Positions 1 to 64,000 are shown, numbered from the stretch's first letter. The stretch is DNA of 64,000 bases from Octopus sinensis (GCF_006345805.1 NC_042998.1:180916001-180980000); one strand, 5' to 3'. Numbers and translations are program-made. Notes: a model not told the origin generated them from the sequence alone.

Positions 1-69
<69 letters not shown>
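1..69. repeat. (TAGA)n microsatellite
   Basis: Perfect TAGA run at the window start. Confidence 0.98.
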
Positions 70-315
70 GGATATCTCTGTCGTTTCACGTGAAGCGATA
101 AGTGACAGGACTCAATACAGATGTAGAATATTCTTTACCACATTATAATGGAGGGGCTCCGATTTTCAGTTCACAGAGTTACTCGTTTCCCATCATCAGC
201 TGGTAAACCGAGACTGCTTTTGTCTTGAAATATTCCCTGTATGACAATATTTTGAAATATGGAATGAAGCGCTTATCTTTATCATGGAGTTTATGATATT
301 TGTAATAATATTACC

Positions 316-1105
316 TATTTCGTTACTACCCACAATGGGCTAAACACAAAGAGAACAAACAAGGACAGGCAAATGGATTAAGTCGATTACATCGGCCCCG
401 GTGCGTAACTGGTACTTATTTAATCGACCCCGAAAGGATTAAAGGCAAAGTCGACCTCGGTAGAATTTGAACTAGGAACGTAGCGGCAGACGAAATACTT
501 ATGTTTACTACCCACAAGGGGCTAAACACAGAGAGGACAAACAATGACAGACAAACGGATTAAGTCGATTACATCGACTCCAGTGCGTAACTGGTACTTA
601 ATTTATCGATCCCGAAAGGGTGAAAGGCAAAGTCGACCTCAGCGGAATTTGAACTCAGAACGTAACGGCAGACGAAATATATTTCTATTTCTTTACTACC
701 CACAAGGGGCTAAACACAGAGGGGACAAACAAGTACAGACAAACGGATTAAGTCGACTACATCGACCCCAGTGCATAACTGGTACTTAATTTATCGACCC
801 CGAAAGGATGAAAGGCGAAGTCGACCTCGGCGGAATTTGAACTCAGAACGTAGCGGCAGATGAAATTCATATATCTTTACTACCCACAAGGGGCTAAACT
901 CAGAGAGGACAAACAATGACAGACAAACGGATTAAGTCGATTACATCGACTACAGTGCGTAACTGGTACTTAATTTATCGACCCCGAAAGGGTGAAAGGC
1001 AAAGTCGACCTCGGCGGAATTTGAACTTAGAACGTAACGGCAGACGAAATACCGCTAAGCATTTCGCCCAGCGTGCTAACGATTCTGCCAGCTCGCCGCC
1101 TTATC
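316..1105 (-). mobile_element. Tetrameric array of tRNA-derived SINE family M (central domain resembling the Meta domain) inside one 15-bp TSD
   Basis: Four ~185-bp units with core GGTCGACTTTGCCTTTCATCCTTTCGGGGTCGATAAATTAAGTACCAG (minus strand). Only the unit nearest 1105 keeps the A-box head. TSD TGTAATAATATTACC at 301-315 and 1106-1120. The Meta-domain resemblance is from memory and unverified. Confidence 0.9.
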
Positions 1106-1388
1106 TGTAATAATATTACCACGAGAACCAGAAAAGAAAATCAGAAGCGTGATTTTGAAGAAGCCGTTTTTCGCACGTGTCGTTCATAAAGGTTTTCAAA
1201 CGGAAAAACATAAAGATAAGTGTTCTCTTCAGATTTTCATTCCATATTTCAAAAAATATTCAGACAAAGAATAATTCTAAAGAAAACCAGGCTCAGTTTG
1301 CCAGGTGATGATCGGTAATGAGTAACTCAGCGTACTGGAAATGGGAACCGTTCAGTTATGTAACTGTTATTCTTTTCCATATGGGATG

Positions 1389-1776
1389 GGATGGAAGCAC
1401 TCCGTCGGTTACGACGACGAGGGTTCCGGTTGATCCGAATCAACGGAACAGCCTGCTCGTGAAATTAACGTGTAAGTGGCTCAGCACTCCACAGACACGT
1501 GTACCCTTAACGTAGTTCTCGAGGATATTCAGCGTGACACAGAGAGTGACAAGGCCGGCCCTTTGAAATACAGGTACAACAGAAACAGGAAGTAAGAGTG
1601 AGAGAAAGTTGTGGTGAAAGAGTACAGCAGGGATCACCACCATCCCCTGCCGGAGCCTCGTGGAGCTTTAGGTGTTTTCGCTCAATAAACACTCACAACG
1701 CCCGGTCTGGGAATCGAAACCGCGATCCTTTGACCGCGAGTCCGCTGCCCTAACCACTGGGCCATTGCGCCTCCAC
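1389..1776 (-). mobile_element. tRNA(Arg)-like SINE, tail type A
   Basis: Head GTGGAGGCGCAATGGCCCAGTGGTTAGGGCAGCGGACTCGCGGTC..GGTTTCGATTCCC with A/B boxes; ends CGACGGAGTGCTTCCATCC. Near-identical to 16237-16624 and 26346-26708. Confidence 0.9.
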
Positions 1777-3239
1777 GTCTTTTCTGTATAGTCAACTTTG
1801 GTACAAAGAGTAATTTTTCCCCAAAAGGCAAATAGAATAAAGTAAACAAATAAGTATTTGAAGTGCTTATAATTTTTTAGTGGCCACATGAAAATATTAT
1901 CCGCTATTTAGAAACAAATATAATAACCGATTTTTCACTATTAGTGTACTTTAACTTAAGCAAATTATATCACACTCTTAAACTTGATAATGATAATGGT
2001 GGAAATCAACTAAAATCTGGGTTGCAGTTGGAGACAAGAGATATTTATAATTTCTATAGCATTTTCATGACAATATATCTTTCGGTTCAGCAATTAAAAG
2101 AGAAATAGAATACTGACAACTTCCATTTAATTAGTATAATAATGATTTCTAATTTTAACATCAGATTAATTATTTTTAACATTTATACAGTTGAGTATAA
2201 GAAATATTATAGGCGGCTGAAATTTCCAACAGATTTCTAATACCCATATATAATAGCAACAAAAAAACCTTGCGGTTTATTTTGCCTGTTTGCGATCTGA
2301 ATTCCAACTCCTCTATCGCCTACTCTGGTGGCAGAATAAATTCGTTGGTCGAATGGCTAATATTTTGGCTGCCTTTAGTGGAATCCACTCTGTTACAAGT
2401 ATTCAGACCAGCTCCTCAATTTGGAGATTCTATCCTTCATAATCACCACTTGTCACATATTTATAAAGCATCATAAATACTGCCTTTCTTTCAGGCAATA
2501 TTTTAAAACTTGATCTGAAGGGACAAATATGTAAAGTGAACTCAGACAGAACTTAAACTCAGAACACAAATTGGTCTAACAAAATATATCGATGTATTTA
2601 ATCTTATTATCTACTATTCGCGATGTCTCTTGGCCTTAGAGATGCTACATTAATAAGGTTTTCTAAATCTGATGCAACTTCTCACTTTTGTGGAGTTTAA
2701 CTTATTACATAAATTCATCATAATAGAATGAAATACAATGGGATAAAACTCAGAACGTAAAGTGACGTAATTAACATAGCAAGACCCTTTTGTAGGTGGT
2801 CTACTTTTCTGTCTGTCAACGCTCTTGACTGTACATTAATAATTATAATTTTTGAATAAGGGGGAAATATATATTATCTCTGTGATCCAGCAAGGCAAAC
2901 AAAGACAGATAGTGAGTAATAAACACATAGTGAATTCAATCTCGTAAAGAAAAATCTAATCATGTGTGTCGTTCTGCGACTCCTAACGTACAACATATTT
3001 CATATTTCTTGTACTTTTCCAATGTAGTAAACACAAAAAAGTACATGTTATCCTTTTCTTTTTTTTATGGTTTTCTACTACTGGACTCCGGATAAGCTGA
3101 AGAATACTCGTCGAACATACCTCCCCCATGACATATTTTAATATTGCAAGGATTTTATCGATTACTATTGGTGAAACGTTTAAGTAACTGGAATTAAAAG
3201 AATACAATTTAACACGACTTGAAATTGTTAGCTTTTATA

Positions 3240-3676
3240 TATATTTCTTTACTACCCACAAGGGGCTAAACATAGAGGGGGCAAACAAGAACAGACAAAG
3301 GGATTAAGTCGATTACATCGACCCCAGTGCTAAACTGGTACTTTATTTATCGATCCCGAAAGGATGAAAGGCAAAGTCGACCTCGGTGGAATTTGAACTC
3401 AGAACGTAACGACAGACGAAATGCCTATTTCTATTTCTTTACTACCCAAAAGGGGATAAATACAGAGAAGACATAGAGGGGAGAAACAAGGATAGACAAA
3501 CGGATTAAGTCGATTACATCGACCCCAGTGCGTAACTGGTACTTAATTTATCGACCCCGAAAGGATGAAAGGCAAAGTCGACCTCAGCGGAATTTGAACT
3601 CAGAACGTAACGGCAGACGAAATACCGCTCAGCATTTCGCCCGACGTGCTAACGATTCTGCCAGTTCGCCGCCTTA
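3240..3676 (-). mobile_element. Dimeric SINE family M
   Basis: Two units joined at about 3420-3440; imperfect TSD ATTGTTAG(C/G)T(T/A)TTATA near 3224 and 3676. Confidence 0.88.
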
Positions 3677-5094
3677 TTGTTAGGTATTATAAGGACTGAC
3701 AAGCAAGCATGTAACATGTATTTGCATATATGTGTGCGCGCGCACGTGTATACGTGTTTAAGGTGAAATGAGAAAATCACCAGATGCCTCCCTTTAGTTA
3801 CTCTGAGTTGAATTTCCGCTGACATGAATTTTGCTTTGCATCCTTTTGAGTTCGATAAATAAAGTATCAGATAGGTGTCGATATTTTACTGTTTCTGGTC
3901 CTGTCTTACACTCTTTCTTGAGAGAAAATCAGCTGTGTTCAAACATGAAGGTAAGTTGATCTTCCGTATTTATAATATCTAAGACACGGTGTATAATCGC
4001 GTCGGCGCCCCTTTGACTTCATCAGCAGTACATTTCATACGGATGACGGTCTTCTGTAGTTTTCGTCTACAAGTTTCCACGCAGAACGCTTTGTCTTATC
4101 GGATCCGTAATCAACTCAATTCGATATATGTACATTTATAGAGCGTGCACGCACACACACACAAATACATATAGTGAGAAATTGAGGCGGGCAGATAGCT
4201 AGATAAATAGATAGATAGATAGTGAGAGAGAGAGGGAGACGGAGACGGAGGGGGTTTCATTTAATAAACGCAAATATAACATTTCATTTACTTTCTATTC
4301 CATATATTTCCGGTTTTCTCTTGAGCAGCGTTAAGATAAAAATGATTTAAATCACCATACGAGAGAATATCTAAAACCATTCAAAGAAAATAAAATTTAT
4401 AACTTGATAGTTTCAACTCTGTTTAAAAGAAATAAATTAAACTAAAATTGGAGGAAAAGAAGCATTTAAGTTTTAAGAATTTAATTAGATTTTATTGACG
4501 TGCTGTCTCTCTAATAAATAAATAAAAAATACTGGCTGTCTGCAAGATTTTCGCTTCGGTCACCTCATACACAGAGCTAGTCAGAATTTATTATAGGAAA
4601 GTTAAAGAGAATGACTTAGATAGTCTGACGTCTCCGGATGCTATGAGCTTTAAATTCATATGTGATTTGCCACACGCTGCTGATTTCTTTCGTATGGATG
4701 TTTTTTTTTCTCTATCATTAGAAAATAGTAGCGTGGATGACCAAGTCGATGGAAGAGCAAATAACAATCAACCAATTAGATAGCAATTCTTCTCTTCCCA
4801 TTTATACACTTATTAGGTCTGTACTAAAAAAACAATGGTTCTTCAATAGCAGTCCTATCAACCTGGCTGTAATATGAAAGACGACTTCACAACAATATCG
4901 CTACGAGTGTTTTGTTGCTTAAGGTCCTGAGTTCAACTTCTGTGGTTATGATTTGTAGATGTAGGTTTCATTAAGCTGACAGATCCCTGATATAGCTAAT
5001 GAAAACAAATGTCTGAAGGCGTCTGTACATGGTCGCTCCACCTACTAGAAGCAGCAGACAAATTTCCCTTGAATAACATTCTTCTATCTTAAAA

Positions 5095-5462
5095 TTAGCA
5101 GTATTCCCCGGCGTTGCTCGGCTTTGTTTCGACCCTTTAGAATTGGAATTTTTGAAAACTAAAACTTTTGCAATATGTAGCTTCTTATTCTCTTTAAGTG
5201 AACATTTTTTTCTGGTTGAAATACACCGAAAAATGGCGACACAACAGTCAAAAAATCGTAAAAAATAGGGATTTTCATAGAAAAAAAGCACCTTTTTATG
5301 TAAATAATTTTTGGTGTTAACATGGTCCGATTTTAATTTTTTCTTCTATCATACTCTCAATTTTGGTCAACTTGTGTCGAAGAGTCGCGGAGGAGATAGT
5401 GTTAGTTGAAGGCTACCAAACCTACCATACACAGACAACTTCAGCTTTATATAGAGAGAGAT
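5095..5462 (+). mobile_element. Non-autonomous Helitron-like (HINE/Lep1-type) element
   Basis: Starts TTAGCAGTATTCCCCGGCGTTGCTCGG and ends ACAGACAACTTCAGCTTTATATAGAGAGAGAT; these termini are typical of this class. Confidence 0.6.
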
Positions 5463-5837
5463 AAGTATAGAACACGTTTGATAAGGTATTTTTAAAAGAC
5501 CACTAATACGATGGGATTGCCGTTGTTGGAATACCTTCGAAATAGGTCAGCTTGATTAGAGCTGACCTGGAGCTAATCAATAACAATGATACGTGATTAT
5601 GTGATTGCTGTTTATCTCCATGTCAGTCCTAGTATATCAATTATACCTATTTTTCTATTACTTTTTCTTACGTTGTTTCAGAAATTGACGCAAATATGCG
5701 GTTAGAAGACCATTTCGAAGGTACTGGATTCTGGATTAGATCCTAACAATTGTCTTCAGCTGCAGCCTTCAGGTTTCGAATGCCATTTGAGTAGAATTTG
5801 GTGGAACGTGTATGAATATATATATATATATATATAT

Positions 5838-6048
5838 AACGGGAAGCTATATGAAAATAAAAAAAAAGACGAAGGCAGGTGGAATACAAACAAACAATTG
5901 TATTAGTATGGCGCTCAGGAATATAAATAAAACAAGTCTTTTACGTTTCGAGCCTACGCTCTTCAACAGAAAGATACACAGAAAAGAAACACGGAGAGAA
6001 ACAAGGAGAGAAAAAAAAATGCGTGCAGAAACTAGCGAATCAACATGG
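5838..6048 (-). mobile_element. Solo Penelope-type pseudo-LTR (family H1) flanked by (TA)n
   Basis: Homologous to 29990-30170; carries the hammerhead-like motif at 5937-5974. Confidence 0.65.
5937..5974 (-). ncRNA. Minimal type I hammerhead-like motif, non-canonical core (U at position 6)
   Basis: TCTTT CTGTTGA A GAGC GTAG GCTC GAAAC GTA AAAGA: 5-bp stem I, 4-bp stem II, palindromic ACGT minimal stem III. Confidence 0.6.
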
Positions 6049-6756
6049 CGATATATATATATATATCTGTTTGTGTGCGTGCGTGTATGTGTAGATATTT
6101 ATAAGTATGTATGTATATTTTTTGCAGGTGTATTTCGTCGACGGACATAGATGATTTTCGAGAAACTAAATTAATGACACATGTCAGCAGGCGTCACTCA
6201 CGCCGTCAGCTATACACTAAATCAACCAACAACACTGTTGTTTAAAATATAGGTATCATGGACCAGATGGTGATGTTCAACACAATGCTTAATTAAATCT
6301 ATTTATGATCAATATTTGGATGATAGCTTCTGATAACGAACCGAGGGGTAGTAGTTGGACGCGCATTGATTATGTTTGCTGGTATTTTATGTTTACATTT
6401 CACTGTATGAATTTAATACGCTCTATGATATATTATCTGATGTGAATGTAAAAACCATATGGAGTCGGACAGAATGGAAGCGTATTATGTATTTTGTCTA
6501 ATTTATTGTTCTCATGACGTTGAATCCAGAAATTTATATATATGAAATAGAGCGGTATTAATCGAGAAAATTTTGCATCGTATTTTTTTTTATTTGAGTT
6601 TGCTATCGGATGTATTACATTGAATCTCTCAGATGTTGTAAGGGACAATGTGAACAGCAAGACTGACAAGGTTGATAATGTAGATCTACAGGATGACAAT
6701 GAGAACAGTTTCAAATGAGTGACGAAGTTGATGATTTGAACTAATTAGTGATGAAT

Positions 6757-7058
6757 GTTTGTTCCTTCTCGAGCCACGCCTGGCTCATAAGGGCCGGTTT
6801 CCCGGTATCCTTGGCGTATAGGTCCCCCACCTGGACGGGACGCCGGTCCGTCGCAGGGGAGCTGCAAGCTGCAGGAGGAAAGAGTGAGAGAAGGTTGTGG
6901 CGAAAGAGTCACCAGAGGTTCGCCTTTACCTTCTGCCGGAGCCGCGTGGAGCTTAGGTGTTTCGCTCATAAACACACACATCGCCCGGTCTGAGATTCGT
7001 ACCCGCGATCCCTCGACCGCGAGTCCACTGCTCTAACCGCTAGGCCATGTGCCTCCAC
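6757..7058 (-). mobile_element. tRNA(Arg)-like SINE, tail type B
   Basis: Same head and body as type A; 3' tail GAAACCGGCCCTTATGAGCCAGGCGTGGCTCGAGAAGGAACAAAC; degenerate TSD TA(G/C)TGATG(A/T)AT. Confidence 0.88.
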
Positions 7059-7902
7059 TACTGATGTATGTACACGATAAAGAATTCAATTGAGTGTGAT
7101 GGTAGAGACAATGGACATTTCAGTAAAAGAAATGACATCAGCTAGGATAATCTTATGAATTAAATGAAAGGACAATGTTAACAACTGCAACGATAACGCC
7201 GTCGTTGATGATGTGATGGTAGCAGTTAAAACAATAACAGCAATGAAAGCGATGGCAATGAAAATGATAAAAACAACGATGTAAACAGCAATGGAAACGA
7301 TGGTAAGAAAAATTAGCTTCATACGTTTACAACTTTTCACAATATCGATAATGACGCCACCCTTCACAACAACACTTACATTAAAACAGGTAGATCGCCT
7401 TTTCTTTCTTCCACCTTCTCGTCTCTCGCCTCATCTCCTCCTCTCTATCACTTTCTCTTTACGTTTGCTCAACCTATCATTTCCCCCTTTTTTTTTCACA
7501 CTCTTCAAGCCAAGCTCCACTGATCTGTATCAAATATATTCACGCCATATCCTAATATATTATGAGACATATATAAATCTAATATAAAAAATTGAAAACA
7601 TTGCCATTTCCTGTCGCACTTGTTCTATAACTCCATTATACCATCTTTTATCAGTTTATATTTCATCGTTTTCTCATTTGTATTATCTTCAATATACCCA
7701 AAGCCACTACTTATATGGAAGAAAGGGGCGGAGAAACTGTGAATGGGGTCTCTTTCCGCCCTTTCAATTGACTCAGTGCCGTACCACTATAGTTTCTATC
7801 AGATATTAAAACCTATGCTACCAGAATTAATAATACGCAATAGAAAAGAAATAAAATTAAAATACAAACACACACATGAACACAACACAACACACACACA
7901 GT

Positions 7903-7936
<34 letters not shown>

Positions 7937-8123
7937 TGTTATAGATTCTCGCTATACAGCGAATCTGTAATGGGTAATAGTTTACAGTTACTGTAACAAG
8001 AACAAAAGCAACATCGCGCGCAATAAAAATATAATAAGGATAGTTATTATAAGAAAGGTAACAGCAAAAAGGCGAGAATATTGATTACTATTAAATGTGG
8101 GGGAAGGTACATGGTTATTGCAG

Positions 8124-8360
<237 letters not shown>

Positions 8361-8427
8361 CTTTATTAAAGAAAAATGTAATGACTAATGATTTTTGTTA
8401 TTATTGTTGTTAATGTTGGTAGCCATT

Positions 8428-8459
<32 letters not shown>

Positions 8460-9226
8460 GGTGGTGATGGTGGTACTCTCATTGCCACTAGGAGAACACC
8501 GGAAAAAGAGAAATCGTCACGGTAACGAAAACAAAACAAAAATATTCCAATGACTGTTATTGAACGATATATATGTGTGTAAAGAAGAATTCTAAGCGAA
8601 AACTATCCAATAGTATTTTTTCACTCTTCACATAATCTGTTAATCAAACTTGGAATTAGGAACGCGTGGAGACAGCTTCAGAGAATACATTTGAAGACGA
8701 ATCAGGGTCAGTTGATGTTTTATATTTTACTACAATTCACTTGCAATACTACAGCCAAGTTTCCCCAATCGTTAAGCAATATGTTTCTGGGGAACTATAA
8801 CTTCACCGTTTTAGCTTCTTATGAAACATAGTAAAGAGGAGATTATGCCTTATATTTGTTCTCTGCATTAGTTCTTGCAGTCTTGATGCTTATAAATGCT
8901 AGTAAATGAAGAAAGTACAATCTAATCGACTATCATTAGATATAGTCTATTAGCACTGGTGCTAGAGCGATAGAATAGGGACTGATTACGTTCAAGTAAT
9001 AATGTCACATAGACTTCCATAGAATGCAAACTACCCAAATGAAATTTCATTAGAGTAATTAGAATAGTTTCCAGTATACTTCTATAATTGCATAATTCAG
9101 ATCATATATATATATCTGTGTGTATGTGTGTTTATATATATAGTAAATTGATCTCACTAAAAAGGTCGACTATTAGTAGTGTGTATAATACATGTGGAGT
9201 GAAAGGCTTACATATATATATGTAAG

Positions 9227-9269
<43 letters not shown>

Positions 9270-9495
9270 GCACGGACTTTGTCAGTGAACAGGTCGCAGA
9301 TTTTAGCGACGAAAATATTTTGACAAATTAAACTTAAATGTTGGAGTGAATCGAACGGCTTTTGTGTGTTTCTTAAATGGCTTATAAACACCTTCCACGC
9401 TGCAATTGTTTTCGTTTCAGCACACGATCTCAGATCAAATTACTTGCTATGCGAGTACATCTCCGTAATATATATATATATATATATATATATGC

Positions 9496-9546
<51 letters not shown>

Positions 9547-9589
9547 TATATTTACATTTATATATACATATATATCTGTATATATACAG

Positions 9590-9634
<45 letters not shown>

Positions 9635-9894
9635 GCATGTATGGGTACAGGACATCACCGACTGTGTAAACTACATGAAATACGAAAACAACGAGTTAAA
9701 TATGCAAACAACGAGAAGGAAAAATGGAAAATAGGACAAGTAACACGGAGAATGACCCTTCATCAGTTGTCGGCTGTCTATTTACTCCTCATTTCTTGAA
9801 CCATGACCAGTAAACAAGTGTCAGCTTAGTCTGCTGGCTGTGGACAGCTGACACTTACCATTATCCCGAGCAAAATAAGCTGTGAACTTAATAA

Positions 9895-10099
9895 TAGTTT
9901 CAAATTTTGACACAAGGCTAGCAATTTTAGGGAAGGGGCTTAAGTCGATTGGATCGACACCAGAGCTCAACTGGTTCTTGTATTCTCGATCACGAATGGA
10001 TAAAGGGCAAGGCGGAATTTTGGACTCAGAAAATAAAAACGGACGGAAAGTCGCTAAGCATTTCAACTGGCACGGTAACGGTTCTGCCAGCTCGCCGCT
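9895..10099 (-). mobile_element. SINE family M, variant tail (CCTTGTGTCAAAATTTGAAAC)
   Basis: Diverged copy with the family core and the A/B-box head. Confidence 0.8.
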
Positions 10100-10574
10100 A
10101 TTGCAATAGGGATGTTTGTTGGAAATATTATAAAGACAGATTAATAATAGTGTAAGTGTTTACACATAACCGAATGAAAAGAGAAACAATGAAAAATGAT
10201 AGAAAGTGCATATGGTATACAAAAATTTGCCTGGCATAGTCCTGACTTCCTCCTCCCCATTCTTTCCAAGAGGAACTGAAAAAAGTCGATGAAATCTTGA
10301 TGGAATAGAAAGTGTCTTAGTATTTAAAGTCACGTCCAACACACAACATCTCTCTTCCTTGTCACCAACAAAGAGGAAATTCCTCTCCTGCCCTTTTAGA
10401 AGGGCGGCTGATTGGTCCTAGATGGATTTTCTAAGAAATCAGTAAGGAAGAGTCACGTAGAAGCATCCGAATGTGTAGGGTTTAAGAAGAAACGTTTAAC
10501 CAAAATTTTACTGTTTGCAAGTCTACTTGGTGAAATTTGCTCGCACTGTAACATATCGAGTAGAAAGGAGTGGT

Positions 10575-10868
10575 TCCTTCTCGAGCCACGCCTGACTCAT
10601 AAGGGCCGGTTTCCCGGTTTCCTTGGCGTATAGGTTCCCCACCTGGACGGGACGCCGGTCCGTCGCCGGTGAGCTGCAAGATGCAGGAGGAAATAGTGAG
10701 AGAAAGTTATGACGAAGCAGTCAGCAGAATTTCGCCAGTCTTCTGCCGGAGCCGCGTGGAGCTTAGGTGTTTCGCTCATAAACACACACACCGCTCGGTC
10801 TGAGATTCGAACCAGCGATTCCTCGACCGCGAGTCCACTGCTCTAACCACTAGGCCATGTGCCTCCAC
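10575..10868 (-). mobile_element. tRNA(Arg)-like SINE, tail type B, with perfect 14-bp TSD
   Basis: TSD TAGAAAGGAGTGGT at 10561-10574 and 10869-10882. Confidence 0.92.
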
Positions 10869-12566
10869 TAGAAAGGAGTGGTACACATATACAACATTAA
10901 AAAAAGGGGTCACCGAGCATGATAATGCTATAATCTAGGATATGCCAATCAACACAAACAGTAGGGGTGGGGACAAAGACAATAGATGGGATATTGTTAA
11001 CAAGGATCACCAGGAAAAGACATTTTTCCTAATTAAAATATTAGCACGAAAAGAAGACAATGTATCTTTCAAAATAACGGTGGAATTTTCCAAATACATA
11101 GATCTGAAAATAAATAAAGTCAGAATGTAAAGGTTACAAAATAGAAACAGACTCGTTACTAATAGGCTTTTGGGAAATGATTTAAAACATCAACACACAA
11201 GAAGCTGTACACTGGACAAATTAACATTTCTGCGCTCGGTAGTGTAGTGAAAACACGCAATAAAAATAAGATTACTGAATGAGGATGATGAGGAAGAGAA
11301 GGAGGAGGAGGAGGAGAAGAAGAAGCAGAAGAAGAAGAAGAAGAAGAAGAAGAAGAAGAGGAACTATAATAAAAAATAAATCGTTGAATAGCTAAACTCT
11401 GTAATTCCCTAATTAATTTTTAATACGTAATTCTCTAGGCTGTTTGTTGTGTGTGTCTATTTTGCACGTGACTGTGTGTGTGTGTGTATACACAAATCAA
11501 ATGCTTGTATATGAATATATGAACCAGTACGTGCGGAAAGGTCAATGTCGTTGACTGTACGTATGTGCGTGTGTGTCTCCGTGTATGCGAGTGCGTGCGC
11601 ATAAATGAGAATCTGTATGTACAAGCGTTATGTGTGTTTATGTTTGTGTTGTGTATGTTGCGTATTTGAGCGAAGACAAAAGCCGTCCGGATTGTTATCC
11701 AAATTTAAATCCGTTTCTCTGAGGGAGGAAAAAAATAAAAGATAATAAACAGAAAATATGTTGTTCCATTAACGTAACGTAAAAAATAGAAAGCTGTATT
11801 GTCTCTTAAGGACTTAATACTGCTGGATTTTATAGCATGAGATTATAACTATGAATATTTCAGTTGATATTAGCAATATGGTGGGCGACAAATTAATTTA
11901 ACTCATTAATCATCTATGAAAATTACATATTTAATGTGACGTATAAAAATGCCGTTAAAACCAACTCCAGAATTATTCTTTTTGCTATGAATATTTTCTA
12001 TTATAAAGTAAAATATGATAAATTATAATAATATTAATGCAAACGAAATAACCTAACGGTTAATTAATAATATATATATAGGGTTTTGTTTCTATGTTAG
12101 CAATAAAACAAAATTTCAACATAAAAAATATTCTGTCAATGTTTGCTAATTTTTATTTTTATTTATCTCCTGGGAATCACAGATGTCCGAGTCACTATGG
12201 TGCCGATCGATTGACAGCAGGATCCTGAATTGATATCTCGATACCGACTTTCAAACGTGACTAGTGAAGTTGTGTAATTGCCAACTACGCTGATAACTTG
12301 GTGTGGCGAACAAAAAAACAAAAACGTCCACTGCTGGAAGGCAATGCGAGTATTAGTAATGACAAGTGGTTCGTGTTATTTTCAGTGCGGTTCTCTAAAT
12401 TTCTCCTATTTAGCTCGAAGAAAAGTGGCTCCACCAAATGTACTTTCTCCACGAATACACGATATGAAGACGGATTTTTGTTTTCGTTTTTTTTTTCTTT
12501 TAGCGGTATTCCACTGCATCCCACGGTGTTGTCGGGGGTGGGGGTGGGGAGAAGGCGGTGGAGAGG

Positions 12567-12790
12567 AGAAGAAGAAGAAGAAGAAGAAGAAGACGAAGAG
12601 GGAGGAGGAGGAGGAGGAGGAGAAGAAGAAGAAGAAGAAGAAGGAGAAGGAGAAGAAGAAGAAAAAGAAGAAGAAGAAGAAGAAGAAGAAGAAGAAGAAG
12701 AAGAAGAAGAAGAATGAGAAGAAGAATGAGAAGAAGAAAAAGAAGACGATGTCGACAATGATGATGAGGATGATGATGATATGATGATCA
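12567..12790. repeat. (GAA)/(GAG)/(GAT) purine-rich microsatellite
   Basis: Directly visible; source of the poly-K/E/R/S ORFs. Confidence 0.97.
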
Positions 12791-13080
12791 TCCTATTTCA
12801 TTGGAGGAGGATGAAGATACTCTAAACCAACAAGTAATTTTTCCAGAATTTCTAAATTGACCATTGTTATTGTATAAAGTTTTAAACGATATTTATATTA
12901 TGAAACAACGATAATTTTGAGTGACAACTCACATTGACATTATTAAGTAAAATACAATGGAAAAATGTTGGTATATATTGAGTTTGTATTGAAAAAAATC
13001 CTATTGTAATTGTAATTTAACTGCAGTGTTTATACAATACAGACAACTTTTTGATAAACGAAAGTATATATATATGCACA

Positions 13081-13385
<305 letters not shown>

Positions 13386-13460
13386 ATATACATGAGCAAT
13401 ATGACTGTAGAGAACATGGAAACTGGTACATACTCAAAATATGTTTCTTTTTCTTTTCGT

Positions 13461-13624
13461 TGTAGGGAATTAGTAATAATGGTACACGTGCCCCACATGA
13501 CGAATGGAATAAACTAGTCACTATAAATAAAGAGAGTACGTAGCAGGTGGTCAGAGATAGTCGTGTCTTTACTGGTTTTACTAAGTATACTGTATACTGA
13601 AGTGGGCGCTATAATAATTCAACA
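13461..13624 (+). repeat. 5' LTR of the Gypsy element
   Basis: TGTAGGGAATTAG...TTCAACA; aligns by eye with 16065-16223. Confidence 0.88.
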
Positions 13625-13859
13625 TTAAACGGATTATAACAGTGACGACGAGGATTTAAACAACTTACCAGGAATTAATAAGCTCGACGAATTAACAATT
13701 GTGTGAATTTTACGAAAACAAATCGTAAAAAATTAGGGAAAATTTATTGACCTGTTTGCTCTAGTTGCAAAAAGAGCAACAACAACTGTAAGAAGAACAA
13801 CAACAATTACTATCACAGCAACAAATGCTGCAATTAATGAAGTCGTCAGGAAAATCAGA

Positions 13860-15760
13860 AAAATAGTTCAGACTTTGTCGCGAACTCCATTACAAAATTT
13901 CAATACGAACCTGACGAATGCTTCGAAGCATACTACAGAAGATATGAGCAAATCTTTGAGAAAGAATGTAAAGATTGGGACGACGAGATGAAAATGCGCG
14001 TAAACGTGAGGAAACAGACGGTAACAGAACATGAACGATACAGTAATTATGTACTCCCAAGAAAACCTTCGGACATAAACTTTAATGACACAATAGATAT
14101 ATTGTGTGAAAGTTTCAGCGAAAAAAGCTCATTGTTCAACACATATTGGAAGTGTTTGAACATAGAGAAAAGCGACGATGAGGACTACATCACATATGCT
14201 GGTAGAGTAAACAGGGAGTGAGAGAAGTTTAAGCAGAACGAATTAACGCCAGATATGTTCAAATGCCGGATTTTTACACAGGGAATTACTGCCGAAAAGG
14301 ACGCAGAAATTTTAACTAGAATTGTCGCGAAGCTGGAACAAAACCTAGATATAACCCTACAGAAGAATGTGAGAGGATAGTCAAATTGAGACACGACCCA
14401 AGAAATTAAACGTAAAGATTATTTCCAAGTAAAGCAAACGCGAAATAATATGAATGGAGATAAAGTGTTTTTTAAAAGAACACAGCAAAAATCAGGAAAT
14501 AAACCCATATTTTGCATGTGGAGGTATACACGTGAGGAAAAATTGTCCATTTAAAAATGAGAGTATATTCGTTGTGGAAATATAGGACATATAAAGACGC
14601 ACAATAGAACGAAGATGACAAAACGTCAAAACAAAGGAAAAAGAATAAATAATATGCCATCAGGAGAAATTGGTAATATAATGACGAGGAAATTTGTGAA
14701 GGTGAAAATCAGAAATACAAGTGTTAAAATGAAATTAAAGACTGGAAGTGATATCACCATTATAAACGAAAAACCTTGAAATATGTTGGTAAGCCGAAAT
14801 TAATTAAATCGGAAAAGGTAGTACATGGTGTTACGGAAAAAGATTATATTTTTTCGGTGAATTGGTATGTAATGTAACATTTCGAGGTCAAACGAAAACG
14901 GCAAAGATATGTATGTACTAAAAATTTCACTTAATTTATTCTGCACAGAGTGGATGGAACTATTCAAAGTATGGAATACGCCCATAAGTGTTTTGTGCGG
15001 AAATATAGTTGGTTCAGTCGACTATATAGATGATTTCAGTAAAACAAAGTGGAACGCACGTATGTAAGCCAAAACGAAGTGAAAAATTGCCAACGATAAA
15101 AAGTAAACGTTGGCCAAATTCCTTGGTCGAGACTACACATATATTTCACTTTTCTTTTAAACTGATTATTACTACTTGGTGGTAGTTGATAGTTTTTCGA
15201 AATGGCCTGAAATTTGTAAGTGTAAAAAACCAACCTCCTCAACTGAGATAAATTATTTACACGAATTACTTTCAAGATTTGGCATCCCAGACAAGATAGT
15301 GGCTGACAACGGAACGCAATTTGGATCTAGTGAATTTATTAAAATTGTGAAACGTTCGCGGTAGAACATATAGCATATTTCTATATCACCCCAGATCTAA
15401 CGGACAGGCAGAAAGCTTTGGCGATACCTTCAAAAGAGCCTTAATACAATAGAATAAGGAAGTTACAGATGAGGTAGCTCTGCAACATTTTTTAAGAGTG
15501 TACCGTTTGACACCAAATCCGAATGCACCAGCAGGTAGCTCACCAGCGGAGCTGATGTTTGCAACGGAAGTAAAATCAGTCTTTGATAAATTGCTACCTG
15601 GCAAAAAAAGAAAAATTGCCAGTGAAGACATATTCTTTAAAGTTGGTGAAAAGGTGTATATGAGGGCATACAAGAATGGAAAGTAGAGTTGGGATGATGG
15701 CATAGTTACCAAATGCATAGGTAAAATTATGTATTGGGTATAATGTAGAAAGTAGCTAAG
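13860..15760 (+). pseudogene. Gypsy gag / protease / integrase pseudogene
   Basis: ORF fragments 13988-14221, 15176-15364 and 15498-15686 plus frameshifted continuations. Confidence 0.85.
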
Positions 15761-16064
15761 GCATACAAAAGAGACACAGGAACTAACTGAAAAAGAGATT
15801 CGTGGAAAGCAAACCAAAGAAATTGGAGGGACCGATGGAATGGTTGTATGATACATTCTAAGTACCAACTCCACTGCAGGTGACTGAACCCAGGCTTACA
15901 AGTGAGAGGAAAAGAAAACATACAGAGTTCCAGAAAATAGATGCCAAGCGCAAAAGATATCAAATTGTACGAAAAAAAACCTAAAAAAGGGAAGTGGAAT
16001 GAATAATAATAAATTATTGCTAAATAAAATGACATTTCCTCAGAAAAACTTAAAAGGGCGATAT

Positions 16065-16223
16065 TGTAGGGTATTAGCAATTATGGTACACCCCTCCCAC
16101 GTGACGAATGGAATAACCAAGTCACTTTAAGAGAGTACGTATTAGGCGGTCAGAGATAGTTGTGTCTTTACTGGTTTTACTAAGTATACTGTATACTTAA
16201 GCGGGCACTATAACAACCCAACA
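16065..16223 (+). repeat. 3' LTR of the Gypsy element
   Basis: TGTAGGGTATTAG...CCCAACA; shares GTGTCTTTACTGGTTTTACTAAGTATACTGTATACT with the 5' LTR. Confidence 0.88.
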
Positions 16224-16236
16224 TTATTAGGATTGT

Positions 16237-16624
16237 GTGGAGGCGCAATGGCCTAGTGGCTAGGGCGCGGACTCGCGGTCATAGGATCGCGGTTTCGATT
16301 CCCAGACCGGGCATTGTGAGTGTTTATTGAGCGAAAACACCTAAAAGTTCCACGAGGCTCTGGCAGGGGATGGTGGTGATCCCTGCTGTACTCTTTCACC
16401 ACAACTTTCTCTCACTCTTACTTCCTGTTTCTGTTGTACCTGTATTTCAAAGGGCCGGCCTTGTCACTCTCTGTGTCACGCTGAATATCCCCGAGAACTA
16501 CGTTAAGGGTACACGTGTCTGTGGAGTGCTCAACCACTTACGCGTAAATTTCACGAGCAGGCTGTTCCGTTGATTCGGATCAACCGGAACCCTCGTCGTC
16601 GTAACCGACGGAGTGCTTCCATCC
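16237..16624 (+). mobile_element. tRNA(Arg)-like SINE, tail type A
   Basis: Full-length copy; same sequence as 1389-1776 in the opposite orientation. Confidence 0.9.
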
Positions 16625-16932
16625 ATAACACTTGTACAATGTCATAGAGCATATTTTTATAGCTACGGCAACATACACGTGTTCCCCTGTTCAGAGTATA
16701 AGCAGTTGCACATGCAACCGGACATAATATCTTTTGTGCAGCTTCGTTCAGGATGCTTCAACTAGTTGAAGTGGAAACACGAGTAGGTCGTAGTAACCAT
16801 AAAAATATGCTGTCTGACATTGTAAAATAATTTTCTTTTTAATTTGTGGATGTATCAGTCTCCATTTTCTCTATCGTTATAACTATTACTAACATACGTT
16901 CCATATAATATTCCATCCATATAATATTCCAT

Positions 16933-17161
16933 CGGCGAGCTGGCAGAAACGTTAGCACGCCGGGCGAAATGCGTTGCCGTATTTCGTCTGCCGTTACGTT
17001 CCGAGTTCAAATTCTGCCGAGGTCGACTTTGCCTTTCATCCTTCCGGGGTCGATAAATTAAGTACCAGTTACGCACTGGGATCGATGTAATCGATTTAAT
17101 CCATTTGTCTGTCCTTGTTTGTCTGCTCTGTGTTTAGGCCCTTGTGGGTAGTAAAGAAATA
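16933..17161 (+). mobile_element. SINE family M monomer with TSD
   Basis: GGCGAGCTGGCAGAAACGTTAG (A box) ... GAGTTCAAATTC (B box) ... GTAGTAAAGAAATA; TSD CATATAATATTCC on both sides. Confidence 0.9.
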
Positions 17162-17408
17162 CATATAATATTCCCCACAAGTGAAGCGAATACGGAATTA
17201 TCCAATCGAGGAATTTACAGCGTAAAGGATGATTCGTAGTAGCCATAGACGTGAAATAATAATAGATGCGATTATCCATAATCTGGAACACCACAGTTGA
17301 GAGCTATCACGGTATCCACCCGGAAAATATAACCCTCTAGACCTACATATATATACCTACGTACGTTGCTCCATGTCATATATAGACACATATATATATA
17401 TATATATA

Positions 17409-17592
17409 TTTCTTTACTAACCACAAGGGGCTAAACACAGAGGCGACAAACAAGGACAGACAAAGGGATTAAGTCGATTACATCGACCCCAGTGCGTAAC
17501 TGGTACTTAATTTATCGACCCCGAAAGGATGAAAGGCAAAGTCGACCTCGGCGGAATTTGAACTCGGAACGTAACGACAGACGAAATACGGC
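17409..17592 (-). mobile_element. 5'-truncated SINE family M
   Basis: Family body that stops just past GTATTTCGTC, close to the multimer junction position. Confidence 0.85.
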
Positions 17593-18094
17593 TACGAATA
17601 GCTACATATACATATATATAGCTATGGTATATTCTGTTAAGAACGTAGTAAGGTACACCATATAGCTCGTCGACCTTCAGATTTATCCTGTGCGATCTAG
17701 TAGTATTATACGTACTTTCAAGTTTACATTTAGGCATCTACCGTGCGTGAATAGAGAATTGAAAAAACTGGAGTCAACAAGAAGGATATTCTCAGTGACT
17801 ACTACTAAAGTCAAGCCACCGCAGTCAGAGAAAATGTTCTCGAAGCAGATTTTGAACTTACGGAGACAATATTTACATATTGCCTGAGGAAACACAACTA
17901 GATCTCATAATGCGGTTACATAATCAAACGCCTCGAGAACTACGTTGCGTTGAAACAATTGTAGTGATTAAAAATAAATGTCCAACCGTTCTCCTTGCTG
18001 ACAATTTTTTTTCAATTATTTTCATATATATATATATATATATATCGTTTTTAGAAAAATATAAATCCGGAGAAGAAGCACACTCTAAGAAGTA

Positions 18095-18222
18095 GTACAG
18101 TCTATATTCTTTCGGGTGAATGCTGGTTTATGGGGTTATCCTGGGTTTCCCGTCCATAAAGTGCTTAACTTATGGTGTATCTGAAGATACCGTAACACCA
18201 TAAACCGGCCTTCATCAGTAAA
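18095..18222 (-). ncRNA. Degenerate hammerhead-like motif with a long stem II
   Basis: CTGATGA AGG..GGTTTATGG...CCATAAACC..CCC GAAA; stems I and III decayed. Confidence 0.3.
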
Positions 18223-19096
18223 AAAAAATATATGTAAATATATGTTTGCGTGTGTGTATGTATGTATGTATGTATGTATGTATGTATGTATGTATGTATG
18301 TATGTATGTATGTATGCATAAACACAGAATAGAGCAGATAACAATATTTGTTTTATTATTTGGGATTAACCATTCTACCGATGGCTTCATGCAAAAATTC
18401 TAATTCAATATAGAGACAGATTACCAACATTTTAAAGCTGGAACGACACTTAAAATTGCAAGTTTGTCGCATGTAATCAAAGGCAGCCTTTTATCTAAAA
18501 AGCTATAAATGATTTAATGCATGCCAATTTTCCTTTTGTTTCTAATTTTTGACTGATTTTAACTGATTGAACTATAGCTATTCTCGAACTCTACCTTCCT
18601 GGGTTTCAATTTCTGACACCAACTTTACCTCGTAGTTGTATTTCATTATCCTCGTTAGACGCGAAACGCAATGTTGAGAATATAATTAGGAACGATAACT
18701 CAGTGAAGCATGAATATCTCAGCGTATTTCTTTCAAATATATTGATATCATCCTATACTGATATAAATAAACATACACGTCTATGTCGAAGATTAATATT
18801 TTCCATTACAGATTTTTCGTATTACCTGATTAGTCCTTTATATTTAGTGTGGATCAAAATCTTTCCTACGTTTATTAATGTTTCATGACATTTTCGGTTT
18901 CATCTTGAGGTTAGAATGATTATATTACAGATAGAAATACGAAGTAAAAAAAAAAAATTGATGTCCGGTGAGATGGAATCATAAACTCGCAAAATTGTAT
19001 GGGGAGGAGTGTATTCTGTTCGTGTGTGTGTATGTGTGTCTGTGCCACCGTGCGCCTTGTGTACCCGTGTCGAAGAATATTTCTTTCCAATATATA

Positions 19097-19151
<55 letters not shown>

Positions 19152-20149
19152 TATGTGTGCGTACGTGTGTGAGTGAGTATGCGTACGCATAAAGATATTT
19201 TTATAAAGATAAAACTGAATATTAACTGCAAAAGGAACTCACTAGAAGTGCAGATATAAATTATTTTATTAAAAATGGCTTTCGTAACTTCGTTGGTTCA
19301 TGGCCTCCCCGGACTGCAAGTGAAACTTGCGCAAAACTTTGAAGTCATGTCAACTTATAATTAAGAAGATGATGATAAAATAATGTATGTATGTGTATAT
19401 TTATTTGAGTGTGTGTGTGTGCTATATATATATATATACTTTTGCACGTATTTATTTCCACTGACTCAGTTTATTTCTTATGTATACACCTACATGTTCG
19501 AGAGTATAGCAGTAGATATATTCAAATATATGCTTATACAAATGCATTTGCATATGGCTATATAGATAGCTGTGAACATGTATACCCATATATGCACATG
19601 CACATTCGCTCGTATACGCATATACACTTGTTCGTAGCTATGAGATAAGTCGTATATTGGTAAAAATTTTCCGTTCAACAGTCCAAACCAAGCTGATTAA
19701 ATCAGAACTAATGAGGTGTTATTTCATTACCGGGATATCAGTCCGAGGAATGGATTATTTAAATTTAGGGTCTTTAAACTCTATTTAGCAATATGCTATA
19801 AATTCCAAATGTTACCCTCTTTATCACCTATTTTGACTAACTGAGCTATTGAGTTCTACTCTCTTTTTTTTGCCTTATTCTTATTACGAAAATAACGCTG
19901 AGAAACGTACACTACCTAAATACCGTTCCTAATTATCAAACCTTCTTAACGAATAAAGATAGTATGAATATGAAACTGCATATCCTCTTGCATTTAATGG
20001 AAAATAAGGTGAGGTATGATATGGTAAGTTTCCTAAATAAAATATTATCAATTAATTGAAATTAGTTATAGAAAGACAAAGGTAAAGTTTGCCGGTAAAT
20101 GTTAACGATTTCGAAACAAAGCTAGAGATAATTTGAAGGAATGTCAATG

Positions 20150-20790
20150 TAATATATCTTTTTACTATTGAATAGGAAACGACATAAAACGGCTAATCAG
20201 CAAAGTGGAAAATATCATCAAAGGATGCGCTGGAAATAAAAGTTTTAAGAGAATAATCACATAACTCTACCAAATGACATGTTCGGAATAGAAACATGGA
20301 ACTGCCCATCCAGGATCAAATAACTCAACAACTTTGAAGCGGAATTCCTTGAAACCAACAGCATCATTTATAAATTACAATAATATTTTCCAGTGTAAAC
20401 CGAAAGCTTACACCACGGCCATTAAAACCTCTCACAAATTGGGCATATTTTCAGATAAGACGGAAAATATGTACAAACTAAACCAAGATACTCTAAACAC
20501 TTAATAAACAATCTCACACAAAAATACATGAAAGTGAATACAAAGCACCAACGATAACTTTAACCACGGAGCGAAAATAATAGCCACGTTCCTCAAACTA
20601 CATAAGAAATTGCAGTGTGCATACGTAAATCTTAAACACCTCAAGGAATACTTACTCGCAAACCCGAAATAAAAGCTAATAAAATCTAAATGTCGGATTG
20701 GGAATGTTAGCAAACACATATTTAACACTATTTAATGGAGAGATTGAAAATTTCCAGATATTGCGAATGGAATAGCCTTAGTACTCTAGT
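20150..20790 (+). pseudogene. Penelope-like element RT N-terminal relic
   Basis: Frameshifted RLISKVENII.RMRWK ... SDKTENMYKL ... NHGAKIIATFL; homologous to ORF 39195-39929. Confidence 0.65.
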
Positions 20791-20856
20791 TATCTGCCTT
20801 AGAGACATTAGATATGGAAATGGATGTAAATCCACTGTATGATATTGTTGAATACG

Positions 20857-20984
20857 TACATGCACACATACATACATACATGCATGCATACACATACATA
20901 CATACATACATACATACATACATACATACACATACATACATACACACATACACGCATACACACATACATACATACATACATACA

Positions 20985-21013
<29 letters not shown>
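20857..21013. repeat. (TACA)n microsatellite
   Basis: Directly visible. Confidence 0.96.
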
Positions 21014-21015
<2 letters not shown>

Positions 21016-21049
21016 TACGTACGTATTGTGTGTGGCGGAGGTGGAGTTT

Positions 21050-21400
21050 CCTGTGTGCGTTTGTTATGAAAAAAAGCAGTGACCTGTCTACAGGGCTTCC
21101 GACACGGGAAGAGATGGGATGCAGACAACCTGAAACCCGGATCCTTGCAACAACGTGGACTCCTATGAAGGATGTAACGTTGAAACTATGCATAATAACA
21201 CAGACTCCATTTACTGACTTTAGTCCTGAAGTGCATAAACAATGACATTTGTAAAGTATACAGGAACCAGATTTGGCACGGATTTACCTTCTGTTTAACA
21301 CCATTGTCCATTGGAATCGGTTCGAACAGAACATAATTGTAGTTGATGTCGCAATTTATATTGGTGTGTAGTTGGACAAACATATGAAGAAGGGTAGGTA
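21050..21400 (+). pseudogene. Probable CR1/L2-group LINE ORF2 C-terminal relic
   Basis: IVHWNRFEQNIIVVD...LDKHM resembles the CR1 terminal motif WN.LP..VV...FK..LD.HM; heavily decayed. Confidence 0.45.
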
Positions 21401-21851
21401 TTTCAAATTTTCCAAAATTTTCTGCACTGCATTTCGGTTCACCATATCAAAGGCTTTCGTTAGATCAATGGGAACTGAAGCTTGTAATGGAAAGTCTCTG
21501 TCCTTTGCTCATTTCCTTTGCTCCAAACATTGAATCTGTAATGCATATATGATCTCTTATATGCATTTGGTAATAAAAATGAATTTGGTACTTTATTTAA
21601 CAAATTAAAATGACACAAATGCAATTGAGAGTTGAGAAAATAGATTTTTATAAGGGCTCCTTTCATTTTTTTAGGTTCAACACATGAAAATCTCTTCCTT
21701 TTCTCTTGGAGAATTAGCCTAGAACTCTTTCGCTTGTCACCATTCGATGGTTGCTCACGATGCAATATCCTGTAGTAGTCGGCAATCATATTGACATTCC
21801 ACCTTCCCTGGTATATTTTTTCCATCTCTTTTATACATTTCATATATATAT

Positions 21852-22268
21852 AGGCGCAGGAGTGGCTGTGTGGTAAGTAGCTTGCTAACCAACCACATGG
21901 TTCCGGGTTCAGTCCCACTGCGTGGCATCTTGAGCAAGTGTCTTCTGCTATAGCCCCGGGCCGACCAATGCCTTGTGAGTGGATTTGGTAGACGGAAACT
22001 GAAAGAAGCCTGTCGTATATATGTATATATATATATGTATGTGTGTGTGTGTGTTTGTGTTTGTCCCCCTAGCATTGCTTGACCACCGATGCTGGTGTGT
22101 TTACGTCCCTGTCACTTAGCGGTTCGGCAAAAGAGACCGATAGAATAAGTACTGGGCTTACAAAGAATAAGTCCCGGGGTCGATTTACTCGACTAAAGGT
22201 GGTGCTCCAGCATGGCCGCAGTCAAATGACTGAAACAAGTAAAAGAGTAAAAAGAGAGTAAAGAGAGT
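21852..22268 (+). mobile_element. tRNA-derived SINE family K with internal (TA)(TG) tract and (AAGAGT)n tail
   Basis: AGGCGCAGGAGTGGCTGTGTGGTAAG..GGTTCAGTCCC head; homologous to 62393-62822 and 63593-64000. Interrupts the Chapaev3 relic. Confidence 0.88.
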
Positions 22269-23271
22269 ATACCCCAGATTTTCCAGAAAGAAATCCAAAT
22301 GGGTATATAGGAAATTAATTTTAATGCTCATTTTACCTCCTAAGGCGTCGAACTTTTCCAGCATTCTTCAAACTATGTCTTTGTAGTCTGGTTCCTTGTG
22401 ATTGCCCAAGAAGCTCTTCATCGCATTTTAAAAACTAATCCTTGCATCATTATCGGAATCACAAATAGATTTTTAAAATTTTCGTCCTTGACAAGTTTCC
22501 TTATATCTGGCCCAATATATACCCATCTTCAGTCCTGGCGTCTGATGGAGCAGGAAACTTGTTACACAAATACTTGAAGCCCTCTTCATCCTGTGGCAAA
22601 GCTTCAATGATTTGCTTCATGAGTTTTATATTTAATGGGGGCAAAAAACTCTTTAAATCCGCCAAACTTTCTTGAAGGATATTCTTTGTTCCTGGTCTAA
22701 ACGTGTCCTTACTTGATCTTTCTTTTTTTAGACCAATGGCGAAGCAAGGACGCTTCACTCTTGTCCAAGCAACATGCAGATTATTTTCAAGTCGCCGCAA
22801 ATCATCTAGTTGTGACCTTAGAATTTAATCTCGTGTGAGAGTGACGCCGAATTTTCATAAGCTTCTTTAATGACCACTGAGTGTCCAACAGGAGTGGAAT
22901 CATATCTATTACTATTATGAAGTCGAACAGCTTTAAGACTTCTCTTTGAAGAGTCAATAGAGAATCTCCGTACATCAGGGCTGTAACTTATACCAAACTT
23001 TCCTGTTAGTCCTGATGCATTTGTGCAAGAAACCAAATCATTTTCTTGAACGAAATAAGGAACGAATTCTTTTTCGTGGTTACATACCAATAGAATGATG
23101 CATGTGGAGCTAACACATTTTTGGATTTAAGTCTGGATCCTAAAACTCATGCAGACTCCTTTACAAGCCCTAACTCCCTTGCTACTTAAATTAAATTAAT
23201 TTGCACTGGTTGAATGCTTGATGTTTTTCACCTTCTCTGCCATTAAAATCCTCATCCTCATTGTTATTTCT

Positions 23272-23684
23272 TATTTCTTTATTGCCCACAAGGGGCTAAA
23301 CATAGAGGGGACAAACAAGGACAGACAAAGGGATTAAGTCGATTACATTGACCCCAGTGCGTAACTGTTACTTAATTTATCGACCCCGAAAGGATGAAAG
23401 GCAAAGTCTACTTCGGTGGAATTTGAACTCAGAACGTAACGGGAGACGAAATACCTATTTCTTTACTACACACAAGGGCTTAAACACAGAGAGGACAAAC
23501 AAGGACAGGCAAATGGATTAAGTCGATTATATCGACCCCAGTGCATAACTGGTACTTATTTAATCGAACTCGAAAGGATGAAAGGCAAAGTTGACCTCGG
23601 CGGAATTTGAACTCAGAACGAAGCGGCAGACGAAATACCGCTAAGCATTTCACCCGGCCTGCTAACGTTTCTGTCAGCTCACCG
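23272..23684 (-). mobile_element. Dimeric SINE family M inside one 16-bp TSD
   Basis: TSD CCTCATTGTTATTTCT at 23256-23271 and 23685-23700; junction GTAGTAAAGAAATAGGTATTTCGTC. Confidence 0.9.
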
Positions 23685-24667
23685 CCTCATTGTTATTTCT
23701 GCCTTTTGACTCAGAACTTAAGTGTAAACTTTTCAAGGTTTCCTGATGGTGACTAAGCTGGAACGCCTGGTCCATAGACAACAGGTCGCAATGCAGCGGG
23801 GAGATTTAGATAAACAATGTTTTTTTTTTTCTAGCCCTTCGAATTGTTCCCCTGCATCTTGCATGTAAAACAATAGCAGTCATCACTGTAGATTTTGGCT
23901 CTATCCATATCATTGGAACCTGAAAACGAGTAGACTTCTTTGTACATTTTATCCATTGTCTTACTTCTTCAACACAAACTGAGCAGACATTAACATGGGT
24001 CTATTTCTTATCTTGGTCTCGAATTTCACACAAAAGTAAGCACAGTAAGATTTGTTGACAAATTCAGACATATCTCTCTGCCATCTTTTAGTCACAAAGT
24101 TGCCCCAATCGTAATAAAAGTTATTCGAGATTGCTGCACAAGTTCTAGAAGTCATTCTTGCTTCAAATGCCGTGGAATTCTGTAACGAAAAGGGAAGGGA
24201 ACATTTTTAACAATTTATATTTGATTTACTATCGAAATTCATACATATTATGATTAAAGAAGCATTGAGTTGTAATAAAGGATACAATACAACAATGCGT
24301 TTACCATATGCACATTAAAAAGTGGGTATGAGGAAATAACTGGAAAAAAAGTCATGTTTTAACCTAAGCAACGTAACCGAGTAAAGCGAGTCGTTATTTC
24401 CAGATTGCTTGTGAATGACTGAATCTAAGAGATGCAGGTATCTCCCTGTGTAGCTGAAGCAGTCTAAACGTTGCCAGCTGCTTATTTTTCAAAGTTAAAC
24501 CCATTAGTTATTCTGTTATAATCTATTTCAAAATGACAATTTATAGGAATAATAAACAATAGTCAAATTCGGGATAATGGTAAACTGCAATGATTGATTT
24601 TGTGAAGAAACCGTAAGTTGTAAAATAATTTCTTTTTAATTTTTGAAACAAGCAGACACAAACTGAT

Positions 24668-25040
24668 CAATGTCGGCTGAAAAGTTCATAGGTTGACCAA
24701 GTTACTTTCATGGAATATGACCAAATGAGATTCATTTTTCAACATAGTCTCCCTTGCAGCCCACGCATTTCTTCCATCAGTGTTGCAACGATTGCATCCC
24801 ATTGGTGATGAAGGTTTTATCCTGTTGGACAAAAGAAGTCATCAACAGCAGATATGACGTCATCAGTACACCCATACTTGTTCCCAGCCAAGTGTTTTTT
24901 TCCTGTTGGCGAACAGATGATCGTGTGAATGGGGCCGAATCAGGAAAATGGGGAGGGTGATCAACTACAGTCACGCACAGCGGCCCTTGAAACGAAGTAC
25001 TTGTGATGCTGAAGCATTGTCCTGATGAAAAAAAAACCCT
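24668..25040 (-). pseudogene. Mariner (DD34D-type) transposase C-terminal fragment with the 3' terminal region
   Basis: VDHPPHFPDSAP (YSPDLAP motif), ..FVQQDKTF.TNG.Q.LQH, GDYVEK. Confidence 0.8.
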
Positions 25041-26345
25041 TCAGTCAGTTTTATTGGGTTTTTATTTTTTTATAGCCTTTCGTAACTGCCCAAGAAAGCT
25101 GGAATATAGTTCTTCATTGATGGAAGTAGTCAGTAAATAAAATAAAATGCATTTGTACGTGAGAAGGGGTGTTTCTAATGCATGGATTGTCCCTTTGGAG
25201 TTCTTTACATGAACCCCACACGCGCGCACACACAAACATACACAGACACGCATGCACGCGTACACACACACGCATACAAACATGTGCATACATATACACA
25301 CACACGCGCACACATATATTCATGTAAGTACCAGATGTATGTAAGCATATATGTGGCCTGCGTTTGGTTAAGAATTTCACTTCCTACCACAAAAGAACCC
25401 CATACGATCCTATTAGCATCTTGGGAAATTGTACTCTTTCTTGATCTCAAATCGTATATATATCTGTTGTTCTGTTATTGATGGAATCAGTATAAAAGTA
25501 TTCCCCAGTGCCAGATAAATATTATTTAATAAATACACCACTTAAACGTGAGTTACTATAAATACAGTAATTGTAGGAGTTTGTTGTATAGTGTAGCGTG
25601 TTATATACTGCAATTCTTTCAGGCTCGCTCACATGCACAAACAAAAGACACACACACACACATTTATACTCACACATACATCCACACACGCACTCACATG
25701 CAAACATCTACCAATATAAATGTACCAGTTTAGTCTTATATATGATCCATGCGTCTGTATATTTATATGTTAATTGTAATACGAGTTTTCAGTTTCTTTG
25801 TGCATGTAGAAAGAGACGATTATTTCAATTCAATTTACTCTCCCCGGAAGTTGCTTATTGGAAAGGGAACAGGGAGTAGGAAATAGAAAACAGAAAATAC
25901 ATATGTAAAGATTTGTAAAGGAAATATATATTCAATGGGTGTATTTCTGACTCACCTATTTTGAATCTACAGTGTCTCTCTATAAGTTCACAATTAATAT
26001 ATCAATGGTTTGAGGTCATATTCATTCCGTTAGGTAGAATAAAATTCTAATAGGAAATGTTTCACAGTGAATGAAAATGAAAATAGAATGAAATTAAATA
26101 AATCACAACAATTAAAAATAAATTGTATTAGTTTCAAATTTTGACACAAGACAAACAATTCCGGGAGACGGTGTAGGTCGATTACATTGACCTCAGTGCT
26201 CAACTGGTACTTAATTTACTGAACTCGAAAGGATGAAAAGGAAAGCTGTCCTCGGCGGACTTTGGACTCAGAACGATTCTGCCAGTTCGCCGCTCTAAAT
26301 TAAAAACTATCATTAAAGATAATATATGTATATATATATATATAT

Positions 26346-26708
26346 GGAAGCACTCCGTCGGTTACGACGATGAGGGTTCCGGTTGATCCGAATCAACGGA
26401 ACAGCCTGCTCGTGAAATTAACGCGTAAGTGGCTGAGCACTCCACAGACACGTGTACCCTTAACGTAGTTCTCGGGAATATTCAGCGTGACAAAGGGCTG
26501 GCCCTTTGAAATACAGGGTACAACAGAAACAGGAAGTAAGAGTGAGAGAAAGAGTACAGCAGGGATCACCACCATCCCCTGCCGGAGCCTCGTGGAGCTT
26601 TAGGTGTTTTCGCTCAATAAACACTCACAACGTCCGGTCTGGGAATCGAAACCGCGATCCTATGACCGCGAGTCCGCTGCCCTAACCACTGGGCCATTGC
26701 GCCTCCAC
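26346..26708 (-). mobile_element. tRNA(Arg)-like SINE, tail type A, in a (TA)n context
   Basis: Copy of 1389-1776 with small internal deletions. Confidence 0.9.
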
Positions 26709-27299
26709 TATATGTATATACAGTGTTGGTGGGTATGAAACATCTTTATAAATATTTCTAATGTTCTTTTTAGTTGGTGACTTCACATTTCTAGGCATAC
26801 GTAATTAATTCTCTGCGACGATCTAAAAATGTGGTATTAATTTTCAGGATTCCCAGCTTTTTTATTGTACTTAAACTCCCCATCTCTCTCTCCTCTATCT
26901 CTCACCTCTCTCTTTGTTCACCATCAGAACATCACCCCTCAGCTGAAATTATATTTTTAACTCCCCTCCTCAACCTTTTTAACCACGTCATAAATATTAC
27001 CTCATGCCATGGATGCTTCTCTCTCCCTCTTTTGCTTTTTCTCTCTGTATGTCTGTGTCACTCTTCGCCTTATCCTCTATTCTCTCTCCTTTTTCTTTCT
27101 CCTCTCTTTCCTTTCAACTAATCGCGTGAAAGCGTAACAATTACATTCCCTGTACCTCACGTCATGGACGATTCTATTTCTTCTATTATTTCTACCTTTT
27201 TTTCTCTAATCACATGAAAGTGTTACCGACGGGCTTAGTAATGCAATGACAAGCACAATTATTATAAGATATTTATACATTTATATTTATATATGCGCA

Positions 27300-27498
<199 letters not shown>

Positions 27499-28414
27499 GC
27501 AAGTATGTATATTTGTATATATACGCCCTTGCATATTATCTTTCATATTTATTTTCATTAATATTTTCAGTTTATTTTCATTATTTTTTTCCTTCATTTC
27601 TCATTCATTATCATTTTATTTTTTCTGAAAATTCTACTTTTTATGAGTTTAATAAATTGAACTCATTCTACTGCAAAATCAATGTGGTCGAATAGAGAAA
27701 CTTGCTTTTTGTCTGTATATTCATATACACCAGCAGTATATATACATATACAGACAATATGGGAGGGTAAGAGAGATGGGAGATAAAGATAATGATGGTG
27801 ATGATGGTGGTGGTGAAGATAGAGGAGATGGTGATGAAGGTTGTGGTGGTGGTGATTGGATAGTGAAAAGAGTATTTTTTAAAGTATTGAACTAAGTGTT
27901 TTATATGACCTATCACTTAGTGCACGCGAATAAGTGCATTTCCGTGAAATATTCACGCTTATTTTCGTGGCATATATATGCAATTTAACTAAAGTTACCG
28001 ATAATGTTTTTTTTTCATAGTGAAACTACTTGGTAAAATTTATTAATTATTAAATGTATAATTCTTTACCCTATATTTGTGATAGTTATTTTGAAAATTG
28101 TAAAATCGCTGGAAATTTATAGAGAACCATAAAATATATAACACCTATAGAAATTCTATTTATTAAAACATTTAATTCTTTAGATCGTGTAAAGGTTTGT
28201 ATAGATAATATTCAATTTGTAGTACTTAGAAGACAATATCACAAGCTATAGTGATGTTGTTTTCTATAAAGCTATAATTCTTATTGAAATAATATTTTTC
28301 TACTTGACGTCAAGAACTAAATAGTTTTAACTACGGAACGTAATCGAAGTCATAATCCATCTAAAAAATTATTCTACTACTGCATGGCTACGTTGGTAAT
28401 ACTGTGTTTGTCTT

Positions 28415-28998
28415 AAGGAGGTGAGCTGGCAGAAATTTTAGCACGCCGGGCAAAATGCTGAGCGGTATATCGTCTGCCGCTACGTTCTGAGTTCAAATTC
28501 CGCCGAGGTCGACTTTGCCTGTCATCCTTTCGGGGTCGATAAATTAAGTACCAGTTACGCACTGGTGTCGATATAATCGACTTAATCCGTTTGTCTGTCC
28601 TTGTTTGTCCTCTCTGTGTTTAGCCCCTTGTGGGTAGTAAAGAAATAGGTATTTCGTCTGCCGTTACGTTCTGAGTTCAAATTCCGCCGAGTCAACTTTG
28701 CCTTTCATCCTTTCGGGGTCGATAAATTAAGTTCCAGTTACGCACTGGGTCGATGTAATCGACTTAATCCGTTTGTGCCCTCTATGTTTAGCCCCTTATG
28801 GGCAATAAGGAAATAAGAAACGTTAGCACACCGGGCGAAATGATTGGAGGTATTTCATCTGTGTTATTCCGCTGAGGCCGACTTTGCCTTTCATCCTTTC
28901 GGAGTCGATAAATTAAGTGTCAGTTACGTACTGGCATCGATTTAATCGACTGGCCCCGGCCCCCCAAAATTTCCTTCCTTGTGCCTAGAGTAGAAAAG
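28415..28998 (+). mobile_element. Trimeric SINE family M inside one 17-bp TSD; third unit has the variant tail
   Basis: TSD AATACTGTG(T/C)TTGTCTT at 28398-28414 and 28999-29015. Confidence 0.9.
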
Positions 28999-29530
28999 AA
29001 TACTGTGCTTGTCTTGCCTGTAACTTCATTTAACTTCTCTTAACTTCCCTTAATTTATTCAGTTACAGCATTTCATCTTCCTCCTTTACCTTCTGAACCT
29101 CCTACTAGCGGCCTTACCCTGTTATCTTACTATACTATATGCTTGCTCCCATATAATGAAAAGTTTTTATAAATAGATTTGAAATCTACGGATAGATCTG
29201 CGGTCACCGTAACACTGGATATAGTAACTGTCCCACTAAGCTGTGGATTCTAAATCAAATAAAATATATTAATGAATAGATGCAGGAATGGATCAATGGA
29301 TAACAGTTTACTTTGTAGCTCTAAGGATCTGTGCTGGCCTCGCTGTTTAGTTTCTTGGACAAGTATCTTACACTACACCTTTGAGTCGATGAATGCCTTC
29401 AGTGATATTCTGTAGATAGCAAAAATATGGAAGACCGTAATGCACAAGTATACAACACACAGAGACGCACGCACACACGCACATACAGTCCATCGTGCTC
29501 ACACACTCAAATATATATGCATGTGTATGT

Positions 29531-29613
<83 letters not shown>

Positions 29614-29751
29614 CTCATTAAAGATATAGGGTAAAGAATTGTTAATTTAATAATTAATAAATTTTACCAAGCAGTTTCGGTATGGAAATAAACACCATTA
29701 TCGGTAAAATCTAGTACCAAAAGTTTGTTTATATATAATCATAAATATAAT

Positions 29752-29932
29752 TAAGGGTTTAGCAACAAGTTGCTTCACCGCATACCGAAAATTTAGAAAT
29801 AGTAGCCAAAAGACAGCTAATTCTTTTCAGTACAAATATACCCTGTCCGTGGAGTGAAAAGAATTAGCTGTCTTTTGATTGCTATTTCTAAATTTTCAGT
29901 ATGTGGTAAAGCAACTTGTAGCTAAACCCTTA
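29752..29932. repeat. Long inverted repeat (78-bp arms, 25-nt spacer)
   Basis: TAAGGGTTTAGC...TTCTTTTCA / TGAAAAGAA...GCTAAACCCTTA with a few mismatches. Confidence 0.9.
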
Positions 29933-30040
29933 TCCCCTACTTTCCTCCTCGTGTTTGACCCTTCTGTCCGGCACTAGTCGCCATGATAGATCGTTAGCCA
30001 CTACACACAATTTGTTTCTCTCCTTGTTTTTTTCTGAGTC

Positions 30041-30078
30041 CCTTTCTGTAGAAGAGCGTAGGCTCGAAACGTAAAAGA
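30041..30078 (+). ncRNA. Minimal hammerhead-like motif, family H1 (U6 variant), within a pLTR at about 29990-30170
   Basis: CCTTT CTGTAGA A GAGC GTAG GCTC GAAAC GTA AAAGA. Confidence 0.6.
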
Positions 30079-30301
30079 CTTTTTTCTATTCCTGAGCGTT
30101 ATACTAATACATCTGTTTGTTTTGTACACCACCTGTCTTATTCTTTTGTTTTTTCGTAAACTCTCCTATATATATATATATATATGTTACTCAACGAAAT
30201 TCCAACTTGGTTTGATTTTCACGTGTTATTTGCAATTTTTAAAATGTTACAATTGTTGTATTTTACAAGGTTAAATATTGAAATAAGCTAGCACTTTCAA
30301 A

Positions 30302-30391
30302 CGTTACGCAATCATCAGGTTTATGTAGTGACAGCTGTGTTCCTTTTGTGGAACATGACTGTCACTACGTAAACCTGATGATTGCGTAACG
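30302..30391. repeat. 42-bp-arm hairpin carrying CTGATGA cores (inverted pLTR-like junction)
   Basis: Arms 30302-30343 and 30350-30391, 4 mismatches, loop TTTTGT. Confidence 0.85.
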
Positions 30392-30494
30392 CATGAGTTT
30401 TAAAATTGTAAAAATTGTAAATAATAAAACATGAAGATGAGACTATGTTGGAATTTCATTAATATATTCTTCTATACAGAATCATATAAATTCG

Positions 30495-30554
<60 letters not shown>

Positions 30555-30822
30555 TATACATACATAGAAATTTGACATGGTCGATTCTTTCTTGTTTTGA
30601 TTGAGGTTCACGCTCAACGGCCGGTTAGAATTGTCCGTGTGTGATGCTGGGCTTTGTATTCATCCATAGTTCCCATAATAATACTCTTGTGTTTACTAGT
30701 ATATACAAAATCTTATGTATTATATATATTCGTCTTTTGTTTATTTCCGTAAACCTGCCTTCGTCTTTTGTCTATTTTCATAAAGCTTCCGTTATATATA
30801 TATATACATATATATTATATAA

Positions 30823-30889
<67 letters not shown>

Positions 30890-31723
30890 TATATATAATA
30901 ATATAATATATATATATGCACACACAACATAACTATATCTATGTATATATAGATTGATACATACATACAAATATACATAAATATTGATAAAATAAGAACT
31001 TAGGTTTAAAATAATTTGTGGGGTCTATATACACGACTGAACCCATAAAAATAGTGAATCTGCAAAGCTGCAATCCAATAACTGGTGAAAAGATGAATAC
31101 ACGAATATGTTGCATGTATATATATAAATGTGCGTGTGTGTGTCTGTCTGTGTGCTTGCACACGTGTGTGTATGTATACATATGTGAATGCGTGTAAGGA
31201 GAGAGAGAGTGAGTGAGAGAGCGTGAGTGAGAGAGCGAGAGAGAGAGAGAGAGAGCGTGGGAGAGAGAGAGAGAGAGAGAGAAAACCGTGTGTCTCAAAT
31301 ACCTCACAATAAAAAATTTTGATTTCTTGAAATTATCTCCATCTCCAGAGGATGTGTCATAATTACCAAATGACAGTTGAGACCAGATCTATTTGAGAAG
31401 GGGTGCTAATCTCGAGATTCAATAATTTCTCGGAAACTGACGAGTCATTATAAAAAAGGAGAGGCTTATAGTTTGGAGATAAGAGGACAGTTGTGGACAA
31501 GTGTTTAACCTTGATCAGCATGACAATTGTCCTACATCTCCAGCAACTACAAAACAGTGTAGGAAAGAGTAATGGCCTAGGTAATTTTCATGAGATTATC
31601 TCCCCTTCTCAAGAGATAATGCTAATAAATCAGGAACTTTTGCTGTATGGTATTTAACATACCAAGTATTTGTCTATGTTATTCAAATACATGCCACTTG
31701 CTACTTCGATTAATTCGTGTTAG

Positions 31724-31762
<39 letters not shown>

Positions 31763-31860
31763 TATATAATATTAATTCGAGAACAACCACCACTATTTTG
31801 CAAAACAAACAAGGAAAACTTAGTCAATACATAAAAATTTTAATATAAAATAATAAACCG

Positions 31861-31903
31861 CCACTACATTCGTTCATGTCTTCAAATGACATTCGTCAGG
31901 TGG
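31861..31903 (-). ncRNA. Type I hammerhead-like motif lacking one A of GAAAC
   Basis: CCAC CTGACGA ATGTC ATTTGAA GACAT GAAC GAAT GTA GTGG: intact stems I and II. Confidence 0.6.
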
Positions 31904-32028
31904 ATTTCCGATCTTCTAATCATTTTTAATTTATGTCTCGAATTAATATTATATAATATTTTACTATAAAATGGATTTAATCCTAAATCTGATTTTTCCC
32001 TGTAAATTTGGATTTATTCCGTAATATT

Positions 32029-32081
<53 letters not shown>

Positions 32082-32444
32082 GGGGTAAAATATGAAAAAT
32101 CAACGAAAATGCTTATTGCAAATAGAAAAAGGCTCTTTACGACAGGTAGTGACAAATATATACATTTAGATTGACTGAGGTAGTAATACGAGTCATAAAG
32201 GTTATTATTATGTGCTGATTATTATAAGATGATAATAAAGTAAGAGAACAAAACGAACCAGTGGTTGGCGAAGGTTATCATCGTTTGCTATTTGAGATGG
32301 GTATTTTATATTTTCTTTTCGTAACATATTTCTACTATATATATATATATATATAATATATATATATAATAATTATATAATTATATTATATATTATATAT
32401 ATATATATATTATATATATATATATATTGATATATATATATATA

Positions 32445-32600
32445 CGAGCAAAACGCCCCCTGTCCAATGGACGGTGCTGAGTTGTCAAACATTTAAGCCA
32501 AATTTTCTGAAAACAACTTGTCCGACCATTCCATAGGCCTCCCATTTGAGAAACACTGATTTAACCTAAATTTGAGACACCAGCAAAAGAAGAAATAAAA
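32445..32600 (+). pseudogene. Possible Penelope GIY-YIG endonuclease relic
   Basis: Frameshifted RAK.PCPMDG..SNI.A.....HSIGL resembles the PLE motif CPLDG.CL..N.IY.A....YIG. Confidence 0.4.
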
Positions 32601-32699
32601 ATAGACTTTTTTTCTATTCCAAAGAAAAACGATTTTATTCACACAAATAAGCAACCGAAGAGTAATGATAATGCTGTTGACTAGGAGAACACAAACATG

Positions 32700-32992
32700 G
32701 TTTAAATAGTAAGCTTGGCGGGAAAGAAATGTGCCATTAAGCAGTACAAAAACAACAAAAAATGGAAGGTGCAGTTATGTACAGGCTGACGGAAGAAAAG
32801 CAGGACAAAAACGGCTTTATCGATCGCATTCTCACCTAGAATCGATTTTTGTGATTTTTCCAAGACTTATACACGCACTGATACCGTCGGTATCTACACA
32901 TCAAATTTTAGCGCAATCGGATGGAGGATGCCCGAGATCCGAGGAGACACCCACACACCCACACAGACAGAACGGATGTTATATAAGAGATA
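32700..32992 (+). mobile_element. Helitron-like non-autonomous element, 3' part
   Basis: CAAATTTTAGCGCAATCGG...ACACAGACAGAACGGATGTTATATAAGAGAT terminus, similar in style to 5095-5462. Confidence 0.5.
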
Positions 32993-33764
32993 TTGTGTGT
33001 GTGTGTATGTGTGTGTGGGTGTGTGTACACATATATCACTTACATAATATTAAATATCTCTTCAACTGTCTTATGCATGATATATGTATATGTATGCATA
33101 TATATGTGTGTATGTATGTACCCATATATATATACACACACATATATACATATATATATGTATATATATTATATATATATATATATATATCTGTATATCT
33201 TTCTCTCTTTCTCCCTCTCTTTCTCTCTCTCTCTATATATATATATACATATATATATGCTTATATCTCTGATGGCTGGTGTCTCCGATATTGTTGCATG
33301 GTCTATCAGTCAATTGTCTTGAGAATAATGTAAATTTTATGTTTTCGGTGTAGTTTCATAGTTTGGAGCGTGACACAAAATGCAGATAGGTACTTGCAAT
33401 TGTATTCATATAATGACCACAAAATAGAGAAGACATAATCTGTACGAATTATATGCTTTTTGTCTTGCCTTTTCATATCTATTTTCTATTTTCTACTTTC
33501 TAGTCTCACGACTCTATTCAATAAACACTTCAGGAGAAAAGACCTACTAAATAAGCGTGTCTTCCATTCTTCTATAAACGTACTCAAAGCTGAATGTTCG
33601 TTGGCACATTTGACATAAATATATATACTTGCATAATCCTCCGAATATATATATATATGCATGTGTGTATGCATTTGTGTCTGTGTTTACGTATGTGCGT
33701 TATGTGTGTGTGTGTGCGTGTTTACGTGTGTGTACACACAGATACACACATATATCTATCTAAC

Positions 33765-33843
<79 letters not shown>

Positions 33844-33887
33844 CATATATTATATATAAAGATATATATAAAGATATATATATATAC

Positions 33888-33938
<51 letters not shown>

Positions 33939-34408
33939 GAGAAAGAGGAAGAACGAAAGAGAATGAGGTAAACTAAATCCGAAAATATGCACAACAAAGA
34001 GAGAAATGTATAAATGTTGACGCTTTAATACATGCGCAGGAATAATCATATAAGCAGAATAATAGAATATAGATAACAGACGATTGCAGCACTTGGCTTA
34101 TAGGAGAAACGGATTAAGAAGAATATTTATCGCAATTGTCATTTTGACAATCAACAATTTGAATAAAAAGACATTGCCCAAATATCAATGGATAACTCGC
34201 TACATGCAGTAGAGTTATTTTAGTTTAGTTTTTTTTAATATGTTCCGCTCTATCGTCATTTATGTGACAAAAGGAAATCCTCGCACCCACATACACAAAC
34301 ACACACACACATACCATTATGTGTATGTGTGCGTATCTATCTATATATACTATATACATACATATACATATATATATACATACATATATATATATATGTA
34401 TGTATATA

Positions 34409-34440
<32 letters not shown>

Positions 34441-34441
<1 letters not shown>

Positions 34442-34617
34442 CCGCTGGCGATTTTTTTCCCCTGTCTTCCCTTCTCTGGATCTTTCCTTCTCCTATATTC
34501 CGACGAAGAGCTCCGCTCGAAACGTTTTAAAACCTCCTTCTTTCCTGAGCGTCCAATAATACTATATTTGTTCCACGTCCTCGCGTTGTGTTTTTTTTTT
34601 GTACTTCTTGTTTGGAT

Positions 34618-34620
<3 letters not shown>
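34441..34620 (+). mobile_element. Solo pLTR-like element (family H2) embedded in (TA)n, with a hammerhead-like motif at 34497-34532
   Basis: CCGACGA A GAGC TCC GCTC GAAAC GTT; shares TTCCTGAGCG with family H1; (TA)n on both sides. Confidence 0.55.
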
Positions 34621-34658
<38 letters not shown>

Positions 34659-34728
34659 ATATATATATATATATATCTACACATATCTATCTATACACAC
34701 GCGCCCACACACACACACACATATATAT

Positions 34729-35420
34729 ATTAGCTGACGTACCCTTCGTTCCGTTCTCATAACTGTTTCGCTAATCCAATAACAACAATACAAATTATGT
34801 ATCCCTTTAAACGGTTTTTGTAGATTTACAGAGAATACCAAACTGTCTTACATAGCATCTTGCTTTTAGGAATTGGCAATCAGTTATGAATGCACAAATT
34901 GTGAAGTCAGTTATGTAATAACATGAAATTAGTTACCCAATAGTAAGAATTCAAGTAAAGTAGCCCCGAAAAAAGGCTTTAATGTGTTCCCAGAGTAAGT
35001 AGAACCTAGGAGGAAATACTAATAATGTATAAATACTTAAATCGTGAAGTATGTCACGCAGTAACAGGCTAATCAGATATGAGATAATAACAATTCAAAG
35101 TAAATAACTCTGGAACGGGCTTTTGTGCGTTCCTAGAGAATATTACCCTCAGCAGTGCTAATGTTGGTATATTCGTGAATGACTCACCAACCGAAATAAG
35201 TGGATGTATTGTTTAGGAAAATACTATTTACTTGTTCAAGGGTTCTACTGTATAAATTGCGAAAATAACTCTAACAGTTCAAATTCTAAGAAATAAACAT
35301 ACTGAATTTGATTTTTACCAAATAATATAGGAAAATGAATGGGTTATTTCCCTTGGCTGTTAAAATCTGGCGAATGGGTAATTTCTCTTGGCTATTAGAA
35401 TGAAATATATTAGATATATA
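34729..35420 (+). mobile_element. Helitron-like non-autonomous element
   Basis: Starts TTAGCTGACGTACCC and ends AATATATTAGAT. Confidence 0.45.
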
Positions 35421-35589
35421 TAAGGATCTCTTCCAGGCGCCCTATTATCGCCTTTTTCAACAATCTAAGTATGTTATGCGGTTTCCAGATATGAGCTCTA
35501 CACACGTGTCAATTTATATCAAAATCGATAAACGATATAGGAGGTGTTAGCTAACAACTCCACAAAAACACCCACAGACAGAATTTCCT

Positions 35590-36775
35590 CAAGGAAAGTT
35601 TTCAGGCTGTCCTTGTATCGTCTCAGTGGCCTTCCAGGGTTTCTTGCTCCAGAATCCAGCTCAGAGTAGATCATCTTTGGTAGACATGTGTCGTCCATTT
35701 GGACTACATGTCCGACCCACCAGAGCTGGGCCTTCATGATGAGGGCTTCGATCCCGGGCATTTCGGCTCTGCGATGCACCTCAGTGTTGGAGATTCTGTC
35801 CCTCCAGGAAATTCCCATGATTCGTCGCAAGCAGCAGAGGTGGAACTGGTCATGTACTCGCATTTGCCTCCTATACAGCGTCCACATCCCGCAGCCGTAG
35901 AGCAGAGAGGTGATGACGACTGACCTATAGACTACCAGCTTGGTGAAAAGTCTGAGGCCTCGTTCGATCCACACACGTGTCCAAAGTCCGCCAAACGAAA
36001 CTCCTGCTTTTGCAAGCCTCGTTTGTCCATGCTGCAGTTTGAGGGCAGGTAGCTTCCCAAGTATGTAAAGCTCTCCACGTTGTTCAGAGTTGTACCCTCA
36101 ATCACAATCTGAGGTTCAGGAGGTGTCAAGCCAGGCGCAGGCTGATGCATCACTTCAGTTTTCACAGTCTAATGGTCAGTCCGAAGGCTTTTGCTGCTTC
36201 TGCGAGACAAGTGGCAAGTTCTTGCAGGTCAGGTTCATTCAATGCAAAGAGAAAGTCTCTCTGAGGTCAAAGAATCGGCCGTCACATCTGTAGCGAATAG
36301 TAACACCAGCATCAGACTTTGACAAGGCGCGGAAGAGCATGGTGACAAACATGAGGCTGAAGGGTGTGGGAGCCATCACGAATGGATCAGAGACATCTCC
36401 GTTTTCCACGATGCGAGCCATCATGTCATCATGAAATGACTGAAGCGAGTTGGCAGAAACTTTAGCATGCCGGAGAAAATGCTTAGCGGTATTTCGTCTG
36501 CCGTTACGTTCTGAGTTCAAATTCCAACGAGGTTGACTTTGTCTTTCATCCTTTCGGGGTCGATAAATTAAGTACCAGTTACCCACTGGGGTCGATGTAA
36601 TCGTCTTAATCCCTTTGTCTGTCCTTGTTTGTCCCTTCTATGCCTCTTGTGGGCAATAAAAAAATATGAAATGACTGGATGATCCTGACGAGCTTTGGTG
36701 GGCAGCCTAGCTTGGACAAGATATCCCACAGTCCCTCTCGGCTGACAATGTCAAAAGGAAGTGGTTGTCCTTTAG
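35590..36775 (-). pseudogene. RTE-clade LINE ORF (RT C-terminal half)
   Basis: IRYRCDGRFFDL, KTEVMHQPAPG, FTYLGS, LLYGC..WT.YRR, CLRRIMGISWRDRISNTEV, W.GHVV.MDD..LPK. Confidence 0.92.
36443..36665 (+). mobile_element. SINE family M monomer inserted in the RTE, 12-bp TSD
   Basis: TSD ATGAAATGACTG at 36431-36442 and 36666-36677. Confidence 0.9.
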
Positions 36776-38030
36776 GAGTTATTTTATCTGCGGACCTATG
36801 AATACGCCCTCCTCCAGTTTTGCCTCGGTCATTTTGCGAAATTTGGCCTTCACATATTCAAAATATCTTAAGCTTTTCCTGGCAAGTGTCTTCACGAATT
36901 GTTCATGAGGCCAAGCTGTATGTGAAGAGGGGGAAGAAGAATATTTTCTGGGTTTAAAAGTGGCTTACTCTGGACGCTAGAAACTCCCGGCTCATATGAT
37001 TTTTGCAAAGACCACTCTGATTGCATATAGTGCTTATTAGTTGCACGACTGTCCCACAGTCATAAAAATGCAACAATATTTCGTGAACCCAGACTGCATT
37101 CCCATCAATATTCCAATCCCCTTCAAATCTCCACATATTTTCCAGCTGTTGTTTGTATAATTTATGGCATTGAGGAGTACTTGCATGTTTTCATAACACT
37201 CCTTCATATGCATTGAATGTTTTATGGGAATTGATGGTTTCTTATTGCCGTTGTGTAGTAGTACTGCCTTGAGGCTTCTCTTAGATGAATCAATGAATTA
37301 GCGCCATTCAGCTGGAACATGCTCTTGGAACAAACAGCGAAATAACTCATCAATTTTATTACTGAAAGAAAGTGGTCCATCGAAAGAGAAGAATGAAGTC
37401 AGATCCCTATTTCTCTTCCTGTGAAATGAGTAATACAAACATCTTTCTTAAGCAGACACTTTTCTTGTAGGCGAGAATAGTTCAGCTTTATCCTTCGACA
37501 ATGACAAGTTTCTGTGGTAAGTCTTTCAATCGTGAAATCTGCATCCACTTCGGTGTCTTCCACAGTAGTAGTATTTTATTCAGGAAATTCAATACATGTT
37601 CGTCAGAAATCTGAAGACCATTTTCTGGTGGTATTGAAATAGGAAGATCATCATCGTTGTACTGGTCTTCTTGCTGATTCCAAGCTGGGATACATAAACT
37701 TATGCTTGGTCTTTACAGTAAACTCACATACATCAACGTTGCAGAAATAACAGTCCATGATCCTTTGGTTCTCTTCATATCATAGGTATTGCAAACGGTA
37801 TTGCTCTCTTCCTCTTATTTAACCAATCCCTTATTCCATTTGAACAAGCTGAGTAGATGATGTGCGGGGCCCAGCTCTAATCTTGATCCCTGAGAGAGCA
37901 GTCAAAGTATAACTGGTAGATCTTCTTGATTTCACTTGTGATAGCACGTTGCTGAGCTTTGGTGGTAAATGAACCACAGACATGACAAAATATATCAGGT
38001 CTGTACTTGCAATGCCTTGACATATTTATA
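36776..38030 (-). pseudogene. Chapaev3-like transposase pseudogene, copy 2 (different lineage)
   Basis: MSRHCKYRPDIFCHVCG..DQD.SWAPHII..FAIPMI.REPKDH.DCYFC; W.ICGDLK.I..L.G.Q.GFTKY; ILLPPLHI.LG; LEEGVFIGPQI. Confidence 0.8.
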
Positions 38031-38034
38031 ATTT

Positions 38035-39930
38035 AGAATATAGATTTGACAAAATTACTTTTAATTTGCTTAGCATACGGGAGTATAAGCTAATTACTAT
38101 CTCTTGTTTTTCCAATATTCTTACCATGCAACCGAATTTTAATGCTGTTCGAGTGATGAATGCTATGTTTATGCTTATTTGTTTTTATTATCTTGTTATC
38201 TATATTATACACATTAGCCCCTCCATTGGTGGTGCTACCTATATGTTCTTTCGTATTATATTTTATATTGTTGTTGTTGATGTTATGATTAGTGTTATTG
38301 TTGATATTATTTGTACTACGTTTCATTCTCATTGCTATATTGTTGTTTTTATTGTTATTATTATTGCTGTTATATTTGGTGTTGCAATTTTTATTCTTGT
38401 TACTGTTGGGGATTATAGGTTTCTGTGCTTTATTGGTAATTTAGATAAATGTCTATATTCCTTATTATTGCAATTGATGTTATCAATATTATTACTAGTC
38501 ATTATATTATTATATGGAATATATTTAAATTTACTTTTGTATCCCGTATTCTTTAGTGCCTTGTATTATTCTTTATGTTTATTGAATAAATCCTCATTAG
38601 AAGAGAGATAAATTATTTTACTAATGCTTTTTATAAGAGCTTTTTTATCGATTGTGGATGATTACTAAGATAGCGTATATATATTTTAAGTTAGTGTTTA
38701 GGTTCATGTAAGGTTCATGCAGTCCCGTATTTAGATTATAGTTAACGTCTAGGTAGCTGATTGAGTGGTTTTCACTCCCTCTAGTGATAGAAAGGCCAAA
38801 TCTTTTGAGAAATTTGTACAAACGTTATTTAAGTAGTTCTAGGCATCTGTTAGAGGTATTTCTAATTATAAAAAGTGCATCGCCCCTGTAGAGCCCCCCT
38901 CCAAAGTCTAGAAATTACTTATTTAGTTTGTCTAGAAGATATATTCCCACAAGAAGTCACTTCCGCTAAATCCGGGGATCCCATTGTTATATAAAAATAA
39001 TTACGGTTATCCTTTCTTGCCCGCAATTTATTATCAAATGCAAAAACAGAATTTCAGCCGTGAGGATTACGTTTATTTCTTTTATGCTGATCTTAGTGTG
39101 GTTCTTGGCAAAAATAAGGACACTGGAGTCGTAATTTTGAATATCTAATTGTAAAAGTTTATACTTATCCTTATACTGTATATTATACTTATCCTTATAC
39201 TGTATAACCTATTGCATTTTGGGTATTAGTCCATAATTCAAGTTTAATCTTTTTCCTAAGGGTAGTTATGTACTTATCTGAAACTGCTTTGCTAAATTTT
39301 CCTAAATCTGATTTATTGGGGCAAATTAGTCTAACTTGGGTGTTACTTAAGAAGTTATCCTTATGGTCCTTAATTATAATACGAGGTCTAATAGGTGTAA
39401 AAGGTTCTTTTCTATCACCTATATTGTAATCAGTCATAATTTTCTTAGCGTTAAAGTTGATTGTTTTACGAGTGCTTCTAGGAACTATATTATATATTTT
39501 CGTGATTTCTCTGTGGATGAGTTCATAGTAAGTATTTATGTCCATGTTGTAAGTGTTTCTGGTTTTGTCTGAATCTACTATTATCCTTTTTTTAGATATT
39601 AATTCGAGAATCAGGTTCTGTAGCTTCCTCTGGTGTTCATTGCGCCTAAGGGGGTGCTTTTTAAACTTAATGTCCTCAACAGAGGACCAGAGTTCTTGTT
39701 CAAATGCATTAAGGTGGTTGTTTGATGGTGGTGTTCTACTAGTTCTGAAAATTCCGGTGGTAAGGTCTTTATCGTCCATGGTGTTGATGTTAGTGTTGGT
39801 GTCTAGATAAGTTAGTTCATGCTGCCTGTCGTAGTAGTAGGCATTCCAACGGACTCTATGGGTGAATTCACTGATTTTAAGTATTAGGTCTTTAAGATAG
39901 ATGTTCTTGGGAGGGATAGGGATATTCAAC
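38035..39930 (-). mobile_element. Penelope-like retroelement pseudogene (RT region; GIY-YIG not reached)
   Basis: ORF 39195-39929 NIPIP..RVRW.A..DSDKTRN..KDHKDNF..RLICPNKSDLGK; then QLDIQNY, ITMGS.D.AEV, GLYRGDA (YRDD mutated), YLDV, SNHPQ, Asn-rich linker, LILPYAKQIK. Confidence 0.88.
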
Positions 39931-39972
39931 TTTTCCCTTTTTCTTCTCTATGCTATTCTGTTTTATTTATAC

Positions 39973-40090
39973 TTCACTCTGATGAAGCTCCATGTTTCAG
40001 ATCGGTTTTATTACCAAATATGATAAATATTTTTAGCATATCAATGGCAATACTATACAACATCGAAAGCAGAAACAGCTGTTAGATGGG
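39973..40090 (+). ncRNA. Type I hammerhead (family H3) in inverted orientation upstream of the PLE ORF
   Basis: CTGATGA AGC...GC A GAAAC AGCT GTT: palindromic ACAGCTGT stem III; weak stem I. Confidence 0.6.
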
Positions 40091-40194
40091 ATGCAGTCAA
40101 TTTGTATTGAATTAATAAATTATGATTGATGTAAGTCAATTGTTGTTCATCAATATTTTTCCATTTTCTGTTTATATAAATACATATATATATG

Positions 40195-40320
<126 letters not shown>

Positions 40321-41953
40321 TATATGTATGTGTATATATATATGTGTGTGTGTGTATTTGCTTAGATTCAGATTAACTTGCCCAGATCCCCAGATTATAA
40401 CCAAGGCCCAACTAGATCCCCATAAAATTAATTTACAGTACGCCTACATGAACATAATGCCTATGATCTAAGACGGATTGATCGAACATATTTCAAAGTG
40501 CTTTAGTTGACATGAAGCATTGCAATATATATCGAAAATCAGTGTGCCATTCAATTTGAAAATTAAATATCAATACGAGTTTCAAAGATATTGCAATTAT
40601 ATCTTTCGAATATGTAATTAGTCCTTAGGGTCGAATACAACATTTAAATTGTGCTAACTAGAGAGAGAGACACCAATCAGCTAGTGATGCCGGAAAAATA
40701 ATGAAACTCACATCTGAATTAATATTGAAATGCTCTGCTTCGGGAAATGAGGAACTAAATATGCAATTAAATTTTACATTATATATAATCTTATTATATA
40801 TTGACACATAAATTTTAACGCCACGAAAGTGTTCGATATGAAATAGTGGTAACTGGAAAGTGTTTGAAGTTTGACATTTAAGTGTACTAGAGGCATTATG
40901 TATGCTTTTTGAGATCTCAAAGTTTCACGTGTTTTACATACAATCATCAGTAAATGAAGAGATGCCTTAAAATAATATATACCTAATTTATAATTGTACG
41001 ATGCTATGTGGAAAGAAAATGAAACTGAAAAATATTGAATAATGCTTTCCTAAAAATTTGTTTCAAGCATATGATTTCAAAAAATTGTTGGTAAGAAAAT
41101 AAACAGTTTGAAAAGGAAACTATCTTTACATTGCAAATACATTTTATATCAAATTATCAGAAACATTTTGATGCAATCATTAATATTGCCATAAACGTAA
41201 ACATTTTTAATTCGCAAACGTTCTTCAGCCCATCTTTCCGTTGAAATTATCTAAAGTTTCTAACCGCTGGACACGCTTACTATAAATATTTCTGCTTCTT
41301 GTTGCAAAACTAACCTGACTTCCTGTGTGCATTAAGATATACTACTTGCATCCTAAGACCAAAGGGTATCGCCATTATAGAAAATAATCTTATTCCTAAC
41401 AGAACATGCAACAGTTAAAAACCAACTAAATGCAAATATTTTTTTTTCCTTTCAAGAGCAAGCATGGAATACCAAGAAAATAATGAAAAAAAATGCGTTT
41501 CTTAATTTCTGGTGAACAGGAAAAGCATAATAGACTTCTTCTGGATCAGGTTTAATAATGCTACATAAAAAAAAATATTTGAAGAAAAATCTAGATATAC
41601 GTTAAACGTGAATTTCTAAAGTAATTAGATGTTTTGAAGAAAGTAGGAAACTAAAGGAATTTTACGTTGCCCGAAGCAACTTCAGCATTATTGCCATGCC
41701 AACATTCTCCCCATAATTGATTTTAATATCTTTCTTCCTGAACTCGTTTCTGCAAATGTTTTGTCTACTTCTTTTTAAAGATATTCACTCAGTGGCTAAT
41801 ACTGTACCGGCTGCTAACCCATTTCCGGTTATTACTGTAGAGATCTACTGATTTCTAAGTTATTCTACTTACATATCACCTTTAGATGTAATAACTCATC
41901 CAGAGATATTCATGTACATAATATATACATACATACATACATACATACATACA

Positions 41954-41989
<36 letters not shown>

Positions 41990-43022
41990 TATATATCATA
42001 TATATCATATATATATATATATCATATATATCATATATATATATACTGAGTAATAACTGAAAACTGTACACATATGCATACAACAAAACCTATTAATAAC
42101 ACTGCAGGCAGACATAGACACACTGAAACACGCCCACAAACATATACACAAATTCACAAACACACACACATATACACAAATATATATGCATACATACACA
42201 CATGCACGCATACATATGCACATATGCGTACACGTATACATACACATATCTATATATGTACGTATGTATCGATGCAAATTATGTTCTTTTTTTTTCTGTT
42301 GTTGGTACTTCAAATCTTCCAGTATGAATGTCTGCTTATTTCGTGATTCATTGCTGTAAAAGAGAACATATATTGTTGAACCAAATACTGATTTAATTCA
42401 TTTCAGAGAAAGGCCTGAGTCCCAGAGTATTCACTTAATTATCGCTGGCTCCCACATCAATATGTTGTATTAAATTACCTTACATGTGTACACAAGATTT
42501 GCAATACCTACCGGTTCATATTGTGTAACATGAACATTCTTGTTGGCATATATGATTATTTTATTTCCCTTCATTTTGATTACATCTGATTCACCTTCTG
42601 ATTTACATGAAAACTTTTAAATGAACTTTACAAATATTGAAAATATAGCCCCGAACTAAAAGTTGAATAAGAATAAAACTGTGTGGATGTAATGTTAAAA
42701 TCTTTATTTGTTGCATCCTTTATTTACAGGAACATAACGTATTCTGTCTCACCGAGTCCTTTATTCCGTTTCTCAACTAAGGCTTAAAGGAAAGAAGAGG
42801 AGGTAAAAAGGGAATGATTGAGCTTGTTGTGGGGACGTAGATATAATATGTGAATGTTAAAGTACTCCGTGCTGGTTTGTGGTGGTAAAGAGTAACTGGG
42901 GAAGAGGTAAGGCAAAAAATTACATTTGATAACATTAGCTGTGACTGGCTAATCTTGGATTCTAGAAATCTATAGGCTTATATCCAGTTTCCACTACGTT
43001 CAAGGGATTGACAACTTAGGTT

Positions 43023-43265
43023 CAAAGTTGTGGCCAAAAGTTTGGAACGTAGGTCTGGAAATTAGAATTTTTATATTAAATACCCAACGTCATAGCTAAT
43101 TTGCATATATTATTACTTGGCCAAAAGTTTGGAACATAAGTCTGAAAATTAAATTTTTTTATATATTAAATGCTCAGATATATACATTGTATATGTCAGA
43201 ATCGAATTGTGCTTGGATATAATTTTAATTTTTTTAAATGTTCCAGACTTTTGGCTACGACTCTA
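43023..43265. mobile_element. Tc1-type MITE
   Basis: TIR GT(T/C)GT(G/A)GCCAAAAGT(T/C)TGGAAC at both ends in inverted orientation; extra internal TIR copy near 43118-43137. Confidence 0.7.
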
Positions 43266-46200
43266 GGTGGACTGCCCTACACTGTGGTACCTGTTTATCG
43301 CTGGTTGGACCGTACCACTTTGTGAACCACTATAACTTATAAGACTGCTCACTCACGATCGACGATGTCCTATTGCCGTAGGCGAATGCGTTTGTGTATC
43401 TTAAATCTTCTTTCTTATCATCTAGCCAAACCCAAATCGGAATTTGAAGGATATTTATCAAAACGTTCTGGACTACAGTTCTGAAGACAGGTCAAGTTCT
43501 ATACCAAGATCTGTATTTCAATAACCGAAAACCTGTTATTCTGCATAATTGGGAAACTTATCTCTTCTAAATGGAACATCTCTTTTGAATGGATGCATTT
43601 GGCATATGATATCTGAGAATATACTTTCATATTCACTACATTGATTGAAAGCGGATGTGCGATCTCCAAGCATTCTGGTCTGTGAACTCACAATTGCCGT
43701 TTTTCAGAAATTATGGTCTTTCCTAGTTTGGTTGTACACAGTGTCATCCTTCTAACGATTTGATTAAGGCTGTCATTCATCTGAACTCTTCTTTGGTTTT
43801 CAGACAGCAAATGATGAGCAGATAATGATATAGCTGCAGGACTTTTATGAACGGATATTAACTACATTATATAAAGATTCTTAAAGCTGAAATGCTCATG
43901 ATGTTCAATGGGTCTTATATGAATTAAACATTCATGATTATAAATATGTTCAGCAGTTTTATTTTTCCCAGGGATACCATAACTAATCAATCGATTACAA
44001 AACTTATACATTTCGGATTATAATAGATCCTTAACAATGTGTAACGAGAAATTCGCCGTTTATTTCACTTCTGTTTATATATATTTATGCACGAGCGCTC
44101 AACTGAGTGAAACAACTGATGGTTGTGTGTGTGTTTGTGTGTGTGTTCGCATATACATCCTATCACGGAAGAGCAATTAAACCAATGAGATGCAAAAATT
44201 ACGCTATATCTAAGCATTTGCATGAAACCACAAGTAAACAGCTTCTTTTAGTTTCTATAGTTATATCTGTTGCATTGAAGTCATTCTTCCTTAAATGCTT
44301 TGAATAATTAATAGTGAAACTTCTGAAACGAAATCTTATAATTTTAAATCTATAATTTACATTGAAATTAAAAAGAAACTGCACTTCGTTTCATTGGGTT
44401 CTTGCTGCTTAAATGGAATATATATTCATAATATGAAGTTCAACTTTAAGTTGCCATTGCTGGGATTTGTATCCTGTGGAAATGTTTATTTTAAGAGCTT
44501 CGATTGTGGTTCTTATTTTTATATCTTTATTTTTTTCCTTTTTTGTCAGCCATTTATTATACTGCTATCTTGACTGGAACCTCGTTGAAGTGTTTTGCAA
44601 TGCGCTTGAAGATAACAGTCGGCAGATATGTCCCTGATAATCTCTTTGGTAATACTCTACGGGGTTTGGTGAAGGACTGGACATAAATTGTTATAGGCCA
44701 ATGTATATGTTTTTTTTTTCTTAAAGCTTTGCTAGGTTAAAGTTAAAACTTACATTCAGCTATCTTCCTCGGGTAGGAATTATTTAATAATAATTTAACT
44801 TCATTTTGAAGGCACATTCTAAATCACGTATCAATGGCTCCTGTATACGTCCAATGAGGAGGACAAAATTTAACCGATCACTTATTGAACAACCCTATCA
44901 CTGAGATTTCCCATAAGTACAGGAATTTCCTATCCCGATGTCGTCGTTTTAACATTAATTCTCATCAGAAATGGGGACGATAATGGCGTTTTCAAATTCT
45001 CACGTATTACTACATATCTATAAAATGCAACCAGTATTAACCATATATTTCAAGTTCAAACGAATATAGATAAATATAACACTTAAAATGTAATATTAAG
45101 ATAATATTAATGATATGAAATATTAGGATCCTACTAACAGTCAGTGTTATTTATATATGTCGATAATAACATTTTAAACATATTCTTATGAACTTTGAAA
45201 TATATGCCGCAAATTCAGTCACGAAACATCATTTCCATTTTGCTAATGTAAAATACTTTAATCGCTACATTCAAAGTCATTTAATTCTACTTTGTCTTGC
45301 AACCATTATTTATAATTGATAACAGTCGATCTATTTATGTTGTGGTTTAAATAACATATTAAAAAGAGATGTTTTCTTTGTGTGCTAGAAGCAGTTAAGA
45401 ACTGAAAATGGAAGCATTTCAAAATGTGTATACCAACAATTGCTTTGTGTAGTGAAGAAAAACAAACTTTCTTAAAAGGATCAGATTAATAACATAAATA
45501 ACCAAAGCAAAATAGACCATTGTTCAAAATTATTGCTTATAATTATAGCAAATTGCTTCGGAAAGAAAATTTCAAAAACAAAATATCTGTAGATTATTTG
45601 TGTTGCATACAAACAGAAATTTGTTTATTAGATTATCGAAAATTATATTAATAATTAGTAGAGTCTAAGCCCGTAAAGAAATCGAAAAGTAAAATAAGTG
45701 AAATTCTTCTGCCGAAATAAACACAAGTTCGATTTATTGATTCGCAATTGATATTATCAACTGTCCAGAACGCCAGACATCACTGACATCTGACTTTATT
45801 TTTAACAAATTTCAATAGGAGGTATTTTTAAAGGCTATAAATATTTTTGGTTAATATCAAAATTACAATGTGGAACCTATTTTAAACATGTTGCTGTTTT
45901 GACCTAAACTTCTGCTGCTGCAGTTGTTGCTAACTTAAAAGCTCTTTAGTTGAATCGATTCTGAAAATAAAACCTTTCTTCCATGATATAACAATATGAA
46001 GGAAGTAGTTATCAGCAATATGAACGAGCTGGTTAATTAGATAACCTTCAGAGTGCAAGAATGAAAGAAAGATCAATTTTCTCCATCGATAGTTAACATT
46101 GAAGTAAATGCATTCAGAAAAGAGGAAAGCACAACATTAAGTAGGATTGATCTGAAGACAACCGTATTGAAATAATATTGAATAGACTGTACTGTTCATA

Positions 46201-47814
46201 TGTGAAAGTACTCAGTGTGATTAGAACTGCTTTCAGAGGTTCCATAACGATTTGGTGAAAGAAAAAGTTACATTTCTAAATATATAGAATTTTGGCTTCA
46301 TTGGAAAATGACCGAGAGAGCGAGAGATAGACGGTAGAAATGGAAAAGTGATTGAATAAGAGTAAAAAGGTTGAAGGTAAATCTGCACGCTGCACAATAT
46401 GGAATCAAGGCAAACAATGTGGCGTTTGGTTAAAAGACAACGATTTGGCTTAGAATTTGGGGAGCATTAATTTGTAATTTGACAGACGTTTTCTGCTATA
46501 ATTGATTCTATGAAAGAACATTAACTGCAAAAGATTACTGACAAGAGATATAACTATCATAATTATATAGTTTAATGGGCAGTAGTTTTAAGCACCCATC
46601 GCATACTTACGCCTACACACAAACATTAAAAAGATATTCTGCAATTCTTTTCACCTATTATTGGATACAGTCATTGAACTACGACCATCCTTCAAGTGTT
46701 AGTAGTCGATCATATTGATTCTGCTAGTTTTTATTTTAATAATAATATTCATACATCAAATGACTAATTTGTGCTTTTAAATTGATTAGCAGTTTTGCAA
46801 ATATAAACTTAAACACGTGTGTATATTTGTCCACGTGTGTGAATATATGAATATTTTTGTGTATATGCATGTTTATATCAACAATGATGTCTATTATTTG
46901 CTGCCTTACTTAATCTTGAATATATAAATAAATCTCCTAGAAGAAAAGAAAAGATAAATCATAGACATTGGTGCACAACACTGAACGTTATTAGGTCAGG
47001 AAATTCATCACAGGATTAACTTGCGAAATTTGTTCGATTCCAGATATAGAGCTCTAACACTGTTTTATTGACAAACGCCTTTATATATATAAATAGACAT
47101 TAGATTTTGTTGCTTTAAATTTTGAAGAAGTGGACAGATATATATTCCTTAAATATGTATGAGATTAGTAAAAGAATTTCGACATTTTGGACTAAGTCCT
47201 TCAGAGGACAGGATAAAATATCTTTTCATTGTACTTAATTTCTAAGAACTTGGACACATGAAATAGTACATAGATTTTGTGCATCCGTGAGATATAAATC
47301 AGTAAACTAAGTATTCACTGATGTGTACCGCATGGTCCAAGTAAAAGTTAAATCAATATACAAATATACATACTTGAAGTAGCATTATCTTAAAATAACG
47401 ATGCGTATAATATTTACAATATATATAAATTTAGAACGGCATTAGCGATAATGTTTGTCTGAGAGTAAAATTTCCCCAAAGAAGTTACAAAACACAATTC
47501 TCGCTTGAACAGCCTTAAAGTACGTATATTTATTTAATTTTAGCCCCATGAACTTTCGCACAAATCATTTGAGATTTTGTGTAATGGTTTGTGTATCGGA
47601 ACGAGTATTTGTGCATAACCCAGAATAACTGGGTTTGTTCGTCTCTGTAGACACCAAACAAAGTCGAAGCACCGGTGTCTCATGATCCGACGATGACTTT
47701 CTGAGCATGCTCTGTGTTATGCGACTCATAAATGTTTTCGAGAAGTTTCTCTGAGACAAACATTAAAGCTAGCGCAGTTCGACGTCTGTAAATAAACTGT
47801 TATACATATTCTTT

Positions 47815-47960
47815 TCTACTCGAGGCACAAAGCCCGAAATTTTGGGGAAGGGGACCAGTCAATTAGATCAACCCCAGTACGCAATTGGTACTTAATTTAT
47901 CGACCCCCAAAAGGATGAAGGGCAAAGTCGACCTCGGCGCAATTTGAACTCAGAACATAA
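47815..47960 (-). mobile_element. 5'-truncated SINE family M, variant tail
   Basis: Family core present, reverse orientation. Confidence 0.8.
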
Positions 47961-47994
47961 AGACAGACGAACTATGTTATACGTATTGATAAAC

Positions 47995-48037
<43 letters not shown>

Positions 48038-48050
48038 CATACATACATAC

Positions 48051-48092
<42 letters not shown>

Positions 48093-48332
48093 GTGTGTGT
48101 GTATGTATATATATATATATATAATATATATATATATATAAACAAAACAAAAAATGGAACAAGAACGTAGTAGGCAACATCAACACATTCGGACAGTTAG
48201 ACGATACAAAAAAGGGCAGGAAAAAACAAGGACGGGTCAGGCAGGGAAGAAAATGGATAAGAGATTCAGGTGATAAGCATCAGTAAGATTTATTTATTAA
48301 GATCATAGGAAGAAATAAATGAATACAAGTCC

Positions 48333-48421
48333 ACTCTTACAGTTGTTTCTACTTTGGAGGTCCGGTATGCTAAAGTTGACATATGATACAAAAATTGAAA
48401 TCCAAAGCTTCATCAGAGAGT
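48333..48421 (-). ncRNA. Type I hammerhead (family H3)
   Basis: ACTCT CTGATGA A GCTTTGGA...TCCAAAGT A GAAAC AACT GTA AGAGT: 5-bp stem I, 8-bp stem II base, GUA triplet. Confidence 0.7.
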
Positions 48422-48835
48422 CAATAAGTCCAACCTAAGAAAAATCTTACCTACGTTTAGGACATTTAGGGAGAAGTGGGGAGCGAACCATAAGGTCTTG
48501 CGGTGGCGTGTCCTTTTATGGTTGCTGGATTCTGGTGTATATACTATATGGTCCGTGAGCCAGCTGGCCGCTAGCGCCTCATTGTAAGCGGGGGCTGCTG
48601 CGTCGAAAATACCATAATTTGAAAATAAGATCGAAATCCGTTTACTGATACATTTTATTAGCTTTTTGAACACTTTGGGTGGGTGGCAGGAGGCTGTATT
48701 AATATATGATAGCCTATCATTCTGTTTGCGATATGGTCCGTAGGTGCCACAGTCTAAATCAAGCGTGACATCCAAGAAGGTCACCGCTGTGATGTTAGTC
48801 TCTATGGTGATTTTAAGGCTAAGGTTGTTGAGGGT
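48413..48835 (-). pseudogene. Penelope-like RT C-terminal/thumb fragment fused to the hammerhead
   Basis: TFLDVTLDL..GTY.PYRK.N....YIN..S.HPP ... AAP.YNEAL..S ... RK.LWFAP.FS.NV..NVGKIFLRL. Confidence 0.88.
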
Positions 48836-49223
48836 TGTGTATGACAGAAAAATATATAATTCTTATGAACTTACATGAGCCAGGAGGCTACCTGAACAAC
48901 AGGACGGAAGCCGTAGGGAGTTGTCTACATTTTCGAAAATTTTTACTTCAAAATTGGAAAGCCTAGCTAAGCTATCAAGCGAAGGAAGATAACTTTCCCG
49001 GTCATAATTTTTTCAGAGGAATATTTCTTTAGCTATCACCAGGTTTCATGCGTTTTTTTAAAAAAACATTTTTTGCAGAGAACAGTTATCGTTTAGAGAA
49101 ACTGAAGATATGTTTAGTTTACGCTGTGGTTTTTTTCTAAAACTGTTACTTTACACATGCAGAAATAAACATCTGCTGTATATTTTATAGGGTATGCTCT
49201 TTTTCTGACTTATGATCTTATAA

Positions 49224-49262
<39 letters not shown>

Positions 49263-49419
49263 GCTATGCTTGATCGCTGAATAGATATATATAATACATA
49301 CATACATACATACATACATACATACATACATACATACATACATACATACATACATACAAGCATGCATGCATCGTTACATACATATATACATACATGTGTG
49401 TATATTTGAATGTAAGCAG

Positions 49420-49980
49420 GCGTTGCAGTGCCGTAAAAAGGTTACTTCTCAACGACATGGTTCCGAACATGAACGCTATACCTCAGCAGCGAATGACGTC
49501 TACCGCTACGGCGTCCGCGTCACGGATTCGCATGTCCTCCCAGTGACAAACTTCATATGATCGTCGGATAAGGTCAACATTTGCAAGCGACGTATTGAAT
49601 ACGCTAGTTGGAGCTGATCAACCCATCCGAGTGAATGGCGCCGCACGTACAAGTGAATACATGGTTCCGGACGTACTGTAAGTATGCGCCTTTAGGTAGA
49701 AGGAAGGCTATGTGGAGAGGGCGTTTGTCTTAGTGGTGAGAACGACAGTGGTTTGGTAGGGTCTTCACAAGCAACCCTAGATTTTTCGTTGCTCAAATTT
49801 ATATTATTCTCGTTTTTTATCGTTTACACGCTTCTATTTATGTACATTTATTTATAATATTTATTGTACATGTATGTACTATTTATTGTACAGTCTCTAT
49901 TATTTTGTTTTGTATATTTTTTTTTTTTTTTGCTTTTTTGAGAACCCTTAGTGGTGAGTAAAATACATATTATTATTATA
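49420..49980 (+). mobile_element. Possible L1/Tx1-type LINE 3' end
   Basis: RLPLRRPRHGFACP resembles the zf-RVT LP.R..L.RHG motif; followed by a T-rich 3' UTR-like stretch. Confidence 0.3.
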
Positions 49981-50284
49981 GAGTGAGAAAGCAGTGAATG
50001 TCATCAAGCCCAATATACGAAGCCCAATATGCTCATCATGACTACCAGTCTGTTATGGGTACACCAGACACATACATCACAACCATACGTGCGCGATATG
50101 GTGATTTCATATCAAGATAAACAGCGCTTGGCCTTGCAGGTGGGGCTCAGTTAACAATTTTCTTCAAAAGGATGCTCAATGAAACGCCCATGTTTCCAGA
50201 GCAGAATCATTCAAACCCCAAACAATTCCTCTGAACACATAGCTATGATGCTCCCCAACTAATCATTATTAAGGTGGCCAACAG

Positions 50285-50485
50285 GCAGGATCGTTAGCAT
50301 ACCGAAAAATATGCTTAGCGGCATTTTGTCCATCTTTACATTCTGCATTCAAATTCCGCCGAGCTCGACTTTGCCTTTCATCCTTTCACGGTCTATAAAT
50401 TCAGTACCAGTGAAACACTGGAGTCGATGTAATAGACTAGTTCCCCCCCCCCCCACGAAATTTCAAGCCTTGTGTAATTAGTCGA
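50285..50485 (+). mobile_element. SINE family M, variant tail, followed by (TAT)n to about 50566
   Basis: Diverged head and core. Confidence 0.75.
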
Positions 50486-50489
50486 AAGG

Positions 50490-50542
<53 letters not shown>

Positions 50543-51571
50543 CATTATTATTATTATTATTATTATCTAAACTGCATTGATTTAAAATATTTCATACTTA
50601 TTAAAAGAAACAACTGAAGAAATATTATGGATGTTGTAAAAGGTATTAGTGTTATAGGAATAATGAGGTAACAGGATTCTGAGTTGTAGAGGAGATGTGT
50701 TATATTTTGCATTTTCTAAATTTTAATATTTAAGTAAACAACGTGAAGTATTGAACTCAATATTAACAGTGATGTCATGTTTAAAAATATTGAAAATGCA
50801 TAATTTATTTTAAAATCTGGAACGTATAGAAATATGGAACGTATAGAAACTAGCGAAGTAAAATCTACCAAACCTCTGGTAATGGAGAGTATCAGTAATT
50901 ATATAAAGTTTTGTTTATGCGTTACAGGAAAACATTTAAGATTTCGTTGAAAAATTAAATATTTTCCAAACCATCTATATTTATTAAAAAGAAATATTTT
51001 AAAACATTTGTTTAAAAAATATATTGGAAGCTATTTTGTAATGTAAATTCATAATCTAAATATTTCTTAATATATTAGAAGTATTTAAATTATTAAGAAA
51101 AAATATTGAACCATAAGTGATTATGAAAACTTACAGAGTAGAAAGCCATATCAAGTAAAATAGATAAAGTTTGAAATGTGATGAAAATAATTTAGTTTGG
51201 AGGTTTCATACTAAATGTCTTCTTAATAAAATGTTGATTTCAATTAGCTTAAGTAAATGTCTTTCTTATGTATTTTAAAGAAAAGCAAAACAAAATACTA
51301 ATATTATGGGAGTCGTAAAGGTTGAAGATAATAAGATAGGATTTATTAGATGAAGTCAGTCAAAATGAATAAAAGATGAATTATAGTAAATTCTATAGCA
51401 TTCGTAAAAAAAAATATATGTGCGACCGCAATTAAGACTGAAGTAAATATCCATTAACATGAAACGGCTCCTGGGTGTGCGAGTCGACTTTCAGAATACG
51501 GCATGATCATCTAAGCGAAATAAACTTCTAAGCTACTTTTAATTTATTTTTGACGTATTGTTCTGCGAATG

Positions 51572-51612
<41 letters not shown>

Positions 51613-51689
51613 TATATTCTATGCAATTAAAATGGGCTGATGTAATCGACAATCCCTTGAACCTGCAGGCCTTGTGCCAAAATTTGACA

Positions 51690-51749
51690 CCATTATTATT
51701 ATTATATTATTATTATTATTATTATATTATTATTATTATTATTATTATA

Positions 51750-51790
<41 letters not shown>

Positions 51791-51850
51791 TATTATTATT
51801 ATTGTTATTATTATTATTATTATTATATTATTATTATTATTATTATTATA
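51690..51850. repeat. (TAT)n / (TAA)n microsatellite
   Basis: Directly visible; lies at the 3' end (minus strand) of the R4-hammerhead module. Confidence 0.96.
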
Positions 51851-51914
51851 ACATATGGTATAATTATAAGCAGGGCAAATTTTAGCCATTTCTCCGTAGA
51901 CTGAAAAAATGATG

Positions 51915-51964
51915 AACAAGCATAATCGATTTTCGAACCTTATTGGGTTCTCATCAGAGGCGTC
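51915..51964 (-). ncRNA. Minimal type I hammerhead (family H4), copy B
   Basis: CTGATGA GAACC CAATAA GGTTC GAAA A TCGA T TA: perfect core, 5-bp stem II, palindromic TCGA loop; stem I poorly paired. Confidence 0.7.
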
Positions 51965-52179
51965 CACATCATTCTGACAGGCTTCAGAGAAACAAACAGC
52001 CAAACTGTTTATATACTAATAAATACGTTATGAAGGATTCCCGAGTTTGCGCACCGAAAGTGTTTATCATTCTATAAATACCAGCGATACGTCAACGGGG
52101 AACTTAATCCACAAAGTATCAAAGTATGGTATAATATTTAAGTAACATATGGTATAATTATAAACAGGGCAAATGATGA

Positions 52180-52228
52180 ACAACTTTAATCGATTTTCGA
52201 ACCTTATTGTGTTCTCATCAGAGGCGTC
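52180..52228 (-). ncRNA. Minimal type I hammerhead (family H4), copy A
   Basis: CTGATGA GAAC ACAATAAG GTTC GAAA A TCGA T TA; core 264 nt from copy B. Confidence 0.7.
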
Positions 52229-52249
52229 GACATCACTCTGACAGTCTCT

Positions 52250-53475
52250 TGTTCTATAGCGACACTATACGAAATGAGCGAGCCATATCAAATAGCCAAA
52301 GGTCCTTTGGGTCATTTCTTCTTCAACTATCTAACGCCCTCTTTAGAATCCTTGCTGTTCCTAACAAAGCTGTTTTATGCTGCAAACCGATTCTGATAAT
52401 ACTTCCTAGCTCCTCAAGCCATGCATACAACCCTTTATTTACAAACTGCTCCCAGTGTGCTAGCCACAATCGAATAACACTTCTACGTGCTTGATTCCCC
52501 ATATTTTCGTGACTTCCAACTTTAACACCTGGTATTTCCCTACTTTCTCACCTTCCTTCTCATTCACCCTGTGGTCCCGCAATGATGCAACATCCACAAT
52601 AATTGCTTTGTTCTTCTTTTCTACCGCAACAACGTCAGATGTTCTATCCACAATAACATAGTCACGCTGGAAGCTCATATCCCACAAGATCTTGTATTGC
52701 TCATTTTAAGCAACTCTTTACGGTTGGTGCTCATACCATTTCTCAAATCTACTCATGTCATACTTATGATAGAGTTTCAAGTGAACCAATCTAGCAACTT
52801 GTTCCTTCTCCTGACATTCACCAATAATGTGGTTTATTGTTTTACTTTTCTCACCACGCAACCTACAAAGTGGGGAAGTCACCGACCTGTCAAGATTGAA
52901 CTTGACAGAGTTCTCATTCTCAGCGCCTGTTCTTGGGTTGCGAAGGTAAGAGCTTCAGTTTCAACTTTCAAATCGCTTTTCCTAGTCCATTCATAGATCT
53001 TATCATCGTCAACTGTTTCAGGAATTTGCCGCAAGAATTAACCACATATTTTTTATTTCCTTCTATTCAAGGTGTAATTCTGTCTATCTTGTTTAAATTC
53101 TCCTTTCGTTTTGTTTTCTTTTTTTGGCTTCATCACTGCTTAGATCTTTTACTTTTCTTACTCATGCCATCAGTTTATCCATTAAATTCTGTATAAAACA
53201 TGCCAAATTGTTTTCCTCAGATTTCATACACAATTCACGGCTAATGAGACTTCTTCCTCTTCTCTATTGCGATAGATACAACCTGTCCACGTTACTTTTA
53301 GGGTGTAGAGCCCCTTGTAGTATCATCATTTTTCCTGGCGTTTCTATCACGCTCCTTTAAGTTCAACTCTTCTCCACTATATCACACCAGAACTATGCCT
53401 TAGACCTGCAACGACCCATGTGTTGACAGCCAGTATCTTATTCCTACTACTCAATTTAGCCTTTAACACTAATTT
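52250..53475 (-). mobile_element. R4/Dong/Rex6-type non-LTR retrotransposon 3' fragment (RT C-terminus plus restriction-like endonuclease)
   Basis: RNKILAVNTW...NVDRLYL; WD..FQ.D.VI..R.SDVV.V.KKNKAIIVDVA..D.RV.EKE.EKV.KY..LK.E..K.W; HKTALLGTARILKR; stop near 52323. Confidence 0.85.
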
Positions 53476-53869
53476 CAGTAATGAAGAAAAAGAGGAGGAG
53501 GATTTTGGGTTATTAGCCACAAGGGCTCAATGCTTTTCAGAAACATTGTAAGAGACGTTAAACGAGGATTGGCTTACAACACAAACTGGGTGAAGCGAAA
53601 TGTTATACAACGACGATTGAAGGGATGAAAGTTGACACAATACACAATAAGACGAGTTGAACATTTATTGTGACAAAATCTTTACAGCGAATGCATAAAT
53701 AAACTATGAAGAACTCCCGATAATTAAAACAAAGTATCTATATAAGATTTAAACGCCCAATTTCTTTAAGCAGACTAGTTTACTGTCATGCTTATAAACT
53801 CACTCTTACTCTAATTCTATCGTGCATTATTCCATCACTGTATGTTCTGTGTTGAGTTCTTAGGTTATA

Positions 53870-54098
53870 TATTTCTTTACTACCCACAAGGGGCTAAACA
53901 CAGTGGGAACAAACAAGGACAGACAAACGGATTAAGTCGGTTACGCACTGGTGCGTAACTGGTACTTAATTTATCGACCCCGAAAGGATGAAAGGCAAAG
54001 TCAACCTCGGCGGAATTTGAACCCAGGACGTAACGGCAGACTAAATACGGCCACGCATTTCGCCCGGCGTACTAACGTTTCTGCTAGCTGACCGCCTC
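53870..54098 (-). mobile_element. SINE family M monomer with perfect 15-bp TSD
   Basis: TSD AGTTCTTAGGTTATA at 53855-53869 and 54099-54113. Confidence 0.92.
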
Positions 54099-54458
54099 AG
54101 TTCTTAGGTTATAATGGGCTAGTGAGAGTGGTGCATGTCTTAAGGATCACTGAGGTGTAATAATGTGTAACGTCTATAAGAAATATATATTAGTACCCTG
54201 TTCTTTTTTATGCTGTTTGAAATGTGATCCTACTGTGTTTCTAATTTCTACTTCATCTGGTACCAGTCGACAACGAAGACATCCCTGTGTACCAGCGGTT
54301 GTCAAATTCTAAATGTTCTGCTGTAAGTGCTGAGCAGATTTCCATAGCTGTTCACAAAGACATAGACACCTAAGAAAATTTCCCCGTGTGAGAGTAGCAA
54401 TCCTTAAGGTTGTTGTGTGTGTATGTGTGTGTTCTGATATATATATATATATATATAT

Positions 54459-55116
54459 TTGTAAAAACTGAAGTTCGAAAATGCTGCTGTATTATACAAT
54501 TTTTAATTTTTATATATACATTATAACATGTTTCAGTTCCATATATATTATAACATGTTTCAGTTCCATATATATACGGAGGCGCAATGACCCAGTGGTT
54601 AGGGCAGTGTTTTTTGAGCGAAAACACCTAAAGGTCCACGAGGCTCCGGCAGTGGGTTGGAGATCCCTTGTACTCTTTCGCCACAACTTTCTCTCACTCT
54701 TTCTTCTGTTGGCCTGCTCGCTTAGCCAGCGGGGCGGCGTCATTTGAAGGCTAAAACAATGCAAAGCGCATTGTGACCAGCGATGTGTAGCAACATCTGA
54801 TATCTTGGTCGGCCACGGTGATCACGGTGACGGTGATATATAGATATATATATATATATACATACATATATATACACGATGTGTTTTTTTCAGTTTCCGT
54901 CTACGAAATTCACTAATAAGGCTTTGGTCAGTCTGAGGCAAAAGTAGAAGACATTTGCCTTGCCGATGGCATCACGCAGTGACATGAACCTGGAAGCATG
55001 TGGATAGGAAGCAATCTGCTTAACATGCCTGCACCTCCATACACACACACTTACACATACATGTATGTATGTATGTATGTATGTATGTATGTATGTATGT
55101 ATGTATGTATGTATGT

Positions 55117-55178
<62 letters not shown>

Positions 55179-55402
55179 TACTTTATTGTCCACAAGGGGC
55201 TAAACATAGAGGGGACAAACAAGGATAGACAAAGGGATTAATTCGATTACAACGACCCCAGTGCGAAACTGGTACTGTTATTTATCGACCCCGAAAGGAT
55301 GAAAGGCAAAGTCGACCTCGGCGGAATTTGAACTCAGAACGTAACGACAGACGAAATACCGCTAAGCATTCCGCCCGCCGCGCTAACGTGTCTGCCAGAT
55401 AT

Positions 55403-55462
<60 letters not shown>

Positions 55463-56113
55463 AAAAACTGAAGTTCGAAAATGCTGCTGTATTATACAAT
55501 TTTTAATTTTTATATATACATTATAACATGTTTCAGTTCCATATATATTATAACATGTTTCAGTTCCATATATATACGGAGGCGCAATGACCCAGTGGTT
55601 AGGGCAGTGTTTTTTGAGCGAAAACACCTAAAGGTCCACGAGGCTCCGGCAGTGGGTTGGAGATCCCTTGTACTCTTTCGCCACAACTTTCTCTCACTCT
55701 TTCTTCTGTTGGCCTGCTCGCTTAGCCAGCGGGGCGGCGTCATTTGAAGGCTAAAACAATGCAAAGCGCATTGTGACCAGCGATGTGTAGCAACATCTGA
55801 TATCTTGGTCGGCCACGGTGATCACGGTGACGGTGATATATAGATATATATATATATATACATACATATATATACACGATGTGTTTTTTTCAGTTTCCGT
55901 CTACGAAATTCACTAATAAGGCTTTGGTCAGTCTGAGGCAAAAGTAGAAGACATTTGCCTTGCCGATGGCATCACGCAGTGACATTGAACCTGGAAGCAT
56001 GTGGATAGGAAGCAATCTGCTTAACATGCCTGCACCTCCATACACACACACTTACACATACATGTATGTATGTATGTATGTATGTATGTATGTATGTATG
56101 TATGTATGTATGT

Positions 56114-56175
<62 letters not shown>

Positions 56176-56393
56176 TACTTTATTGTCCACAAGGGGCTAA
56201 ACATAGAGGGGACAAACAAGGATAGACAAAGGGATTAATTCGATTACAACGACCCCAGTGCGAAACTGGTACTGTTATTTATCGACCCCGAAAGGATGAA
56301 AGGCAAAGTCGACCTCGGCGGAATTTGAACTCAGAACGTAACGACAGACGAAATACCGCTAAGCATTCCGCCCGGCGCGCTAACGTGTCTGCC

Positions 56394-56397
<4 letters not shown>
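54459..56397. repeat. Near-perfect tandem duplication, period about 1000 bp (54459-55400 and 55459-56397)
   Basis: Units identical except a 1-nt indel, one substitution and microsatellite length; (TA)n at the boundaries. Confidence 0.95.
54578..54836 (+). mobile_element. tRNA(Arg)-like SINE, tail type C, with a deletion in the head (duplicated at 55578-55836)
   Basis: GGAGGCGCAATGACCCAGTGGTTAGGGCAG joined directly to TGTTTTTTGAGCGAAAACACC; distinct tail ending in GGTGAT/GGTGAC repeats. Confidence 0.8.
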
Positions 56398-56432
<35 letters not shown>

Positions 56433-56435
56433 TAG

Positions 56436-56494
<59 letters not shown>

Positions 56495-57379
56495 TCAGAA
56501 CCGACAATCACAAATTTCTCTTTCATTGCTATAATACTTCGACTAATGGTGTGTCCTGCAATTGCGTTATCCTAAGTATGAAAGGTAAATGAGGATACAT
56601 ACTGGCAGTTAAGTAGTGCAGATATGTTCATGTGTGTAGCAATACCGTGATAGAGAAATAGTCCTGGCAAGCTGCCAGTTACGTCAAATGAGTCTTTAGC
56701 TAACTCATCTACGCTTAGCAAATGAAACACACATGAGATTTCCCTGAAGTTCCGGCGGAGACGGCTAAGTGGATATTTTCATAAATAAGTCATAAAAAAA
56801 ATTGCAATGTCTTTTTGTTAACATTTGATAACATTCCGAGTTGTAAGAGAGCAACAATTATTGTTATAATAGCAAATGCATTTATTTCAGAGAAATAAGA
56901 TGATCAAACGAAACGAAATCAAGCTACTCGCTTATAAAATGACTTGGGAGAAACTAAACAAAATATAGAAATATTACAAAATGGGACTATGCAAGAACAC
57001 AACCAGATTCACACGGATGCTTCTATGTATTCATATATATTCTAGAAATAGAAACACATTCAGAATTATTCATGTATTAATTTGAATGTATGCATATGTG
57101 TATATGCCTATATGTGTGTGTATTATACGATTATAAGTAAAGCTACAAGTATATGTATATACAGACGCACATAAATCTGTACGCATTATATATATACATA
57201 CGCATTTATATACACAGACACAAGCACACATTCGCACTCACTTAAACATACACATATATATATAAATATGTAACATAAATGTGTGCAGCATCTGCCTCTA
57301 TACATACATACCATATATAATGCATTGATTTGCATAATATATATAATACATGTGTAATACATATAACACATGTACGTAT

Positions 57380-57645
<266 letters not shown>

Positions 57646-58105
57646 GAATATTTATGAATATAGACGTGGATATGCATAGTGAATAGCAGTTCAGTCACAA
57701 CTAACCCCTTTCATGTCTCCTCTTCAAGAGCCATAAAAGCATCAGCTTTCCATGAAATCTTCATAAATAGAACTGTTTAGATTTCTCTTTCCACGAATTG
57801 AAATAAGTAACAATTATATTATACATTTCTTTGTCGTGTTTTCTCAGTTTTTGGCACATTTACATATATTACCAGTTTGAGAAACGTAAGACATATGCAT
57901 GTATACTGACACACACACACACACACACACACATACATACATACGTACATTCATGCATATATACATACGTACATGCATACATACATACATTTATATATGA
58001 ATATAAATGTGTGTATTTGTGTGTATGTGTGTATGTATGTATGTATGTATGTATGTATGTATGTACGTACGTATGTATGTATGTATGTATGTATCTATCT
58101 ATCTA

Positions 58106-58149
<44 letters not shown>

Positions 58150-58167
58150 TATATACACACACACACA

Positions 58168-58239
<72 letters not shown>

Positions 58240-58954
58240 TCACATACATGCATATATATATGTTTATATTAATTTTTCCTTTATGGTATTACACTGCACC
58301 TAGCTGTTTATATTAATTTGTTGTATACATGTACATATATATATATATGCTGATGTATAATTTATGTGCATATTTAGTCTCACTGTAGCACATGTAAATT
58401 GTGCAGTTTGCAGCAGGAGAAACATACATTTGATGATTATTAAAAGCAGACAAGGTGAATATGAATATATTTCCTTAAAACGTTCAAATCCTCACTGTTT
58501 TGATGCACTGTATGCTTTTAGTATCTCGGAGTTAATAAAAGCAAATACATTACATAAGAGTGAATTATAGTAGTTATGTAGGAATTATTTTTCTAAATAT
58601 TTCCATTTTACAACGTCAATAAATGTTCGGGAACGAATACTTAATGATTTAGAAATCGTTACAGCAGCAAAAAGGATTACGATGTTCCTGCTTAGGAGGT
58701 CAGAATATGGCTGAAATCTGCCTGGATTTGTCTATTGTTCTTATCCGGATGATGCTAAAATACTATTAGTGAACATACTTAATACATAGTTCATTAAAGA
58801 AGCTAATATTAACTGAACTTTTGTAAATATTTACCTTGTAAATGAGAGTTGTCTTAGGAACTTCAGAAAAAGCAGCACGAATGTTTCATAAGGAAATAGA
58901 TTGTGAGAGGAACGAACCCAACGTGAAACCTTTACAAGTAAATTACATATATAT

Positions 58955-59186
58955 ATTTCTTTACTGCCCACAGGGGGCTAAACATAGAGAGGACAAACAA
59001 GGACAGACAAAGGGATTAAGTCGATTACATCGACCCCAGTGCGAAACTGGTACTTTATTTATCGACCCCGAAAGGATGAAAGGTAAAGTCGACCTCGGCG
59101 GAATTTGAACTCAGAATGTAGCGGCAGACGAAATACTGCTAAGCATTTCGCCCGGCGTGCTAACGTTTCTGCCAGCTCGCCGCCTT
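58955..59186 (-). mobile_element. SINE family M monomer
   Basis: Full head to tail; a diverged variant copy follows at about 59330-59540 (+). Confidence 0.88.
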
Positions 59187-59610
59187 TACATATATATGTG
59201 TTGTGTGTGCGTATGTGTGTAAGAGAGAGAGAGAAAGTGTTCACGTCCACGAGCGAATATTTGTATGTGCATTCGAATTGCTCGTAGGCCAGTTTTGATG
59301 TACTTCGTTTATAATGCAGTATTTCGTTTTAAGCGGCGAACTGGCAGAATTGTTAGCACGCTGGACAAAATGTGTAGTGGCATATCTTACGTTCTAAGTT
59401 CAAATTCTGCCAATGTCAACTTTACTTCTTATACTTTCGGAGTCGATAAAATAAGTACCAGTTGTGTACTGGGGTCGATATATACGACTTAGCCCGTCCC
59501 TTGAAATTGCTGGTCTTGTGCCAAAATTTGAAACTAGTATTACATGTAATAATATAAATTACCTAGTCACGTATTTAAACCAAGAGAAATGAATTAGTAT
59601 AGTAAATTAT

Positions 59611-59880
59611 GTGGAGGTGCGTGGCTTAGTGATTAGGGTGTCAGCATCATGATCGTAAGATTGTGGTTTCGATTCCTGGACCGGGCGATGCGTTGTGTTC
59701 TTGAGCAAAACAATTCATTTCACGTTGCTCCAGTTCACTCAGCTGGCAAAAATGAGTAACGCTGCGATGGACTGGCGTCTCGTCCAGTTGGGGAACACAT
59801 ACACCATAGAAACCGGGAAACCGGGCCCATGAGCCTGGCTGGCTAGGCTTTAAAAGGGCACATTTATTTTATTTTATTTT
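59611..59880 (+). mobile_element. tRNA-derived SINE with a V-domain-like core and type-B-like tail, 12-bp TSD
   Basis: GCGATGGACTGGCGTCTCGTCCAG core; tail GAAACCGGGAAACCGGGCCCATGAGCC; TSD ATAGTAAATTAT at 59599-59610 and 59881-59892. Confidence 0.8.
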
Positions 59881-60629
59881 ATAGTAAATTATAAGTCGAT
59901 AACTATTTGGATACAAAGGAAACTTAAACCCATGTATCTTCGATGTATATATGCTTTTGTGACTAACTTTGTGATGCGGGTTGGTGTGAGAATGCAGATG
60001 GCGGAGGATTTTCCAATGAATTCTTCATTAATATTGAATGAAGGCTTGAAGGAGGATACATAACACTAGTCAATCTAGGACCTGGCCTATATTTTGATTG
60101 TTATAAAGTGATCTGCGTATCATTACATTGTGCTTCGTTTAAATGTAAAAATATATTCACTGATAAATCCTAAATTAAGCAACAATAAACTTTATTTTAT
60201 TGCTGAATTGAAGATGGTAAGGCAGACCTCAAATAGATTATTTTAAAATGAATTAAGTGAATTTGATTTGAAGTGACCACTCTCACAGTAATATAAGATG
60301 GAAGCTATTTCTGCATCTGAGTTTAATCTCGTCGAAGGCAAAATAATACTTGGAAATGCAAATTACACATACACTGGGGTTTGAAGTATATTACCACAAG
60401 AATGCTAATATGGGAGATATATTCCGTTGATGATATGTAGATAGTGTATATTGACACCCCATGCTGTCAATGAGGAGATATGAATTCGAATCCTATGAGA
60501 TTTTTCTTACATTTATTTATTTAACATATACCTATTCCTTAATTATCATCATTCGTTTTGTTTATTTATGCAAACATATATTGGCCGTTCAATTCTTGGT
60601 TAACTAATAATTTAATTTATTGTATCATA

Positions 60630-60838
60630 TTGGTTTCAAATTTTGGCAGAAGGCCAACAGGTTCGAGGGAAGGAATAAATCGATTACATCGACCCAGGGT
60701 TCAACTGGTACCTTTTTTATCGACTTCCGAAGGATGAAAGGCAAAGTCGACCTCTGCGGCATTTGAAACTGGAACGTAAAGACGAATGAAATGCAGCCAA
60801 TCATTTTTCCCGGCGGGCCAACAATTCTGCCAGTTCGC
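60630..60838 (-). mobile_element. SINE family M, variant tail, diverged
   Basis: Family core GGATGAAAGGCAAAGTCGACC present. Confidence 0.75.
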
Positions 60839-62392
60839 TGTGTAATCTATTATTATATTGTATTGCTACAGAAGAAGTGTTGGTGTGTTCGATCAGAATG
60901 AAATATTATTTCTGTCGCTTGTCACAGCTTGAGTGAGATGTTCTCTTGTAATCTGTAACTTACAAAATCAGGAGTATCATCAATGATTTTAACTACATAA
61001 TACTGTATTGAGAACTTATGAAAGAATAATATAGCATGCCAACTGAGCTTAATGAGCTTAATGTTGATTGCGCCTGCCATCATTTTACTGTATCTTCTAG
61101 TTGAATTAAAAATAATATACACAGCCTACGATACAATTTGAAATCAAATCAATAACCTTGATCTACTATAATTAATTCTAGTATCAGCTAGGTCCTTTCG
61201 GTACAATATAATAGCCACACTAAATTTCTCATATTGAGAAGAAACTAGTTTATGATGAGGTCGTGTATTATATATATATTCCGCCAACATCAAAAATGTT
61301 ATCGATATCGCTTTTACCGGATCTGGATAAATGGAATATTTTACATACCCGTCCAGTGGGATTTGAACTGGGAATCAAAAAGCCTAAAATTATAGAAACG
61401 CCTAAGATCAGATGCCTTCATATCATGCCTTTATTCCATGCGCCATAAAATAATGGTAATTTAGAATGGTTTTCGTTTAGCTGTTTTCTAAACAAGGGTT
61501 GATTGAGTTCGTTGGTTTCGTGACCAACTGAAGATAACCACAGTTATCTCTTGATTGATGTTAGCTCGCCATTTTGTCAAAAATCTTCTGTTTTGATAAG
61601 TGATGCCGAGGCGAAATATCTAGAGTAGAAATGAGACCAAATTTCAGGAATGTCTATTTACCCTTAGTTCCATTGAATACCTAATCTCAGTAGACATGCT
61701 AAAGGCAAATGCAGCTGTCTGAAGATCCCGTGGTGATAGTAGATTAAGAAAAAGAAATTTTCTTATCTAGCAATCATTAAATGTTCCAAAAAGCTATTTA
61801 AGAACTCATTAGAGGTTACTGTAGACACAAATGGCTTGTTAAAGTCAAATAAAATTTCATTTGTATGCTTCGCTTCTTTTATTTATATATTATTATTCAT
61901 GTTCTTATCTCAAAAAATCTCAAGATACTAACTTACACAAAGGCATCATCTTTGCACGCATTACCCCGAGTTTCAAACCCTCTTTAAATAAAAAAAAGTA
62001 TATGAAGTGAAAAGAACACGTACATATGTACGACATTAATATGCCTTAAAATTTTATATCTTTCATTTTCATGTATAGATACACAAAAATACAAACAAAA
62101 AGAAAAGATGGAAGCGCAGCCGTTCCCACACAAATCTACAACGCCGTCACACACATGTATGCTTATATCTCAATAGCAGCTCTATTTCACTTCGTTATAC
62201 AATATATACAATGTACAATATATACAATGAAAATGCTATATACATATATGCATGTGTGTGTGCGCGCGCAGGTCTGTGCGGGTCTGCCTGTGTCTGTCCG
62301 TGTGTGTGTGTATGTGTGTGTATGTACGTTTGTATGTATGTATACATGCAGATACCTATGTATCTATGTATGTATGTATGTATGTATGTAGC

Positions 62393-62822
62393 AGGCGCAG
62401 GCGTGGATGTGCGGTAAGAAGTTTTCTTCCGAACCACATGATTCTGGGTTCAGTCCCACTCCATGGCACCTTGGGTACGTGTCTTCTACTATTGCGTCGG
62501 GCCGACCAAAACCATGTTAGAGGATTTATTAGACAGAACCTGAAAGAAGCCAGTTGCATATATATATATATATATATGTATGTATGCGTGTGCGAGTGTG
62601 TGTATATGTGTGTATGTGTTTGTATCTGTGTTTGTCCCCAACTACCGCTTAGCAACAGATATGTTTTGATTTGTTTACGTAACTAAGGGGTTTAGAAATA
62701 AGTTACTAAACTTTGAGATAAAAAGTAAGTACTAGGGTAATTCGCTCGACTAAAATTTCTTGAAGATGGTAACCCACCATGGTCGCAGTCCAATGATTAT
62801 AACAAGTAAACGATTAACGATA
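62393..62822 (+). mobile_element. SINE family K, diverged
   Basis: Homologous to 21852-22268. Confidence 0.8.
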
Positions 62823-62947
62823 TAAAGTAATGCCTCTATATACGAATTAATTCGTTCCCGGAGAAGGCTCGTAAAGCGAAAACTCGTAAAAACTCATAAA
62901 CCCGGAGTGTCGTAAAGCGGGTCCTCGTAAAGTGAGGTATTACTATA
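62823..62947. mobile_element. pogo/Tigger-type MITE
   Basis: TA-flanked TIR AGTAAT(G/A)CCTC; internal repeats of CTCGTAAA. Confidence 0.65.
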
Positions 62948-63121
62948 TATACATATGTAGCTGTGATTAATAGATCAGTTCCAGGTAAAATGCGTAGACT
63001 ATCAACTTTTGGTATAATGAACATATTGTCCATTCTACCTTCTGTACTGAGTTCAATATAACATGTTGCCTGCACTATAAAAAACATATTTTTTAAATAG
63101 CTTAATGCTCTTACATTATGA

Positions 63122-63336
63122 TACAGGATGCAGCAGAAATACCTCCGACATTTGAAAGGTTGACAAAAGGAAAAAGAAGCAATATTTATGAAAAATTAAT
63201 TTTACTGTTGTTTAAACAAAGGGTTACAGTTTTTGTACGTTGGCTACGTGAAAACATCATTAGCACTTGCATAAGTTCATTATCAACACATAGGTGAAAG
63301 CTTAAAATGTGAGAGGTATTTCTGCCGCACCCTATA
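63122..63336. mobile_element. Tc1/mariner-type MITE
   Basis: TA-flanked TIR (C/T)AGG(A/G)TGC(A/G)GCAGAAATACCTC at both ends. Confidence 0.75.
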
Positions 63337-63344
63337 TATGCATA

Positions 63345-63565
63345 GACGTGGCGAGCTGGAAGAATCGTTGGTACGCCGGGCGAAGTATTTAGCAGTATTT
63401 CGTCCGCCGTTACGTTTTGAGTTCAAATTCCACCGAGGTCGACTTTGCCTTTCATGATTTCGGGTTCGATGAAATAAGTACCAGTTACGCACTGGAGTCG
63501 ATGTAATCGACCAGCCCCCTTCCCCCAAAATTTTCAAGGCCTCGTGCCTAGAGTAGAAATAATTA
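63345..63565 (+). mobile_element. SINE family M, variant tail (CCTAGAGTAGAAA)
   Basis: Same tail as the third unit of the 28415-28998 trimer. Confidence 0.82.
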
Positions 63566-63592
63566 TATACATATGAATGAATGATTATGTAT

Positions 63593-64000
63593 ACTCTTTT
63601 ATTCTTTTACTTGTTTCAGTCATTTGACTGCGGCCATGCTGGAGCACCGCCTTTTAGTCGAGCAAATTGACCCCGGGACTTATTCTTTGTAAGCCCAGTA
63701 CTTATTCTATCGGTCTCTTTTGCCGAACCGCTAAGTGACGGGGACGTAAACACACCAGCATCGGTTGTCAAGCAATGCTAGGGGGACAAACACAGACACA
63801 CAAACACACACACACATACATATATATGTATATATATACATGTATACGACAGGCTTCTTTCAGTTTCCGTCTACCAAATCCACTCAAAAGGCATAGGTCG
63901 GCCCGGGGTTATAGCAGAAGACACTTGCCCAAGATGTCACGCAGTGGGACTGAACCCGGAATCATGTGGTTGGTTAGCAAGCTACTTACCACACAGCCAC
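63593..64000 (-). mobile_element. SINE family K, head truncated by the window end
   Basis: Reverse-complement match to 21852-22268. Confidence 0.88.

What the first reader, a model, noticed from the sequence alone, without database searches (positions are those of the whole stretch)
316..1105. Four SINE units enclosed by a single 15-bp target-site duplication
Seen: a head-to-tail tetramer of SINE family M in which only one unit has the Pol III head; one TSD (TGTAATAATATTACC) brackets the whole array, with no TSDs between units. Three more multimers in this window (3240-3676, 23272-23684, 28415-28998) show the same layout. Established: TPRT makes one TSD per insertion event, and some non-LTR RTs such as R2 template-jump. 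Inference: the SINE is often inserted as a multimeric cDNA, by serial template jumping or from a multimeric or circular RNA, rather than by independent insertions.
Basis: partly seen in the sequence, partly recalled or inferred. Interest (0 to 1): 0.7.

Follow-up and report, generated by a model that had tools for sequence, protein, structure and literature searches.

The report
SINE multimers inserted as single events
In an octopus genome a short retrotransposon (SINE) often occurs as head-to-tail strings of two to four copies sharing one pair of insertion scars and joined at one fixed nucleotide, which suggests the copies were strung together as RNA or cDNA before integration rather than duplicated afterwards.

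Summary
At 316-1105 (minus strand) one SINE head is followed by four about 184-bp units. A perfect 15-bp duplication (301-315, 1106-1120) brackets the array and occurs nowhere else in the window. No duplication lies between units. The three other arrays are also real, each inside one 15-16-bp duplication. One correction: every "headless" unit keeps the B-box half of the promoter.

Protein hits show the window is octopus. 60 kb of Octopus vulgaris gave two more arrays, both a full M element plus a headless unit of a sister family. In 8 of 9 junctions a complete tail joins nt 48-50 of the next unit.

Units of one array are not each other's closest relatives; AU tests reject array monophyly (p 0.00015-0.039). 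One A1 unit groups with first units of other arrays. Later tandem duplication, independent insertions and rolling-circle copying of a circular RNA are therefore disfavoured. The exception is the A1 U1/U3 pair, which are sisters.

Best reading: each array is one target-primed insertion of a concatenated cDNA. Fresh template switching and copying of already-composite source elements cannot be separated with 124 kb; both probably occur.

Similar single-duplication arrays were reported in a clam in 2024. This is a new variant of a known kind.

The parts
1106..1120 (.). TSD copy at the 5' (head) side of array A1, TGTAATAATATTACC on the + strand
   Evidence: Exact 15-mer found only here and at 301-315; expected 0.02 matches.
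301..315 (.). TSD copy at the 3' (tail) side of array A1
1052..1105 (-). The only A-box half of the head in A1: leader GATAA plus nt 1-49 (GGCGGCGAGCTGGCAGAATCGTTAGC...GCTTAGCGG). It includes the 5' strand and loop of a predicted hairpin.
   Evidence: Sequence; head alignment; fold.
868..1051 (-). A1 unit 1 (body from TATTTCG to the tail), sublineage 'a'
   Evidence: Sister of unit 3 with support 96/92.
680..867 (-). A1 unit 2, headless, with complete tail plus one extra GAAATA; a different sublineage
   Evidence: 92.1% to U1 and U3, 87.6% to U4.
498..679 (-). A1 unit 3, headless, sublineage 'a'
   Evidence: 96.6% identical to U1 and shares derived sites CACCC, GTCATTG and ACTG-AGTCG.
316..497 (-). 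A1 unit 4, headless, sublineage 'b'; it abuts the TSD
   Evidence: Groups with the first units of arrays A3, V1 and V2 (support 91/86 and 92/87).
859..878 (-). A1 junction 1: AAAGATATA-TGAA-TTTCATC (degenerate form of the tail-to-nt-48 junction)
671..694 (-). A1 junction 2: AAAGAAATAGAAATA|TATTTCGTC (tail with two hexamers joined to nt 50)
488..511 (-). A1 junction 3: GTAAACATAA|GTATTTCG (tail joined to nt 49)
3239..3675 (-). Array A2: full M plus headless M (alpha lineage). Junction GAAATAGAAATA|GGCATTTCG. TSDs at 3224-3238 and 3676-3690 (13/15).
   Evidence: The two units are not sisters (AU p=0.039).
23272..23684 (-). Array A3: full M ('b' lineage) plus headless M (alpha). Junction GAAATA|GGTATTTCG. 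TSDs at 23256-23271 and 23685-23700 (16/16).
   Evidence: AU p=0.00015 against unit monophyly.
28414..28998 (+). Array A4: full M (28414-28647), headless M alpha (28648-28815, same junction as A3), then a family-N unit starting at head nt 15 (28816-28998). TSDs at 28398-28413 and 28999-29014 (15/16).
   Evidence: AU p=0.0031.
47811..47974 (-). Solo headless family-N unit starting at nt 50, with its own TSD (47798-47810 and 47975-47987, 12/13)
   Evidence: It shows that nt 48-50 is also a 5' end outside arrays.
17406..17594 (-). Solo headless M unit starting at nt 44, in a (TA)n context
16931..17161 (+). Reference monomer of family M with head; TSD CATATAATATTCC. Other monomers: 36443-36665 (+), 53870-54098 (-), 55181-55398 (-) with its duplicate 56178-56395 (-), and 58955-59185 (-).

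Best explanation
Each array is the product of a single target-primed reverse-transcription event that integrated a concatenated cDNA. The concatemer is one full-length family-M element at the 5' end, followed by one to three '3' modules'. Each module starts at nt 48-50 of the head, on the 3' side of the loop of a predicted anticodon-like hairpin, and runs through the B box and core to a complete tail recognised by the partner LINE (the autonomous retrotransposon that supplies the reverse transcriptase, RT).

The joining happens at the RNA/cDNA stage. One option is that the LINE RT, after copying a SINE RNA up to nt 48-50, resumes on the 3' tail of an M RNA (serial template switching). The other is that it copies an RNA that is already such a concatemer. 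Concatenation has happened repeatedly, and some concatemers (b-alpha, b-N) keep a working head and tail and probably serve as source elements themselves.

Shown: single TSD, fixed junction, complete tails, heterogeneous units. Inferred: that the joining is by RT switching, and why it occurs at nt 48-50.
For: 1. One TSD per array in 6 of 6 arrays, none between units.
2. All 9 junctions begin at the true 3' terminus of an M element (GAAATA, sometimes doubled, as at TSD-adjacent ends). A DNA duplication has no reason to respect that terminus. Eight of nine continue at nt 48-50.
3. The same 5' end is seen in solo inserts with their own TSD (47811-47974; also 17406-17594), so it is a property of the template or RT, not only of arrays.
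4. Units of one array come from different lineages. AU tests reject array monophyly: A1 0.031, A2 0.039, A3 0.00015, A4 0.0031. A1_U4 groups with first units of A3, V1 and V2 (92/87).
5. Three arrays fuse two different SINE families (M+N) inside one TSD.
6. Five architectures occur among six arrays. An exclusive clade of the dimers' second units is rejected (p=0.010), because head-bearing monomers interleave with them. This argues for recurrent formation.
7. The upstream partner is M in 9 of 9 junctions (p about 0.005-0.03 by abundance). M's tail GAAAUA is the exact complement of nt 50-55 UAUUUC next to the break (0.3% of shuffles; post hoc).
8. The same architecture is present in an independent assembly of O. 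vulgaris, so it is not an assembly artefact.
Against: - There is no RNA data and no empty or orthologous site.
- The sample is small: 6 arrays in 124 kb.
- A3 and A4 are reciprocal nearest neighbours in both units. The 'b' lineage is found in 5 of 6 arrays and 0 of 6 single-unit loci (Fisher p=0.015, clade chosen after seeing the tree). Both fit inheritance from composite sources rather than fresh jumps.
- A1 U1 and U3 are sisters (96.6%). A1's TSD begins GGTA like nt 48-51, so DNA slippage could have added units there.
- The hairpin is only predicted. 84% of cells can pair, but covariation is no better than shuffles.
- The tail-to-nt-50-55 duplex is only 6 AU-rich base pairs.
- The partner LINE was not identified.
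Confidence: 0.55

Rival explanations
1. Composite source elements only. Concatenation happened once or a few times long ago. The arrays seen today are ordinary retrotransposed copies of a few multimeric Pol III-transcribed master elements (as Alu is a dimer), with occasional gain or loss of units.
For: - The junction GAAATA|GGTATTTCG is identical in A3, A4, V1 and V2.
- A3 and A4 agree in both units.
- V1 and V2 share architecture and first-unit lineage.
- The 'b' lineage occurs only in arrays.
- A1 and A3 have no T4 terminator inside; the other arrays carry only TTTT runs that depart from the family consensus, so a Pol III transcript could span them.
Against: - Five architectures occur among six arrays.
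- A 'b' unit is first in three arrays but last in A1.
- An exclusive clade of the dimers' second units is rejected (p=0.010), with head-bearing monomers nested among them.
- The N units of V1 and V2 differ, and each shares sites with the solo headless N of the window.
- A4 carries an extra N unit joined at a different position.
Confidence: 0.25
2. Post-insertion tandem duplication at the DNA level. A monomer was inserted, and unequal crossing-over or replication slippage later multiplied its 3' part.
For: - A1 U1 and U3 are sisters (96/92 and 97/93).
- A1's TSD starts with GGTA, as does unit nt 48-51, giving a 4-nt direct repeat that could produce exactly this junction.
- This is how clam and squamate SINE arrays are explained in PMC11481361 and PMC10702118.
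- L006:1836-2027 shows that such duplications do occur in octopus.
Against: - Array monophyly is rejected for all four window arrays.
- U2-U4 identity is 87.6%, so there is no two-unit periodicity.
- M+N hetero-arrays cannot arise by duplication.
- The other five arrays have no GGTA after the tail.
- The duplicated block would have to end exactly at the element's 3' terminus in every array.
Confidence: 0.08
3. Independent successive insertions. 5'-truncated copies landed one after another in or next to the tail of an earlier copy.
For: TSDs of this family begin with (A)ATA, resembling the tail, so tails could attract insertions. Full-length head-to-tail SINE multimers are common in rodents, and their origin is left open in PMC8466645.
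Against: No TSD or flank lies between units in any of 9 junctions. Eight of nine downstream units would have to be truncated at the same nucleotide and land exactly at the end of the tail. I worked through nested-insertion geometries; they predict head nt 36-47 at the junction or an inverted orientation, and neither is seen.
Confidence: 0.03
4. Rolling-circle reverse transcription of a circular unit RNA (retrozyme-like), giving a multimeric cDNA.
For: Tandem units of about 184 nt inside one TSD resemble non-LTR retrozyme arrays (10.64898/2026.07.22.740005).
Against: - Adjacent units are never the most similar pair; within-array identities are 86.5-92%.
- Units belong to different lineages or families.
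- No hammerhead or other ribozyme match was found, even at E up to 10.
- The first unit carries a head that a circle of the unit would not contain.
Confidence: 0.03

Closest known systems
TSD1-(SINE)n-TSD1 arrays of conserved-domain tRNA-SINEs in the blood clam Scapharca broughtonii (Martelossi et al. 2024, PMC11481361)
   Same: Mollusc tRNA-type SINE with a conserved central domain. Arrays lie inside one TSD. The first unit has a complete head and later units share the same head truncation.
   Different: In the clam the first and internal units also lack the 3' tail, which is the signature of an internal DNA duplication, and the authors invoke unequal recombination. In octopus every unit has a complete tail, units are heterogeneous and sometimes from another family, and arrays are short (2-4 units).
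Chimeric retrocopies made by LINE reverse-transcriptase template switching (U6-L1 chimeras in mammals; the tripartite chimeras of Magnaporthe, PMC2104539; R2 end-to-end template jumping)
   Same: Several RNA copies are fused directly, in the same orientation, inside one TSD. The 3' component is 5'-truncated, and two successive jumps are documented (abstract shown; the R2 and U6 facts are from my own knowledge).
   Different: Here donor and acceptor are the same SINE superfamily. The switch point is fixed (nt 48-50) rather than variable. The acceptor is entered exactly at its recognition tail. The products make up about half of head-bearing copies instead of being rare.
Composite (dimeric) SINE families such as Alu, Twin, B1-dID and the bivalve Meta-Deu SINEs
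   Same: Two SINE-like modules are transcribed from one 5' promoter and retrotransposed as a unit. The A3/A4 and V1/V2 pairs may be such families.
   Different: Classical composites have one fixed architecture. Here unit number (2-4) and unit identity vary between loci.
Non-LTR retrozymes (tandem hammerhead-ribozyme repeats; preprint 10.64898/2026.07.22.740005)
   Same: Short tandem units that are non-autonomous and thought to be inserted as multimers.
   Different: There is no ribozyme, units are not homogeneous, and a Pol III-type head is present.
SINE-derived satellites of squamates (PMC10702118) and full-length B2/Dip/B1 multimers of rodents (PMC8466645)
   Same: Tandem structures built from SINE sequence. 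Terminal units extend to the SINE terminus.
   Different: The squamate satellites are long, homogenised and subtelomeric, and are explained by DNA recombination. The rodent multimers consist of full-length units joined through A-tails. The octopus arrays are short, dispersed, headless inside and heterogeneous.

Membership tests
tRNA-derived (type 2 Pol III promoter) SINE mobilised by a LINE | Internal A and B boxes in the 5' head | tested here: inconclusive
   By eye, TGGCAGAATCG matches TRGCNNAGTGG at 9 of 11 positions, and GTTCAAATTCC is B-box-like. There is no promoter assay.
tRNA-derived (type 2 Pol III promoter) SINE mobilised by a LINE | Recognisable homology of the head to a tRNA | tested here: not met
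   ARAGORN found 0 genes. Rfam gave no tRNA match at gathering score or up to E=10 on 250-1200. The head is at best a degenerate tRNA relic.
tRNA-derived (type 2 Pol III promoter) SINE mobilised by a LINE | Short non-coding dispersed copies flanked by variable TSDs | tested here: met
   About 230-bp copies at more than 10 loci with different 12-16-bp TSDs.
tRNA-derived (type 2 Pol III promoter) SINE mobilised by a LINE | 3' tail shared with a partner LINE | not tested
   No LINE 3' end matching ...GGGTAGTAAAGAAATA was found in the 124 kb available. A genome-wide search is needed.
Template-switch chimeric retrocopy | Components fused directly in the same orientation within one TSD | tested here: met
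   6 arrays and 9 junctions with no intervening TSD.
Template-switch chimeric retrocopy | Components derive from different source RNAs | tested here: met
   Array monophyly is rejected by AU tests. M+N hetero-arrays occur.
Template-switch chimeric retrocopy | Switching by the reverse transcriptase during one TPRT event | not testable with these tools
   This needs a retrotransposition assay or RNA/cDNA data.
Composite (multimeric) SINE family with its own source genes | The same architecture at many loci, with concordant phylogeny of each module | tested here: inconclusive
   A3/A4 and V1/V2 are pairwise concordant. However, there are 5 architectures in 6 arrays, and the second-unit clade is rejected at p=0.010.
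Non-LTR retrozyme | Type I hammerhead ribozyme in every unit | tested here: not met
   No ribozyme family matched up to E=10 on either strand of the array.
Non-LTR retrozyme | Near-identical units, as expected from rolling-circle copying | tested here: not met
   Adjacent units are 86.5-92% identical and belong to different clades.
SINE-derived satellite / DNA-level tandem duplication | Units of an array are each other's closest relatives, and the repeat boundary is unrelated to the element's termini | tested here: not met
   AU tests. Every junction coincides with the exact 3' terminus. The only exception is the A1 U1/U3 pair.

The most novel reading that the evidence does not exclude
The joining is sequence-programmed at the RNA level. 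The M tail (AGAAAUA-3') imitates the 5' strand of the head's anticodon-like hairpin (CGAAAUG) and pairs with UAUUUC (nt 50-55) of another SINE RNA that has been cut, or on which the RT has paused, at the loop. SINE RNAs of this superfamily would then be strung together at a defined nucleotide. The joining step could be RT switching guided by donor-acceptor pairing, or sealing of tRNA-half-like fragments by the tRNA ligase. Either would be a dedicated mechanism for shuffling SINE modules and could explain the 'mosaic' evolution of SINE heads, cores and tails.
Probability: 0.15. Interest if true: 0.8.

Novelty: new variant of a known kind. Interest (0 to 1): 0.55.

Why it matters
About half of the head-bearing copies of one abundant octopus SINE in the sequence available are multi-unit. 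If each is a single insertion, then copy counts, age landscapes and family definitions for octopus SINEs are distorted, because standard repeat annotation counts each unit as an event. SINEs are reported at 11.6% of the O. vulgaris genome (PMC13282606).

The fixed junction also gives a tractable natural system for studying template choice by a LINE reverse transcriptase. It offers a concrete route by which SINE modules from different families become fused. Finally, it supplies a testable alternative to the recombination explanation given for similar arrays in bivalves.

Tried and rejected
- I translated an ORF across a unit junction to fish SINE-bearing contigs out of the protein database. No candidate was found.
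- I scanned metagenome, prokaryote-genome and viral contig collections for SINE motifs. Only three metagenome contigs matched, and they share just the 39-bp central core. There were no further copies.
- An RT-fragment ORF led to three 20-kb O. vulgaris loci, which were useful. The profile search that followed returned mostly other animals. Four further look-ups gave no SINE-bearing sequence.
- Pfam found nothing in the five longest ORFs.
- I joined the two flanks of A1 to look for a paralogous empty site in another copy of the host foldback element. None exists in the sequence held.
- A dimer-block (higher-order) structure of A1, suggested by TRF's period-372 row, is rejected. It is driven only by U1 resembling U3, and U2-U4 identity is 87.6%.
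- Covariation support for the head hairpin: none.
- Microhomology between the tail and head nt 36-40 (GAAAT), and nested-insertion geometries, predict junctions that are not observed.
- Literature searches found no description of multi-unit octopus SINEs.

Full report
**What is there**

The window is AT-rich, microsatellite-laden eukaryotic DNA. An ORF for the C-terminal part of a LINE reverse transcriptase (35519-35974, minus strand) has its best hits in Octopus bimaculoides and O. vulgaris proteins at 73-79% identity. The window therefore comes from an octopus genome; I could not fix the species.

The feature at 316-1105 reads on the minus strand as follows:
- a leader and head, GATAA-GGCGGCGAGCTGGCAGAATCGTTAGCACGCTGGGCGAAATGCTTAGCGG;
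- four units of about 184 nt, each running from TATTTCGTCTGCCG through GAGTTCAAATTCC (B-box-like) and a conserved core to the tail GGGTAGTAAAGAAATA.

TRF gives period 184, 4.0 copies. The 15-mer TGTAATAATATTACC lies immediately outside both ends, at 301-315 and 1106-1120, and nowhere else in 64 kb even with one mismatch (expected 0.02).

One correction is needed. Internal units lack only the first 47-49 nt, the A-box half. Each still carries the B-box half.

**The family in the window and in O. vulgaris**

blastn with one full element finds ten independent family-M loci in the window:
- four multi-unit arrays: A1 at 316-1105, A2 at 3239-3675, A3 at 23272-23684 and A4 at 28414-28998;
- five head-bearing monomers, one of them duplicated by a 1-kb segmental duplication;
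- one solo headless unit.

All arrays and monomers have flanking direct repeats of 12-16 bp, which score above 99% of random flank pairs. Their sequences are:
- A1: 15/15.
- A2: ATAATACCTAACAAT / ATAAAAGCTAACAAT.
- A3: AGAAATAACAATGAGG.
- A4: AATACTGTGYTTGTCT.

At least two sister families share M's head and core but have different tails: N (...GCCTAGAGTAGAAAAG) and O (...GCCAAAATTTGAAAC).

The third unit of A4 is family N and starts at head nt 15.

Three 20-kb pieces of the O. vulgaris assembly GCA_951406725.2 were reached through RT-like proteins. They contain two more arrays (L005:1907-2304 and L005:12067-12460). Each is an M element followed by a headless N unit, has the same junction as A3 and A4, and lies inside one TSD (15/16 and 15/15). 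The architecture is therefore not an assembly artefact of one genome.

**Anatomy of the junctions**

There are nine junctions. In all nine the upstream partner ends with the complete M tail. This is the same terminus that abuts the TSD in monomers, sometimes with a second GAAATA hexamer. In eight of nine the downstream unit begins at nt 48-50, numbering from the G of GGCGGCG:
- GAAATA|GGTATTTCG in A3, A4, V1 and V2;
- GAAATAGAAATA|GGCATTTCG in A2;
- three slightly degenerate versions in A1.

Nothing resembling a 12-16-bp TSD lies between units.

The same 5' end occurs outside arrays. A solo headless N unit (47811-47974) starts at nt 50 and has its own 12/13 TSD. A solo headless M unit (17406-17594) starts at nt 44.

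Folding puts nt 48-50 on the 3' side of the loop of a hairpin, CGAAAUGC-UUAGCG-GUAUUUCG, extendable to 13 bp. The pairing potential is kept in 84% of cells across 20 heads of the M, N and O families. Covariation is no better than in shuffles, so the structure remains a prediction.

I also noticed that the M tail hexamer GAAAUA is the exact complement of nt 50-55 (UAUUUC). This makes the junction a palindrome, GAAATA-GG-TATTTC. A match this close to the break arises in 0.3% of shuffles, but it was noticed post hoc.

**Are the units sisters?**

A maximum-likelihood tree of the 17 body units of the window gives three supported groups. Two O. vulgaris units were added.
- A1_U1 + A1_U3: support 96/92.
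- A1_U4 with the first units of A3, V1 and V2 ('b' clade): 91/86, and 92/87 after adding the O. vulgaris units.
- An 'alpha' clade (85/84) that holds the second units of A2, A3 and A4 together with four head-bearing monomers.

AU tests reject monophyly of the units of each array: A1 p=0.031, A2 0.039, A3 0.00015, A4 0.0031.

Within A1, U1 and U3 are 96.6% identical, and every other pair is 87.6-92.1%. U2-U4 identity is 87.6%, so TRF's period-372 row does not reflect duplication of a two-unit block.

Three of six arrays combine two SINE families. This is the reverse of what post-insertion tandem duplication predicts. It also rules out rolling-circle copying of one circular RNA. Rfam finds no ribozyme, and no tRNA either, in the array up to E=10.

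**Mechanism**

Independent insertions are excluded by the anatomy. DNA-level duplication is excluded for five arrays. It remains possible only as a contributor in A1, where U1 and U3 are sisters and the TSD happens to start with GGTA, the same bases as nt 48-51.

Two versions are hard to separate with 124 kb of sequence.

Evidence for recurrent, fresh concatenation:
- five architectures among six arrays;
- a 'b' unit that is first in three arrays and last in another;
- rejection of an exclusive clade of the dimers' second units (p=0.010);
- the extra N unit of A4, joined at a different position;
- the existence of solo inserts ending at the same nucleotide.

Evidence for inheritance from composite source elements:
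- identical junctions in several arrays;
- A3 and A4 are reciprocal nearest neighbours in both units;
- the 'b' lineage is present in 5 of 6 arrays and 0 of 6 single-unit loci (Fisher p=0.015, clade chosen after seeing the tree);
- the family consensus has no T4 terminator, and A1 and A3 have none inside.

I think both happen. Concatemers form repeatedly, and because they retain a head and a valid tail, some propagate.

Why the switch sits at nt 48-50 is inference. It could be a discrete RNA 5' end (cleavage in the anticodon-like loop) or an RT stop there. The acceptor RNA's tail may be held nearby by pairing with nt 50-55. The upstream partner is M in 9 of 9 junctions, although N and O copies are about as common (p about 0.005, or 0.03 counting arrays). 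This is consistent with a role for the M tail, but a founder effect could produce the same pattern.

**Comparison with the literature**

I found no description of multi-unit octopus SINEs in the searchable literature.

The closest report is in the blood clam. TSD1-(SINE)n-TSD1 arrays there have a complete head only in the first unit, but internal units are truncated at both ends, and the authors favour unequal recombination (PMC11481361).

Other related work:
- Squamate SINE-derived satellites (PMC10702118) and rodent B2/Dip multimers of full-length units (PMC8466645) are further relatives.
- Serial template jumps that give tripartite chimeras inside one TSD are documented for a fungal LINE (PMC2104539).
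- Retrozymes do not fit, for lack of a ribozyme and of unit homogeneity.

The octopus case is therefore a new variant of known kinds, namely chimeric retrocopies and composite SINEs. What distinguishes it is its frequency (6 of 11 head-bearing M loci), its fixed junction, its complete tails and its mixed-family units.

**Limits**

- The sample is small.
- There is no RNA evidence.
- The partner LINE was not identified.
- No orthologous or empty site could be examined with these tools.

Noticed in passing
window 145-282 and 1210-1359: Array A1 lies between the arms of an inverted repeat (124 nt at 77% plus 30 nt at 70% complementary), so it is inserted near the centre of a foldback or MITE-like element. 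Its TSD is itself nearly palindromic. No other copy of this host element exists in the sequence held, so no paralogous empty site was available.
   Followed up: partly
window about 54100-56400: There is a tandem segmental duplication of about 1 kb. TRF rows recur at +1000 (54514/55514, 54836/55836, 55061/56062). The SINE copies at 55181-55398 and 56178-56395 are identical over the body units aligned, with one mismatch in the head part.
   Followed up: partly
L001:483-521, L002:1786-1824, L003:947-985 (JGI metagenome contigs): Only the 39-bp central core of the SINE (GACTTTGCCTTTCATCCTTTCGGGGTCGATAAAT...) matches, at 90%, with no head or tail. This behaves like a highly conserved SINE central domain shared with other animals. 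Which named superfamily it belongs to was not determined.
   Followed up: partly
window 63350-63560, 59333-59560, 60600-60838, 50270-50470, 9880-10098, 26080-26293: Sister SINE families N and O share the head and core with M but have two other tails, a 'jigsaw' module pattern. The copy at 26150-26293 has lost head nt about 23-70 by an internal deletion.
   Followed up: partly
L006:1836-2027 (O. vulgaris): Two 5'-truncated sister M copies are separated by a repeated flank, AATATATAYTATAYAC. This is a contrast case in which flank or TSD sequence does sit between units, as expected for DNA-level duplication or adjacent insertion.
   Followed up: partly
window about 1389-1500; also 16593-16624, 26344-26373, L004:3161-3190, L005:19104-19133: Another dispersed repeat family begins here (GGGATGGGATGGAAGCACTCCGTCGG...). 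It was seen only through 30-32-nt matches.
   Followed up: no
window 35519-35974 (-), 39195-39929 (-), 48413-48784 (-): These are retroelement ORF fragments. The first is a LINE RT C-terminal region with 73-79% identity to O. bimaculoides and O. vulgaris proteins. The other two look like Penelope-like pieces from memory, but Pfam gave no hit.
   Followed up: partly
TSDs of all M and N copies: Target-site duplications start with (A)ATA in most copies, echoing the tails ...GAAATA and ...AAAAG. This suggests microhomology between the nicked target and the SINE tail at priming.
   Followed up: no
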